Shown one piece after another: positions 1 to 64,000 of a stretch of 64,000 nucleotides of DNA. Numbering within the stretch: the stretch's first letter is position 1; each line of letters starts with the position of its first letter. The notes under the pieces were generated by a model that was not told where the DNA came from, made no database searches, and saw nothing but the letters and a program-made list of their open reading frames with translations. The DNA comes from Desulfatiglandales bacterium (GTDB lineage Bacteria > Desulfobacterota > DSM-4660 > Desulfatiglandales > Desulfatiglandaceae), in assembly GCA_963662465.1 (NCBI GenBank), contig OY759599.1, forward strand, positions 1,664,001 to 1,728,000. Direction: 5' to 3'. The position numbers and the translations under genes were made by a program.

Positions 1-69
1 GCCATCCTCGATAAATGTGAAGAATTGGGGAAAACCATTGCCGCCGGCTGCCGGGAAGGGATCTATTGA
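1..69 (+). CDS. 3' end of a probable flavodoxin-family protein (partial)
   Basis: Frame 1 reads AILDKCEELGKTIAAGCREGIY*, which resembles the C-terminus of flavodoxin/NAD(P)H-dependent reductase family proteins. Confidence 0.5.
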   Translation, partial: AILDKCEELGKTIAAGCREGIY

Positions 70-1583
70 CAAACAAAATGCCGGGGAAAAGGATGAATAA
101 CCGTAGGATGAGGGTGCTGTTAGCGGAAAATCCGGAAACTTCGGACGGGTCTATCAGGGAATTGTTGGAAAAACGACAAACGGATCTCATCCTCTGCGAA
201 AACGGCATTGACGCTGTTCGAAAAGCATATTTGAGAAAGCCCGGGCTAATCATCCTGAATGTTAACCTTCCCGGAATGAATGGCTATCAGTGCGCCCGTC
301 TGCTGAAACAGGATCCTTTTATGAATGCCGTTCCCATTGTGCATGCGGCCTCTTCTGAAAGTCCCCTGGATCGGTATTGGAGCAAAGTCTGCCGGGGGGA
401 TTGTTGCCTGACGACGCCGGTTTCCGAGACCTCGTGGGACCGGGCAATGGAAAACCTGGTTTTCAAAGAGAGGCCAGGACGACAGCGCCTCAGCCATAAT
501 GTCAACATGATTCCGGAAATGGATGACCGGACTATCCTCATGATGGCCGGCAGTCTTCTGGAGCAGGATCTCCTTCAAGCCACCATTTTGAATGAAATCA
601 ACATGATCGATACATGGGATATTGCGCCGAAGGATCTCGTGGTCGCTTTGATGGCCATTATCCATTCCTTGTATCCATTTACCCAAAGCGCGGCGCTTCT
701 GATTACCGATCATAACAGCGGGCTTTATTTATGTGGGAACAGCGCCTGCCGGCAGGATCAGTTCGATGAAATCCATAATCTCATCATCGCCCATTTGTGG
801 AAAGAACATGCCATGATGTTGAAATCCGAAGATGTTGAGAGCAATTTCATCGAGGTTCCCTTTGCTGAAGCAGGCGGAGAAGAAGACGGCGAAATCTATA
901 TTCATACCCGGGAAACGGGTCCCATCCATTCCGTCTTATATTTTGAAGATATCAACATGGCGGATCTGAGCCGGGAAGAACAGAATCTCCTCTTTCTGGC
1001 ACTGGACCTGGTCCATGGGGTTTTGGAAAGGAAGATCTTTGCCCGAAAATCCCAGGAGCTTTCGGTTATTGATATGGCGACTCAGGGATATTCCATGACG
1101 TTTTTCATGGAGGTTCTGGGCAGAGAGCTTGCCAACGCCCGAAGAAACAAATATGACATCACCTTGATTACCCTTATGATTTCCAATTTTGACGACGTCA
1201 CAAAAAACCTGCATCCCGAAGAGGAAATTGAGATCGTTCAAGTGATTCAAAACGCCATTTTTCGAACCCTTCGCAAAGCGGACATCATTGCAAGGTGGAA
1301 GGGGGGCAATTTCGCCTTTTTACTTACCCATACGTCTTTTGAAAACGCAAAAATTCCGGCGCAGCGGGTTCAGCGGAACGTGCTCCAGGACATTGCGGAT
1401 CAAATGCCTTCCATGGGTCTTTTGAAGCTCCACATGGGCATGTGTGAGTTTGACCCGGAACAGAATCAAACGCCGGAGTCCTTTTTTGCCGATGCCATGC
1501 CGAGAAGATCAACCCCGAAAGTGAAAGAAGACATCCCCCATTTGTCGACCGTTTCTTCCGGGAAACGGAGAGAAAAGAGGTGA
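66..1583 (+). CDS. Receiver + degenerate GGDEF domain protein (probable c-di-GMP receptor); start may be ATG at 78 or 93
   Basis: N-terminal REC fold with LIILNVNLP (Asp replaced by Asn); C-terminal GGDEF fold reading RKADIIARWKGGNF (RxxD I-site intact, active site degenerate). Confidence 0.75.
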   Translation: MTNKMPGKRMNNRRMRVLLAENPETSDGSIRELLEKRQTDLILCENGIDAVRKAYLRKPGLIILNVNLPGMNGYQCARLLKQDPFMNAVPIVHAASSESPLDRYWSKVCRGDCCLTTPVSETSWDRAMENLVFKERPGRQRLSHNVNMIPEMDDRTILMMAGSLLEQDLLQATILNEINMIDTWDIAPKDLVVALMAIIHSLYPFTQSAALLITDHNSGLYLCGNSACRQDQFDEIHNLIIAHLWKEHAMMLKSEDVESNFIEVPFAEAGGEEDGEIYIHTRETGPIHSVLYFEDINMADLSREEQNLLFLALDLVHGVLERKIFARKSQELSVIDMATQGYSMTFFMEVLGRELANARRNKYDITLITLMISNFDDVTKNLHPEEEIEIVQVIQNAIFRTLRKADIIARWKGGNFAFLLTHTSFENAKIPAQRVQRNVLQDIADQMPSMGLLKLHMGMCEFDPEQNQTPESFFADAMPRRSTPKVKEDIPHLSTVSSGKRREKR

Positions 1584-1589
1584 GCGGCA

Positions 1590-4106
1590 ATGGACGGGTC
1601 TAGCAAGCTCAGGGTTGGCGAACTGCTTATCCAGGAAGGCGCCATTACGCAGGAAAACCTGGAAAGGGCACTGGCTGTTCAAAAAGAAAATACATCCTAC
1701 AAACCGATCGGGGAGGTTTGTGTCGATCTGAAATTTCTTTCCAGAGCTCGTCTGCACCGGATACTCAATCAATACCACAAACGGATTTCCGTTGGGGACC
1801 TCCTCATCAATCTGGGGTTGATTACGCCCGGGCAACTGGATGAAGGGCTGACTCATCAAAAAAAAATCGGCGGAAAACTGGGTGCGATCCTGGTCAGCAA
1901 GGGCTTCATTACGGAGGGCGCCCTCGTGGACGCGTTGTCCATCCAGATGGGAATCCTCAAGGTGGCGCCGGACTTTCATTTGATCGATAAGGGGTTGTTG
2001 AAAGGCATTAATGAAGAATTCCTGCTGAGCAATGAAATTATTCCTGCTTTCAAGGAAAATGATGTGCTGACCTTGATCATGAGCAATCCCCTGGACCGGG
2101 ACATGATCCAGAATCTTGGCCGCGTTTTCAAGGTCCGCAAAATCAAACCGGCCATTGCTTCCTCCACTGATATTCGAAACGCCATCCATCAGCATTTTCA
2201 AAAGGTCACGTTTGTAAAGGACGGAACCAGCAACAAGGCAAAAACGGATCTCATCATCGGGGATAAAAAAATTACCATGGAAGGGGGGGACACCACCAGC
2301 GGGGTGGTGGATTACATCTTCACCAATGCCATTCTGGAAGGCGCCAGCGACATTCACATCGAGCCCAAGGAAGAAAGCCTTCGCGTTAGATACCGAATCG
2401 ACGGCATTCTGCATCACAAGACGGACCTGCCCGTTTCCCTGGCGCCCAGCCTTGCTTCCCGCATCAAGGTGCTGTGCAAACTGGATATCGCCGAGAAGCG
2501 GAAACACCAGGATGGCCGGATTCATGCCCAGGTGATGAACAAGGAGGTTGATCTTCGGGTATCGGTTTATGCCGCCGCCTTTGGCGAAAACATCGTGATC
2601 CGGATTCTGTATCGCAAAAGCGCTCTCATTGACATCGATCAACTGGGGATTACGCCCCAGAACAAGGTCCGTTTCATGCAGGTGCTGGATCAGCCTTCGG
2701 GCGTCATCCTGGTTACGGGACCCACGGGGAGCGGGAAAACGACGACGCTTTATGCGGCCATCAATTACTTAAATGACGGCAGCACATCCATTATCACCGT
2801 GGAGGACCCCGTAGAATACGTCATTGACGGCATTGTTCAAGGCCAGCTCAATCCCAAACTGGGGCAGACCTATGGGGATTTTCTGAAATCCATGATGCGT
2901 CAGGATCCGGATGTCATCATGGTGGGGGAAATCAGGGATTCCACCGCGGCGGAAGCGGTCATTCAGGCGGCGCTGACCGGGCATAAGGTCCTGTCGACCT
3001 TTCATACGGAAGATACCACGGGCGCGCTTCTCAGGCTCATGGACATGGGCATCGACACCTTCCTCATTTCGTCCACCGTGGTCTCCGTATTGGCCCAGAG
3101 GCTGGTTCGCGTCCTTTGCCCCGAATGCAGGCTGGCCTACATCCCCAATAAATATGAACTGGATGCTCTGGGGGTTCGCGCTGAAAACATGGGAAAGTTC
3201 AAATTCTATAAGCCCGTTGGATGTGCCCACTGCAACCATATGGGGTATCGCGGACGTACCGGCGTTCATGAGCTGCTGCTGGTCAACGATATGATTCGAG
3301 ACGCTATTCTTGCGCGTAAGACCTCCGGGGAAATCAGGCGATTGGCCAGGGAAGCATCGACCCTTGTGACCATGCGGGAAGATGGATTTTACAAAGTGCT
3401 GAAAGGGACGACGTCCTTTGAAGAAATCAGCCGTGTGGTTCCCTGGCAGGAAGTTGATGAAGGATTCGACCGCTCCCCCGAGGAAATCATCGCCCTGGCC
3501 GAGGGCGGGGTTGTTGTGACTGAAACAGGAGAAAAATCTTCAAACCCTGACACCGCCGCGGCGGTTTTGGATGCCACACACGATGATAATCCGGTTTACC
3601 GGATACGGTTCAATACACGAACCATCTCACGGGAAAGGGAAAAAATCGCCCGCTTTTTTGATACGTACCGTCAAATGATGGAAAAGCTGGGATACCCACC
3701 GGAACCTTCCCGCTTGCTGGAAGATTTTATCGCGTTCATCGTTTTAACGGTAAAACGGGTGGAACATTCACTCAAAAGTCCGTTTGTGGAATTTTCCCTT
3801 CGTGGAAAGGACGGCAAAATCGTCATGGAGCTGGAAACCCTGGTTCCCAAACAAACGCCTTTTAAGACCCGTGGAACCCCTCGTGAAAAGGGCCCCCGGC
3901 TCATTAATTTTCTTTTGCCGCCGGGGAAGGATGTTACAGAAGGCATGGGAAATGAAATCTTACGGTTTCCTCAAAGGGTTTCAAAACCGGAGAAATCGCC
4001 GGTTTTATCCCTGGTGGAAGGAAATGACATTAACCGGGAGAAAACCGGGGTATATCGAAAGCATGTGGAAAAGCTGGAATGGAAGGCCCCCGGCGGAAAG
4101 CACTAG
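1590..4106 (+). CDS. GspE/PilB-family secretion/pilus ATPase with tandem MshEN-like N-terminal repeats and a C-terminal extension
   Basis: GASDIHIEP, Walker A GPTGSGKTTT, TVEDPVEY, RQDPDVIMVGEIRD, two CxxC pairs; N-terminal RVGELLIQEGAITQENLERALAVQ. Confidence 0.92.
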   Translation: MDGSSKLRVGELLIQEGAITQENLERALAVQKENTSYKPIGEVCVDLKFLSRARLHRILNQYHKRISVGDLLINLGLITPGQLDEGLTHQKKIGGKLGAILVSKGFITEGALVDALSIQMGILKVAPDFHLIDKGLLKGINEEFLLSNEIIPAFKENDVLTLIMSNPLDRDMIQNLGRVFKVRKIKPAIASSTDIRNAIHQHFQKVTFVKDGTSNKAKTDLIIGDKKITMEGGDTTSGVVDYIFTNAILEGASDIHIEPKEESLRVRYRIDGILHHKTDLPVSLAPSLASRIKVLCKLDIAEKRKHQDGRIHAQVMNKEVDLRVSVYAAAFGENIVIRILYRKSALIDIDQLGITPQNKVRFMQVLDQPSGVILVTGPTGSGKTTTLYAAINYLNDGSTSIITVEDPVEYVIDGIVQGQLNPKLGQTYGDFLKSMMRQDPDVIMVGEIRDSTAAEAVIQAALTGHKVLSTFHTEDTTGALLRLMDMGIDTFLISSTVVSVLAQRLVRVLCPECRLAYIPNKYELDALGVRAENMGKFKFYKPVGCAHCNHMGYRGRTGVHELLLVNDMIRDAILARKTSGEIRRLAREASTLVTMREDGFYKVLKGTTSFEEISRVVPWQEVDEGFDRSPEEIIALAEGGVVVTETGEKSSNPDTAAAVLDATHDDNPVYRIRFNTRTISREREKIARFFDTYRQMMEKLGYPPEPSRLLEDFIAFIVLTVKRVEHSLKSPFVEFSLRGKDGKIVMELETLVPKQTPFKTRGTPREKGPRLINFLLPPGKDVTEGMGNEILRFPQRVSKPEKSPVLSLVEGNDINREKTGVYRKHVEKLEWKAPGGKH

Positions 4107-5419
4107 TCCGAAAGGTCTTCCACCCCTTGAAGTACAATGTCAAACAATTCCCGTGTATCCTCCTTTTCCAGGCAGGAAAAGGCCACTCGAAGGTCGGTTT
4201 TTCCGAGTGCGATCAGTCCCACGCCGTATTGATCCAGAAGATGCACCCGAAGCGATTCCGCATCAACGGTCTTCAGTTTCAGGCACATGAAATAGCCGGA
4301 ATTAAATGGGTATACGTCCCAGGCTTTCGCGTATTTCGGGTCGGAAAGCACTTTTTTGACTTCCTGGGCCCGTGCCTTCATAATCTGAAATTTCTCTTCC
4401 TTTTCAGACGCATATTTTTTTGATTGCAGTGACTTGAGGATTAGCTCCTGACTCAGGTGTGATGCATTGGATATGCTTCCTCTGACTGCCCCCGCGGTTT
4501 TTTTCTCCAGTGCATCGTAAAAAGGTCTCGATTCACCTTGAATCGGACAGCCGTAAGTCACAAAGCCGACCCGCAATCCCCACGCAAAGTTTTCCTTGGT
4601 GGCCCCGTCCAGCTTAACGGCCAGGAGATTGGGATCACGGTCCAAAAGCCGGGTGAAGATGGATTCCTTCATGGCTTTTTCTTCATAAAAAAGACCGAAA
4701 TAGGCATCATCGGTAATGGCTACCACATGGGTTCCGCTTTTTGCGGTGGTTTCCAGAATCCCCGCAATTCCGTCTGCTTCCTCCGGTGAAACCGTATACC
4801 CGGTAGGGTTGTTGGGGAAATTGAGCAATACAATGATCTTATCCCGTTCTCCGGCCTCTTTTTCCACGCAGGTTTTGAAGGCCTCCATGTTGAAACCGCC
4901 CCGCGGGTCGAAAAAAGTATAGTTTTTGATGACGGCCCCTTTTCGAACCCCAAAAATCAAGTTGTAATTCCCCCACATTTTATCAGGCAGGATCATGACG
5001 TCCCCCGGATCCACCCACATATCCGACACCACGCTCAAGGCATGGGTAATGGCATTGCAGGTCACCGGCAGGCTGATGTCTTTGCCCGTGAGTGAAGGAT
5101 TCTTGCGAACCATTTCTTCCTGCCAGGCCTTGCGAAGGGGCAGGATGCCGAAAGAGGGGGCGTAGGTCAGCGCTTGTGCGGGAGAGATGTCATTTAGCAT
5201 GACCATGATGGAGGGGAGGTACATGGTGTCCCCCTTTTCCGTGGCCATACCGATGGTGGCGTTGAATTTGTGGGCTTTTTCCTTGGCTTCGGCGCTTTGT
5301 GAAAGAATGCCTTTGGGGAAAAACAGGTTCTTGCCAACGCTGCTCAGCATATCATAAACTTGATGGTTTCCCTGCTGAATGATCCGATTGAACTCTTCCG
5401 CGATGGGGTTCATCTCCAT
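4103..5419 (-). CDS. PLP-dependent aminotransferase class I/II
   Basis: NFPNNPTG, DDAYFGL and KLDGATKENFAWGLRVG motifs. Confidence 0.9.
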   Translation of the reverse strand: MEMNPIAEEFNRIIQQGNHQVYDMLSSVGKNLFFPKGILSQSAEAKEKAHKFNATIGMATEKGDTMYLPSIMVMLNDISPAQALTYAPSFGILPLRKAWQEEMVRKNPSLTGKDISLPVTCNAITHALSVVSDMWVDPGDVMILPDKMWGNYNLIFGVRKGAVIKNYTFFDPRGGFNMEAFKTCVEKEAGERDKIIVLLNFPNNPTGYTVSPEEADGIAGILETTAKSGTHVVAITDDAYFGLFYEEKAMKESIFTRLLDRDPNLLAVKLDGATKENFAWGLRVGFVTYGCPIQGESRPFYDALEKKTAGAVRGSISNASHLSQELILKSLQSKKYASEKEEKFQIMKARAQEVKKVLSDPKYAKAWDVYPFNSGYFMCLKLKTVDAESLRVHLLDQYGVGLIALGKTDLRVAFSCLEKEDTRELFDIVLQGVEDLSD

Positions 5420-5664
5420 TTTGTCACTCCTGGTTATGCTTTAATTTTCAAATTATTTTAACCTATTCCTAACCGCTGATTCCAGGCCCTGTCAAGCAAA
5501 ATTGCCAGGGGTCCTTCTTTAAGCCGTCGCCCACCGCTATTTCGTCACCCGTTAGTTTTTTGGTAACCGATGATTCGATTGTGTTCAAAATATAATTGTA
5601 CTAAAATAAGCGCCCATGACACAATTTCTGTTACCCTTCAAAGTCGACAGCGTGAGAGAAGCAG

Positions 5665-7146
5665 ATGCAAAAAGCCTTTATGGAAATTTTTGAAAATATC
5701 CTGGGTTCGGTTCGTGAACCCCTGGTGGTGCTTGATTCTGAATTGAAAGTGGTGAAGGCCAATCATTCATTTTACAGGACCTTCAAAGTTGAGCCGCGGG
5801 GAACTGAAGGGATGTTGATATACGATCTTGGCAATCGGCAATGGGATATCCCGAAGCTCAGGAAGTTGCTTGAAGATATCCTTCCCCGGAGTTCCGTTTT
5901 TAATGACTTTGAGGTGGAACATGACTTCAAAAGCATCGGCCGAAAGATCATGCACTTGAACGCGAGACGGATTTACACAAAGGCAAACCAGACTCCGCTG
6001 ATTCTGCTGGCCATCGAAGATGTGACCGAGCGTGAATATTATAAACGGCATCTTGAGGAACTGGTTAAAAAGCGAACGGCCGAAATCACCATAGCAAGGG
6101 AAGCGGCGGAAAAAGGCAAACAAATCGCTGAAACCGCCCTCCTGGAAACAAAAAATTTAAAAAATCAACTTGAAGCTGAAAGGGCTTATCTGCAAGAAGA
6201 AATCAAGCTGGAATACAACCATGAGAACATTATCGGTCAGAGTGACGGGATCAATTACATTCTCTATAAGGTTGAACAGATTGCCGCAAGCGATACCATC
6301 GTCCTGGTTCTGGGCGAGACCGGAACCGGCAAGGAACTGGCGGCCCGGGCCATTCACAATTTGAGTTTACGCAAAGGGCGGGCCTTGATGAAAGTGAATT
6401 GTGCCGCACTGCCGTCAAATCTTATCGAAAGCGAGCTGTTCGGTCATGAGAAAGGTGCTTTCACAGGCGCCCATTCCAGGCACCAGGGGCGATTTGAGGT
6501 CGCCGACGGCGCCACCCTTTTTCTGGATGAGATTGGTGAGCTGCCGCTGGAATTGCAACCCAAGCTGCTCAGGGTAATTCAGGATGGTGAGTTTGAACGG
6601 TTGGGCAGCGCTAAAACGATCAAGGTCGATGTGCGGATTATTGCGGCTACCAATCGCAATCTGGAAGAGGAAGTTCGCAGGGGCCGGTTTCGCGATGATC
6701 TCTGGTACCGTTTAAATATTTTCCCCATTACCATGCCGCCGCTCCGGGATCGGTTGGACGACATCCCACTGCTTGTGGAATTTTATGTCAAAAAGATCTC
6801 CAAGCGAATGGGCAAGTCCCTGGAGGTCATTCCCACGAGAGTCATGAATGCCTTGCAGGAATATCACTGGCCCGGTAATGTTCGAGAACTTGAAAACGTC
6901 CTTGAACGTGCGGTCATTAACTCATCGGGACCGAAGCTGCGCCTGGTGGATGAATTGAAGACCCATCAAAAAGACCTATGGTCCACGCAAAAAACCCTTC
7001 AGTCCCTTGAGCGCGAGCATATTATGCGAATCCTCGAACAGACGAAATGGCAAGTCAGTGGAAAAAAAGGGGCTGCCGAGATCCTGGGTCTGAACCGCAG
7101 CACGTTGCGTGCCCGAATGCGAAAACTGGGTATCGTCAAGCCGTAA
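5665..7146 (+). CDS. PAS + sigma54-dependent (FhlA/NtrC-like) transcriptional activator with Fis HTH
   Basis: [34 protein letters not shown]-terminal [20 protein letters not shown]. Confidence 0.93.
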
Positions 7147-7263
7147 GGCCCGGTATGACCTACTCAAATACGCTCTTTTTTTGACCCGTTTAAAACGGTT
7201 CTCTTCACGTTCGTGTACCCTCTCCAAGCATTATTCCCTTTATTTGCAAAGCGCCGATTGGGT

Positions 7264-7296
7264 TGTCATATTTGACCATCTGTCATATTTGACCAT
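7264..7296. promoter_or_regulatory. Tandem 16-bp repeat TGTCATATTTGACCAT x2, putative enhancer (UAS) for the adjacent sigma54 activator
   Basis: Exact direct repeat with period 17 and a quasi-palindromic core GTCATATTTGAC, about 100 bp upstream of a -24/-12-like site. Confidence 0.55.
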
Positions 7297-7395
7297 TATT
7301 TCGCCTCAACCAGGACTTATTCCAACACCCCTCTATTTTGATGATTCATCGATAAATCAATGCCTTTTCGCCAATCAAGATTGCGCTTATTCAGT

Positions 7396-7412
7396 CCGGC
7401 ATGAAGCTTGAA
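7396..7412 (+). promoter_or_regulatory. Putative sigma54 promoter (variant -12)
   Basis: CCGGCATGAAGCTTGAA: GG-N10-GA rather than the canonical GC. Confidence 0.45.
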
Positions 7413-7531
7413 TACAGAATGATGGAATGCCGGCGTTTTTGGGCATCAGACGGCATGGAGAGATTTTGTGAAAGTATGAGTTTAACGTAAACGAAACCCT
7501 GGAAGGAAATTTCCCTTAGAGGAGGGCTTCC

Positions 7532-7876
7532 GTGATTATCATGAGGATTACAATGAAGGCGCTTATGGAAAAACGAACGGAGATGATGCAAACGCTTCGC
7601 TCGATGATTGAGCCTGCGGGGAATGAAAAGGGGTGTTTAAGTTATGACGTTTTTTGCGATATGGAAGGCCACACTGTTTTCAACCTGTTTGAAGAGTGGG
7701 AAACCCGTGAAGACCTGGACCGTCACATCCGGTCTGAAAGATTCAGTGTTTTGCTCGGAACAAAAAGCCTCTTGGCCAAACCTCTGGAAATGAAAATCCA
7801 TACAGTTTCCCATTCGGAAGGAGCGGAGGTCGTGAATGCTCTCAGGGGCAAGGGAACCTTCAAAAAGAACGCTTAA
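7532..7876 (+). CDS. Antibiotic biosynthesis monooxygenase (ABM)-family protein
   Basis: EKGCLSYDVF...FEEWETREDLDRHIRS pattern. Confidence 0.8.
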   Translation: MIIMRITMKALMEKRTEMMQTLRSMIEPAGNEKGCLSYDVFCDMEGHTVFNLFEEWETREDLDRHIRSERFSVLLGTKSLLAKPLEMKIHTVSHSEGAEVVNALRGKGTFKKNA

Positions 7877-7877
7877 A

Positions 7878-9692
7878 ATGAACCCAACCTATAAAAATAT
7901 TGCTATTTCGATCATGATCGGGCTTTTGCTGCTCATGCTGTTTCGGGGATTCAACGAACCCGTAAGCAGCGCCTCCATTGATTACAGCGACTTTTTGAGA
8001 ATGGTCGAGAGCGAAAGCGTTACCCAGGTCATGATTCAGGGGGACGACATATCCGGTCTGAGTGCTAAGGGACCTTTCAATACATTCGCTCCGGATGATC
8101 CCAACCTTATTCAGTTGCTCAAGCGCAAAGGAGTGAAGATATCGGCAAAACCCCAGGAAGGAGACTCATGGTACAGCGTCATCCTTTCCTGGGTCCCGAT
8201 GCTTTTAATGATCGGTGTTTGGATATTCTTCATGCGCCGGATGCAGGGCGGCAATGGAAATCCACTATCCTTTGGGAAAAGCAAAGCAAAGCTCATGCCG
8301 GATTCCCAAGGGAAAGTCACCTTCGAGGATGTGGCGGGAATCGATGAGGCCAGGGATGAATTACAGGAAATTGTCGACTTCCTAAAGGATCCTGGAAAAT
8401 TCACCCGGCTGGGGGGAAGAATACCGAAAGGGGTTCTTCTTGTGGGGGCGCCGGGTACGGGTAAGACGTTACTGGCAAGGGCCATCGCCGGTGTGGCGGA
8501 TGTTCCCTTTTTCACCATGAGCGGGTCGGATTTTGTAGAGATGTTTGTGGGAGTGGGTGCGTCAAGGGTCCGAGACCTTTTTAAGCAAGGCAAAAAAAAT
8601 GCTCCCTGTATCATATTTATAGATGAGATCGATGCGGTGGGTCGGCGCCGGGGCGCCGGTTTGGGCGGTGGACATGACGAAAAAGAACAGACCCTCAATC
8701 AGCTTCTGGTGGAGATGGATGGCTTCGAATCTAATGAAGGGGTCATTCTGATATCCGCCACAAACAGGCCCGATGTGCTGGATCCCGCCCTGTTGAGAGC
8801 CGGGCGATTTGACAGACAGATCGTCGTTTCCGTTCCCGATATAATGGGGCGGGTGGGCATCCTGAACGTACATGTCAGAAAAATTCCCCTGGCCGATGAT
8901 GTTGATATCAAGGTCCTTGCGAGAGGAACCCCCGGTTTTACCGGCGCTGATATTGAAAATATGGTCAATGAGGCCGCCCTGATGGCAGCCAGACGCGGAA
9001 AGGACAGGGTGGGGATGGTCGACCTTGAAGACGCCAAGGACAAGGTTATGATGGGGCCTGAGCGGAAAAGTATGATCATCAGTGAAGAGGGGAAAAAGAC
9101 CATGGCTTATCACGAGGCGGGACATACCCTTGTGGCAAGGCTTCTTCCCGGTACGGATCCCATTCACAAGGTAACCATTATTCCCCGGGGGCGATCCCTT
9201 GGCCTGACCCAGCAGCTCCCCATATCCGAAAAGCACACCTATCCTAAAGATGACTTGCTGAACAATCTTTGTATTTTGATGGGGGGCAGGGCTACGGAAG
9301 AGATAATATTCAATACGCAAACAACAGGATCGGAAAATGATATTAGAAATGCATCCGAACTTGCCAGAAGAATGGTCTGTGAGTATGGCATGAGCGAAGA
9401 ACTGGGTCCGCTGGCCTTTGGTCGAAAGGAAGGGCCGATATTTCTTGGCATGGAGCATACCCGGCGCAGGGATTACAGTCGGATGACGGCGCAAAAGATC
9501 GATCAGGAAGTCATGGCTATGGTAATGGCAGGCTACCAAGGAGCATTAGGGCTCGTTAAAGATAATTTGGATACCCTTCACAAGATAGCTGACGCCCTTT
9601 TGGAGAAAGAGACATTGGACAGTCGTGAGATCGACGAATTAATGGCGGGTGGGAAAAAGCTCGTAAAGGAAGGGGTAAGCAGTAAAAGATAG
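7878..9692 (+). CDS. ftsH: ATP-dependent zinc metalloprotease FtsH (probably a paralog)
   Basis: Two N-terminal TM segments, [20 protein letters not shown] ([19 protein letters not shown]), HEAGH zinc motif. Confidence 0.95.
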
Positions 9693-9793
9693 GTGGGACG
9701 ATTCTAATGGGCGAAAGTTGAATGGTTTGAAGCATCTTGGTCTTCGCAAGCATTAAAGATTAATTTTATAAGGAGACAGATCTTCCTCCGTAT

Positions 9794-9819
9794 CGCCGCA
9801 CGGCTTTAGTCGTGCGGCG
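9794..9819. repeat. GC-rich hairpin resembling an IS200/IS605 end or REP; may also act as a terminator
   Basis: CGCCGCACG-GCTTTAGT-CGTGCGGCG. Confidence 0.4.
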
Positions 9820-9958
9820 TTGAAGGGGCGTCCAATCGTGTCCGTCTAAGGGTGTCGATGAACAAAGATTTCCCTCAACGCCGGGAGTGGGAGAGAAAAG
9901 GGAGGGGCGTTGGGGTGGATGCAAAAGAGGTGTGTGCGTGAGGCTTTCTGTTTCACGT

Positions 9959-10645
9959 TTATTTGGCCCGAATGATCCCGGATCGTATGACAGTCTTGTC
10001 TTTGGCGATGAAGGTCCCCTTTATCTCGGTCACGCCACCTTTGTTGTCGTTAAAGTCGGCATCATAGCCAAACTCGATATACAGGGTTTTTCCTGCATCT
10101 ACGTTTGTATCGGCGGAAAGATTTCCCGCCACTTTTATGAGAGTGTCGCTCTCCACGGAACTTACGGCCTCACTGAGGGTTGAATAACAGGGATTATTGT
10201 CCCCGCACCCGTCAGCACTCACATAGGCGATTTCCTGATCCCTGTATGTTGCCGTTACGGTTATGAGGTTTTCCGGCATGGTCACGGTGGTGGCTGCCCT
10301 CGTTACATCAGCCACACGAGCCGTATCCCCGGTCCACACCGCAAAGACCTTTCCAGCGGCAGGGGCATTGGCGGAAATGTTCACCACCGTTCCCGCTTTA
10401 TATTCCCCGCCCCCTGTTCCGTTGTTTACGGTCAGAGTGTACGTGGTGACTGCTCCCTGCACCGTCCTTTGGAGCAGGTTGCCGTTGTTGTCGTAGGTAT
10501 AGGCGATGCTTCTGCCGCTGCCGTAGTCGGCGGCGGTGAGGCGGCCGGTGGTGTCGTAGGTGTAGGTGATACTGCCGGCGTGGGCCAGAGGGGCCACGAG
10601 GCAGAGCAGCAGTGTCCAAAAAAGCGATATGGCATGGTGTTTCAT
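9959..10645 (-). CDS. Small secreted mini-YD-repeat protein with an InlB-B-like repeat and the shared C-terminal domain
   Basis: Signal peptide ending APLAHA; ITYTYDTTGRLTAADYGSGRSIAYTYDNNGNL; LTVNNGTGGG...WTGD...MP repeat; CTD AYVSADGCGDNNPCY...RSGIIRAK. Confidence 0.85.
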   Translation of the reverse strand: MKHHAISLFWTLLLCLVAPLAHAGSITYTYDTTGRLTAADYGSGRSIAYTYDNNGNLLQRTVQGAVTTYTLTVNNGTGGGEYKAGTVVNISANAPAAGKVFAVWTGDTARVADVTRAATTVTMPENLITVTATYRDQEIAYVSADGCGDNNPCYSTLSEAVSSVESDTLIKVAGNLSADTNVDAGKTLYIEFGYDADFNDNKGGVTEIKGTFIAKDKTVIRSGIIRAK

Positions 10646-10812
10646 CCTGTTCGTTCCTTTCTCATCTGACGTTTTGCTCTGGCGTTGGATTCGGGCGCGT
10701 GTTTGTGGGCTCATTGTTCGCTTCCCTGTCTAAGTTTGGGGGCGATGACGTGCTTACGGCCGTCGGTGTCTTCCCAGCCATGGAAGAGTAGTTTGACCTC
10801 GGCCGGACCGCT

Positions 10813-13800
10813 TTACTGTTCATCCAGGAAGCGGTTGGCTTCCTGCCAGAACAGGGCCCAGGCCGCCGGCTTTTCGCCGCTGCTGATGTTCGCTCTAGCG
10901 GCGTCGAGCGCTCGAGACTGGGGTTGATTAAATGAAGAAGTCTGAATAACATTGGGGGTATCCGCAGCAAAAGAAACAGGCTTTACGGTCTGACTTTCAG
11001 GATTGTTGCAGAACTCATTTCTGATGTTGGCATCAGGTTTTTCTACTGCTTTGCCACCCTTTGGCTTTTCTAATTTTGCATTCCACCCAGCTTTAGGAAT
11101 ATCAGGTCGTTTACCGGCCTTTTTTAATTCAAGTTGCTTTTTGTGGATCTTATTCAAAAACTTAATGGCTCTTTCCCTGTCATTCCATTTGAATCCATCA
11201 AAGTTCTTTGCTTCAATCAAACCTCGTTGGATTATTGCCAAGATTTTCAACCTTTCTTCAAATGAAAGTCGATCCCACGCATTCAATAAATGTTCTTCGT
11301 GATCCTGGAATTCAAAATTCATGTATAGCATCATATTAAACGCAATCAGCGATAGCGTATCACTAGAGTCACCTCCATCATAAGCAAAGCGACCAGTTAT
11401 ATCTATTAATGTTAGCGGATTATTCAGGGCATATTGATATGGGTTGAGCGCCATGGGAGAATCCAGCAATGGCCATAGTGGTTCCCTGGACATAAATCTT
11501 CCTAAATTCGCATGGTAGTATCGTGCCCTCATCTGATACAGACCGTTGCTTCCCTCCTGCCGCACCTGCAAGGTACCCACAAAGGTGAAGGGTTGATCGC
11601 TGGTTCCTTCATGGGCCAGAAGTTTTCCGTAGGGGCTGTAAGCGTATGTGTCGGTAATGTCGCCGGCGGGGTTGGTGAGAAAGAGCGTATTGCCGATATG
11701 ATCGTAGTAGTAGAAAGCGACGCCATTGTCGTTGGCCGCTTCAATCAGATAAATGAGCTTTCCACCCGGAGTCAGGACGTAGAAGCGTTTCCAGGAACTT
11801 GCGGTCTCGTTGTATTCGGCCACCAGCGGCTTATTGCCCATTGCATAATTATAATAGTAATGAACAGTCGTAACATCCTGTTGCCGGGTGACCAGGTTAT
11901 TCAGGCCGTTGTAAGTCAGATTGGCATAGGCGGTGGCGGTCAGCCGGGTGGCACCGTCCCAGGTATAGGTCTGGCCGGGGGAGGCGGTCTGTCGGCCCTG
12001 ATTGTCATATGCATATCCAGCGGTCGTGACCTGGGATGCCGCATCAAATGTGAGGCTGTCCGTGCCTGACGTCAGGTACTCCGCCGGGTCCAGGGGCAGA
12101 TTGTATTCCAGCCGGGTTATCTCGCCAGCCGCGTTGTGAGTGTACTGCAAGTCGGCCAGAGCGCCGTGCTGAAGGCGGGTCAGACGGGAAGCGGCGTCCC
12201 AGGTGAAAGTGGTATTGATCCCGTTTGGGCGGGTTACTCCAGTAAGGCGGCCGTCGTTGTCGTAAGTGAAGTCGATGGTCGTTCCGGTCAGGCTGTCTGT
12301 GACGCGGGTAAGCAGGTCGCGGGCATCATAGGTGTAGGTCACGGCAAACAGATCATTGGCATAGGTGACTGTCTTGAGCCTGCCCCCGTCATCGTATGTC
12401 GCGCCGAAAGTGGTTCCGGGATTGGTGGTGGCCGTGACCTGGCCGGTTTCGTTGTAAGTGAAGGCGATGTCTTCCGCACTGAGGAGCCGGTTCTGGTTGT
12501 CATAGGTGAAATTCAGGTCCGGACCGGCGGAATACAGGCTTCGTAAGAGGTTGCCCGCATCATCATAGGTCCGGGTCTGGGTGGGACCACCCGGATAGGT
12601 AACCTGATTGAGCCTCCCCCGTGTGTCGTAGTCATACTCCCACAGCTTGCTCAGGGGGTCGGTCAGGCTCGCCAGCCGACCCATGTTGGTGTAGCTGAAA
12701 TTCCAGACACTTCCCTTGAGGTCTGTGATCCGATCCATCACGCCCAGACCGTTGCGTCGGTAGGTGGCGGCCCCGACCAGAGGGAGGGTCACTCCGGTCA
12801 GTCGGCCCGCGTTGTCGTACGAAAACGAGGTCTCCCGGGTGAGCGCGTCAGTTATTTTGGTCACGCGGGACATCTCATTCCGCGTGAAGGCGGTTTCCTG
12901 CTCCAGGGGATTTTTGATCTTACTGATGTGGCCCAGGGCGTCTCGGGTGATGGTGGTAGTCCGACCCAGGGGCGTGCTTTCGGAGGTGGGCAGACCCTCG
13001 TTGTCAAAGCCCGTGGTCCATTCATGCCCGCCGCCGTCCGTGACCTTATCCATCCATCCTCGGGAGTTGTATCCATACTGGATGGTGTTGCCGTTGGGAT
13101 CGGTGACCGACTGCTGCCGGTTCATATTGTCGTAGGCGTACTGACTTTTCTTGCCCCGGGCATTGGTGACTTCATCCACCCGGTCCATGAAATCATGTCT
13201 GAACAGGGTCTGCTTGGTGTCTGGATCGGTAATGGCGTTCAGGTTGCCGTTGGCGTCGTAGGCGTAATCATATTTTTTTCCGCGCTCATCAGTTATGGAT
13301 GTGACCTGGTTGTTGAGATCATAAGCGATCAGCACGGTCGCCCCCCCGGGCCGGGTGATCCGGGTCAGGCGCTTGTACGCATCATAGATGTAGGTGGTTA
13401 CGCCGGTGTCGGAATCCGTGGACGAGGCCAGGGTAGCGTCGTCGACATCGTAAGTATAGGTGGTCACGCCGCCTTCGGGATTGGTGGCTGTGAGGACCTG
13501 GCCGCGGTGATTGCAGGTGTAATTCCAGGTCTTGCCGGTCCGATCCGTATGGGCGGTCATATTCCCTTTGGCATCATAGGTAAACGTCTCCGATGTTTCG
13601 TCCGGATAGTCGATTTTCGTCAGATTGTAGAAGGTGAAATCTACAGTGTTGGCTGGGGTGTCGGGGTCGGCAACGGTCTGGGTCTGGGTCGTGTAGGTAA
13701 AGGTCAGGATCTTGCCGTCCGCGTTGGTAATGGCAGCCAGCTTGCCGGTGGGTTCATGGTAGGTGACCTGGGTGGCGCCGCCAGTGCGGTCGGTCATGGC

Positions 13801-15030
13801 CGTGACCTGGTTGCGGTCGTTTTTGGTCAGGACAAGCGGGTTTCCCTCGGCGTCGGTGAATTGGCTGGGCGGCACGTGGGCGTCGTTGTGGGCGTAGGCA
13901 CCGGTGCTGCTATCCGGATACGTGGCCCGGGTCACGTAGGGGTCCTCGTTATAGCTGAAAGTGGTCTCGTTGCCGTCGGCATCCTTCTGGCTGACCACCT
14001 TGATGCCGTAAAGGGGGTCGCCTTCTGCGTTCTTGTATCCCACATAGTCCCAGACATTTTGAAAATGGAAATAGGTCCCGCCTTTCGGGTTCTCCACTTT
14101 GGCCAGATTGTCGTAGTGGGTGCCGGAACTGGCGACCACGCTCCAGCGAAAGGTATGGGTGTTGCCCAGGGCATCGGTGATGGCGCGCAGGGCGGGCTGG
14201 TTGTTCATGTCTGCGGCGACTGTGTCATAAGCAAAGGTCACGGTGCGCGGATTGGCCGCGTCGGTGCGGTCGGAAATTTGGTATAAATAGCTTTGGCTGC
14301 TGAACGTGTCGTATGCAAACCGCAGCGTGCGGCCCAGGCCGTCGGTGATTTCCGCGATCCGTCCCCCATCGTAGGTGTAACTTAATTTATTGCCGTTGCG
14401 GTCCATGACATAGACAAGCTTTCCTTCCTCCCCGTAACCCGCTGCATAGTCATACACCAGGAGCCGGTCCCGCGACGGGTCCAGGATCCAGAAGCGGTTG
14501 ACTGGATTCCCGCTGGTGGCCGCGGAATAACGGATCGGCAAGGCATTTTCCCGGTAGCCTGCCGTATCCACTTCATTGAGCGCCCAGGTATCGCCGGTTT
14601 TGAGAAAGGATGCCTTTTCCCCGCCCGGGAGGATGACGTCATACCCGGATGTATCCCAGTTGACCGAGGCGGACAGGGGCGGCAGCCAGAAATAATTGGC
14701 ACCTCCATGGGTGGGGAAATAGTTTCGGGTCTCGCTCCACCAGTTGAAAATGGCCCGGTTGTATTTCAGGGCGCAGGACAGCCCCATGGGGCCGCCCAGG
14801 TTGAACAGGGGCAAGGCGTAATCAATGGACCCGCTGCCCGTGACTATGGGATCGCCACTCTTGAAATCATTTTCACCGATCAGGGTGTTGATGCTGCTGT
14901 AGCCGTTTTCGAAGTGGATTAGGGTAGCAAAAAGGGGATAGGGCCAGGCCAGGATGACCAGGGCGATTAACCCGGCCGCTCGCTGGGCGGCCCGACAAAA
15001 AAAGCTTTTTCTTTCTAATGGGTGTTTCAT
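10813..15030 (-). CDS. Secreted RHS/YD-repeat protein (DUF6531-like N-terminus, RHS core, unknown C-terminal tip)
   Basis: Signal peptide; GDPIVTGSG...LPLFNLGGPMG; many YDxxGRL repeats; core RARYY...GRFMSREP...NPYQYALNNPLTLIDITG. Confidence 0.92.
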   Translation of the reverse strand: MKHPLERKSFFCRAAQRAAGLIALVILAWPYPLFATLIHFENGYSSINTLIGENDFKSGDPIVTGSGSIDYALPLFNLGGPMGLSCALKYNRAIFNWWSETRNYFPTHGGANYFWLPPLSASVNWDTSGYDVILPGGEKASFLKTGDTWALNEVDTAGYRENALPIRYSAATSGNPVNRFWILDPSRDRLLVYDYAAGYGEEGKLVYVMDRNGNKLSYTYDGGRIAEITDGLGRTLRFAYDTFSSQSYLYQISDRTDAANPRTVTFAYDTVAADMNNQPALRAITDALGNTHTFRWSVVASSGTHYDNLAKVENPKGGTYFHFQNVWDYVGYKNAEGDPLYGIKVVSQKDADGNETTFSYNEDPYVTRATYPDSSTGAYAHNDAHVPPSQFTDAEGNPLVLTKNDRNQVTAMTDRTGGATQVTYHEPTGKLAAITNADGKILTFTYTTQTQTVADPDTPANTVDFTFYNLTKIDYPDETSETFTYDAKGNMTAHTDRTGKTWNYTCNHRGQVLTATNPEGGVTTYTYDVDDATLASSTDSDTGVTTYIYDAYKRLTRITRPGGATVLIAYDLNNQVTSITDERGKKYDYAYDANGNLNAITDPDTKQTLFRHDFMDRVDEVTNARGKKSQYAYDNMNRQQSVTDPNGNTIQYGYNSRGWMDKVTDGGGHEWTTGFDNEGLPTSESTPLGRTTTITRDALGHISKIKNPLEQETAFTRNEMSRVTKITDALTRETSFSYDNAGRLTGVTLPLVGAATYRRNGLGVMDRITDLKGSVWNFSYTNMGRLASLTDPLSKLWEYDYDTRGRLNQVTYPGGPTQTRTYDDAGNLLRSLYSAGPDLNFTYDNQNRLLSAEDIAFTYNETGQVTATTNPGTTFGATYDDGGRLKTVTYANDLFAVTYTYDARDLLTRVTDSLTGTTIDFTYDNDGRLTGVTRPNGINTTFTWDAASRLTRLQHGALADLQYTHNAAGEITRLEYNLPLDPAEYLTSGTDSLTFDAASQVTTAGYAYDNQGRQTASPGQTYTWDGATRLTATAYANLTYNGLNNLVTRQQDVTTVHYYYNYAMGNKPLVAEYNETASSWKRFYVLTPGGKLIYLIEAANDNGVAFYYYDHIGNTLFLTNPAGDITDTYAYSPYGKLLAHEGTSDQPFTFVGTLQVRQEGSNGLYQMRARYYHANLGRFMSREPLWPLLDSPMALNPYQYALNNPLTLIDITGRFAYDGGDSSDTLSLIAFNMMLYMNFEFQDHEEHLLNAWDRLSFEERLKILAIIQRGLIEAKNFDGFKWNDRERAIKFLNKIHKKQLELKKAGKRPDIPKAGWNAKLEKPKGGKAVEKPDANIRNEFCNNPESQTVKPVSFAADTPNVIQTSSFNQPQSRALDAARANISSGEKPAAWALFWQEANRFLDEQ

Positions 15031-15039
15031 GTTTCCTCC

Positions 15040-15438
15040 TTATAAAATGGAACTCTTCAAGGGTCGGCTCTTTTCAGAAATCAGCCTTGCAATTGTGAGT
15101 GGGAGTTCATCGAACAAAGCATCCTGAGCCATGCAGACGTCGGCTCGGAAATCTGGACGAAGGGCGTATATTTCCGGTCCGTAGGGGATGTAAACGATAA
15201 TTTTCATGTCAGGAGTTTGGGCTTTAATCTTCCGGCAGGCCTCCAGTCCGTCCAGACCCGGGAGCTGGACCTTCATGAGTACGAGGTCCGGGGCCAGGTC
15301 CTCCGCAAAGGCCACGGCGTCCGGACCGTTTGCGGCCATGCCCACGACAACGGCCATGCAGTTTTCTTCCAGGTGGGCCTTCAGGGCACGCCGGAAAAAG
15401 GGGTAATCATCGGCGATGAGGGTGCGGATACGGTGCAT
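15040..15438 (-). CDS. Stand-alone pseudo-receiver protein
   Basis: NarL-type REC sequence (LIADD...PDLVLMKVQLPGLDG) with Lys at the phosphoacceptor Asp. Confidence 0.75.
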   Translation of the reverse strand: MHRIRTLIADDYPFFRRALKAHLEENCMAVVVGMAANGPDAVAFAEDLAPDLVLMKVQLPGLDGLEACRKIKAQTPDMKIIVYIPYGPEIYALRPDFRADVCMAQDALFDELPLTIARLISEKSRPLKSSIL

Positions 15439-15545
15439 GTTGGATAAGGCCTTCCAAATTCAAGTTGATGCGTCAGAACTCAAATGCCGGGTTGGATCAT
15501 TTCAATCCCGGGCAGGAATGTCAATCAGGTGAATCCTGTATTTTT
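15439..15545 (-). promoter_or_regulatory. Repeated promoter cassette, copy 1 (others at 26882-26985 and 31983-32089)
   Basis: Near-identical ~105-bp block; minus strand reads TACAGGATTCACC(T/C)GA directly followed by TTGACA-17nt-AATGAT. Confidence 0.6.
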
Positions 15546-15614
15546 GAAAAAAAATAGGCTTGAAAACTTGAATCGCCCGAATGAAACGAATCGGTCGCGG
15601 CATGGTGGAAGGGT

Positions 15615-16821
15615 TTATATCAGGCCATGGGCCGCGGCATAGCGCACCAGATCGGCGGTGGTGTGGATGTTGAGCTTTTGCATGATATGGGTACGGTGGG
15701 TGTCTACGGTCTTGATGCTGATGTGCAGGATTTTGGCAATTTTCTTGTTACTGCGGCCCAATGAAATACGTTTCAGAACTTCCAGTTCCCGCGGCGTCAA
15801 TCGGGATTTGTTTGCGTTGCCTGTTGCGCCACCCGCGGACAACCGGGATGCAACCGCCGGGCTCACATAGGTTTCCCCTTTTCCCACGGTCTTTAGGGCG
15901 GTCATCAATTCGTCAAAGGTGTTTTCCTTGAGGAGAAAACCGTTCGCCCCCGCTTCCATGGCCTGTTGCAACAGGTCCGGGCCCGTGAGCATGGTCAACA
16001 GAAGAATCTTGACGGGCAGACCCTGTTCTTGAAGGATTTGCGCGATCTCCATGCCGGAAAAGAGCATGATCGTCGGCAAGAACAATACGCATCATGGCAT
16101 GGGGACCTCCACCTCGATGGCACATCCCTTTCCCTGGTCGCCCTGGATACGAATTTAACCCGCCGGGCTTCCGCATGCTTTTCCACATTGTGAAGGGCCT
16201 CCTGAACGATCCGGTGTAAATTTTCCCGATGGTCACCATCAGAAAGGCCATGCCCAGATCGCCGGGGGAAACGGGCCAAGCTATGCCAGTGACCCCCGAA
16301 GGAGTCCATTCGACCATCATGCCCGCCACAAGTCCGAGTATTCCCACGAGTACGGGTCCGGAGCCTTGCCTGTGACGAAGGAAGGCACGCACGGTCAGAA
16401 ACAGGGCTGTTCCCCCTGTACAGGCAGCCACCACAAAAAAGACCGTCAGCAGACAGGCGTAGGTTTTCAGCCCCGGAAGTAAAAAAAATGCAATGCTCAG
16501 TATGACTGAAGCAGCCATAAGCACGGTGATCCACAGCCCCCGGGAATGCGGATAAAGGTTCACGACAAATAACAGCCCGGCAGCGGGCAGAAGACAGGTC
16601 ATAACGAAGATCGCGCGCTGCACCGGGGGCGATTTGAGTCCCGCCGCGTTATACAGATACAGACTTTCCAGAACAAAAAGGGCCATATAGAGCCCCAGGA
16701 AAAGGGTAAAGGAGAGATAGTCCGGGCTTCTGACCTTCTGAGTAAACGCCATGTTATCCAAGGCCGGCTTCCAAGTCAATGCACAACTATTGCGATTCCG
16801 GCAATTGCAGTTTTGAGCTGA
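15615..16821 (-). pseudogene. Deleted duplicate of the NarL response regulator + histidine kinase pair at 32159-34941
   Basis: Colinear, near-identical DNA with four internal deletions and frameshifts. Confidence 0.9.
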
Positions 16822-17040
16822 AAGAGAAAGATATTTTTCACACGCTGGTTGCCGCCAAGCAAACGGATTTGAACAAACAGATTATTACCCGCATCGTGCG
16901 GGATCAAAAAAGCAAATTCCTTGCGACCGATTTTATCCTATAACGAAACCCCTTAAGTGCGCGGATGCATAAGCCCGGACTCGTCTGCCAGGGGACCCAA
17001 AGGCGGGATTAAGATCCGACGACGCTCCCCCAAAGGCCAC

Positions 17041-17187
17041 CCTCAATATATGGAGGTTCCACCAAATATTGAGGAGAAACCAACCCTTCTATGCGCTGCG
17101 CTACTCTCTCCTGTTAACCTAAAGACCTGTTATTAATCCATTAATCATAAATATTGCCGATTCGCGGTTGTTGGCAGGATAGTTGCA
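17041..17187 (+). promoter_or_regulatory. Orphan sigma54 enhancer/promoter cassette
   Basis: Paired CCNCNNNATATTGNGG-like boxes at 17041-17074; TTGGCAGGATAGTTGCA (GG-N10-GC) at 17171-17187; homologous to 57042-57189. Confidence 0.7.
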
Positions 17188-17334
17188 TTTCCAATTCTTG
17201 AGCAGAATATTTGCAATAACTATTCGCATGAGTTTGATCATCATACGAACGTCGGATCTTACATTTGAGCGTATCGGTGATCTGGTCAACTACAATTTAC
17301 CCGCGTTGCTCGGCGTTGTTAAAACCGACGATGC

Positions 17335-18758
17335 ACTTAGGGAATTCCCAAGAAATAAACTACCCAACTCCAGATTCAATAAGTACATCCCATTTGGGCA
17401 GTGTGTCGGAACGTTTAATTCTGTTTTCGTAAGGTTTCATTTCTTTTTTTGTAAGCCGGATTCCCTTCTTATATGCCTTTTCCACCAAAGTGACAATGGG
17501 CTTTATCCCTTTCCATGTCATCGTAGATGCCCAATTGACTGCTTTTGATATTGAATCCAATATTTCTCCGTTCCAATGTCCCTCCAATATTCCCCAACAT
17601 CTTTCAACCGGATTGTACTTACTATGATAGGGAGGATAATAAACCAGGCGGATTCGCAAACCTGTTTTGTCACTGAATTCGGTCATTCTGCGAATGAATT
17701 GAGTCCGACCGCTTGCTGAATTCGGACCATTGTCAAGATTGATAACCAACTCGTTTATATGAAGATAGGTAATTCTGTTTTTTTCCCACCACATCTCTAA
17801 ACAGTCAACGATGAAATCACTTGTTTCAAAAGATGTGCCGAAAAAAATAGAAAGCATTCCGCTCAAAACGTCAAGAATACCGTACGGAACCAATTTCATT
17901 TCGGGATTCATATCATGGTCTTCAGCTTTCTTCGCTTCCCGATCCCGTGACTTTCCGTTTCTTGAGAACTCGCCTATATTCACTTTTGCCTTGGCATCAA
18001 TAGAAATCCGATGAGAGTTGGGATTCTCATCAGAGTCACGGTTTGCCTTCCATACATTTTCAAATATTTCATCGACCTGTTTTATCTTTTTCGCAGGTTT
18101 GGATTTCAGGACTCGTTTCAGGTTGTATCCCATGCGGTTCAACATGTTGATCAGAGTGTTGTTAGAGGGAAGATCCTCACCGTCGTATCCTTTCTCATCA
18201 ATCAGTGCCTTTTTGAGAGCTTTTCCTGTAATTCTTGTATATGTGATAGAGCTTTTCATGGCAGGGTCCGCCTGAGTTTGAGGTTCTGCAAAGGATATTA
18301 TGTCTTCTTTAATACCGGGAATCGTGTCTTCTGTTTTCTTTTTTCCCCGTCCCTCAAAATTATCCATGCATCTGATCCCGCTTTCGGCTTCTTTAAGGCC
18401 TTTTGTTACACACTCTCTCCCCCATCCCATCTCCCGTTCGGCTTTGTATGCACTCCCGTTGAAATATTTCCTGGTAATGTCGGCCTGATATGCTCTTCTT
18501 TTGTAACCAGTCAGTCGTCTGCATGCATCTTTTATCAGATTTTTTGTTTCTCCGTTCATTCTTTTTACCCGTTACTTTTTTCAATGTATGAATTTCATGT
18601 CTTTCATACATTATGCTCATACCACCTCCTTCAATTTTTGTCCCCTCATTTTTTTAAATTGCGTTTCAATGCAAATAAAGATTCTGATGCATTTATCTTT
18701 TCAGGATAACATTATGTTTGAAATAATGCGTAGGTTATTTCTTGGGAATTCCCTAAGT
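17335..18758 (-). mobile_element. ISAzo13-family insertion sequence, apparently intact
   Basis: Perfect 24-bp inverted repeats ACTTAGGGAATTCCCAAGAAATAA at 17335-17358 and 18735-18758. Confidence 0.9.
17360..18559 (-). CDS. ISAzo13-family DDE transposase
   Basis: ISIDAKAKVNIGEFSR, DNGP, YYPPYHSKYNPVERCW motifs. Confidence 0.9.
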   Translation of the reverse strand: MNGETKNLIKDACRRLTGYKRRAYQADITRKYFNGSAYKAEREMGWGRECVTKGLKEAESGIRCMDNFEGRGKKKTEDTIPGIKEDIISFAEPQTQADPAMKSSITYTRITGKALKKALIDEKGYDGEDLPSNNTLINMLNRMGYNLKRVLKSKPAKKIKQVDEIFENVWKANRDSDENPNSHRISIDAKAKVNIGEFSRNGKSRDREAKKAEDHDMNPEMKLVPYGILDVLSGMLSIFFGTSFETSDFIVDCLEMWWEKNRITYLHINELVINLDNGPNSASGRTQFIRRMTEFSDKTGLRIRLVYYPPYHSKYNPVERCWGILEGHWNGEILDSISKAVNWASTMTWKGIKPIVTLVEKAYKKGIRLTKKEMKPYENRIKRSDTLPKWDVLIESGVG

Positions 18759-18832
18759 AATACCCCCTTCCCAATAAAACGATAGAGCCTTCTCTCTTAG
18801 GAGAGGTGAGTAGGATCATAGTAAATTGTACT

Positions 18833-18980
18833 CGCAAAAAGCTTGCCAACAAGCGAAGAAAGCTCAGGAATGTCTAATATGTCTGTAATAACAGTGGATT
18901 AAATTAACAGGATGGCGCAGCGGAAAAGTCTGGAATGATCGCTTTCCCTCAGCATACTGCAGTTCCACCAAACATTGAGG
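18833..18980 (-). promoter_or_regulatory. Minus-strand sigma54 promoter with nearby paired UAS boxes
   Basis: Minus strand TTGGCAAGCTTTTTGCG (18849-18833); boxes at 18947-18980; 18860-18901 is an inverted near-copy of 37570-37611. Confidence 0.6.
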
Positions 18981-19059
18981 GCTAACCAATGATATCAACT
19001 TTCTTTATGCTTGCTATCATTTCCTACAATAAGTTGTTGCCCTGATATCTGTTTCACGT

Positions 19060-21930
19060 CTATTTGGCCCGAATGATCCCAGATCGTATGACAGTCTTGT
19101 CTTTGGCTGTGAATGTCCCCTTTATCTCAGTCACGCCGCCTTGGTTGTTGTTAAAGTCGGCATCATAGCCAAACTCGATATACAGGGTTTTTCCTGCATC
19201 TACGGTTGTATCGGCGGAAAGATTTCCTGCCACTTTTATCAAAGTGTCGCTCTTCACGGAACTTACGGCCTCACTGAGGGTTGAATAACAGGGATTATTG
19301 TCCCCGCACCCGTCAGCACTCACATATGCCATATCCTGATCCCTGTAGGTCGCTGTCACTATCACATTTGCCGCCGGCATGGTAATGGTTGTGGGGGTGC
19401 TGTTCATATCCGCCACGTGGGCCGTGTCTCCGGTCCACTGCTCAAAGACCTTGCCTGCCGCCGGATTATGAGCCGAAATATTCACTACTGTTCCTGCTTC
19501 ATACTGGCCGCTCCCCGTGCCATTCACAACGGTCAGAGCAAACTGTTTCTCCGGATCGTCCTTGTATGTGGCTGTCACCGTCACATCGGCCGCGGGCATG
19601 GTGACTGTGGTATTCGCGCTGTTGAAATCCGCGACAAAACCGGCGCCCCCGGTCCATTGGTCAAAGATCCGGCCCGCGGACGGGGCGTTGGCCGATATGT
19701 TTACCTCTGCTCCCGCTTCATACGGGCCGCTTCCCGTGCCATTCACCACATTCAGGGTGAAAAGTTCGACTACCGGGGCGCATTGTGAAAACTCGGAAGT
19801 GCTGTTATACGTCTGACCGCTGTATACGGCGGGTTGGGTGGCAGTGGCTGTGATGAAATGTCCCGGTGGAACTGCGACCGAAAACACCACATCAAAAGTG
19901 CCCTGCCCATCCAATTCCGTCTGGATCTCGGTGGCGCCCAGAAACGTTTCGCCTTCCCCGTACCCGGAACCATCGCAGGAAGGGTTGGCAAAAAATTCCA
20001 ACCGAAAACGACGGTCCGTCCCGAGGGAGCTGTTGAGTGATCCTTTGATTTTAGTGATGCTGCCGTCGCTCCCTGCTAAAGTCACGGTTGGAAAATTCTG
20101 AAGATCGTTTCCACCATTATCCGAATCATCCAGGTCATTTAAGGTAACGCCTCGTAATCCTCCCAGAATTTCAGGGATGGGCAACAGGTCTATTCCCAAT
20201 TGAGCATTTGCAAAAATGGCATTGCCCTTGATATCCCAGCCGTCGCCGCTGTCAACGAGTACACCTGCTTTGCCGTTGAAGGCGATGGTGTTTCCCTCTA
20301 TCAAACTGCCGGTGCCGTCTGCCGCATAGACACCGTCTGCGGAGTTGCCCAGGTCTCCTGAGCCGCCTTGGTCCGTCCCAATACGGTTGTTCTGGATCAC
20401 GTTGCCTTCCGTGCCTGCCCCTTCGATTCGCACCCCACAGCCGTCATTGCCCGATATGATGTTATCCTGGATCGTATTGTAGGCCACATCGCCGTCAAGA
20501 AGCACGCCCGAGCCGTTACCCAATTTCTTTGTCCCAGCAGGGTCCGTTCCGATGAAGTTGTTCTTGATTTGGTTGTTCTTGGGGCTGGGATCGGGGTTCC
20601 CTAAATCAGGCCCCCCACTGCCTGCACCCTCTATCCAAACGCCGGTCTCAGAATTGCCCGAAATCACGTTGGCCTCGACAATATTGTCCGAGTTGTTGAA
20701 AATGCGCACCCCAGCCTCTCCGTTGGGGAGCTTCTGGGTTCCGGCCTTGTTCGTACCAATGTAGTTGCTTTCAACACGATTTTTGCCGCTGACAGGTTCG
20801 CCTTGAGGCTCTCCGGAGATCTGGACGCCGTGCTTGCCATTGCCGGATATGATATTGTTCTTGATGCTGTTCTCGGATAGAAAAGAAAAAATGGTTACGC
20901 CGTTTTCGCCGTTAGGGACGGCCAAGGCGCCTGAGACGTCCGTGCCGATGGTGTTGTCTTCCACCCGGTTGGATGCCGACCCGTCGCCAATAATCACGCC
21001 ATGACCATTACCCGAGATGACGTTGTTGCGGATGACATTCTGAGCGGAATTTTCGATCCAGATGCCCACATCGTTGCCCATTGGGCCGTCACCCGCTGCA
21101 TTCGTGCCGACGTAACTGCCTTCAACCGTATTGCCGTCCCCCGTTTTCAGGATGATTCCCATCTCGGGAAAGCCGTTGATAACGAAACCTTTCACCGTGC
21201 TGGCGCCGGCGGTAATCACCAGACCATCGCCGTCGGCGCCGATGCCGGCCCCATTCAACTCGACCTTACCGCCTCCGGGCTGGGTGGCGCCGTCAATGAA
21301 CACGGGGTCGGTCACCTCCGGCAGGGGAGTGGCGGGCTGGATCTTGGGGACGCCCTCACCAGGAATGTCGAAGGTGATGGTGTCCTGCCCCGCCCTGGCG
21401 TTGGCTTCCTGGATCGCGGCCCGAAGGGTGCATTCGTTACCGCCATCCACGATGTTGCCCGTAAAACACATGTTGTCATTCGGATCGGCATCATCGTCGT
21501 CGCCCGTGGAATTGACCTGAAGTCCAAATGTTAAATAGTAGGTATGAGTCGTATAATAGCAGCAGCAGGCCTGCTCGACATTGTTCTGCCCGCACTCAAG
21601 ATAAAGCGAACCGTCAGGAAAATCCCCGGAAAGTGTAAGGACAGAATAGTCCACATAACAGGTGTTGAGATCGGTCTCTGTCACCCGGATTCCGTCTATC
21701 GTGTCATTCACTGAAAAAGACGTAGTTTTGGTTACGTGTCCTTCGCCTGGCACAGAATGAACATTGATCCAATTTCCGTCCTTCAGTTTCTGAAAAATAA
21801 CGGTGCTGCGGCAGTCATTACTCCAACCAACCCTGTAGGTGGCGTCAACGCTTCCAACCCACTTGGATGCATTTCCAATTGCCGGAACACACAGGAGAAC
21901 CAACCCCAGTAAAAAGGCCACTTGTCTCAT
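19060..21930 (-). CDS. Secreted CSLREA-like + right-handed beta-helix protein with two InlB-B-like repeats and the shared C-terminal domain
   Basis: Signal peptide; VNSTGDD...CTLRAAIQEAN; repeated NxISGN / NxIGT; TSEFS; CTD ending RSGIIRAK; RBS AAGGAGG. Confidence 0.88.
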   Translation of the reverse strand: MRQVAFLLGLVLLCVPAIGNASKWVGSVDATYRVGWSNDCRSTVIFQKLKDGNWINVHSVPGEGHVTKTTSFSVNDTIDGIRVTETDLNTCYVDYSVLTLSGDFPDGSLYLECGQNNVEQACCCYYTTHTYYLTFGLQVNSTGDDDDADPNDNMCFTGNIVDGGNECTLRAAIQEANARAGQDTITFDIPGEGVPKIQPATPLPEVTDPVFIDGATQPGGGKVELNGAGIGADGDGLVITAGASTVKGFVINGFPEMGIILKTGDGNTVEGSYVGTNAAGDGPMGNDVGIWIENSAQNVIRNNVISGNGHGVIIGDGSASNRVEDNTIGTDVSGALAVPNGENGVTIFSFLSENSIKNNIISGNGKHGVQISGEPQGEPVSGKNRVESNYIGTNKAGTQKLPNGEAGVRIFNNSDNIVEANVISGNSETGVWIEGAGSGGPDLGNPDPSPKNNQIKNNFIGTDPAGTKKLGNGSGVLLDGDVAYNTIQDNIISGNDGCGVRIEGAGTEGNVIQNNRIGTDQGGSGDLGNSADGVYAADGTGSLIEGNTIAFNGKAGVLVDSGDGWDIKGNAIFANAQLGIDLLPIPEILGGLRGVTLNDLDDSDNGGNDLQNFPTVTLAGSDGSITKIKGSLNSSLGTDRRFRLEFFANPSCDGSGYGEGETFLGATEIQTELDGQGTFDVVFSVAVPPGHFITATATQPAVYSGQTYNSTSEFSQCAPVVELFTLNVVNGTGSGPYEAGAEVNISANAPSAGRIFDQWTGGAGFVADFNSANTTVTMPAADVTVTATYKDDPEKQFALTVVNGTGSGQYEAGTVVNISAHNPAAGKVFEQWTGDTAHVADMNSTPTTITMPAANVIVTATYRDQDMAYVSADGCGDNNPCYSTLSEAVSSVKSDTLIKVAGNLSADTTVDAGKTLYIEFGYDADFNNNQGGVTEIKGTFTAKDKTVIRSGIIRAK

Positions 21931-21944
21931 TGGCAACCTCCTTA

Positions 21945-22180
21945 TCGAAATGAATCACGGGCCGACTGTCCATAAAGACATACTTGATCTTCCGGCCGCT
22001 CTGATCAGAAGAACACAGGGTGAAAAAATCGCCGAATTTTTCGCTTTTGATGGTGGTTTCCATGGGTTAGATGTTGACAAAAATCATTTCATTTTGCAAG
22101 CAAAAATTCGAAAATTTTTTCTCAAGAATTTCAGAACGTTAAAAACCCAAAGACCCGAGACGCACACGTTTACTTGAGAA
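21945..22180 (-). pseudogene. 5' remnant of the unclassified transposase family (same type as 38885-39545)
   Basis: METTIKSEKFGDFFTLCSSDQSGRKIKYVFMDSRPVIHFD aligns with MEISTKSENFGNFFTLCSPDDRNRKIKYVFIDRRPVIHFD. Confidence 0.75.
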
Positions 22181-22186
22181 ACCGCC

Positions 22187-22377
22187 ATGCAGTTATTTCA
22201 GATATTCTTCCTATGGAAAAGAGGCGCCTACACCAACGGGGAACTTGGAGACATCTTCGGTATTACCTATACGGTCGTCAGCCATATCGTGAAGCAGGTG
22301 AAAGAGAGGCTGAAAACAGATCAAAATTTTCAGGCGAAGTGCAAAACACTCAATTCACAAATCAAGATGATGACCCC
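22187..22377 (+). pseudogene. C-terminal remnant of a REP-associated tyrosine transposase (RAYT)-like gene
   Basis: HTH-like YTNGELGDIFGITYTVVSHIV...LNSQIKM followed by TGACCCC. Confidence 0.55.
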
Positions 22378-22439
22378 ATTTCCCGTTCGTTCTGGTCGGT
22401 CCATAATGCACTTCCGCGCGCCTGAACCTGAAAGCCCCC

Positions 22440-22916
22440 CTATTTCCCCCGCAGGGTCCCCGATCGAATAATGGTTTTGTCTTTCGCAACGAACTGGCCG
22501 TTGATTTCGGTGACACCGATGTTGGATTCAAAGGCGGAATCATACCCCCACTCAAAGTAGAGGGTTTTTCCGGTATCCACGGTGGCGCCCTCAAAACTTT
22601 CCGCAGCCACCTTGATGAGGGTATTGTCCACGGCATCGCTGATCGCTTCAGCCAGGGTGTGGTAGCACGGCGCATTCCCCCCGCAGTTCCCCGTACTCAC
22701 ATATGCGGTTGATGCGAGCGCCTGCGTCACGTCCCTTACAATCAGGTTTCCGCCCGCATCATAGCTGTATGCAATACTTTTGTCACCGCCGTAATCGGCT
22801 TTGGCCAGGCGGCCGGCATTGTCATAGGTATAGGTGATGTTCACAGCCTGGGCCGGAAGCGCCGCCAGCAGGCAGATGCCCATAAGCAGGCATGTGATGA
22901 TACATTTTGTTTTCAT
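22440..22916 (-). CDS. Small secreted mini-YD-repeat protein with the shared C-terminal domain (start may be 22931)
   Basis: Signal peptide ending LPAQA; ITYTYDNAGRLAKADYGGDKSIAYSYDAGGNL; CTD AYVSTGNCGGNAPCY...RSGTLRGK. Confidence 0.85.
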   Translation of the reverse strand: MKTKCIITCLLMGICLLAALPAQAVNITYTYDNAGRLAKADYGGDKSIAYSYDAGGNLIVRDVTQALASTAYVSTGNCGGNAPCYHTLAEAISDAVDNTLIKVAAESFEGATVDTGKTLYFEWGYDSAFESNIGVTEINGQFVAKDKTIIRSGTLRGK

Positions 22917-22956
22917 AATGATCGTCTCCATTTGATGGTCAATCGTTCGTTTTCGT

Positions 22957-25259
22957 TCATCTACCCTGCAATGCAGGCACCAGCCAATAGGTAACCGGTT
23001 TCCCGCAAATGGGTCGGAGCACCTGCTCGAGCATCTCTATGCGTTTCTTCCGCTTTTCATCCTCATCCACCTCACGGTGCACAGCCGCTATTTGGGCATC
23101 CATTTCCATGTCCTTGTGAATGTCTTGCAAAATATCGGCGTGAAAGCCGCTGTAAGTCGGAGGGAATCCGTTTTGAGCCAGTCCAGCTAATATTTGCCTG
23201 CGAATTTTCTTCTTTTCTTCTTTCCACTTATTGTACTCTTCTTCTCGCTTTCTTTTCGCTTCTTCTTGCTTGATGAGCTTGTTACGGGCTCTTTTCACCA
23301 GTTCTCTGAGAGTTCTGGCCTCGGTCACCAGATCCTCGGGGTGCACTGAAGACGTAATTCCAATAAAGGCCTTCGGATTCGCTATGATTTCCGCTGCAAT
23401 TTCATCCATCTCGACCAGTCTCTCTGCGTCTGCCCACTCTTGAAAACCGGCGTCACTACCGTAACCATCTATCGGTTCTATGGGCGACCTCATGCCTTGG
23501 GGCAAACATTCCTTCCAGACATCCATACCACGACCAAAATACCCTTCGCTGATGACAACGGAAACATCCAGCCCATCGGCATCCAGGAGATTGACCGGAT
23601 CGGAGTAGGCGTAGTTGTACACATTGAGGCCTGCCGGGTTGGTCAAATCCGGCCACTCCGGCTCAGGCGAAATGAAATGACCGCTCTCGGGGTGCTAGAA
23701 GCGGGCGCCATGGCGATAGAGGCTGTCCACACCCAAAACCGCGTGGCACCCGAGTTGTCCCAGGAATTGAAATGGCGGCGTTTCGGTCCCTCCGGGTTGA
23801 CCATTCGGCCGTATGGCGTGTAGCCGAAGCGCCCGGTAACGGCACCGTCTCCGTCGGTGGTAGCCACAGTGGAGCCCCGCTGATCGAAATGGTAATACAC
23901 CGCTTCGCTGGTTCCGGCAGTGGGGATGCGAATAGAATAGATAAGCCCCCATCCCGGGGCCACGGCCTGAATCCACTGTTGTCGGCCCTCGGTGATTTGC
24001 AGGGGCAATTGTGTGCTGATGGCGGTGCAGTAGGCATAGGAGACGGTTTCTCCGGACAGGGTGGTCTCTACAAGACGGTTCAGGCCGTTATAGCGGTTTA
24101 CTGCATCGTTGATGCCCGTGAGGTGCGAAAGCCCGTTCCATGTACAGGTCAGGGAAGGGGCCTTGGTCATTCGTCCTCGAAGGTCCATAGCCGTAATCCG
24201 CCCCGGCCACCTGACTCATGGCGTTATACGGGAGAGTCTGCCGGTTTTCCGTAAGGGTATCAACCACATCCACGGGCAAATCGCCCGTTACGGAGGTGAT
24301 CCGTCCGATCGCGTCGAAAGTATAATTTACGTCAGTGAAGTCACCGTCCTGAATGGAGGTGCGTTTGCCGGACCCCTCATTGTCCCAGACGAAAGTGCTC
24401 TTTACGTCGTTCTTGCGGGTGATTTGGGTGATTCGGCCGGCGGCGTCGTAGCTGAAGCCGGCGGATCCCAGGCCCAGGGAATCGGTCATTGAAGCCAGAT
24501 AACCTGTGTCGGGGTCATAGGTGTAGATGAAGGTGATGTTATCGTTGGCGTCCGTCTGTTTTACGACCACGGGAATGAACATGCTGCCGCCGGTGCCGTG
24601 AACCTGCACACTGTCGTACTCCGATGTGTAGGGAATGGTTCCCCGGGGAGTGGTCATGGCGGTGAGGCGGTTGCTGCCGTCATAGGCAAATGTGGCAGCG
24701 TTGCCTTCGGGGTTGACCATGGATGTGAGATATCCGCCGGTGTAGGAAAATGTCCAGGACAGCGCCGGCGTGGTGTCCGTCGTAATGGCGGTCACCACCT
24801 ATTTATCGCTCACTTTCTGCATGGTAAAATCGATCTTTTGGCCGGAGGAACTCTCAATAGAAACCAGTCCGGGAAAGGACTTGCCGGCAAATGCGTTGTA
24901 GGTATAAGTCAGCGAGTTGCCGGCGCGATCCATTTTCTTGCGACACAGGTACAAAAAGTCGTTGTAGTTCTCAAAATAGAAAACCGTATTGTCCGCGGGA
25001 TTTTTCAAAAAAAAGTGATCCCCCGCAGCCTTGAGCTCATAGGGCCAGGCAGATAGAACAGGGGAAGGGTCATCAACTCCTCTCCGGTGGCGGCGGACAC
25101 CGGGTCTCCCACTTTGGGGGTCTTGTCCGGCTGGTGGTTGAGACCGTCAGCGGTGTTGCACATCCCGCTTGAGGCGAAACCCAGAATCAACATCAGGATC
25201 AACCAGCGGGTGAACAGGGCAGGGTTTGCAAATTTGCGAATTTTCATGGTTAGCCTCAT
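22957..25259 (-). pseudogene. Degraded secreted RHS protein (signal peptide, DUF6531-like region, YD repeats, core, helical tip)
   Basis: Fragments in several frames: GDPVSAATGE..LPLFYLPGP; YD repeats; YYHFDQRGS; GARF*HPESGHFISPEPEWP...YAYSDPVNLLDADG with an in-frame TAG at 23695-23697. Confidence 0.85.
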
Positions 25260-25391
25260 ACAACCTCCATTGATTACAAGAACATATAAACAATCATAAC
25301 CTTTTGGATCTGACAATTTTTAGGCCTACCACAAAAAAACAACTGAGTGCAACTATCGGATTCAACAGGCAAGGGAGGATTGGAGGAAGCG

Positions 25392-26168
25392 TTAGTCAAA
25401 GGGATTGGCGGGAATAAGTCCGTGAGCAATGGCCAGGGCCACGGCATGGGTGGTGTTTACGGTGTCGAGCTTGGCGCTCGAATTCTTGAAGTGAAAGCGC
25501 ACCGTACTCTCGCTTATGGAAAGAATCATGGCAATTTCAGCGGCAGTTTTGCCCTGGGCCGCCCAGAGCAGGCATTCACATTCCCGAAGGGATAACTCTA
25601 TTCGAATTGTCTTGTGCACCAGCGCTTTCCAGCGTTCATGAAAAAATACGGCTCCGGCGTACGCGGTATTCGTCACCAAGGCCAATTGCATGTGCAGTTT
25701 TATCGGATTGTGATACCGCGACATCAGGATCAGGCCGCAGCGACGATCCGGCGTGTCCAAAGCGCAGATGAGAGAATAAGCCACGGAAGGGTCATCCAGA
25801 ACCTCCTCCGGTCGTCCCGGAGGGGGCTTGCCGGTGACGGATTTAAAGGCTTCATAGGGCGTGAAAGGCCCCTGATCGCCCGTAACCAACCGAATCAATA
25901 TAGGGTTTCCTCCAAAAATGCGGCTTTTGATCAGGCCGGCCAGGGCCTTTTGATCCGTGCAATGCAGCAACACGCTTTCAAAAAACCTGCCTACATCCGG
26001 TCGCTTGTGGGGTATGCTGGGAATGGAGGTATAGATGAAGCCCTTGAAATGCAAGTTTTCCAAGAAATCCGAAAATTCCCGGCAAAGCCCGGCCATATCA
26101 GAGGCCTTCACAGCCCGCTGAATAAGGTCATTTAAAATGCGTTCTTTTCTTATTTTGATGCGTATCAT
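25392..26168 (-). CDS. LuxR-family regulator with an autoinducer-binding-like N-terminus (LuxR solo)
   Basis: LSLRECECLLWAAQGKTAAEIAMILSISESTVRFH HTH; no luxI gene nearby. Confidence 0.8.
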   Translation of the reverse strand: MIRIKIRKERILNDLIQRAVKASDMAGLCREFSDFLENLHFKGFIYTSIPSIPHKRPDVGRFFESVLLHCTDQKALAGLIKSRIFGGNPILIRLVTGDQGPFTPYEAFKSVTGKPPPGRPEEVLDDPSVAYSLICALDTPDRRCGLILMSRYHNPIKLHMQLALVTNTAYAGAVFFHERWKALVHKTIRIELSLRECECLLWAAQGKTAAEIAMILSISESTVRFHFKNSSAKLDTVNTTHAVALAIAHGLIPANPFD

Positions 26169-26356
26169 GAGAGAACCTTGAATAGGATCGTTGTTTGTCA
26201 GCTGTATTGAACATTGTAGGTTGACGACTGGCTCGATCCATTTTTATTTCATCCCTGCTTCCAGTGAAAAGGTCCCGCATTTTTGCCAAAAGCCTGGGAA
26301 ATGTCAAGAGGACAACGGGGGAAGAGCATGCTAAACAGTCCACTTGGGAGGAAGAG

Positions 26357-26660
26357 ATGGCGAGACCCTGGAGAATTCAGTATGCGGGCGCCTATTACCA
26401 CGTGCTTGCGCGAGGAAACGAAGGGCGCAATATCTTCCGTGGCGATGAAGACCGGAAGATGTTTTTGGAAACACCGGGCGAGACCTGCGATCGCTTTGAT
26501 GTTGAAATATATGCATTTGTGCTCATGAGCAACCACTGTCATCTTTTGCTTCAAACCAGGTCTGCCAATCTGTCCAGAACCATACAATGGTTCGGGGTCA
26601 CCTACAAAGGTGACACGCCCCACCGTGAGATTCCCCAACAGAGGGGGGTCGTGGGAAAAT
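26357..26660 (+). pseudogene. N-terminal RAYT (Y1 HUH transposase) fragment with an internal deletion
   Basis: MARPWRIQYAGAYYHVLARGN...YAFVLMSNHCHLL, then a jump to HREIPQQR. Confidence 0.8.
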
Positions 26661-26985
26661 TGGGCTTTAATCTTCCCGCAGGCCTCCACTCCGTCCATAC
26701 CCGGGAGCTGGACCTTTATAAGTACGAGGTCCGGGGCCAGGTCCTCCGCAAAGGCCACGGCGTCCGGACCGTTTGCGGCCATGCCCACGACAACGGCCAT
26801 TCAGTTCTCTTCCAGGTGGGCCTTCAGGACACGCCGAAAAAGGGGGGAATCATCAGCGATGAGGGTGCGGATACGGTGCATGTTGGATAAGGCCTTCCAA
26901 ATTGAAGTTGATGCGTCAGGACTCAATTGCCGAGCTGGATCATTTCAATCCCGGGCAGGAATGTCAATCGGGTGAATCCTGTATT
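26660..26985 (-). pseudogene. Truncated copy of the pseudo-receiver gene plus promoter cassette, copy 2
   Basis: Near-identical to 15217-15541 and cut by the RAYT fragment. Confidence 0.85.
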
Positions 26986-26993
26986 AAGGAGAA

Positions 26994-27119
26994 ATGACCA
27001 GCATGAACTATGCAATCACCGATGGCAGGTGTTATGATCCTCAGGCCAATAGCTGGACCCCGATCGTGCCCAACAATGCCTGGCCCAGTCCCCGTATCGA
27101 TTACAGCAAGCGAGCCTGA
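26994..27119 (+). pseudogene. Single Kelch-repeat-like fragment
   Basis: DGRCYDPQANSWTPIVPNNAWPSPR. Confidence 0.4.
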
Positions 27120-27264
27120 AGGCGCACCTGCCACACCTTTCATAGATCATGCAAAATCATTGCATTCACCCCTTAAATTCAGATGTTGCCTGATCGGCAT
27201 GATGTTTCAATGTTATCCGAGCATTGACCGGACAACCGCGTCCCCCGGTCTCCCTGTCCCAAAA

Positions 27265-30200
27265 TCACCTGGCGCGAATCGTCCCGGACTGAATCACGGT
27301 CCGGTCCTTCGCCGTAAACGCTCCCTCAATCTCCGTAACCCCGCCCGTATTGCTGGTGAATTCGGCATCATAGCCAAACTCGATAGACAGGGTCCCGGCA
27401 GGGTCCACCACCGTATTTCCGGCTATATTGCCCGCCACCTTGATGAGGGCGTTGTCCTCTGCCTTGCTCACGGCCTCGCCGAGGGTGGCATAACAGGGGG
27501 CCTTTCCATTGCATGTGCCGTCCGCGCTCACATACACGATCTGCTGGTCCTTGTACGTGGCGGTGACCGTCACATTGGCCTCCGGCATGGTTACGGTGGT
27601 GCCGGCACTGTACACGTCCGCCACATGGGGCGTGTCTCCGGTCCATTGATCAAAGAAACGGCCAGCGGCAGGATCATCAGCGGCGATGTTCACGACCTCG
27701 CCCGCTTCATATGCCCCGCTGCCGGTACCGTTGTTTACGTTCAGGGTGTAATTCATGTCGATATTCGCCCGGCCCGGTGTGGGCTTTTCGGCGTCATATC
27801 CGCAGTTGGGATCCCAGTCAAAGGGGAGATCCATATCGAAGCTGTCCTTGTCCCGACCCAGGCTGTTACCCGGATCCGGTTTCGCAAGAGTCTCATCCGG
27901 GGTCCCAAACCGTACATCATCCCGCTGATTTCCCTCGGCATCCAGCAATGTCGCCGAAGCCCCGCTGCCTCCCAGCAAATTGGCGCCCTCGGGCCAGTCA
28001 ATATCCTTGCCGACCGTGTCCTGGTATCCTTGAAGGTGAATGACAAGAAAGCCCTTTGACTCAAGCACACCATCCCAGTCCGGGCCGCTCATGGGCAGCG
28101 TGAATGTCGATTCGCCATCGTTGAAGACGACTTGCCATCCCCCCAAAGATTGATCGAAGGCGCCCGGGTTTGCAATTTCCACCCATTCCCGGGGAACGGC
28201 GTCCTCCGTTGGTGGACAGATTTCGTTAAGCACGGGCCGGCGGTCGGGTTTTTCGGGAGATATGAACGAGTAAACAAGAGGGTACTGGTCGCCACCGGTG
28301 GTGATGTTGCCATTATCGGTATGGGGCGTCAGGGTGTCTCCCAGTCCATCACCGTTCGTATCCTCCCCGATATAGGAATTCCACTCGTTGCCGCCGATTT
28401 TCGGCCCGCCGATGATATTTGTTTCATCCACCGGCGGTTGGAGGTTCCACGTATTCAAGGCCGTGGCAATGGCATTTTTGTCATTTTGAAGGCTGTTGTC
28501 ATAGATGCGGTTGCCTGTTGACGACCCCAGGTCAAGCCCCGATTCTTCGTTCCGCATTATTTTGTTTTGGGTAATGGTCATGTTGGTGCAACCAGAGAGC
28601 CGCATGCCGTCAAGCCGGTTGTCAAGAAATGCATTTTTTTCAATCGTACCCGCGTCAAGAGCCTCGCAGACGAGGCCGCCGAGGAAATTGGAACGGAAGG
28701 TATTCCTTTCAATCGTGCCCGGCGCTGTCGCGCGCTCGCGGTAAAGGCCCATGCCGTCGTTATCCAGAAACGCGTTGTAGGTATAGCGGATATTTGAGGC
28801 GGATTGTTCTACGACGCCATGATTACCACCGTTGTCGAATTGGCTGTAGATAACGACATGGTCTGATCCCTTGTTGATCCGAAGGCCCGTTTCCCCGCTC
28901 TCCTGAAAACGGGTACGGTTCACCTCGACATTCTGAACATCATCCAGTAAAGCGCCCAGGGGGCATCGGATGATATAACATCTGTTCATGCGCCCGGACG
29001 CGACCTCTCCTCGAACCTGTACCCCGATCTCCCCTGCGTCTTCAAGACGAACATGTTCCAGCCCGAAGTTGTCAGTGCCCTGGTTGTCTATCAGGATGGG
29101 GGAATTGGTGTAAACGCCGCCCTCGATCACGTGGCCTTCTCCCTCCGGACGAAGAACGACACCGGCGGTTCCATTGCCGTCCGCGTTGCAGTTAACCAGA
29201 TCGCAATTCTGATGAACTTCATGCCAGTCTTCATAAGCAGAGCCTATATGGAAGCCGGCTTTCTGGTTGTTTGCGGCGTCACAGGTAATAAAACGTAAAT
29301 TGTCCGCCCCTCCACAATGATATCCGTAAATGTTTTCAGAAGATACGTTGCTTTCCAGGGCGATGTTGCTTGCCGACCAGGAGTATAGGCCGCTGCCGTC
29401 GCCGTCCACCGGTGCGGGTCCATCGCATTTCCGCATGGTATTGTTCTCAATTGTGGAATCGTTTACCCGGTCAAGACGGATACCGATGCGAGCCGTGTCG
29501 ATCGCGTTGTCGTCGATTTTCGCTCCGGTCAGACCAGCGCAATCGATAGCAACGCCGGTCAACCCATTAAATTGATTGTTAATGATTTGAGGATCGGCAC
29601 AGTTCCTGACCTGGAGGGCATTTTCACACTCGGAAAATTGATTGTTCCGGATATCTATCTGGCCCGATTTTCCAGCGACGACCACGATATTCCCTTCCCC
29701 CGTGATGCGCTCGAAAATATTGCCTTCGATTTTCAACGGACTCGTGGTGCTCAACTGATTAAAAACGCCCATGCTGCTCCAGTCGTGGACATGATTGTTC
29801 AGCAGATGGACGTGGCGCAGACGGTTGGAACTGCCCAGAACATAGCCCTCTCCATTGCGAAACTCGCACTCCTTTATCTCAAGAAGCGGTGTTTCCGTGG
29901 CGTCTTCATATTCGGTGGTCTTTATATGAAGCTGCGAGGTGCCTTCGAAAACGCAATTGTCAAAGGTCGCCGGGCGGTTGAAGGAATCCAGCCAGGTGCT
30001 GTATTCCCCGCAGTTCTTGAACCGGCTGTTGGTGATTTGAACTGCCTCAATAGAGCTGTCTTCGGTGGGGTCTCCAATACGCAAGCCCGCTTCACAGTCT
30101 TCAAGAACCAGCATGTTAATCTCAAAAAAAGACGAACAGGCATTTATGCTGACGGCGGCCCTACCAATGGCATTTCGAATGGTATTGTTATAAAAGTTAA

Positions 30201-31920
30201 GATTCGGAACGGTGGTGGTGTATATTCCGCTCCCCTCATCCGCCTTCGTCGTGCCGTCAATAGTGTTGTTCGTTATCGTGGCGATGTTGCCGTGCATGAC
30301 CATAAGAGCGCGGCCGTTGTTGGTTAGCGTGTTGTTATTCAGAACGACTTCTTCGGAAGAGACCTTAGCGCCAATCCCCGTGCCCCGGTCGATACTGCAC
30401 CCTTCCAGAGTTGTCCGGCCCTTGGCAACCTCTTCATAGCCCTCTTGCTTCCAATGCCATAACCCGCCATTTCCCCCGATGAATTGACAGTCCCTGACGG
30501 TAACGTCGCCGTCGGCCCAGCTCGTGATAAAGTTTTCCGCGAGAGGGTCGGCTTCCAGTTCCGGGGGAACGGTTTGATCTATAAGAAATTGCTCCGGATC
30601 CGTGCTGTTGATAAACGTGCAGTTCTCAAAATTCAATTCCACATCTCCCGTATCCGTGTACCAGGTATGCAGATACATTCGGTTGAAGTTTGTGTCCTCA
30701 AAGGAATGCGCAGATCCCTTCAGTATGGTCTTGGGATCGCGGCCCCCCGCGTCAAAGCGGCAGTTCAATACAGACGAGAAACTGTCACCGAATTGGTCAA
30801 CAACCCCCTCGATTGTGAGGGAAGAATCGTCTACGATACAGTTCTCAAGATAGATAAGCGTGCCCTGGAAAACAGTGACGCCTCCGGAAAGTGTAAGATG
30901 CGTCGCGCTGAAATTCCCCTCGGCCCGGCTGATAAACCGCATGTCTTTATCGCCGTCGCCACGAAACTCACAGTCCTGAACATCAACAGTACTCCGCACA
31001 GTGTCGCCCAGGGGGGTACGCAGGGTTATTTGGGGGGAATATCCTTCGTCGCTTTCACACTGCTTCATCAGTATGGACGTTTCGGCTTTTGCATCGAAAG
31101 ACTGATTAATGTGAGTTTCAGTTATGGTGATACGTTTCGCGTCCTGGATCTTGGATTCCGAATCGTTGAGGATGCTCTGATTCAATATTACCTGATCGGC
31201 ATTGACGATCTCCAGCGGACAACCTGAGAAAGTCACCTTTTGGGCCTCGAAGTTGTCCCCTGTCCCATCCCATTTTAACGTGAACTCGCCCCCGGTGAAC
31301 GTACAATTACTGACCGTGATAGCTTCTCCATTGGAAAGCAGGGGTGAAGCGGATTCGCTACGGATCATCGTCCCCGTGAACTCCGACAAGGTTCCCATGG
31401 AGAGTTTTGCGCCTCCGGAAAGGTATAGCAGCAGATTATTGACCTTGCATCCCTGGATATCCAGAGCTCCCTCATCATCGATCACCAGACTGCCGCCGTT
31501 GATTTCCGCTCCGTACCAATTGTCACCTCCATTCAGTATTCCTTTGGGTACGCCGGCGGTGAAAGGATCCGTTGCATGCTCAAATATCTCATTTCCGGAT
31601 TCGGTAACAGCATACATCTGAAAAGTATAATCCACCCCGGCTTCAAGATAAGTGAATTCTTCACGGGTTTGACCGTCCGCTTTAAAGGTTTCAATAAGTA
31701 CGTTTCCATGTTCCACGCTGTCCGTGTAAATATTATAATGGGTTATACCCGACTGAACGGAACAGGAAACGGTGAAAATAGCTTTCGATGGGCTTACATA
31801 TGTAACTCCGATGTGTTGCGCAACAGCCGGGGTGGGCATTCCAGCCAGATAAACCAGACTCAAAATGAACACCATTATGAAAACGCGACTTGCCTTCACT
31901 GAGCCGGAAAAATAATTCAT
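27265..31920 (-). CDS. Large secreted right-handed beta-helix (NosD/CASH-like) protein with an Fn3-like N-terminus, a lamin-tail-like domain, an InlB-B-like repeat and the shared C-terminal domain
   Basis: Signal peptide ending PAVA; PbH1-like repeats; GGNEW..Y.G.D.NGDGLGD; LNEI...EWVEIAN...LGGW; CTD ending QSGTIRAR. Confidence 0.85.
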   Translation of the reverse strand: MNYFSGSVKASRVFIMVFILSLVYLAGMPTPAVAQHIGVTYVSPSKAIFTVSCSVQSGITHYNIYTDSVEHGNVLIETFKADGQTREEFTYLEAGVDYTFQMYAVTESGNEIFEHATDPFTAGVPKGILNGGDNWYGAEINGGSLVIDDEGALDIQGCKVNNLLLYLSGGAKLSMGTLSEFTGTMIRSESASPLLSNGEAITVSNCTFTGGEFTLKWDGTGDNFEAQKVTFSGCPLEIVNADQVILNQSILNDSESKIQDAKRITITETHINQSFDAKAETSILMKQCESDEGYSPQITLRTPLGDTVRSTVDVQDCEFRGDGDKDMRFISRAEGNFSATHLTLSGGVTVFQGTLIYLENCIVDDSSLTIEGVVDQFGDSFSSVLNCRFDAGGRDPKTILKGSAHSFEDTNFNRMYLHTWYTDTGDVELNFENCTFINSTDPEQFLIDQTVPPELEADPLAENFITSWADGDVTVRDCQFIGGNGGLWHWKQEGYEEVAKGRTTLEGCSIDRGTGIGAKVSSEEVVLNNNTLTNNGRALMVMHGNIATITNNTIDGTTKADEGSGIYTTTVPNLNFYNNTIRNAIGRAAVSINACSSFFEINMLVLEDCEAGLRIGDPTEDSSIEAVQITNSRFKNCGEYSTWLDSFNRPATFDNCVFEGTSQLHIKTTEYEDATETPLLEIKECEFRNGEGYVLGSSNRLRHVHLLNNHVHDWSSMGVFNQLSTTSPLKIEGNIFERITGEGNIVVVAGKSGQIDIRNNQFSECENALQVRNCADPQIINNQFNGLTGVAIDCAGLTGAKIDDNAIDTARIGIRLDRVNDSTIENNTMRKCDGPAPVDGDGSGLYSWSASNIALESNVSSENIYGYHCGGADNLRFITCDAANNQKAGFHIGSAYEDWHEVHQNCDLVNCNADGNGTAGVVLRPEGEGHVIEGGVYTNSPILIDNQGTDNFGLEHVRLEDAGEIGVQVRGEVASGRMNRCYIIRCPLGALLDDVQNVEVNRTRFQESGETGLRINKGSDHVVIYSQFDNGGNHGVVEQSASNIRYTYNAFLDNDGMGLYRERATAPGTIERNTFRSNFLGGLVCEALDAGTIEKNAFLDNRLDGMRLSGCTNMTITQNKIMRNEESGLDLGSSTGNRIYDNSLQNDKNAIATALNTWNLQPPVDETNIIGGPKIGGNEWNSYIGEDTNGDGLGDTLTPHTDNGNITTGGDQYPLVYSFISPEKPDRRPVLNEICPPTEDAVPREWVEIANPGAFDQSLGGWQVVFNDGESTFTLPMSGPDWDGVLESKGFLVIHLQGYQDTVGKDIDWPEGANLLGGSGASATLLDAEGNQRDDVRFGTPDETLAKPDPGNSLGRDKDSFDMDLPFDWDPNCGYDAEKPTPGRANIDMNYTLNVNNGTGSGAYEAGEVVNIAADDPAAGRFFDQWTGDTPHVADVYSAGTTVTMPEANVTVTATYKDQQIVYVSADGTCNGKAPCYATLGEAVSKAEDNALIKVAGNIAGNTVVDPAGTLSIEFGYDAEFTSNTGGVTEIEGAFTAKDRTVIQSGTIRAR

Positions 31921-32158
31921 GCTAAAAACCTCCTTATGAAAGATATCGATTCATCGGCGATGAGGGTGCGGATACGGTGCATGTTGGATAAGGCCTTCCA
32001 AATTCAAGTTGATGCGTCAGAACTCAAATGCCGGGTTGGATCATTTCAATCCCGGGCAGGAATGTCAATCGGGTGAATCCTGTATTTTTGAAAAAAAATG
32101 GGCTTGAAACAACGAATCGCCCGAATAAAACGAATCGGTCGCGGCATGGTGGAAGGGT

Positions 32159-32782
32159 TTATATCAGGCCATGGGCCGCGGCATAGCGCACCAGATCGGC
32201 GGTGGTGTGGATGTTGAGCTTTTGCATGATATGGGTGCGGTGAGTGTCTACGGTCTTGATGCTGATGTGAAGGATTTTGGCAATTTTCTTGTTACTGAGG
32301 CCCAATGAAATACTTTTCAGAATTTCCAGTTCCCGCGGCGTCAATCGGGATTTGTTTGCGTTGCCTGTTACGCCACCCGCGGACAACCGGGATGCAACCG
32401 CCGGGCTCACATAGGTTTCCCCTTTTCCCACGGTCTTCAGGGCTGTCATCAATTCGTCAAAGGTGTTTTCCTTGAGGAGAAAACCGTTCGCCCCCGCTTC
32501 CATGGCCTGTTGCAACAGGTCCGGGCCCGTGAGCATGGTCAACAGAAGAACCTTGACGGGCAGACGCTGTTCTTGAAGGACTTGCGCGATCTCCAGACCG
32601 CCGGGGCCCGGCATGGAGATGTCGAGAATGGCCACGTCCGGCCGAATCGACTCGATGAGGCGCAGGGCCTCATGGCCGTCGCCCGCTTCCCCCGCCACCT
32701 CGATCCCTTCCTGGGAATGAAGAAGGGCCGACAGGCTTTGCCGGAAAAGAGCATGATCGTCGGCAAGAACAATACGCATCAT
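32159..32782 (-). CDS. NarL/FixJ-family response regulator (REC + LuxR HTH)
   Basis: LADDH, AILDISMP, LTPRELEIL...ISIKTVDTHR. Confidence 0.93.
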   Translation of the reverse strand: MMRIVLADDHALFRQSLSALLHSQEGIEVAGEAGDGHEALRLIESIRPDVAILDISMPGPGGLEIAQVLQEQRLPVKVLLLTMLTGPDLLQQAMEAGANGFLLKENTFDELMTALKTVGKGETYVSPAVASRLSAGGVTGNANKSRLTPRELEILKSISLGLSNKKIAKILHISIKTVDTHRTHIMQKLNIHTTADLVRYAAAHGLI

Positions 32783-34686
32783 GGCATGGGGACCTCCACC
32801 TCGATGGCACAGCCCTTTCCCTGGCCGCCCTGGATACGAAACCTCCCGCCCATCAGCTCGGCCCGCTCTTTCATGGAAAGAAGACCAATGCCCCTGGTTT
32901 CGGAAGCCGGGTTGGCAGCGAATCCGATTCCGTCATCCTGAATGTTGAGGATCACGTGCTTTCCCTTCAGTTTCATATCAATTTCAACCCGCCGGGCTTC
33001 CGCATGCTTTTCCACATTGTGAAGGGCCTCCTGAACGATCCGGTATAAGTTTTCCCGAACCCGGGGGGTCATGATCGGTTCCCGGGGAACCGCCACGCTG
33101 ACCTCAATGCCGGTGCGCTCGGTAAACTGCGATGCATGCCATTTCAGGATGTCCGCCAGGAGGCTCCGCTCAAAGAATTCCGGCCGGATATCCGACACCA
33201 TGTGGCGAAGGTCCACAATGGCCCGGGATATCTCAGAGACGAGCCCTGCAAGAAGGGAAGGATCTGTCTTATCCCCCCTCCTGACCCTGGCCTCCAGCAT
33301 CTGGAGTTGCAGCTTGAGCATGGGAAGGAACTGACCCAGGCCGTCATGGATGCTCCGCGAAAGCCGTTTTCGTTCTTCCTCATGGGCTTCCAGAATACGT
33401 CCGGACAGGGATCTCACCGCCTGTACGTTGTGGGCATAGCGGGCCATGAGGGCATAGCTCATGGCCACCATCAGAAAGGCCATGCCCAGATCGCCGGGGG
33501 AAACGGGCCAGCTATGCCAGTGACCCCCGACAGGAGTCCATTCGACCATCATGCCCGCCACAAGTCCGAGTATTCCCACGAGCACGGGTCCGGACCCCTG
33601 CCTGTGACGAAGGAAGGCACGCACGGTCAGAAACAAGGCTGTTCCGCCTGTACAGGCAGCCACCACAAAAAAGACCGTCAGCAGACAGGCGTAGGTCTTC
33701 AGCCCCGGAAGCAAAAAAAATGCAATGCTCAGTATGACTGAAGCGGCCATCAGCATGGTGATCCACAGCCCCCGGGAATGCGGATAAAGGTTGACGACAA
33801 ATAACAGCCCGGCAGCGGGCAGAAGACAGGTCATGACGAAGATCGCGCGCTGCACCGGGGGCGATTTGAGTCCCGCGTTATACAGATACAGACTTTCCAG
33901 AACAAAAAGGGCCATATAGAGCCCCAGGAAAAGGGTAAAGGAGAGATAGTCCGGACTTCTGACCTTCTGAACCATGAGAAAAACGCAAACCAGCAAAAAA
34001 AAGAAAAAAGGGGTGAAAAGGGCGATTTCGCAGCCTTGGCGAATAAACTCCCGTTCCCGGCTTGAGAGGATCATGTCCTGGTAATTGCCCAGGTATACCG
34101 GCCCCTCGAAGATCCCGGCCATGCGGTAGGTATCCAGGATACGCACGGCCAGCAGATTGTCTTTTCCAAACCGCAAAAGCCCCGCTGGAACGGGATAAAC
34201 CCTTTCTTTCCATGGGGCCTCGACAAAATCCTCGCCAATGATGCCTTCGCCCCCGATTCGGACGCTGTTGAGATAAACCTCGTCCGCATTGCCGATATTG
34301 CCCAGGGCCAGCCCGACCGCCGCCTTTCGAAGGCGATCCTCCGGCCTGAAATGAATCCGATACCAGCCTATCCCTGGTTTTTGCTTGATTCCCTGTGCCT
34401 TGAGGTCTCCGGGGACCCGGACCTTTTTCCATGGGCTGTCGTCAAAGGATGGGGAGGCCCAGGCCGGATTATCGTCCGGAGAAAAGGCGTGGAGTCCTGA
34501 CAGCGTAAGGGATTCCAAGCCATGGGCAGGGAATGCGAGAAACAGGAGATACCAAAGGAGAGCGACAAGAGGATAAAGGGTATTTTTTAGCCCAGGGCCC
34601 TTGCATTGTTGACGGGCGGGTCCTGAACAAATAAATTGAGCACATTCTTTTGCGATTGAGGCTATGTGATGTGGAAAGAGGTTCAA
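32779..34686 (-). CDS. Membrane sensor histidine kinase (galactose-binding-like extracellular domain, multi-TM, HisKA_3, HATPase)
   Basis: FDDSPWKKVRVPG...GWYR...DEVYLN; several TM helices; EERKRLSRSIHDGLGQ; QEALHNVEKHA; DDGIGF. Confidence 0.9.
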   Translation of the reverse strand: MNLFPHHIASIAKECAQFICSGPARQQCKGPGLKNTLYPLVALLWYLLFLAFPAHGLESLTLSGLHAFSPDDNPAWASPSFDDSPWKKVRVPGDLKAQGIKQKPGIGWYRIHFRPEDRLRKAAVGLALGNIGNADEVYLNSVRIGGEGIIGEDFVEAPWKERVYPVPAGLLRFGKDNLLAVRILDTYRMAGIFEGPVYLGNYQDMILSSREREFIRQGCEIALFTPFFFFLLVCVFLMVQKVRSPDYLSFTLFLGLYMALFVLESLYLYNAGLKSPPVQRAIFVMTCLLPAAGLLFVVNLYPHSRGLWITMLMAASVILSIAFFLLPGLKTYACLLTVFFVVAACTGGTALFLTVRAFLRHRQGSGPVLVGILGLVAGMMVEWTPVGGHWHSWPVSPGDLGMAFLMVAMSYALMARYAHNVQAVRSLSGRILEAHEEERKRLSRSIHDGLGQFLPMLKLQLQMLEARVRRGDKTDPSLLAGLVSEISRAIVDLRHMVSDIRPEFFERSLLADILKWHASQFTERTGIEVSVAVPREPIMTPRVRENLYRIVQEALHNVEKHAEARRVEIDMKLKGKHVILNIQDDGIGFAANPASETRGIGLLSMKERAELMGGRFRIQGGQGKGCAIEVEVPMP

Positions 34687-34941
34687 TGTTCAATATAATG
34701 CGGAGCGGTTGCATTCTCCTGCGTTCTAAAAACAGTCTGCTGAATCCCGGTTGTGCAGGAAAACGCAACGCTATTTTTTTCCCACTCAAACCGCACGATG
34801 TAGCGCTCTTTCCGGCCACGGCCATCGAAAAATGTCGCAGTTGGCTTCAAAGGCCTTCTTGGTAAACACCATGTTATCCAAGGCCGGCTTCCAAGTCAAT
34901 GCACAACTATTGCGATTCCGGCAATTGCAATATTGAGCTGA

Positions 34942-35100
34942 TGGATAATCCGAAACATGTCCCTGACCTCGTCAAGGAGATTTTGTCCGTATGTCTTTAT
35001 TTCAGCATCCGGAAGACCTACCAGAAATTTGATGTTTCGTATCAGGTGGGCAATGCAAAACTGGATCGAAACATTGAAGTCCTTCATAATGATATGAAAG
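34942..35100 (-). pseudogene. IS66-family transposase fragment
   Basis: MKDFNVSIQFCIAHLIRNIKFL. Confidence 0.6.
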
Positions 35101-35397
35101 GGGGGATATATTAATGGAAAAGTCATCAGAGCAGGCTTGGCGACGATCTCGATTCCTTTGTGAAGAACATCATCGGATAGCATCACTATCGTATGTGAAC
35201 GCATTTCTGATAGAAAGAAGCCGGATTGCGATCCGACGCGTCCCAAAGTTTCCCCTCGATTTTAGTTGCTCCTGGACAGAGCGTATGAATTCGGCTGATA
35301 GTCTTGACCATCTCCCCCAAATATGGCATTCTGACGCAACTCAGGAAAACATAACCCTCATTTAAAATTCATTCGGTGCTTATCGAAATTTAGGCTG

Positions 35398-35667
35398 ATT
35401 TAAATTCAATACCCGTGAATGAATTTGATTCATGCATTGTTTGGTTTACCATGAAGAACATGAAGGGCATGAAGAGGCTGGGTGAAAAAGTGAACCGGAT
35501 TTTCAAAACTCATAAAGATATTGAAATTAATATCATTTAATCCGATTTTATCTTTCCCTTATTAAGTTCTCAAAGTGAACTTCTTCATGGTCTTCATGCC
35601 CTTCATGGTGAAATACAGATCGGCCAAAAGGATGAACGTCATTCATTCACGGGTATTGGATTTAAAT
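35398..35667. repeat. MITE-like element with nested inverted repeats
   Basis: 27-bp outer IR ATTTAAATTCAATACCCGTGAATGAAT (1 mismatch); inner arrays of CATGAAG x3 and CTTCATG x3. Confidence 0.75.
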
Positions 35668-35721
35668 TCCAATCACGGAATGAGATTTTGCGTGGTGGGG
35701 TGGTACGCATTGGGGATTGGG

Positions 35722-37464
35722 ATGGATGAGAAGGAATTAAGGGTGAAGAAAAACCAGAGAGAGTCCGAACTCAGGCGGAGCGCTGAAAAAAGGCTGAAAG
35801 AAGCGATCCGCGACAGCGGAGATCTCTCCGAAGTCCCGCCCGAAAGGATGACGAGCTTCATACACGAGCTTCGGGTTCATCAGATTGAGTTGAAAATGCA
35901 AAACGATGAGCTCCGCCACATTCAAGGGGAATTAGAAAAGGCGCGGGATCAATATTCTCATTTGTATGATTTCTCGCCGGTCGGCTATGTTACGTTGACG
36001 GAAAAGGGAATCATCCATGAGGCCAATCTCACCCTTGCTTCCATGTTTGGTGTAGAGCGGAGCGTCTTGGTTGGAAAGCCGTTCGCCCTTTTCGTTTTTA
36101 GAGACGACCAGGATGCTTTCTATAAATTTCGGCATCGCCTTCTGGAAACGGAGAAATCCCAGTCCTGCAAACTGCGCCTTTTGAAAAAGGACGAACATGT
36201 GTTTTTTGCCGGTTTAGACTGTATGGTTGTAAAAAACACGGACGACGATTTCAGGTTTATCAGAGGGGCAGTGAGCGATATCACCGAACGGCACCTTATC
36301 GCCGAGGCTTTGCGGGAAGTCCACAACGGGCTGGAACAGCGAGTGGAAGAACGGACAGCCGAACTCCGGACGGCGAATGCGGAACTGGCGCGGGAAGTCG
36401 AAGAACATCGAGGGTCAGCGGAATCCCTCCGCAAAGCCCTTTCTGAAATCAAGAAAATGAAAGACCACCTTGAAGCCGAAAATATTTACTTTCGACGAGA
36501 AATGAAAATAAAGCATCAATTCAATGAGATTCTCGGACAAAGCGATAGTCTCAGGCATGTTCTTTTTCGGGTGGAGCAGGTTGCTCCTCAGAACACGATA
36601 GTCCTTATCCTCGGCGAGACCGGTACGGGAAAGGAGTTGATCGCCGCCGCCATCCACAACATGAGTCCACGTAAGGATCGGGCGCTAATCACGGTCAACT
36701 GTGCCGCCCTGCCGGCCAATTTAATAGAAAGCGAATTGTTCGGCCGGGAGAAGGGGGCCTTTACCGGGGCCGATACCCGGCAGATAGGCCGGTTCGAGGT
36801 TGCCCAGGAATCCACCCTTTGCCTGGACGAGATCGGAGAAATGCCGCTGGAATTGCAGGCCAAGCTGCTTCGGGTGATCCAGCACAACGAGTTTGAGCGC
36901 CTGGGTTCCTCCCGTACCATCAAAGTCGATGTGAGGGTCATCGCAACAACCAATCGAAATCTTGAGGAAGAGATTCAAAAGGGCCGATTCCGGCAGGACC
37001 TTTACTATCGGCTCAATGTTTTCCCTATCACGGTACCGCCATTGCGGCAGCGGAAAGAAGACATCCCTTTGTTGGTCCATGCCTTCATAGAGCGCTATGC
37101 CAGAAAAATGGGGAAAAAGATCACATCGATCCGGAAGGGAATAATGAAGACTCTGCAGGATTACCCTTGGCCCGGGAACATCCGGGAGCTGGAAAGTATC
37201 ATTGAACGGGCAGTGATCTTGAGCCCCGGGCCGGTCTTGCACCTGGCGGATAAACTGGCGATTTCATCACCTCCCCTGTCATGAGACATGAGAACCCTGG
37301 AAGAGACGGAGCGAAACCAAATTCTCAACACCCTCCTGGAAACCCGGTGGCGCATCGAGGGAAAAAGCGGAGCCGCGGAGGTCCTGGGGCTCCACCCGAG
37401 TACCTTGAGAGCAAGGATGCATAAGCTTGGGATACTCCGGCCGGGGACCAAGGTGTCGGATTAA
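35722..37464 (+). pseudogene. PAS + sigma54 activator split by an in-frame TGA (37282-37284) just before the Fis HTH
   Basis: GAFTGA AAA domain; after the TGA the same frame continues DMRTLEETERNQI...AAEVLGLHPSTLRARMHKLG to TAA at 37464. Confidence 0.85.
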
Positions 37465-37489
37465 ACGGCCCCGCTATCTTCAAAAACTC

Positions 37490-37611
37490 CCTCAGCATGT
37501 TGAGGTTCCACTAAATATTGAGGGCTAACCCGCCATTTCAACCTTCTCTACGCTTCTCTCTTATTCCTCTAATCCGCTGTTATTACAGACATATTAGACA
37601 TTCCTGAGCTT
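37490..37611 (+). promoter_or_regulatory. Paired UAS boxes; the downstream sigma54 promoter is missing
   Basis: CCTCAGCATGTTGAGG-TT-CCACTAAATATTGAGG; homology to the 18833-18901 copy stops about 10 bp before the -24 site. Confidence 0.6.
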
Positions 37612-37670
37612 GGGCGCTAACCAAAATGGAACCAGTTTTGCTACTCCAAACGGAACCAGATATTGCGCAC
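37612..37670 (+). mobile_element. Possible IS21-like terminus
   Basis: Begins with TG and has two CAAA-N1-2-GGAACCAG repeats. Confidence 0.3.
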
Positions 37671-37869
37671 TGGTCTTTTCCTTTTAGAAGGGTTTTCTTG
37701 TAAATTTGTTAGAGGTTGCATGAAAGAGTATATCAGATGGTATTTTAAAAATGCTGGTGAGACACGTAGCGTTCTGGTTGAAGAATCAGTGATGAGGATA
37801 CCATCAATATGGTGATGGCAGAGAAGAGGGGATTAGATTTTTCGGTTAAGGGCAATGCTTATTGAGGAA

Positions 37870-38067
37870 CTATTTGTCTATGTCATAGTCGTCCGGTAAA
37901 TTCAGGAGGCCTCCCTTCGCCAATTGATCCTCAATCAAATATCCAATTTCCCCGTTTTTTTTCAGCTGTAGAATCATCCATTTGGGGAGACGAATGGTGA
38001 GCAGTTCACGTCTCAAATGTTCCGGTTTCTTTCTTCGGCCGGCGCCTACCCGTTTTCCACCTCTCAT
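37870..38067 (-). CDS. Small putative DNA-binding protein
   Basis: MRGGKRVGAGRRKKP...LTIRLP (GGxRxGAGR motif plus a ribbon-helix-helix-like strand). Confidence 0.55.
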   Translation of the reverse strand: MRGGKRVGAGRRKKPEHLRRELLTIRLPKWMILQLKKNGEIGYLIEDQLAKGGLLNLPDDYDIDK

Positions 38068-38165
38068 TTCAAGCTCCAAGACAAGGTAATTTCTGATATT
38101 CGTGTAACGAGATTCAAACAGACCGGTGATATTCAGACCTCAAAACCGGCCCTTTGGCGAACATC

Positions 38166-38884
38166 TCATTTTCTGAGGGAAGGACCATCAATATGAATGT
38201 TGATGCAGCGATGGTTGAGACGATCCAGCAAGGCATCGACCATGTCCTTTGGTTCAAGCAGCGAATACCATTGTTCAGGTTGAAGATTGGTCGTAATAAT
38301 TGTGGACCGACCGGCTTCATAGCGATCTTTCATGAGTTTAAAAAAGGCGTTCATCTGCTCTTTTTTGAGGGTCAGGTATCCCAGTTCATCGAGCAGAAGC
38401 AGGTCATATCTGCAAAGGGCATTGAGGAGTTTCGGGGTGGACCGATCTGCCAAAGACGCATAGAGCTGATCCAGCAAATCCTGAACATTATAAAAACGCC
38501 CCCGGTACCCGGCAATAATGGCTTGACGAAGGATCCCCACGGCCAATCCCGTTTTGCCGACGCCGGTTTTTCCATGGAACACGATGTTTTCTCTTCGGCT
38601 GATAAAGTCAAGGCCGGACAACGTCATGATCCGGCTCTTCTGTATTCCCGGCTGAAGATCAAACGGAAAGGAGTTGAGGGTCCATTCCCATGGAAGCTTT
38701 GCAATCTGGACCCGATAGATCATGCTGCGCTCCTGCCGGAAACGTAATTCCTCAGCCAGGAGATTGTAGATGACCTCGTGAATGGAAAAACCGTTCTTTT
38801 CAGCCGAAGCCAACTGTTCTTCGAGAGCCTTCAGCATGCCTTTAAACTTCAAATCAATGAGTAACTGTTCAATTTTTTTTTCAT
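38166..38884 (-). CDS. istB: IS21-family helper ATPase IstB, 5' end abutting another IS and possibly disrupted
   Basis: GKTGVGKT, LLLLDELGY, TIITTN, ALLDRLNH..GPSLR; probable IS end near 38103. Confidence 0.85.
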
Positions 38885-39545
38885 CAGAGTTCGGGAAGAA
38901 TCCCCCTGTATTGGCGTAACTATCTGAAATTATTAGACGTGAACTTCTCAAGTGAACGTGTGCTTTTCAAAATCAGATATTTATAAACAACTGAAATATT
39001 TAATGAAAATTTCTGAAGTTTTCGCTTGCAAAATAAAACATTTTTTGCAACTATCTATCCCATGGAAATCAGCACCAAAAGCGAAAATTTCGGAAATTTT
39101 TTTACTCTCTGCTCTCCCGATGACAGAAATCGGAAGATCAAGTATGTTTTTATTGATCGCAGGCCTGTTATCCATTTCGATATCGATAGTGCCGCCGAGC
39201 GAAAAATTGCCGTAGTTCAGCTTGTTGAACGTGGCATCTGCAACATAAAGACCGCCGGCGAATTGTGCGGATTCCATCGTAACACAGCCGGTAAGATTAT
39301 CCAAACCAAGAGGATCCTTGGGCTAGAGGCCATGCTTTTAGATGACCGCGGTTTGAAGGAGCCTTACAAATACATTGGCCAAGTATGTTCCCATATTGAA
39401 AAACTTCTTTTGGAGCATCCTGAATGGAAAGATCAGGATATCGCTGAACAGGCCGGCAAGAATCTCGACATGGAAATTTCCCGCAGCGCTGTCGCCAGGA
39501 TTCGCGTTGGGGAAGAAAAGAAACCCTCGTTGCCAACCAACTTAT
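38885..39545 (+). mobile_element. 5' fragment of the unclassified transposase element (ORF from 39062)
   Basis: Left end CAGAGTTC and upstream region homologous to 52650ff; AGELCGFHRNT...DDRG...ISRSAVARIR. Confidence 0.75.
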
Positions 39546-39848
39546 CGTTCGCGTTTTAAATTTGCACTTCGATTAATTTCGAAATCTGGTAGCGGGTACC
39601 TCTCTTGGCAGGGGGAAAAGCTATTTCCGGAAAGCCTACCAGGAGTCTTTTTGAGCAACATGCATCCATGGGTTAGTAAAGCCTGAAAAATAACACACGT
39701 CGAATATTGGAACAACACAATAGGGCAGAAAATGGAATGGATTGTGCGTAAAACACCATCGTTCCATATCTCCAACAATGATATGAATTGTCGTAAAATC
39801 TGTATTTCAATTGTGACAACCTATAAGGGCTATGACGATAACATTCTA

Positions 39849-40163
39849 CTATTGCATAACTTCTAAATTATCGTATATAGAAGCGCTAAGTCCAAAGTGT
39901 TTTAGAATTTCACGTTGCAATTGAGAAAGCGGGGTTAGATGTCTTATCACACTATCTCCTGTTTCAATTATCGTTAATGTAATTTTGCTGAAAGCATTTA
40001 ATAGTTTCTCACACGTTGGATTGCTCGTAGCTTTCTTGGGATTTCCCAGGTGCAATCCAACAAGCTTTTCGTCACTTCTTGCTAATGAGCGGCGAACAAC
40101 AAATTCAACCAGAGTAATTACCCTGACTCCTATCATCAGAAGATGCGTTATTCCTTTAACTTG
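39849..40163 (-). pseudogene. IS1634-family transposase C-terminal fragment
   Basis: LVEFVVRRSL...GNPKKATSNPTCEKLLNAF...LTPLSQLQREIL. Confidence 0.7.
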
Positions 40164-40253
40164 AAAGCATAGGAATTTCCATTTTTGATTTGGCATATCA
40201 AATAGTTGTTGCAGTGATGGCATTAAATGTGTCAAAAAAAGCACATTATGCAT

Positions 40254-41561
40254 ATGCCATCAAACCAAAAAATTGATAAGGAGACTTTCCGGACGATTTT
40301 TATTGATCATTGGGAATCATTCAAAGAGCATCATCCAGGGTATGATAATTCGCAATATGAAGATCCGGTTCAGAAAATGCTTGGTTGCGGCAAGGAAAGC
40401 GCCGGATATAGCGAGCACCGGTGTGTTTATTGCGGTGGTGATGTTCGCCGGATAGGTTTTAGTTGCAAGAGCTGTTTTTGTTTATCCTGCGCCAAGAAAT
40501 ATGTTGACGATTTTGTCAGTCAAGTGAGTAGGGTGCTTCATGGGGGCATGAATTACCGTCACATTGTTTTGACAATTCCCGAGCAACTGAGAATCGTTTT
40601 TTATAAGGCTCGAAATGATGGACGTTTGTTATCGGCTTTTATGAGATGCGGGTACGAATGTTTGGAGGATGTTGTCGGAACGGTTCTTCGGCGGAAACTG
40701 AAAATAGGAACGATCGTCGTTGTTCAAACGCATGGTCGATCCGGTCATTATAATCCGCATTTGCATATCATCATGACAAGCGGTGGGATAAATGAAGATC
40801 TGTGCGGTTGGTTTGATTTAAGGTTCTTCAAGTATGAGATTATACATAAGAAATGGCAGTATCATCTATTCAGAATGCTCAAGTCCCATTTTAACAGCAG
40901 TGCGGTCGATAAACTTATTGATGAGCTGTGGAAAAAATACCCTAAAGGTTTGGTAGCCAATGTGAGCAAGGGTAATGTTCCTGAGACATGTGGGGGTCTG
41001 GCGCGATATTTGGCGAAATATGTTGCATCTCCTCCGATAGCTCTGAGACGGATAATCAGTTATGATGGCCAATATGTTACCTATTGGTACAATGATCACA
41101 TGACAAAATCCAGGAAGGTTGAAACCGTGGAAGTGGATGTTTTTATCGGTCGAATGGTTCAACACATAATGCCCAAAGGGTTCCAGCGGGTTCGTTATTA
41201 TGGGCTACAGGCTACGAAAACTTTTAAGAAATGGTCGGAAGTAATACGGAAAGGGATGAAGGCTTTGGGGCGTGGGATTAAAGGAACGTATCAAGTCGTA
41301 AAAGCGAAAAGATATCGAGAACGTTATAAGGAGATCAGCTCTCAAGATCCTTTTTTGTGTCGTTATTGTGGCCATGAAATGGTGCTATGGAAGATATGGC
41401 ATCCAAAATATGGAGTTTTATATGACGAATATGAAAACATCAAAAACGACAGGTACGGCACGGTTACAGGACAAAATGACAGCGGGGGTGGAAGGCGAGG
41501 ACTTCCCGTTCGGCCCTCCTCCGGAGGAATATCCTTACCGTTGTTCCCATTGCCGGCATGA
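40254..41561 (+). CDS. IS91-family (Y2 HUH) transposase
   Basis: Zn-binding CVYC...SCKSCFCLSC, HIVLTIP, HGRSGHYNPHLH, YLAKY, RVRYYG. Confidence 0.9.
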   Translation: MPSNQKIDKETFRTIFIDHWESFKEHHPGYDNSQYEDPVQKMLGCGKESAGYSEHRCVYCGGDVRRIGFSCKSCFCLSCAKKYVDDFVSQVSRVLHGGMNYRHIVLTIPEQLRIVFYKARNDGRLLSAFMRCGYECLEDVVGTVLRRKLKIGTIVVVQTHGRSGHYNPHLHIIMTSGGINEDLCGWFDLRFFKYEIIHKKWQYHLFRMLKSHFNSSAVDKLIDELWKKYPKGLVANVSKGNVPETCGGLARYLAKYVASPPIALRRIISYDGQYVTYWYNDHMTKSRKVETVEVDVFIGRMVQHIMPKGFQRVRYYGLQATKTFKKWSEVIRKGMKALGRGIKGTYQVVKAKRYRERYKEISSQDPFLCRYCGHEMVLWKIWHPKYGVLYDEYENIKNDRYGTVTGQNDSGGGRRGLPVRPSSGGISLPLFPLPA

Positions 41562-41712
41562 AATGAAGGTAAATGAAGCGATAATAGACGTCGAGATTGC
41601 AAAAGCAGAATATGAAGGAAGGAATGTGGAAGGCTTTATGCCCATTCTCGGTTGCCCTCAGTGCAATCGAGAAACAATGAAATATGCGCAAGGTAGAAAG
41701 CCCGCGCGTTAG
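41476..41712 (+). CDS. Small zinc-ribbon protein overlapping the IS91 transposase 3' end
   Basis: YRCSHC...GCPQC. Confidence 0.5.
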   Translation: MTAGVEGEDFPFGPPPEEYPYRCSHCRHEMKVNEAIIDVEIAKAEYEGRNVEGFMPILGCPQCNRETMKYAQGRKPAR

Positions 41713-42425
41713 CGCGCTAAGTTCACCACACCGCGACCGTGACTTCTTTTCTTCAGTTCAGCCACATACTCATCCAGGATGGCATCCTCTCCCGTCAACA
41801 GCTGTTCTTCTTTTGAAGGGATTCGGGGATCTTTTTTTCTTCGAATGGGAACATGGTGACCGGGCAGGGTTGTTCGGGTGTTGCGTTTATCCAGTATGCG
41901 GTCATGTTCCGCCACTTTTGTGTTTTTGTCGTAAACGATGACCTTGAGCCAATGTTTCTGTACTTCCAGGGAGTTCCCAATCAGCGCTTCAGGGACTGAA
42001 TAGCGGTTGGTGTCCAAGTGCACATATCCCTGAACATCGGCTACCCTGTGTTCTGCCACATAGACTGGCGGCTGGTATGCCGGTAAATCAATGAGATATG
42101 GCTTTTCAATGACATAGGCCTCATCCGGCGTCATCCCTAAAGCCCGTTTAAACTTTTTATCGCTTGTATTCCGGCACCAGTCGATTGCCTGCCGGTTCAA
42201 ATCCTGCCAGCTAACAAATGTTCTACCGGGAAGAAAATTGTTTTCCACAAAATGAAAAGGCCTTTCCACACGGGCACTTCGATTGGCGTCTCCTACAGCA
42301 TGGGCCTCAAACCGGGTTCCATACATATCGCCGAAGTATTTCATTTCAGGCGCAATCAATGCATCAGGCCCGGTGCCGCCGGCCACAATAACATTGGTGT
42401 TGTCAACCATGCACCGGGAACACAC
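41712..42425 (-). pseudogene. istA: IS21-family IstA transposase internal fragment
   Basis: CMVDNT, DANRSARVERPF, NRYSVP. Confidence 0.8.
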
Positions 42426-44346
42426 CAGGGTGAATTTATTCTTCCGAATTATCCAAATAAAATATAAAAGTTGCGCTACATTATGGACAGAAACCCTCGG
42501 ATGGTGTATATACTGTGACAGGCACCAAACCAATTCGGGGTTTAAATTCTTGAACGTTAAGCAAGTCCGCATTCAAATAGTCCGCCCGCTTGAAGAACAA
42601 CGCTTTCAGCATCTGATGCAGTCGCATCATTATTTGGGCGCTCTTCCCAAGATCAGCGAAACCCTCTGGTATACAGCTAGACTAAATAGTGAGTGGATTG
42701 CGCTTGTCAGTTTTTCTGCTCCCGCTTTGAAATGTACACCAAGGGACAGCTGGATCGGATGGAATTTTCGCCATCAATACGATCGACTGAAACTGGTAAC
42801 CAATAACAGTCGTTTTCTAATTTTGCCCGAATGGCATATTCCGAATCTCGCATCCCGTATCCTTTCATTATGTCGGAAGCGAATGCAGGCTGATTGGCAG
42901 GAGCGTTTCGGGCATCCGGTTGTACTCCTGGAAACCTTTGTGGACCCAAAGCAATTCCACGGAACCGTATATCGAGCGTCTAATTGGATATATGTTGGTA
43001 AAACAAAGGGTTTTCATCGAACTCGCCAAGGCTACAGCGATAAAGCGGATTCACCGAAAATGGTTTTTCTTAAACCATTGGTTTCCAATGTTCAAGCACT
43101 GTTATCCCGACCTGTTCTCAAAAAACCATATCTTACAGGAGGTTACAAAATCATGCTCAGTGCGGAACATATGAAATCTCTACCCGACTTTTTTGCTCAA
43201 ATTCCCGACCCGCGTCGATCCCAGGGACGACGTCACAGGCTCTCCACTGTTCTGGCCATTGCCACCGCCGCAACACTGTGCGGAATGCGCGGTTATCTGG
43301 CGATATCCGATTGGGTAAATGGTCTTGGACAAAAAGCCCTTGAGCGTTTCCGTTGCCGATATGAAAATAAGCGCTATGTAGCTCCCAGTCAGTCTACTAT
43401 CCGTGATGTTCTGGTTCGCGTTGACCCCACAGAACTCGACAAAGCTCTCCAGCGTTGGAATCTGCTTTACGGTGAACAGGACGAAAGCTTGGCCATCGAT
43501 GGAAAAACCATGTGTAATGCCATCGATGAACAAGGTTATCAGACTCACATCATGAGTGCTGTCGGCCATCAAACTAAGACCTGTTACACCCAAAAAAAGT
43601 CGGTTCTCTCCCTGTAGAAGGCAAAGACGAACTCAAGCGAACCAATGAAATCAAAACGGCTGCCCCTTTACTGGACGCGATCGATATCGAAGGCAAAGTC
43701 ATTTCAGCTGACGCACTGCTAACCCAAAGGACTTTTGCTAAATATTTGGTCGAGCAACGCAACGCCCATTACCATTTCATCGCCAAAAACAACCAGCCCA
43801 CATTACTTCAAGACATTTCCCTGTATTTTGAGGGCTGCAACGATCCTGATTTCATACAACACGATGCTCCCGATCATGGTCGCATCGAAGTGCGCAAAAT
43901 ATGGACGACTACCGAACTTAACCTATACCTGGATTTCCCGTATGTCGGCCAGGCTTTTATGATCCAGAGAGAAGTTACAAACAAGAAAACCGGTAAATGC
44001 ACAGTTGAGGTTGCTTACGGCATAACGAGTCAATCACCTGATCAGGCGAATCCCGAACGTGTACTTTCTATCAATCGCGGTCACTGGAGCATTGAAAACG
44101 AGTGCCATTACATCATCGACTGGAACTACGACGAAGATCGAAGCCGAATAAGAACCGGCAATGGTCCTGAAAACATGACCAGGCTGCGTAGATTCGCGGT
44201 GGGCGTCATTAAGGCGAAAGGCGTTCGCAGTGTAGCCCAGAAAATGCGCCAGCTCACGCAGAACGTAAGGGGTGTCTTCGACTATCTCAAGATGACCAAA
44301 AATTCAGTGCCCCAAGCGTGATACCTGTTAGAACAAATTTACCGTG
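42426..44346 (+). mobile_element. ISAs1-family IS
   Basis: Imperfect IRs CAGGGTGAATTTATTCT / AGAACAAATTTACCGTG; no matching target duplication. Confidence 0.8.
42550..44321 (+). CDS. DUF4338-fused ISAs1 transposase, probably expressed by -1 frameshift at A7G (43592-43599)
   Basis: HHYLG, NNSRFLILP, ETFVDP..GTVYRASNW; IPDPR, AIDGKT; -1 frame gives TNEI, ADALLTQ, HGRIEVR, RGHWSIEN, EDRSRIR. Confidence 0.85.
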
Positions 44347-45653
44347 CCCGTCAAGGTCGCTGACAACATAAATCTCGTTTCCTTTCATGACAATTCGTCT
44401 CACGGTATGGTAGCCTTTGGATAGAACTTTCAGTCCATAATAGGGAAGGAAGTGCCCATCGATAAAAAACACCTCCGGGTTGATGAACCCCAACGATAGA
44501 AACAGGTTTGCGAAATAATCTATCAGGCTCTCTGAGGGCTTGAACTCGGCCATCTGTTTTAAACGCAACCGAATAGTGGTCTCATCGGGGGAACTGGTTC
44601 GTCCCAGCAAAAGCCCCATGTCCCTACTGTTGACCAGCTTATGGGATTCGATAGATGGCAACCCGATGTTCAACCCGAAAAGGACAGTTTCCATCACTTC
44701 ATAATTATCATACATATTATTGGAATAAGAAGGCAAATCAAAGGCATTTGGGAAGTTGATATGATCTAAAAACAGATGGTGAAGAAGCATGCCGGCAAAG
44801 ACATTGCGTTGTCCCTGTTGAAGATAATCCAGGAATACTTTATCTGTATCGGTTTGTGGCTTGGGTGTATCCTCATCAGCAAATTCATCTACCTTCTTTT
44901 TGAACTCAGAATCAGCCTCAAAGTTGAAAGAAAGCTGTCGCTCGTCGTGTTGCTTCAAATCAATACTATCCGCAATTTTAGCCAGTTGCTCCAAGTCATG
45001 CTTTGTAGGCTTTTCAGTTTCTGCATCTTGGTCCGCGGTTCTGATACGAGCTACAGCACTTCTCGAAATAGTCGTTTCAGTTTGCTTTTCCGCGGCATTT
45101 GCAATCTGCTGGTCAGTCCAGTCAGGATTCTCGCGGATAAGTTTTTTGATGGTTTTGCGAATGCTGCCAATATATTTCCAGGGAGCCTTGGGACCACGGT
45201 TGTCCTCAAATATGGCCTCAACACCTAAAAGTCTTTTGGTGCGAAGCAGTTTGCCAACCGTATTGCGGTGAAACCCACAGATTTTACCGGCAACCCGGTT
45301 TTTACAATAACCAAGCTCGACAAGTTGTACGGCAGCGAGTCTCCTATCATTTATCTTCCCAGGATCGAAACTGACGACAGGACGATACTCATGATAAACC
45401 GTAACAGTGATTTTTTCCTTCCAATCCCGCTCGGTCCATATGGATAGGTCGCTAATTTTTTCTGTTTTGACAATCATGGTCTGAAGATAATTTTTCAGTT
45501 TTCATTTGTCAATAAAAAAAAATTTTGCCCCACCTAATATTTTCAGCTAGTTACGCTGCACTAAAATCTGAAATGCACACGAAATTATGAGAAGCTCCAG
45601 TATAACGATTTCAAACAGTTAAGTTGCGTAAAGGTCATTTACCAGGAATTCTG
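44347..45653 (-). mobile_element. 3'-truncated unclassified transposase element (ORF from 45477, cut by ISAs1)
   Basis: Left end CAGAATTCCTGGTAAATGACC; FFIDGHFLPYYG DDE-like motif; near-identical to 52650ff. Confidence 0.8.
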
Positions 45654-46141
45654 AAGCCTACTAAGTCTTGATCCAAGCCTGAAACATTCTGGATGCACGG
45701 ATGGTTCGAGTGCGAGCGGTTCCGGGTACTCTGAATCGGATTTTTGTGCAGTTGGCCCTTCACCGAGTACCGCTTGCATAGATGGGGAGACCCCAAATAG
45801 CCCGGGGCTTGAATGTTATACGGGCTCTTCCCCAAAAGTAGGATGCAGCAACGGTCTGGGAAACACTGCTGAATATCCGTTCGACTGCACTTGCAGTGAT
45901 GGTGCGCTTGCCACCGGTTCGGGCGCGTGCGGTCAGGGGGCTGGTGCTTCTTAGTATCATCTTTTGTACCACAGTAAAACTTACAGTCCATACGTTTTTC
46001 ATGAAATGAGAATCTTATTCCGATTCTGCCTTGCCTATATCAATTTAGAAACACAAGCCAATGACGTACAGCGCCATCATTAGCATCTTTCTGCGCTGTA
46101 GCCTAATAGTTCGCAATAATAAAGCTAAAGAAAACGGGGCT

Positions 46142-46369
46142 CTATTCTGCAATGATCTTAACCCTTGGTTTGATCTTCAGTATGCCTTTGCTTGCGTGTG
46201 GTGAATAAATGTTGGTTGTCCCAGTTTGATCTGAAAATGAGGTATTCCATCCACCACTGATAGCGATGGATTTCGTTATATTCAAAGATAGAGATTCATA
46301 ATATGTACCTTTGGTGAGTTTTATTGTGCTACCGTCGCTTGCGCCATCAAGAGTGTTCTGAAAGGAGCC
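46142..46369 (-). pseudogene. Orphan relic of a divergent shared-type C-terminal domain
   Basis: SFQNTLDGASDGSTIKLTKGTYYESLSLNITKSIAISGGWNTSFSDQTGTT...*; in-frame stop just upstream and no start codon. Confidence 0.6.
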
Positions 46370-46620
46370 CCTAGAGGTACTTGAATTTCAGTAGTAGTTG
46401 GGGTCGTAGCAACAAGCTTATAGTGCCCACTGGCTCCGCTATTTCCTATACTCGCCGCTTAAAAAAGCAATGTCTTATCAACTTATCACATTATCACCTT
46501 TACATCGGATATCTGACGCCTTAGAATAAATTTGTGTCCATGTGATTTTGCGGGGGCTGGAAAGGTTCTGTTCAATAGCAAAAAACCAGCTAATTCTATC
46601 TTTCAGCGGAGGTTAACGCT

Positions 46621-49600
46621 ATGAAAATACTAAGAATAGTGGCGTTTATCGTGGCTTCCGGATGGTTGGGAACCTGCACTGCGGACGCGGCGACCCGTTT
46701 TATCTCAGGTTACCGGGATGGGATTTGGGTCTATGGGGTGATCGAACGGAACGACGTTCAGTACCGCACGGACCAGACCGGGGCGAGAACCAACCAGATC
46801 CTTTTTGATGAACTGTCGGCTGAAGACAAAATGAGGCTGGCCAAGACCTACAGCTGGATGACCCACCGTTTGGCCTCTCATTTTGGAAATGACGGCCGTG
46901 ACACCATCAACGCCTTTGTTAACGATCAAACGGGATGGTCAGCGCTGGTGGAGGCCCTTAAAAACAAACATGCCAAAAAAGAATATCCTGAATTGGCGGA
47001 AGCGTTTGGTCCCGACGTTACCCTGGACCTGCCCTCCATCAACGTGACTTGCTGGGATGTCATTAACAGCTCGACATACAGTGAATTCGTCCGTTTGAAA
47101 AATGAGATCAAGGACGATTTCGACATAGGCCGTCAAATTTATACCATGCTGGTCAATGCCAAATGGGATCAGGTCTCCATTGCCGTGAAAGGCCTGTCAG
47201 GACCCCTGATTCAGGTTATCGTGGATAATTTTATCACCGGGTTTGTTGTCCACGGCGCACACTATGTCAGTGATCTGTCTGCGGCTGTTCAAAGTTTCAA
47301 TAAAGATCTTCGAGCGTTCATCAAGGGACGTTTTTCAGAAGGCTCGGCACCGCCCAGCGCAGCAGACTTCATCGCAAAACTGGATGAGTATCTTGCAAAG
47401 ATGGAAGGTGCTTCCCTGACCGCCAAAGAACTTGTGAATAGAAAGAAAGCGCAGCTTCAGGCCTTGGCGGATCAGTTAGATCAGATGGAAGAAGACGCGC
47501 TTGAGGCCAGACGCGGTGCTGCTGAGGAAACAAGGACCACCCTGCAAGCGTTTACCGAGACATTGCCCGAACCGAATGTTCCCAACATCACCCCCGATCC
47601 AGTCCCAGAAAATGTGCCAGAGGAAGAACGGGAAGTTTGGATTTTCACGAACATGCACAATAAGGCCTACCCCATATGGCAATCAATTCTGGAGGATACC
47701 AATTCGGTTCAGGCGGATATCGAAAAGGAGCAAACCGAGCTTGTGAACCAGTACGGTTCCGTATCCGTTCCAAATTTGGGAGAGCCCTTCGAGTACTGCT
47801 ATGACGGTATGACCAGCGGGTTTGACGGCCGATACAGAAACGTGACTGTCACATTCGACACATTTGACCCATGGGACCTGGGGCCCGCGAGCACGGCCTG
47901 TAATCAGGCGCAATCCTTGTATGACGGCATTGATCGGGATTCGAGGGACCATATCGACAAGGCGATCCCGCGAATCGATCCCATTCACGCCAGGGCGCTT
48001 GGGATGGACCCCTATGCCAAGTATCTCGGCACAATCGATACGGAAGGCAACATCCAGCCCATGGATCCGCCCCCCGGTGAGCGATTCAAAAATACGGGAA
48101 TTCTGGATTTCGATACCATTATCGATATCATTGCAACGCCGGACCAGGAACTTGCAAAGACAATTGAGGACATTGATGACAGAAAGTCGATTCTGGATGC
48201 TGCGGATTCAAACATGGCTGATGGAATCGAACAGCGGATTGCCTGGGTCAAAGCACAGTATACGATCTATCTGGACTTGATATTCAATTTCGAAAACAGT
48301 CTCAGTTACGTGATCGCCGCCCTGAAACAAATCGACAGGCTTCACGAAGACCCCTATTTCAAGAAGGATAGTCCGTATGCCATTTATGATGGTGTAACCC
48401 TTTATACCTATGCCATCAACATCGACCATATTCTGGCTGAAATCGCCACCCTTGGAACCGATTCCGTTCGTCTGCAAAGCGCGAGGCAGGCGGCGCTGAA
48501 AAAACTTTTCGGACTCCATTCACAGGAACAGGCCCTGATTCAGAAACTGGCCATCGCTCAGGACAGTCATATCAATGATGCGCAGGCGCTCTTTGATTTC
48601 TATCGTGCCCTTGCGGCACAATACACAGATACCAGCAGCCTGTCCAAGGTATTTCAGGATGTGGAAGACATCACCGGTTTTGCCATGAAAACACAATATG
48701 ATGCCTGGAACGACCTGGTGCCGGACATTACCTATTATTATCTTGGGGATGATAACTGGATACGCACCCCCGAAAGCCTCGGCACAAGCGTTTTTGCCCG
48801 TGATATCTACGGTAATCCGTCCCCCTATGGTCGTATCACTGGAAAAACCGAGACCTATTTTTCAGTCTACGATCTGTATCATGATATGAAGACGGAGAAA
48901 GCATCCTTGCTGGCCTTATCCGAAACGGATTTCAACGCCTGGATGACCCAAACGACCATTGACCTGGATAAATATGAGAATCGCCTGCAAACGGAAGGGG
49001 TTTATGGACCTGGATGGCCCTGTTGGGAACTGCTCTATGCGGTGAACAATTTGCAAGAGTCCATCAACGGTGAATACCGGCATGGAACACCGCTTCCGCC
49101 CCCCTACTATCAGGTGCACGGCCAACTCAAAACCGAAGACGGGCTAGGCGTTGAAGACATCGACCTGATCATGGACGGGTATTACGGGGAAGACGGCAGT
49201 GGGGCCCATGTGACGTTTCAGGCGACAACCGGTGTAAGAGGGCATTTCCTGTTCGAATTCATTGGAACCGGAAACTATACCATCACCCCCTCCGATACGT
49301 CGGTGCGGCGCGGCATGGGATCTTCCGGCTTAAGGGAAATGCAATTTAATATCGAAACGACAGCCGTCGAGATGAGGGGGACGGATCTATCGGTCAATGT
49401 GGTTGCCACGCCCACCCCAGAATCCGGAAATTATGTCACCGGCTGGGTCAAAGACGCTCAGGGCAGCGGAACCGGCGGAAAAACAATGGTCCTGGAATCC
49501 CTGGAAACCGGGGATATCTCAAGCAAACTGACACTCGACGATGGGTTCTTCAGCTTCATGGGGTTGCCCGAAGGAACGTATAACCTTCGGCCTGTGGAGC

Positions 49601-49905
49601 AAGGCTTTCAATCCAACCCAAGCGACATGAACATCACCGTTCCCACCTCAAAGACGGGTCTGATATTTGTGATGTCCGATGGGCCGATTCAGTGTGCGGA
49701 GTGCAACGGTGAAAAGGTGACACTCACAAATGTCACCTTTTCACCGGGTGTCAATTGCGAGTGTTCCGCGGCGACATCCATCACATTTGAAACGAACGTA
49801 ACCATCGAGGATGGGGCCAATATCACATTCAAGGCACCGATTGTGAGGGTCAAAAGCAAATTCAATGCGAAGAAGGGATCCGTCGTCAATATAAAGCACC
49901 CATAG
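46621..49905 (+). CDS. Large secreted protein: helical core, carboxypeptidase-regulatory-like/prealbumin-fold repeats and a Cys-containing C-terminal beta domain
   Basis: Signal peptide ending ADA; GNYTITP and GTYNLRP repeats; tail ECNGEKVTLTNVTF..CEC.A..SIT...GANITFKAP. Confidence 0.75.
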   Translation: MKILRIVAFIVASGWLGTCTADAATRFISGYRDGIWVYGVIERNDVQYRTDQTGARTNQILFDELSAEDKMRLAKTYSWMTHRLASHFGNDGRDTINAFVNDQTGWSALVEALKNKHAKKEYPELAEAFGPDVTLDLPSINVTCWDVINSSTYSEFVRLKNEIKDDFDIGRQIYTMLVNAKWDQVSIAVKGLSGPLIQVIVDNFITGFVVHGAHYVSDLSAAVQSFNKDLRAFIKGRFSEGSAPPSAADFIAKLDEYLAKMEGASLTAKELVNRKKAQLQALADQLDQMEEDALEARRGAAEETRTTLQAFTETLPEPNVPNITPDPVPENVPEEEREVWIFTNMHNKAYPIWQSILEDTNSVQADIEKEQTELVNQYGSVSVPNLGEPFEYCYDGMTSGFDGRYRNVTVTFDTFDPWDLGPASTACNQAQSLYDGIDRDSRDHIDKAIPRIDPIHARALGMDPYAKYLGTIDTEGNIQPMDPPPGERFKNTGILDFDTIIDIIATPDQELAKTIEDIDDRKSILDAADSNMADGIEQRIAWVKAQYTIYLDLIFNFENSLSYVIAALKQIDRLHEDPYFKKDSPYAIYDGVTLYTYAINIDHILAEIATLGTDSVRLQSARQAALKKLFGLHSQEQALIQKLAIAQDSHINDAQALFDFYRALAAQYTDTSSLSKVFQDVEDITGFAMKTQYDAWNDLVPDITYYYLGDDNWIRTPESLGTSVFARDIYGNPSPYGRITGKTETYFSVYDLYHDMKTEKASLLALSETDFNAWMTQTTIDLDKYENRLQTEGVYGPGWPCWELLYAVNNLQESINGEYRHGTPLPPPYYQVHGQLKTEDGLGVEDIDLIMDGYYGEDGSGAHVTFQATTGVRGHFLFEFIGTGNYTITPSDTSVRRGMGSSGLREMQFNIETTAVEMRGTDLSVNVVATPTPESGNYVTGWVKDAQGSGTGGKTMVLESLETGDISSKLTLDDGFFSFMGLPEGTYNLRPVEQGFQSNPSDMNITVPTSKTGLIFVMSDGPIQCAECNGEKVTLTNVTFSPGVNCECSAATSITFETNVTIEDGANITFKAPIVRVKSKFNAKKGSVVNIKHP

Positions 49906-50015
49906 GCTTCATGGTGTACCCTCAATATCTTGCAGGGTGTTGATGGACCATCCGCCTTCAGCCAGGTTGGCCGCAAGTAGGTGTTTCGTCCAATTCAGGG
50001 GCACCGTGAAACGCC

Positions 50016-50044
50016 TTGACGGCGGGTCCGGGTCCCCCTATACT
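50016..50044 (+). promoter_or_regulatory. sigma70-type promoter
   Basis: TTGACG-17nt-TATACT. Confidence 0.55.
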
Positions 50045-50097
50045 TTCTGAAAAAAGGCAGCCATTATGGCGCCAATCCACGATATCCCTTTTCCAGC

Positions 50098-50420
50098 ATG
50101 CCTTTGACCATGCGAGAATTCCGCCTTCGTCACCGGTCCCACATCATTGATGAGTGGGTAAACCGGCTCAAGACCAATGCTGGCCCGCTCTATGCCGCAA
50201 GACCCCGGGAGGAACTCTGGGAAAGCATTTACGAAGCATTTGAGGCAATGTCCATTTCCTGGCGGAAAACCGCATGGGCTCCATCAACCGGTTCATCGAT
50301 AAAATCTGCAAAATGCGCCTTGAGGCGGGTTTTTATCTGTCGGATGTACAGACCGCCTTTGAACTCTACCTGGAGATTGTGATTCCACTCATGGCCCTGG
50401 ATTTCAGCCGGGAGGATTTA
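50098..50420 (+). pseudogene. Frameshifted, truncated RsbRD_N-like sensor N-terminus
   Basis: IIDEWVNRL...RPREEL; RFIDKICKMRLEAGFYLSDVQTAFELY. Confidence 0.55.
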
Positions 50421-50663
50421 TATCGGTCCAAAGACGGCAAAGAGGAGAGAATCTTTGATGCTCTGGAGTGGCTGGCGGCCATGTGTTCTCACGTTCCAAA
50501 CAAAGGGCAATAGATGGTTCGTTACTTCGGTTTTTACATCAATGTCGCCAGGGGAAAACGGAAGATGAAGGATGAAGATGGGCTTATCCCTTCAATCCTT
50601 GAACCGAATGGATCGCCAAAAGAACATAAACGCAACTGGGCTCGCCTAATACATAAAATATAT

Positions 50664-51991
50664 CAGTAATTTCCGGTTAGGTTTTTGCATAAGAATTTGA
50701 AATTTTTTGGTTTTTAAAATTTTGCCCGTGACGTGGATCGGCCATGTGGCTATCAGCGATTCGAGTCTCATTCTGTATCTTGATGCGTAGCTCTCTGACC
50801 CGCTTTATGCTGACTCTTTCGTTGTGCTGCTCGCGACAATAGATGGCAAGCAGCAAATATGTGATCAGACCTGAAATGATTTGCACCATCAGGCCGTACT
50901 CACCCCTGGCAATCAGATGGTAGACTCTGAGATGGCGTTTCCACCAGCCAAAGAATATCTCGATATCCCATCTGAGTTTATAAATGAGAGCAATTTGCTC
51001 CGCTGGCAGATCATGGCGACTTGTGGCAACCCAGTATTTGATTTTGTTGACCGTGTATCCGACGACTCTGACTGGCTTTTGGGTCTGATTCGTTCCAGGA
51101 GTTCCCAAAATAACAACTGCGTCGCAGAAGATGTTGCTGTCGGGATCGATTTCATGGGCCTTCAGAATGGTTTTCTTTGTGCTGGCCTTGATGCGGCAAA
51201 CAAAATGCTTTTCCTCTTCTTGCCACTGATCGAACCGATCATGGGCCTGGTATCCACGATCGGTAACGCCGGTTTGCCCCGGAGAAAGGATCATGCTGAC
51301 AAAAGGACGCTCAGCGCCATTGCCATCGGAAAGGAATACCTTTCTTGGAATCCCTCGGTTTAAATCAAATCCGAAATGGACTTTGGCTTTTTTCGAACCT
51401 TTTCTGTAATCAGCCCAATGCATCGAAAGACATGCATCAATCAAGGAACCGTCGATACCAATGAGCTCCCCAAGATCAGGATATTCCATTGGTAGAACAG
51501 AAACAGCATTGGTTTGGAGGTTCTGGTAAACGTACATGAACTGCTCAAGCCCTCTGGAATTGATGGCCTCAGCAAAGCTGCTCTTTTTAATCCCTTGCTT
51601 GGGTGCGATGTTGTCACGGGCAAAGTCATTTTCTTCGAGGACCTGAAGAAGATGCTGAGCGGAAACGTGCTCTTCAAGATGGAAATAAACGAGAGCCTTG
51701 AGTTGATCATCAAAAGTCATTTTCAATGGTCTGTGGCCTTGCGCCTCCAAGGGAGGCATACCGACCTGGGCGCTTTGAACTGGCCGATATAATCGGTCAA
51801 AAGATGGAGCGTTTGTTTTAGCTTGACGGTCAATCGAGTAAGGCATTTTGTAACCTCCTGAAATCATTGAAGATTACAAAATTTTCGCCGCACACCTTAA
51901 TCGGAATGTCAAGCGAAAAATGAACTTAAGTCGCTGATTTAAAAAATTTTTTTAGACACCTCGCATGCAAAAACCTAACCGGAAATCACTG
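50664..51991 (-). mobile_element. IS4-family IS, intact
   Basis: 27-bp TIRs CAGT(A/G)ATTTCCGGTTAGGTTTTTGCAT; 9-bp target duplication AAAATATAT (50655-50663 and 51992-52000). Confidence 0.93.
50677..51867 (-). CDS. IS4-family DDE transposase
   Basis: IDGSLI, TDRGY, YKLRWDIEIFF (YREK-like motif). Confidence 0.92.
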   Translation of the reverse strand: MISGGYKMPYSIDRQAKTNAPSFDRLYRPVQSAQVGMPPLEAQGHRPLKMTFDDQLKALVYFHLEEHVSAQHLLQVLEENDFARDNIAPKQGIKKSSFAEAINSRGLEQFMYVYQNLQTNAVSVLPMEYPDLGELIGIDGSLIDACLSMHWADYRKGSKKAKVHFGFDLNRGIPRKVFLSDGNGAERPFVSMILSPGQTGVTDRGYQAHDRFDQWQEEEKHFVCRIKASTKKTILKAHEIDPDSNIFCDAVVILGTPGTNQTQKPVRVVGYTVNKIKYWVATSRHDLPAEQIALIYKLRWDIEIFFGWWKRHLRVYHLIARGEYGLMVQIISGLITYLLLAIYCREQHNERVSIKRVRELRIKIQNETRIADSHMADPRHGQNFKNQKISNSYAKT

Positions 51992-52395
51992 AAAATATAT
52001 GAAATTAATCCCCTTTGCTGTCCCGGATGTTCAGGAAAAATGAAAGTCATCAGCATCATTGAACGTCCGGATGTCATAAAGAAGATATTGCGACACCTCG
52101 GGCTTTTGGACGGTAAGGCCAGGCCGCCGTCCAAGAACGTCGACCCGAAAACAAACATTGATACTTCAGATTCTCAGTTGCTTTCATGTGACGACTATTT
52201 TTAGCGTGATCCGGAATACCCCATCGAGGTTTATGCCTCGTAATTTTCAAAAAAAATCTGAGATTTTGATGCACCATTATGTCTGGAAAACCATGAAAAC
52301 TCCCTGTTTCTCCGCCGATTGAAGTATCCGTGATCCTCAAACAGTCCCTCTGTCGGCCATCTCCAGCCACCGCGTGCATCGCTCAAAACCAATAC

Positions 52396-52520
52396 GTAGA
52401 GTCGAGGATGGGCGCGGTAGCTTATAGCCCCGTTTCCCATCCCCGCTCATCAAACCATGCATGCGGATTCCCGCACACGGCTTTCCGATTGGATCCACCT
52501 CAAGGCACACGACGAGCGGC
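52396..52520 (-). ncRNA. Group II intron 3' relic (domains V and VI)
   Basis: Minus strand GGAAAGCCGTGTGCGGGAATCCGCATGCATGGTTTGATGAGCGGG followed by GATGGG...CCCATCCTCGACTCTAC. Confidence 0.75.
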
Positions 52521-52649
52521 TATATTATTAATGATCTTAGCACAAAACATCAAGTTCACCGACACCGCCCGCCTGACCGCAGGTGGGATATTCTTTACTA
52601 TCTTCAGCCATTGAAAACTTGGTATATGCTTTAATTACCTCTATATTTT

Positions 52650-53339
52650 CAGAGTTCCTGGTAAATGACCGTTGTACAACCTAACTGTTTGAAATCGTTA
52701 CACGGGAGATTCTCATAATTTCGTGTGCATTTCAGAATTTAGCTCAGCGTAACCTACTGAAAACATTGAATTGGATAAAATATATTTTTTCTTGACAAAT
52801 GAAAACTGAAAAATTATCTTCAGACCATGATTGTCAAAACAGAAAAAATCAGCGACCTATCCGTATGGACTGAGCGGGATTGGAAGGAAAAAATCACTGT
52901 TACGGTTTATCATGAGTATCGTCCTGTCGTTAGTTTCGATCCTGGGAAGATAAATGATAGGAGACTCGCTGCCGTACAACTTGTCGAGCTTGCTTATTGT
53001 AAAAACCGGCTTGCCGGCAAAATTTGTGGGTTTCACCGCAATACGGTTGGCAAACTGCTTCGCACCAAAAGGCTTTTAGGTGTTGAGGCCATATTTGAGG
53101 ACAACCGTGGTCCCAAAACTCCCTGGAAATATATTGGCAGCATCCGCAAAACCATCAAGAAACTCATCCGCGAGAATCCTGACTGGACTGACCAGCAGAT
53201 TGCAAATGCTGCGGAAAAGCAAACTGAAACGACTATTTCCAGAAGTGCTGTAGCTCGTATCAGAACCGCAGATCAAGATGCAGAAACTGAAAAGCCTACA
53301 AAGCATGACTTGGAGCAACTAGCTAAAATTGCGGATAGT
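52650..53339 (+). mobile_element. 5' fragment of the unclassified transposase element (ORF from 52827), truncated by IS200
   Basis: Near-identical to the 45653-44965 copy up to IADS. Confidence 0.8.
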
Positions 53340-54012
53340 ATGTGTCCTTTCGGCAAACATGCACAGATGAAAAATAATTTTATTAAAAAGTAAACCACTA
53401 CCTCTGGTAGTGGAATAAAAAAAGGTTCTACCGGTGTATTGAATATGACGAGTATTATATGTCTTCCTGGAAGGTGCGAAACTAACAGGAGGCATATAAT
53501 GACTCGTCAACGTCAATTCAAGAAATTAGCACATTCTTTGTATGAGTGTAAGTACCATGTGGTGTTTTGCCCGAAATATCGCTACAAAATATTGCAGGAA
53601 GAAGTGGCAAAATATGTGATGCAACAGATATATCGGTTATGTAATCAAAAAGATGACGTAGAAGTGGTGGAAGGTAATGTGCAAATTGACCATGTTCACC
53701 TGGTCGTATCAATCCCTCCGAAATACGCCATATCGCAGTTCATGGGGTTCCTGAAGGGGAAACTGGCTCTACAACTATTTGACCGTTTTCCTCAACTGCG
53801 AAAAAAATACTGGGGACAACATGTGTGGTCGAGAGGCTATTGTGTGAGTACGGTAGGCTTAGATGAAGAGCGGATCAAAAAGTATGTAAAATGGCAGCAT
53901 AGTAAAGATAAAGATGCCGATGTGACGCAAGGTAAATTGTTCAAATAGAATAGGTACCATGCACCTTCCAGGTGCATTAATTCAAGCCACCACCTTTGGT
54001 GGTGGTCATTGA
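53340..54012 (+). mobile_element. IS200/IS605-family element (tnpA only)
   Basis: Subterminal hairpins CCACTACCTCTGGTAGTGG and CCACCACCTTTGGTGGTGG. Confidence 0.85.
53499..53948 (+). CDS. tnpA: IS200 Y1 transposase TnpA
   Basis: KYHVVFCPKYR, DHVHL, WSRGYCVSTVG, YVKWQ. Confidence 0.93.
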   Translation: MTRQRQFKKLAHSLYECKYHVVFCPKYRYKILQEEVAKYVMQQIYRLCNQKDDVEVVEGNVQIDHVHLVVSIPPKYAISQFMGFLKGKLALQLFDRFPQLRKKYWGQHVWSRGYCVSTVGLDEERIKKYVKWQHSKDKDADVTQGKLFK

Positions 54013-54651
54013 CTGCTCAGTCATCCGACTATGCCATTGGGAACGGTCAAACTGTTCCATGACGCCGTGTACTACAGCATCAAATGGCATCTTCTTGTAT
54101 TTGCATCCCGTCTTATTTTGTCCGGCAATTTTGGTATCATCAACGAACTGTACAAGGCGCGTCAAAACCAAACCTCTCCGCTGGATATCCGTTATTGGAG
54201 TACTACTCCCTATCTATGCGGGGCAGATCACGTTGTGAAATACTCCATGGTCCCCACGTCGAACCTGAAAAGCGCTCTGCCTCCAATACTTACCGATCAT
54301 TATCTTACTGAGAATATGGAAAAACACCTGGCAGCGAATGAGGCAACCTTTGATTTCATGATTCAGGTTCAAAAAGACTCTGCCCGGATGCCGGTTGAGG
54401 ATGCCGGAGTGGAATGGAGCGAAAAGGAATCTCCCCCTATAAAAGTTGCCACACTTCGCATTCCTCCTCAAGCTTTCCGTACCAAAGAACGTGAGGAACT
54501 GGCTGAAGATTTATCTTTTTCCCCGGCGCATTCCCTGATTGAACATCGGCCAATCGGCGGTATCAACCGGGCAAGGGTTGAAATTTACCGGTTTTTATCC
54601 GAATTTCGCCATAAGCAGAACAACAAGCAACTGACAGAACCCGGCAGGTAG
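54013..54651 (+). pseudogene. C-terminal part of a catalase-related heme protein; 5' part lost at IS200
   Basis: YWSTTPY, FDFMIQ, PVEDAGVEW, LSFSPAHSLIEHRPIGGINRAR. Confidence 0.7.
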
Positions 54652-54794
54652 CCGGACAGAAGGGCCGGGCGCCATTTGGGCGGGGGCCGCCTGTACTACA
54701 AAAAAATCATATATGACCCCTAGGTAAACATGACCTTTTTTATATGGTATTCACCCTGAAAAAACAAGCAACGATAAAGCTGATTGGTACATTA

Positions 54795-54980
54795 AGCATC
54801 AGCGAGGCCGAAGGTTATGCATTGGAACGCGTAAACCGGGCTCAAGGAGAGGCCACCCGTTTTGAGGCCATTTTAGGACAATACGAACAGGCGCCGCAAG
54901 TTACGCGCCGGCGGCTGTATCTGGAGGCCATGACCGGTTTCCTGTCAGACATGAAAGGACTCTATATCGTGGATAAGGGG
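54795..54980 (+). pseudogene. hflK: HflK C-terminal fragment
   Basis: EAEGYALERVNRAQGEATRF...APQVTRRRLYLEAM. Confidence 0.7.
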
Positions 54981-55028
54981 GATTGGCCCTCACAACCGGA
55001 AATCTGTGAGGAAGTGTGTGTTGACCAT

Positions 55029-55086
55029 CTCGAACAAACCATTTGAGCGGACTTGCTGAAGCTCACCGCTCAATTCAAGGTTAAAC
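55029..55086 (+). other. Solitary integron attC-like site
   Basis: GAAC-AAACCAT-TTGAGCGG...CCGCTCAA-TTCAAG-GTTAAAC. Confidence 0.5.
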
Positions 55087-55136
55087 TGTGATACCAACGT
55101 ATTTGGAGAATTGAATCTCATGTGGATATTCTCAAC

Positions 55137-56741
55137 TCAAGACTTTAGACCGGCATCTTGGAGTTTGCAGTAGTCCGTGTAGGCACAAACGTGATTGGCA
55201 AAACCAACGCCTGCCTCTTCATATAGACTGTATGCGGCATCGATTCCCTCCTTTTTCAGGATGTTTATTTCATCTTCGTAGCTTACCGACGCAACGATCT
55301 GGCCCTGGTAACCTTTCTGGTTCATTTGTCGAATCGCAAATATGGCTGCATTGAGATCCGGCAGGGCCAGCATAACTAATTGGATGCGGCTTTTTGCAGG
55401 ATCGACCCGCTCCCAAAAATCGCTATCTTCGGCATCAGCGTAAATTACATTTCTTCCGAGTTTTCGATGTTCTTCCACCGTATCACTGGAGAAATCCAGA
55501 CCGATTAATACATCGCCGTATCTACGTCTCATTTCTTCATATGCGCTTGTTCCCACATCCCCCATACCGAATATGGCAATCTCAGCATCCCCGGTTTCTA
55601 CCGGTTCATCTTCATGAAGACGCTTCTTAGTTTCAAAACGTTTCAGGAAGTCCGAAAAATATGCGTAGATATTGTGAGCGGCGGAATTCAACGGCGCTGC
55701 CAAAATGAATGTTAGCGAGAGTGCAATTGCAATGGTAACCAACCAGTCGCTGCTCATCCAGCCGCTTGCCACAACGATAGACCCGACAATTAAACCGAAC
55801 TCGCTGTAATTAGCCAGACTAAATGAAGCAAGCAATGATGTCCGTGCCCGAAGCTTGAAACGCGTGAGGATGACGAAGAACAGCGCCGTCTTTACAAGCA
55901 TAGCCAGCGCCAACAGAAAGGCAATCATGATGCTTGCCAGTGTCGGTGTAGCTGAAATGCCAATATTTAGGAAGAAGCCGACAAGAAACAGGTCTTTAAA
56001 CCCAAGCAGTCTATTGGATAGTTCCGTAGCCTTTGGATGAGTGGCCAAGAGCATGCCAAACACGAGCGCTCCCAAGTCGCCTTTTAGCTCGACCATTTCG
56101 AAACTGCTGTATCCGGCAAAGGTCATCAGTATGCCGAACAGCATCAACAGCTCTCCGTGACCACATCGACCCATAAACATAGTCAAAAGAGGTCTGATGG
56201 CAATGAGACATATTGCGAGCGCTGCTGCCCACGGTGAGGGGAGCTTTCCTGCAGAAGCCGCCAGAAAGACAACCGCGATAATGTCCTGCATGATCAGTAT
56301 ACCGATCGCAGTAGCGGTATGACGGGATGCCATCTCTTTCTTTTCCTCAAGCACTTTTACCGCAAAAACCGTACTCGAAAAACTTAAGGCGAACGCGATC
56401 AGTATTGCGGTTTGCCGGCTTAGAAGATTAAAGTAGGGCATCCCTGATACACCAAGAATCCAGATCCCGGCCCCGAAGACGGCAACGGTGATGAGCATGT
56501 GGATCGTTGCACCGGCCCATACTTCGGGCCTGGCAAGACTCTTCAACTTCAGCTTTAGGCCGATGGAAAAGAGGAGCAGCGTTACACCTGCATCGGCAAT
56601 TTTTCCAAGTGTTTCGCCGCCCTCGACGCCAAAACTGTTAAGGACAAACCCGGCAATCAGGTATCCCACAAGGGGCGGCAGACCGATCCTGCTGGAGGCG
56701 GTTCCGGAGACAAATGCGGCAACGATCCACAATGGGTTCAT
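55137..56741 (-). CDS. CPA2 (Kef-like) cation:proton antiporter with a TrkA_N/RCK domain
   Basis: LPPLVGYL, LLFSIGL, FSSTVFAVK, IMQD, SEFGLIV, GMGDVG; RBS GGAGG. Confidence 0.9.
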   Translation of the reverse strand: MNPLWIVAAFVSGTASSRIGLPPLVGYLIAGFVLNSFGVEGGETLGKIADAGVTLLLFSIGLKLKLKSLARPEVWAGATIHMLITVAVFGAGIWILGVSGMPYFNLLSRQTAILIAFALSFSSTVFAVKVLEEKKEMASRHTATAIGILIMQDIIAVVFLAASAGKLPSPWAAALAICLIAIRPLLTMFMGRCGHGELLMLFGILMTFAGYSSFEMVELKGDLGALVFGMLLATHPKATELSNRLLGFKDLFLVGFFLNIGISATPTLASIMIAFLLALAMLVKTALFFVILTRFKLRARTSLLASFSLANYSEFGLIVGSIVVASGWMSSDWLVTIAIALSLTFILAAPLNSAAHNIYAYFSDFLKRFETKKRLHEDEPVETGDAEIAIFGMGDVGTSAYEEMRRRYGDVLIGLDFSSDTVEEHRKLGRNVIYADAEDSDFWERVDPAKSRIQLVMLALPDLNAAIFAIRQMNQKGYQGQIVASVSYEDEINILKKEGIDAAYSLYEEAGVGFANHVCAYTDYCKLQDAGLKS

Positions 56742-56948
56742 AATAGGATGACCTCCATAAACGTTTTCTTCTGCATACCAATACAAAAGCTGAGGCTCAG
56801 CAACAGCGGATCGACTTTAACATTTATAACGGGATTTTTCTACCAGAAATCCGAAAGATTTTCGGTAGATACGACATTCAATAGAAATGATAAACCTTTA
56901 ATACGGTCAACAAGATTCTCCTCTTTCGTTTTTAGAGACGACTGAGTG

Positions 56949-57040
56949 CCTGGGCTCCTCCCGTACCATTAAAGTCGATGTGAGGGTGGTCGCAACAACC
57001 AATCGAAACCTTGGGGAAAAAGATCACATCGATAAAAACT
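56949..57040 (+). pseudogene. Collapsed relic of a sigma54 activator gene (paralog of 35722-37464)
   Basis: Three pieces matching 36900-36964, 37109-37130 and 37482ff are joined directly. Confidence 0.75.
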
Positions 57041-57041
57041 C

Positions 57042-57189
57042 CCTCAGCATATTGCGGTTCCACCAAATATTGAGGGCAAATCAGCCATTCCATGCAGTGC
57101 CGCTACTCGCTCCTGTTGTCCTAAAGAACTGTTATTAATTCAGTAATCCAAAATATTGCCGATTCGCGGTTGTTGGCAGGATAATTGCA
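57042..57189 (+). promoter_or_regulatory. sigma54 enhancer + promoter for the stress cluster
   Basis: Paired boxes at 57042-57075; TTGGCAGGATAATTGCA (GG-N10-GC). Confidence 0.75.
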
Positions 57190-57300
57190 ATTCCCAGTTC
57201 CATTGACGGCTGAGAAAAGAAGCTGACACATGTTGTTTTCAGTTCAGGCGGAGGGATTTTAGCCGGCGACATCAGTGTTCGCGAAAGGAGGCTTAGTAAC

Positions 57301-57438
57301 ATGCAAATCGATATCTCCCCACAACCGGTGATTGCGCTAATCGCGGGTATCGCGATTCTCGTTGCCCCGAAACTATTGAATTTTATTGTTGCCATTTATC
57401 TCATTGTATTTGGCATTTTAGGGCTGGTCCGAATGTAA
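57301..57438 (+). CDS. DUF3096 small membrane protein
   Basis: PVIALIAGIAILVAPKLLNFIVAIYLIVFGILGL; RBS AGGAGG. Confidence 0.85.
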   Translation: MQIDISPQPVIALIAGIAILVAPKLLNFIVAIYLIVFGILGLVRM

Positions 57439-57467
57439 TCAACCCGAAATCCAACAGGAGGAATATC

Positions 57468-57647
57468 ATGAAATCAAGCACAAAGGACAAAGCGGAAGGA
57501 AAGTTGCACCAGGCGAAGGGTAAGATCAAAGAGATCGCCGGGAAAGTCATCCTGAATCCTGACTTGGAAGCCGAAGGCAAAAAGGAAAACAAAACCGGCA
57601 AAGTTCAAGAAAAAATCGGTGAGATCAAGAAGGTCGGTGGTAAGTAA
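57468..57647 (+). CDS. CsbD-family stress protein
   Basis: DKAEGKLHQAKGKIKEIAGK...LEAEGK.E...GKVQEKIG. Confidence 0.88.
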   Translation: MKSSTKDKAEGKLHQAKGKIKEIAGKVILNPDLEAEGKKENKTGKVQEKIGEIKKVGGK

Positions 57648-57697
57648 ACAAAGGCTTCCATAAAAAGACTTTTGGAAGCGTTAGAGAGGCGGCTGAA

Positions 57698-57847
57698 ATG
57701 CTTTGGACCATATTTGTAATTCTTTTGATTCTGTGGGTGCTGGGTTTGTTGACAGGCTACACGATGGGTGGCGTCATCCATGTTCTGCTGGTCATTGCCA
57801 TCATCGTGGTGCTGATCCAGGTGATTCAAGGACGAAGACGAGGGTAA
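57698..57847 (+). CDS. lmo0937-family small membrane protein
   Basis: MLWTIFVILLILWVLGLLTGYTMGGVIHVLLVIAIIVVLIQVIQGRR. Confidence 0.85.
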   Translation: MLWTIFVILLILWVLGLLTGYTMGGVIHVLLVIAIIVVLIQVIQGRRRG

Positions 57848-57937
57848 CCAAGGTCAAATCCCTGTGAGGTATTCAGTATCCAGTGTGAATCGTCAAGAAG
57901 GCAAAAACAAAACGTTACAAAAAAAGGAGAACGTACC

Positions 57938-58738
57938 ATGAAAGCAATACATTCTGCAGTTCTGATGGCAGCCGCATTCGCTCTACTGGTGATAAGCGTG
58001 CCCGTGCATGGGTCCAACACGGATGACGGCATCGAATCATCGGCCAGGAAGACTTATGTTTTCAAGACCTACCTCAAGTACGACGACATTAAGATCCAGT
58101 CCAAAGACGGCGCCGTCATCTTGACGGGGACTGTCGCCGAAGAACCTAATATAATGTTGGCCCAGGTGACCGTGGTGGGCTTGCCAGGGGTCAAGAGTGT
58201 GGACAATCAGCTGAAACTGAAGGATGAAACAGGCGCTGGAAGCCCGGACGCGCTGGTCAGAGCAAGAGTGAAGCTCGATCTGTTGTCCCATCGCAACCTG
58301 CGTGGCAGTAAGACGGACGTTCAAGTGAAAGATGGGATCGTCACCTTGAGCGGCGAGGCCGCGAACCAGGCCCAAATCGATCTGACGACCGAATACATCA
58401 GGAACGTCGAGGGCGTCAAGGATGTTAAGAACGACATGACCGTGTCGGAGGCTGGAAAAACGATGGGCGAAAAGGCCGGGGACGTGGGTAACAAGATCGG
58501 CAACACGGCAGGTGATGTGGGGGAATGGATCGATGACGCGTCCATTACCGCTTTGGTCAAAGGGACGTTGCTGTATCATCGTTCGACCAGTGGCCTCAAC
58601 ACCAAAGTCGAGACGACCGAAGGCGTGGTCAAGTTGAGTGGCTCGGCCAGGAACGCATCCGAGAAGGAATTGGCTACCAAATTCGTGGAAGACGTTTATG
58701 GTGTGAAGAGTGTCAATAACCAGATGACCATCAAGTAA
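57938..58738 (+). CDS. OsmY-like triple BON-domain protein
   Basis: Signal peptide; three G.V.L.G...GVK.V.N repeats. Confidence 0.88.
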   Translation: MKAIHSAVLMAAAFALLVISVPVHGSNTDDGIESSARKTYVFKTYLKYDDIKIQSKDGAVILTGTVAEEPNIMLAQVTVVGLPGVKSVDNQLKLKDETGAGSPDALVRARVKLDLLSHRNLRGSKTDVQVKDGIVTLSGEAANQAQIDLTTEYIRNVEGVKDVKNDMTVSEAGKTMGEKAGDVGNKIGNTAGDVGEWIDDASITALVKGTLLYHRSTSGLNTKVETTEGVVKLSGSARNASEKELATKFVEDVYGVKSVNNQMTIK

Positions 58739-58767
58739 TACGAGTCGTTTATATCATGGAGGTCGTT

Positions 58768-59058
58768 ATGAAAAACAAAAGAAAAGCGTACGAAGAAAAG
58801 TTAGATGCACAGGTGAATGAATGGAACGCGCAGATCACTTTGCTCAAGGCGAAGGCTGAGAATGCCAAGGCCGATGCGAAGATTGATTACTACAAAAGCA
58901 TTGAGGCATTGGAGCACAAACAAGGTGAAGCCAAGGCGAAGCTGCAAGAATTAAAAACCGCCGGCGATGAGGCATGGGAAGACGTCAAAGCAGGTTTGGA
59001 AAAAGCCTGGGCTGAAGTCAAGACCGCCTATCAGGATGCGACCTCGAAGTTCAAATAA
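58768..59058 (+). CDS. Small coiled-coil stress-associated protein
   Basis: YEEKLDAQVNEW...AGDEAWEDVKAGLEKAW. Confidence 0.75.
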   Translation: MKNKRKAYEEKLDAQVNEWNAQITLLKAKAENAKADAKIDYYKSIEALEHKQGEAKAKLQELKTAGDEAWEDVKAGLEKAWAEVKTAYQDATSKFK

Positions 59059-59407
59059 AGCAGGGGTTCTGTATGTATGGGCTTTTCGGTAGGCTGTTTT
59101 CTGTTTCAAGCGAAGGGACCTGAGTTGGCCACATCGGTGTTCACAAAAGGCGCCTACCTAGAGAAAAGGCTAAGCCTATAAAGCAAACGGGTTTATTTTA
59201 GGAGTGGGGTCATGCTGCGGTTACGCTTTTTTGGAGGTGAGGTGGGGGCATTGCCATCGCACAGAAACTCGATACAGCTAAGCAGCCTGATATGCCTCTT
59301 AGCGCGATTGAAAGCGGGTGTATCGATTTTGTTCTTTCACCGGAGGATATCGCTCGAGAAATTGTCCGAATTTCGCACGCTCAAAGAATGGAAATGGAAT
59401 CTGGCCC

Positions 59408-60736
59408 ATGAATAAACTCAAGCAAATTTGGAGCCATCTGCGGTCAAGCTTTTGGTTTGTGCCTTCGCTGATTGTTGCCGTCAGCATCGCCCTCGCCGTG
59501 GCTTTGATTGGAGCGGATTTCACAGAGAGCGAACAATGGCTGGCCCGCTGGCCGCGCCTGTTTGGCGTCGGCGCGGATGGCGCACGCGGGACTTTGTCCA
59601 CGATTGCCGGATCGATGATGACCGTGGTGGGGGTCACGTTTTCGATGGTTTTGATGACACTGGCGCTGGCCTCAAGCCAATACACCTCGCGCATCCTTCG
59701 GAACTTCATGCGTGACCGTGTCACGCAGGTTGTGCTCGGAATCTTCGCTGGTATTTTCACCTATTGCCTGATCGTGTTGCGGACCGTCCGCGGCGGCATT
59801 GATGGCGTATTTGTTCCGAGCATGGCAGTGTCTTTCAGCGTCGTGCTGGCGATGGGCGGCATCGGCGTCCTCATCTTTTTCATCCATCACATCGCTGCTT
59901 CGATCCAGGCCTCGAACATTATTGCCTCGGTAGCCGACGAAACCATGGCGGTTGTTGACCGGCTTTTTCCAGAGAAGCTTGGAAACGGACCGGTTGACAG
60001 CGATGAGGACCCGGCAGTACTCGCTCTGCCGGCGCAACACTGGCAGGCCGTCCCGGCCAGGAGGAATGGTTACATCCAAGGCATGGATAATGCGGCGCTC
60101 CTGCGTTTGGCTCGGGAGTACAACACCATTGTGCGGATGGAACGGAGCATCGGCGATTTTGTGGTCTATGACGCCACGCTGGCCTCGCTCGCTTTGGAGC
60201 TCCCGCCGGGACAAGAGCTCATCACCGCTCTGCGGGAGTCCTACCGCATAGACCGGTATCGCACGGTGGAACAAGATCTCGCTTTCGGCGTCAGACAGAT
60301 CGTGGACATAGCGTTACGGGCGCTATCTCCCGGCATCAACGACACCACGACGGCCGTGATGTGTGTGGATTATCTGACGGCGATTCTGGCACGGCTGGCC
60401 TCCCGGTCAATCCCTTCATTGCACCGCTATGAGAACCGGGAATTGAGGGTGATCGCCATCGGACCCACCTTTGCGAGCCTTGTGGCCGAAGCGTTCGATC
60501 AAATTCGCGGCAGTGCCGACGGCAATATCGCCATCATGTTACGGATGCTTGGCGCGATCCAAACCATCGCCGGTCTGACGGCCGGCCCGAGCCGACGGCG
60601 GGCGCTCCATGAACAAGTGCAATGGATCGCCGAATTGGCCGAACGCACCATCGAGTCCCCGCACGACCGGGCACGACTTGAGAGCCGGCTGGCGCGTGTG
60701 CGCGAAGCACTCGAAACAGAGCCGTTAGGCAGATAG
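59408..60736 (+). CDS. DUF2254 membrane protein
   Basis: SSFWFVP, LASSQYTSR, DIALRALSPGINDTTTA. Confidence 0.88.
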   Translation: MNKLKQIWSHLRSSFWFVPSLIVAVSIALAVALIGADFTESEQWLARWPRLFGVGADGARGTLSTIAGSMMTVVGVTFSMVLMTLALASSQYTSRILRNFMRDRVTQVVLGIFAGIFTYCLIVLRTVRGGIDGVFVPSMAVSFSVVLAMGGIGVLIFFIHHIAASIQASNIIASVADETMAVVDRLFPEKLGNGPVDSDEDPAVLALPAQHWQAVPARRNGYIQGMDNAALLRLAREYNTIVRMERSIGDFVVYDATLASLALELPPGQELITALRESYRIDRYRTVEQDLAFGVRQIVDIALRALSPGINDTTTAVMCVDYLTAILARLASRSIPSLHRYENRELRVIAIGPTFASLVAEAFDQIRGSADGNIAIMLRMLGAIQTIAGLTAGPSRRRALHEQVQWIAELAERTIESPHDRARLESRLARVREALETEPLGR

Positions 60737-62009
<1,273 letters not shown>

Positions 62010-62013
<4 letters not shown>

Positions 62014-62903
62014 GCGACACGACTGCGAGTCTGCGTCGAAAGATCGACATCGCCGGAAATCTCCAATCCGTTGTCCGCACCATGAAGGCCCTGGCCGCTT
62101 CGAGTATCGGCCAATACGAGCAATCGGTACGCGCGTTGGGTGACTTCTATCGCACCGTGGAACTGGGGTTGGGCGTCTGTTTCCGGGGCGCCGGTTCAGC
62201 GGGATCGATGACCGGAAAAACAAGACGATCAAATGCGGGTGTGGTCGGCGCGGTCATTTTCGGTTCAGACCAGGGGCTGGTGGGCCAATTTAACGATGTG
62301 GTGGCTGATTATGCGGTCAAGACGCTGGCGGCTCTGACGGCCAAACCCGAGATCTGGGCCGTCGGTGAGCGCGTCCATGCGCGCCTGGCAGACGCTGGTC
62401 TGCCGCTGTTGGGACGCTTCACCGTGCCGAACTCCGTCAAGGCCATCACCCCGCTCGTCGGGCAGATTCTCATGGAGAGCGAGACGCGCCGCGGCCAGGG
62501 TGAAGTCGCTGAACTTTACCTCTTCTACAACCGCCCCACGTCCGGGCCGGTTTATGCGCCCGTCAGTCAGCGACTGCTGCCGCTGGACGAAAGCTGGCGG
62601 CGCAGGCTGGCGGAACTTCCCTGGCCGACGGGAAACTTACCCGAGGTCATGGGTGGCGGCACCGCGCCCTTGCGGGCGCTCATCCGCGAATATCTTTTCG
62701 TCTCGCTCTTTAGGGCATGCGCCGAATCTCTCGCGAGCGAGAACGCGAGCCGCCTGGCGGCGATGCAACGCGCCGACAAAAACATCGATGAATTGCTGGA
62801 AGACCTCAACCGAACATTCCATCGTTTGCGCCAGAGCGGCATCGACGAGGAACTGTTTGACGTCATCTCCGGTTTCGAAGCGTTGAGCGCAGAGGAGAAA
62901 TAG
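62010..62903 (+). CDS. atpG: ATP synthase gamma subunit (N-ATPase type)
   Basis: SVVRTMKALAA, GSDQGLVGQFN, SENASRLAAMQRA, RQSGIDEEL. Confidence 0.9.
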
Positions 62904-62912
62904 GGAGAGTCT

Positions 62913-64000
62913 ATGAAAATTGTGCTGATCTATCCTGAGTATCCGGCTACCTTTTGGAGTTTCAAGTACGCCCTTAGGTTCATTCGCAAAAAGGCGGCCT
63001 TGCCCCCTCTGGGCCTTCTGACGATAGGGGCAATGCTGCCCGAAGAATGGCCCAAGAAGTTGATTGATCTGAATGTGACAGAGCTCACTGACAGGGACCT
63101 GGCGTGGGCTGATTATGCTTTTATCAGCGGCATGGTTGTGCAAAGAGAGTCGGCACGTGAAATTATCGCCCGGTGTAAGGCGGCAAATCTCAAGGTCATC
63201 GCCGGCGGGCCGCTGTTCACCAGTGAATATGATCAATTCCAGGATGTAACCCATTTTGTCCTGAATGAAGCCGAAAAGACCTTGCCCCCCTTTCTGACGG
63301 ATCTGGAGAAGGGCTTCGCACGGCACATCTATAAGACCCCCGAGTTTTGTGACATCCGCAGCACACCTGCTCCTCTGTGGGATTTAATCGATTTAAAAAA
63401 ATACGCCTCCATGAGCATCCAATTTTCGCGTGGCTGTCCATTTAATTGTGAGTTCTGTAACGTCACCACCTTATTCGGGCATCGGCCACGCATGAAAACA
63501 GCAGAACAGATCATTGCCGAGTTGGATGGACTTTACGATAACAAGTGGAGTGGACCCGTCTTTTTTGTGGATGACAATTTTATCGGTAACAAAGGCTATC
63601 TCAAGGACCATCTTTTGCCGGCTCTCATCCAATGGCAGAAAGGCAGGAAGGAGATTCCTTTTAGCACGGAGGCCTCGGTTAATCTGGCCGATGATCCGGC
63701 ATTAATGAACATGATGGTCCAGGCGGGTTTTGATACGGTCTTCATCGGCATCGAAACGCCCGATGAAGGAAGTCTGACTGAATGCAACAAACAACAGAAC
63801 AAGAACCGGGATCTGCTTGAGAGTGTAAAACGAATACAGCTGTCCGGACTGCAAGTGACGGGTGGCTTCATTGTCGGCTTTGACAACGACACGCCTTCCA
63901 TCTTTCAGCGGCAGATTGAGTTTATCCAGAAGAGCGGCATCGTGACGGCCATGGTGGGCTTACTGAACGCCCCTGCCGGCACAAGGCTTTACGAACGAAT
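62913..64000 (+). CDS. B12-binding radical SAM protein (DUF4070/HpnP-like); runs off the window
   Basis: TFWSF...[42 protein letters not shown]. Confidence 0.88.

What the first reader, a model, noticed from the sequence alone, without database searches (positions are those of the whole stretch)
9959..25259. Repeated two-gene module: signal-peptide RHS protein followed by a secreted mini-YD partner carrying the CTD
Seen twice with divergent sequences: RHS 10813-15030 with partner 9959-10645, and RHS pseudogene 22957-25259 with partner 22440-22916. Each partner's mature N-terminus is about 1.5-2 YD repeats (ITYTYDxxGRLxxADYGxxxSIAYxYDxxGNL), followed by the CTD. The RHS proteins themselves lack the CTD. 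The position normally held by a cytoplasmic immunity gene is occupied by this exported protein, and no PAAR, VgrG or TcB gene is present. Inference: the partner adds its beta-hairpins to the RHS shell (strand complementation) and so tethers or exports the RHS capsule through its CTD, forming a split RHS display or delivery system.
Basis: partly seen in the sequence, partly recalled or inferred. Interest (0 to 1): 0.85.

Follow-up and report, generated by a model that had tools for sequence, protein, structure and literature searches.

The report
Split RHS capsule with donor hairpin
A group of secreted RHS toxin-type capsule proteins is one beta-hairpin unit short, and a neighbouring gene encodes that kind of unit fused to a surface or adhesion module; this suggests a two-protein capsule that is closed and tethered by a snap-in partner, although binding has not been shown.

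Summary
All 7 single-hairpin genes of this genome lie directly behind an RHS gene. New here: partnered RHS proteins lack one canonical ~40-residue YD unit just before the core and carry a 7-13 residue, usually proline-containing linker instead. Among RHS loci picked without regard to neighbours, 5 of 8 short-type against 0 of 29 full-length proteins had such a gene nearby (p 1.3e-4); across other bacteria 6 of 7 against 0 of 23. The hairpin's tail is interchangeable (this genome's CTD, Ig/FN3/IPT/PKD domains, a lipoprotein, a CFI-box-CTERM in one natural fusion), so the CTD is not essential to the system, and the partner is not a stand-in for an immunity gene. Best reading: the hairpin fills the gap in the shell and tethers the capsule (about 0.62). 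Seven literature searches and three look-ups of earlier scan notes found no description.

The parts
10813..15030 (-). Short-type RHS protein, 1405 aa: signal-like N-terminus, YD shell, Rhs core, variable C-terminal region
   Evidence: AlphaFold2 model of residues 35-1214, mean pLDDT 89.9, matches Rhs shells at E 1e-58
12064..12099 (-). Proline-containing linker (about residues 978-989) standing where full-length RHS proteins have a ~40-aa YD unit
   Evidence: no strand and a pLDDT dip to 70 around here in the model
11392..11640 (-). Rhs-associated core; second catalytic-motif Asp kept, first motif has Glu in place of Asp
   Evidence: TIGR03696 residues 1131-1213; family consensus
10816..11391 (-). 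Variable C-terminal region, 192 aa, presumed cargo; no Pfam family
9959..10645 (-). Partner 1, 228 aa: signal-like segment, one YD unit (about 10460-10576), Flg_new_2 (about 10238-10441), CTD (9962-10231)
22957..25259 (-). RHS pseudogene, several frames and an internal deletion; short type by its linker region
22440..22916 (-). Partner 2, 158 aa, intact: signal-like segment, one YD unit (22707-22841), CTD (22443-22712)
19060..21936 (-). Secreted beta-helix protein with two Flg_new_2 domains and the same CTD; its 3' cassette is 84% identical in DNA to that of partner 1; not part of the RHS pair
27265..31920 (-). Secreted beta-helix/LTD protein with Flg_new_2 and the same CTD; not part of the RHS pair

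Best explanation
A two-chain RHS capsule. Both proteins leave the cytoplasm by Sec (inferred from signal-like N-termini). The RHS chain folds into a YD shell around its variable C-terminal cargo but lacks one four-strand YD unit next to the core; a short linker spans the place (sequence shown; the gap in the wall is inferred). The partner's single YD unit pairs into that gap, completing the wall (inferred), and so couples the capsule to whatever the partner carries: a surface anchor, a sorting tail such as this genome's CTD, or an adhesion stalk (domains shown; function inferred). The capsule and its attachment module can thus be exchanged independently.
For: Anchor-to-core distance is bimodal: 89 of 90 scored members of the window protein's family are short, 81 of 87 scored library representatives are long. 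Loci picked by RHS core alone: 5 of 8 short against 0 of 29 long had a hairpin gene nearby, p 1.3e-4 (24 of 61 ORFs dropped for a weak anchor); other bacteria 6 of 7 against 0 of 23, p 1.2e-5 (39 of 69 dropped; 2 of the 6 were found through the hairpin gene). Two apparent exceptions were then resolved by a genome search: a lipoprotein-like gene ending in one YD unit directly upstream of the Clostridiaceae RHS, and a hairpin gene on another contig for L206. In this genome the RHS that carries the CTD itself is full-length and has no partner. Of 40 hairpin genes found in the phylum sample, 28 have an RHS gene or core fragment within about 3 kb, 7 lie within about 620 bases of a contig end, 5 have none seen (hand tally). 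P0195 joins hairpin, CFI-box-CTERM and a short-type RHS in one reading frame. The partnered state changes at least 11 times on a tree of 96 core regions.
Against: No direct evidence of binding. In the model of the natural fusion the strand after the linker looked the same as in the monomer, so the readout set beforehand was not met. The partner hairpins are not specifically more like the missing unit than like other repeats (best rank in 5 of 49, 2.7 expected). Independent-pair test not significant (7 pairs, same way 3.3 on average, opposite 0, p 0.125-0.5). L208 is short without a partner seen; L210 has the nearest hairpin gene about 14 kb away; L121, L134, L292 and L294 lack a neighbouring unit rather than the usual one, so the exact register is not fixed. 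The Clostridia replication had little power: 17 long without partner, 1 short with only 1.7 kb upstream, 23 of 41 dropped. Repeat alignments slip easily.
Confidence: 0.62

Rival explanations
1. Door or safety plug: the hairpin fills the gap, but its job is to keep the cargo inside until the capsule is pulled off or triggered; the gap is the exit. Tethering is secondary.
For: The gap lies near the core, where solved T6SS Rhs shells are described as fully closed (bioRxiv 2024.02.26.582050, passages); teneurins have a shell opening for the C-terminus (PMC13018210, passage). Many partnered loci, including both in the window, leave little or no room for an immunity gene. Some partners have only a short tail (L115, L128, L037).
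Against: Most partners carry Ig-like, anchor or sorting-type tails; several loci have a separate small downstream gene as well.
Confidence: 0.15
2. The partner binds the RHS protein, or acts with it, but not in the gap: the short type is a closed shell with one unit fewer, and the linker or a free sheet edge is the docking site.
For: YD repeat number varies among RHS proteins; naive alignment can put the last long hairpin in the register of the missing unit; no position-specific similarity.
Against: A plain deletion would need no longer linker, yet the short type has a 7-13 residue extension in unrelated lineages, and the partner is itself one YD unit.
Confidence: 0.17
3. The hairpin genes are RHS debris or recombination cassettes that picked up signal peptides and tails, with no functional tie.
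For: The window is a mosaic of duplicated cassettes and IS elements; orphan RHS modules are common near RHS genes.
Against: Intact signal-like segment directly before the unit in seven paralogs, kept intact beside a decayed RHS, found upstream, downstream and on another contig, and seen beside none of the 52 long-type RHS proteins of the two test sets.
Confidence: 0.06

Closest known systems
T6SS Rhs effectors (RhsA 7q97, RhsP 8h8a, Tse5 8cp6, S. bongori and Advenella Rhs 8qja-8qjd)
   Same: YD shell fold (Foldseek E about 1e-58; VIA Z up to 28 for the relative P0195), Rhs core, variable C-terminal region.
   Different: Signal-like N-terminus instead of PAAR/VgrG, none of which is in the genome; one YD unit short; a separate hairpin gene. 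Those shells are one chain and closed at the core end (passages).
Tc/ABC toxin BC component (YenB-YenC, TcdB2-TccC3)
   Same: An RHS shell built from two polypeptides (PMC4267844 passage; PDB titles).
   Different: There two large chains continue the sheet end to end and dock on an A subunit; here the second chain is one ~40-aa unit that would insert inside the sheet of the first.
Sec-exported RHS polymorphic toxins, WapA-like and teneurin-like proteins
   Same: Signal peptide plus RHS repeats is a listed export class (PMC3482391, passages); TLPs lack obvious delivery machinery (PMC13018210, passages).
   Different: Anchoring and adhesion domains are described within the toxin chain; no separate single-YD partner was seen in the passages read.
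Donor-strand complementation of chaperone-usher pili (recalled, no call)
   Same: An incomplete beta structure is completed in trans by strands of another chain.
   Different: Ig fold and polymer there; a YD shell and a one-to-one capsule-anchor pair here. A working analogy only.

Membership tests
RHS/YD-repeat proteins | Array of YD repeats forming a shell | tested here: met
RHS/YD-repeat proteins | Rhs-associated core before a variable C-terminus | tested here: met
   TIGR03696 58.9 bits over cut-off 32.5; C-termini differ among loci
RHS/YD-repeat proteins | Bipartite DPxG...DPxG autoprotease | tested here: inconclusive
   second Asp nearly invariant, first motif has Glu in the family consensus; cleavage not testable
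Polymorphic toxin systems | C-terminal toxin domain | tested here: inconclusive
   0 of 32 C-terminal regions matched a toxin family in Pfam; 2 DUF6765 and 1 Kelch-like hit
Polymorphic toxin systems | Cognate immunity gene downstream | tested here: inconclusive
   no room in the two window loci; small intervening genes in 7 other loci; function untested
T6SS Rhs effectors | PAAR or VgrG link and a T6SS in the genome | tested here: not met
   no TIGR03361 or PF05488 match in G000
Tc/ABC toxin BC pair | Large TcB subunit continuing the shell, plus TcA | tested here: not met
   partner is 158-228 aa with one YD unit; no such genes among the ORFs around the loci
Donor-strand-type complementation | Partner strands hydrogen-bond into a gap of the acceptor | tested here: inconclusive
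   gap inferred from sequence; fusion model uninformative; no complex model obtained
Named C-terminal sorting domains | CTD matches a curated family | tested here: inconclusive
   no NCBIfam or PDB sequence match; Atlas lead DUF1565 at 0.76 only

The most novel reading that the evidence does not exclude
A widespread, undescribed assembly principle for RHS capsules: a single YD unit works as a plug-in connector that completes the shell in trans and lets bacteria of many phyla attach one capsule to exchangeable anchors, sorting tails or adhesion stalks, answering how Sec-exported RHS proteins without dedicated machinery are displayed, and possibly how they are opened.
Probability: 0.55. Interest if true: 0.88.

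Novelty: new variant of a known kind. Interest (0 to 1): 0.74.

Why it matters
How RHS/YD capsules that have no T6SS or Tc machinery are positioned and opened is an open question (stated for teneurin-like proteins in PMC13018210, passage). A sequence mark (one YD unit missing, linker present) that predicts a partner gene makes that question directly testable with a 40-residue peptide and one shell. It would also give a function to many small 'YD repeat-containing' genes, and a natural peptide-into-shell coupling could serve as a protein tag.

Tried and rejected
A model of residues 26-1225 of the natural fusion P0195 gave a four-strand hairpin module at pLDDT 68-77 with an unchanged strand pattern after the linker; no coordinates are returned, the hairpin had no alignment depth and the core was cut off, so it neither supports nor refutes docking. 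Plain MAFFT alignments slipped register across the repeats; a first classifier based on a hairpin hit after the anchor mislabelled several loci and was replaced by the anchor-to-core distance. Position-specific similarity test negative. Search for further N-terminal fusions found none among 34 other hits. The profile search of representatives returned only long RHS proteins, so the size of the hairpin family was not measured; the word-based search returned 3 other proteins. No RNA holder listed. Rejected: CTD as an essential part (tails vary); partner as replaced immunity gene; T6SS or Tc delivery. Literature: searches found no paper describing the pair; only open-licence full texts were searched and no supplements were read. 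Earlier scan notes: nothing relevant.

Full report
Observation. The intact RHS (10813-15030, 1405 aa) has a signal-like N-terminus by eye, 14 YD stretches and an Rhs core. An AlphaFold2 model of residues 35-1214 is confident (mean pLDDT 89.9) and matches solved Rhs shells. Each partner is signal-like segment, one YD_repeat_2x unit, optionally Flg_new_2, then a 90-residue CTD. The second RHS is in several frames and lacks a long internal part compared with its paralog, yet its partner is intact. The genome has no VgrG or PAAR match and three secretin genes.

Genome-wide. Seven hairpin genes exist and all seven follow an RHS gene on the same strand; of nine RHS loci the two without one are a 2576-aa protein that ends in the CTD itself and a 1971-aa protein whose N-terminus I read as SpvB/TcB-like from recall. 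The CTD occurs in 31 ORFs, at the C-terminal end in 29 by reading the table, 25 with a hydrophobic N-terminal stretch. It matches no curated family or solved sequence; a likeness to the N-cap of beta-helix proteins is recalled and only weakly echoed by an Atlas lead. It behaves like a sorting or anchoring tail of this lineage; that is inference.

The missing unit. Thirty-seven RHS representatives chosen from a library search without genomic context align cleanly as a long-loop hairpin (A), a ~40-residue YD unit (H), then a short-strand segment (B) before the core. In partnered RHS proteins H is absent and 7-13 residues, usually with proline, join A to B. The partner's N-terminal module is one such unit. 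Measured as distance from A to the core, 89 of 90 scored members of the window protein's family are short and 81 of 87 scored representatives long. In the monomer model the linker region has no strand and lower confidence; no coordinates were returned, so a hole was not seen.

Test across genomes. A phylum search of 401 genomes with a core-region alignment listed 150 of 272 matches; 60 stretches around long ORFs not fetched before were taken. With anchor score at least 35 (24 of 61 ORFs dropped), 5 of 8 short and 0 of 29 long proteins had a hairpin gene within 3 kb downstream or 4.5 kb upstream (p 1.3e-4); thresholds 30 and 40 gave the same picture. In 78 loci from all bacteria: 6 of 7 against 0 of 23 (39 of 69 dropped; two of the six were retrieved through the hairpin gene). 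Partners occur there in Nitrospira, an actinobacterium, Sulfidibacter, Spartobacteria and proteobacteria, and hairpin genes lie upstream of large secreted or RHS genes in Paenibacillus and Lachnospiraceae. Searching the genomes of two exceptions found a lipoprotein-like gene ending in one YD unit directly upstream of the Clostridiaceae RHS, and a hairpin gene on another contig for L206. L208 stays unexplained, L210 has a hairpin gene about 14 kb away. From the partner side, 28 of 40 hairpin genes of the phylum sample have RHS sequence within about 3 kb, 7 sit at contig ends, 5 show none (hand tally). Forty stretches from a Clostridia sample of 300 genomes gave 17 long proteins without partner and one short protein with too little flank; two near-identical loci just under the threshold are short in a shifted register and have an upstream gene ending in one unit. 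Kin are not independent: on a tree of 96 core regions the short state changes at least 13 times and the partnered state 11 times, but only 7 independent pairs exist on well-supported branches, going the same way 3.3 times on average and never the opposite way (p 0.125-0.5).

What the tail is. Pfam and NCBIfam scans of 35 and 19 sequences (partner tails and P0195) show TIG/IPT, PKD, FN3, CARDB, FG-GAP, thrombospondin-3, Flg_new_2 and choice-of-anchor D domains, and many tails with no family. P0195, a member of the window protein's own family, holds signal-like segment, hairpin, CFI-box-CTERM (70.8 bits, cut-off 40) and a short-type RHS in one frame; it comes from one contig and could be a read-through or a calling artefact. 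In 7 loci another gene, often a small membrane protein, lies between RHS and hairpin gene. The C-terminal regions are variable, and 0 of 32 match a toxin family, so toxicity is presumed, not shown.

Results against or neutral. No complex model could be obtained. The model of the fusion folded the hairpin as four strands at pLDDT 68-77 but left the strand after the linker as in the monomer: inconclusive. Partner hairpins do not single out position H among the repeats of long proteins. Four partnered proteins lack a neighbouring unit instead of H.

Mechanism. Shown: gene pairing, the length deficit with a linker, its association with a hairpin gene, exchangeable tails, no T6SS. Inferred: Sec export, insertion of the four strands into the wall near the core, tethering through the tail. 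I put insertion with tethering at 0.62, insertion mainly as a door at 0.15, binding elsewhere at 0.17, debris at 0.06.

Comparison and novelty. It is an RHS/YD protein by repeats, core and fold; not a T6SS effector and not a Tc BC pair. Two-chain shells are known from Tc toxins, where large chains join end to end (PMC4267844, passages). I read passages of PMC13018210, PMC3482391, bioRxiv 2024.02.26.582050 and PMC4267844; none of the passages describes a single-YD partner, and seven searches found no such paper. Subscription papers and supplements were not seen. The donor-strand analogy to pili is recalled. Verdict: a new variant of a known kind, widespread, with a specific and cheap decisive test.

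Noticed in passing
G000 whole genome, e.g. window 9962-10231, 19063-19332, 27268-27543: An unnamed ~90-aa C-terminal domain with a Cys pair sits on 31 ORFs, mostly signal-bearing; related tails appear in other genomes of the phylum (e.g. L136). Candidate lineage-specific sorting signal.
   Followed up: partly
window 46621-49905; G000 3473662-3483882 and 7702749-7703582: A second short C-terminal tail with a Cys pair and beta-helix-like repeats recurs on other secreted proteins of this genome; no NCBIfam match for the window protein.
   Followed up: no
window 11392-11500: In this RHS family the first motif of the bipartite autoprotease has Glu where Asp is usual; cleavage may differ.
   Followed up: partly
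window 15040-16779, 25392-27000, 31951-34686: Response-regulator, LuxR-type and 7TM-DISM kinase genes are duplicated (94-97% DNA identity) upstream of the CTD-bearing genes, some copies broken; suggests a shared regulated cassette.
   Followed up: partly
G000 3465894-3473633 (L005): Full-length RHS of 2576 aa with about 780 residues after the core, ending in FN3-like repeats and the CTD; too large to be enclosed, so the chain must leave the shell.
   Followed up: partly
L099 1-8443: Chloroflexota RHS in which a non-RHS segment directly precedes the H unit, B and core within one ORF; another rearrangement at the same junction.
   Followed up: no
L086 3073-7117: Hairpin at the very C-terminus of a long ORF downstream of an RHS that seems to end shortly after its core.
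   Followed up: no
L004 3937-4527: C-terminal region of the paralog at G000 7805091 is a run of acidic Trp-containing repeats with a basic tail, unlike an enzyme.
   Followed up: no
window 17360-18559 and 38166-53948: ISAzo13-type transposase inside the locus and a dense cluster of transposase-like ORFs further on.
   Followed up: no
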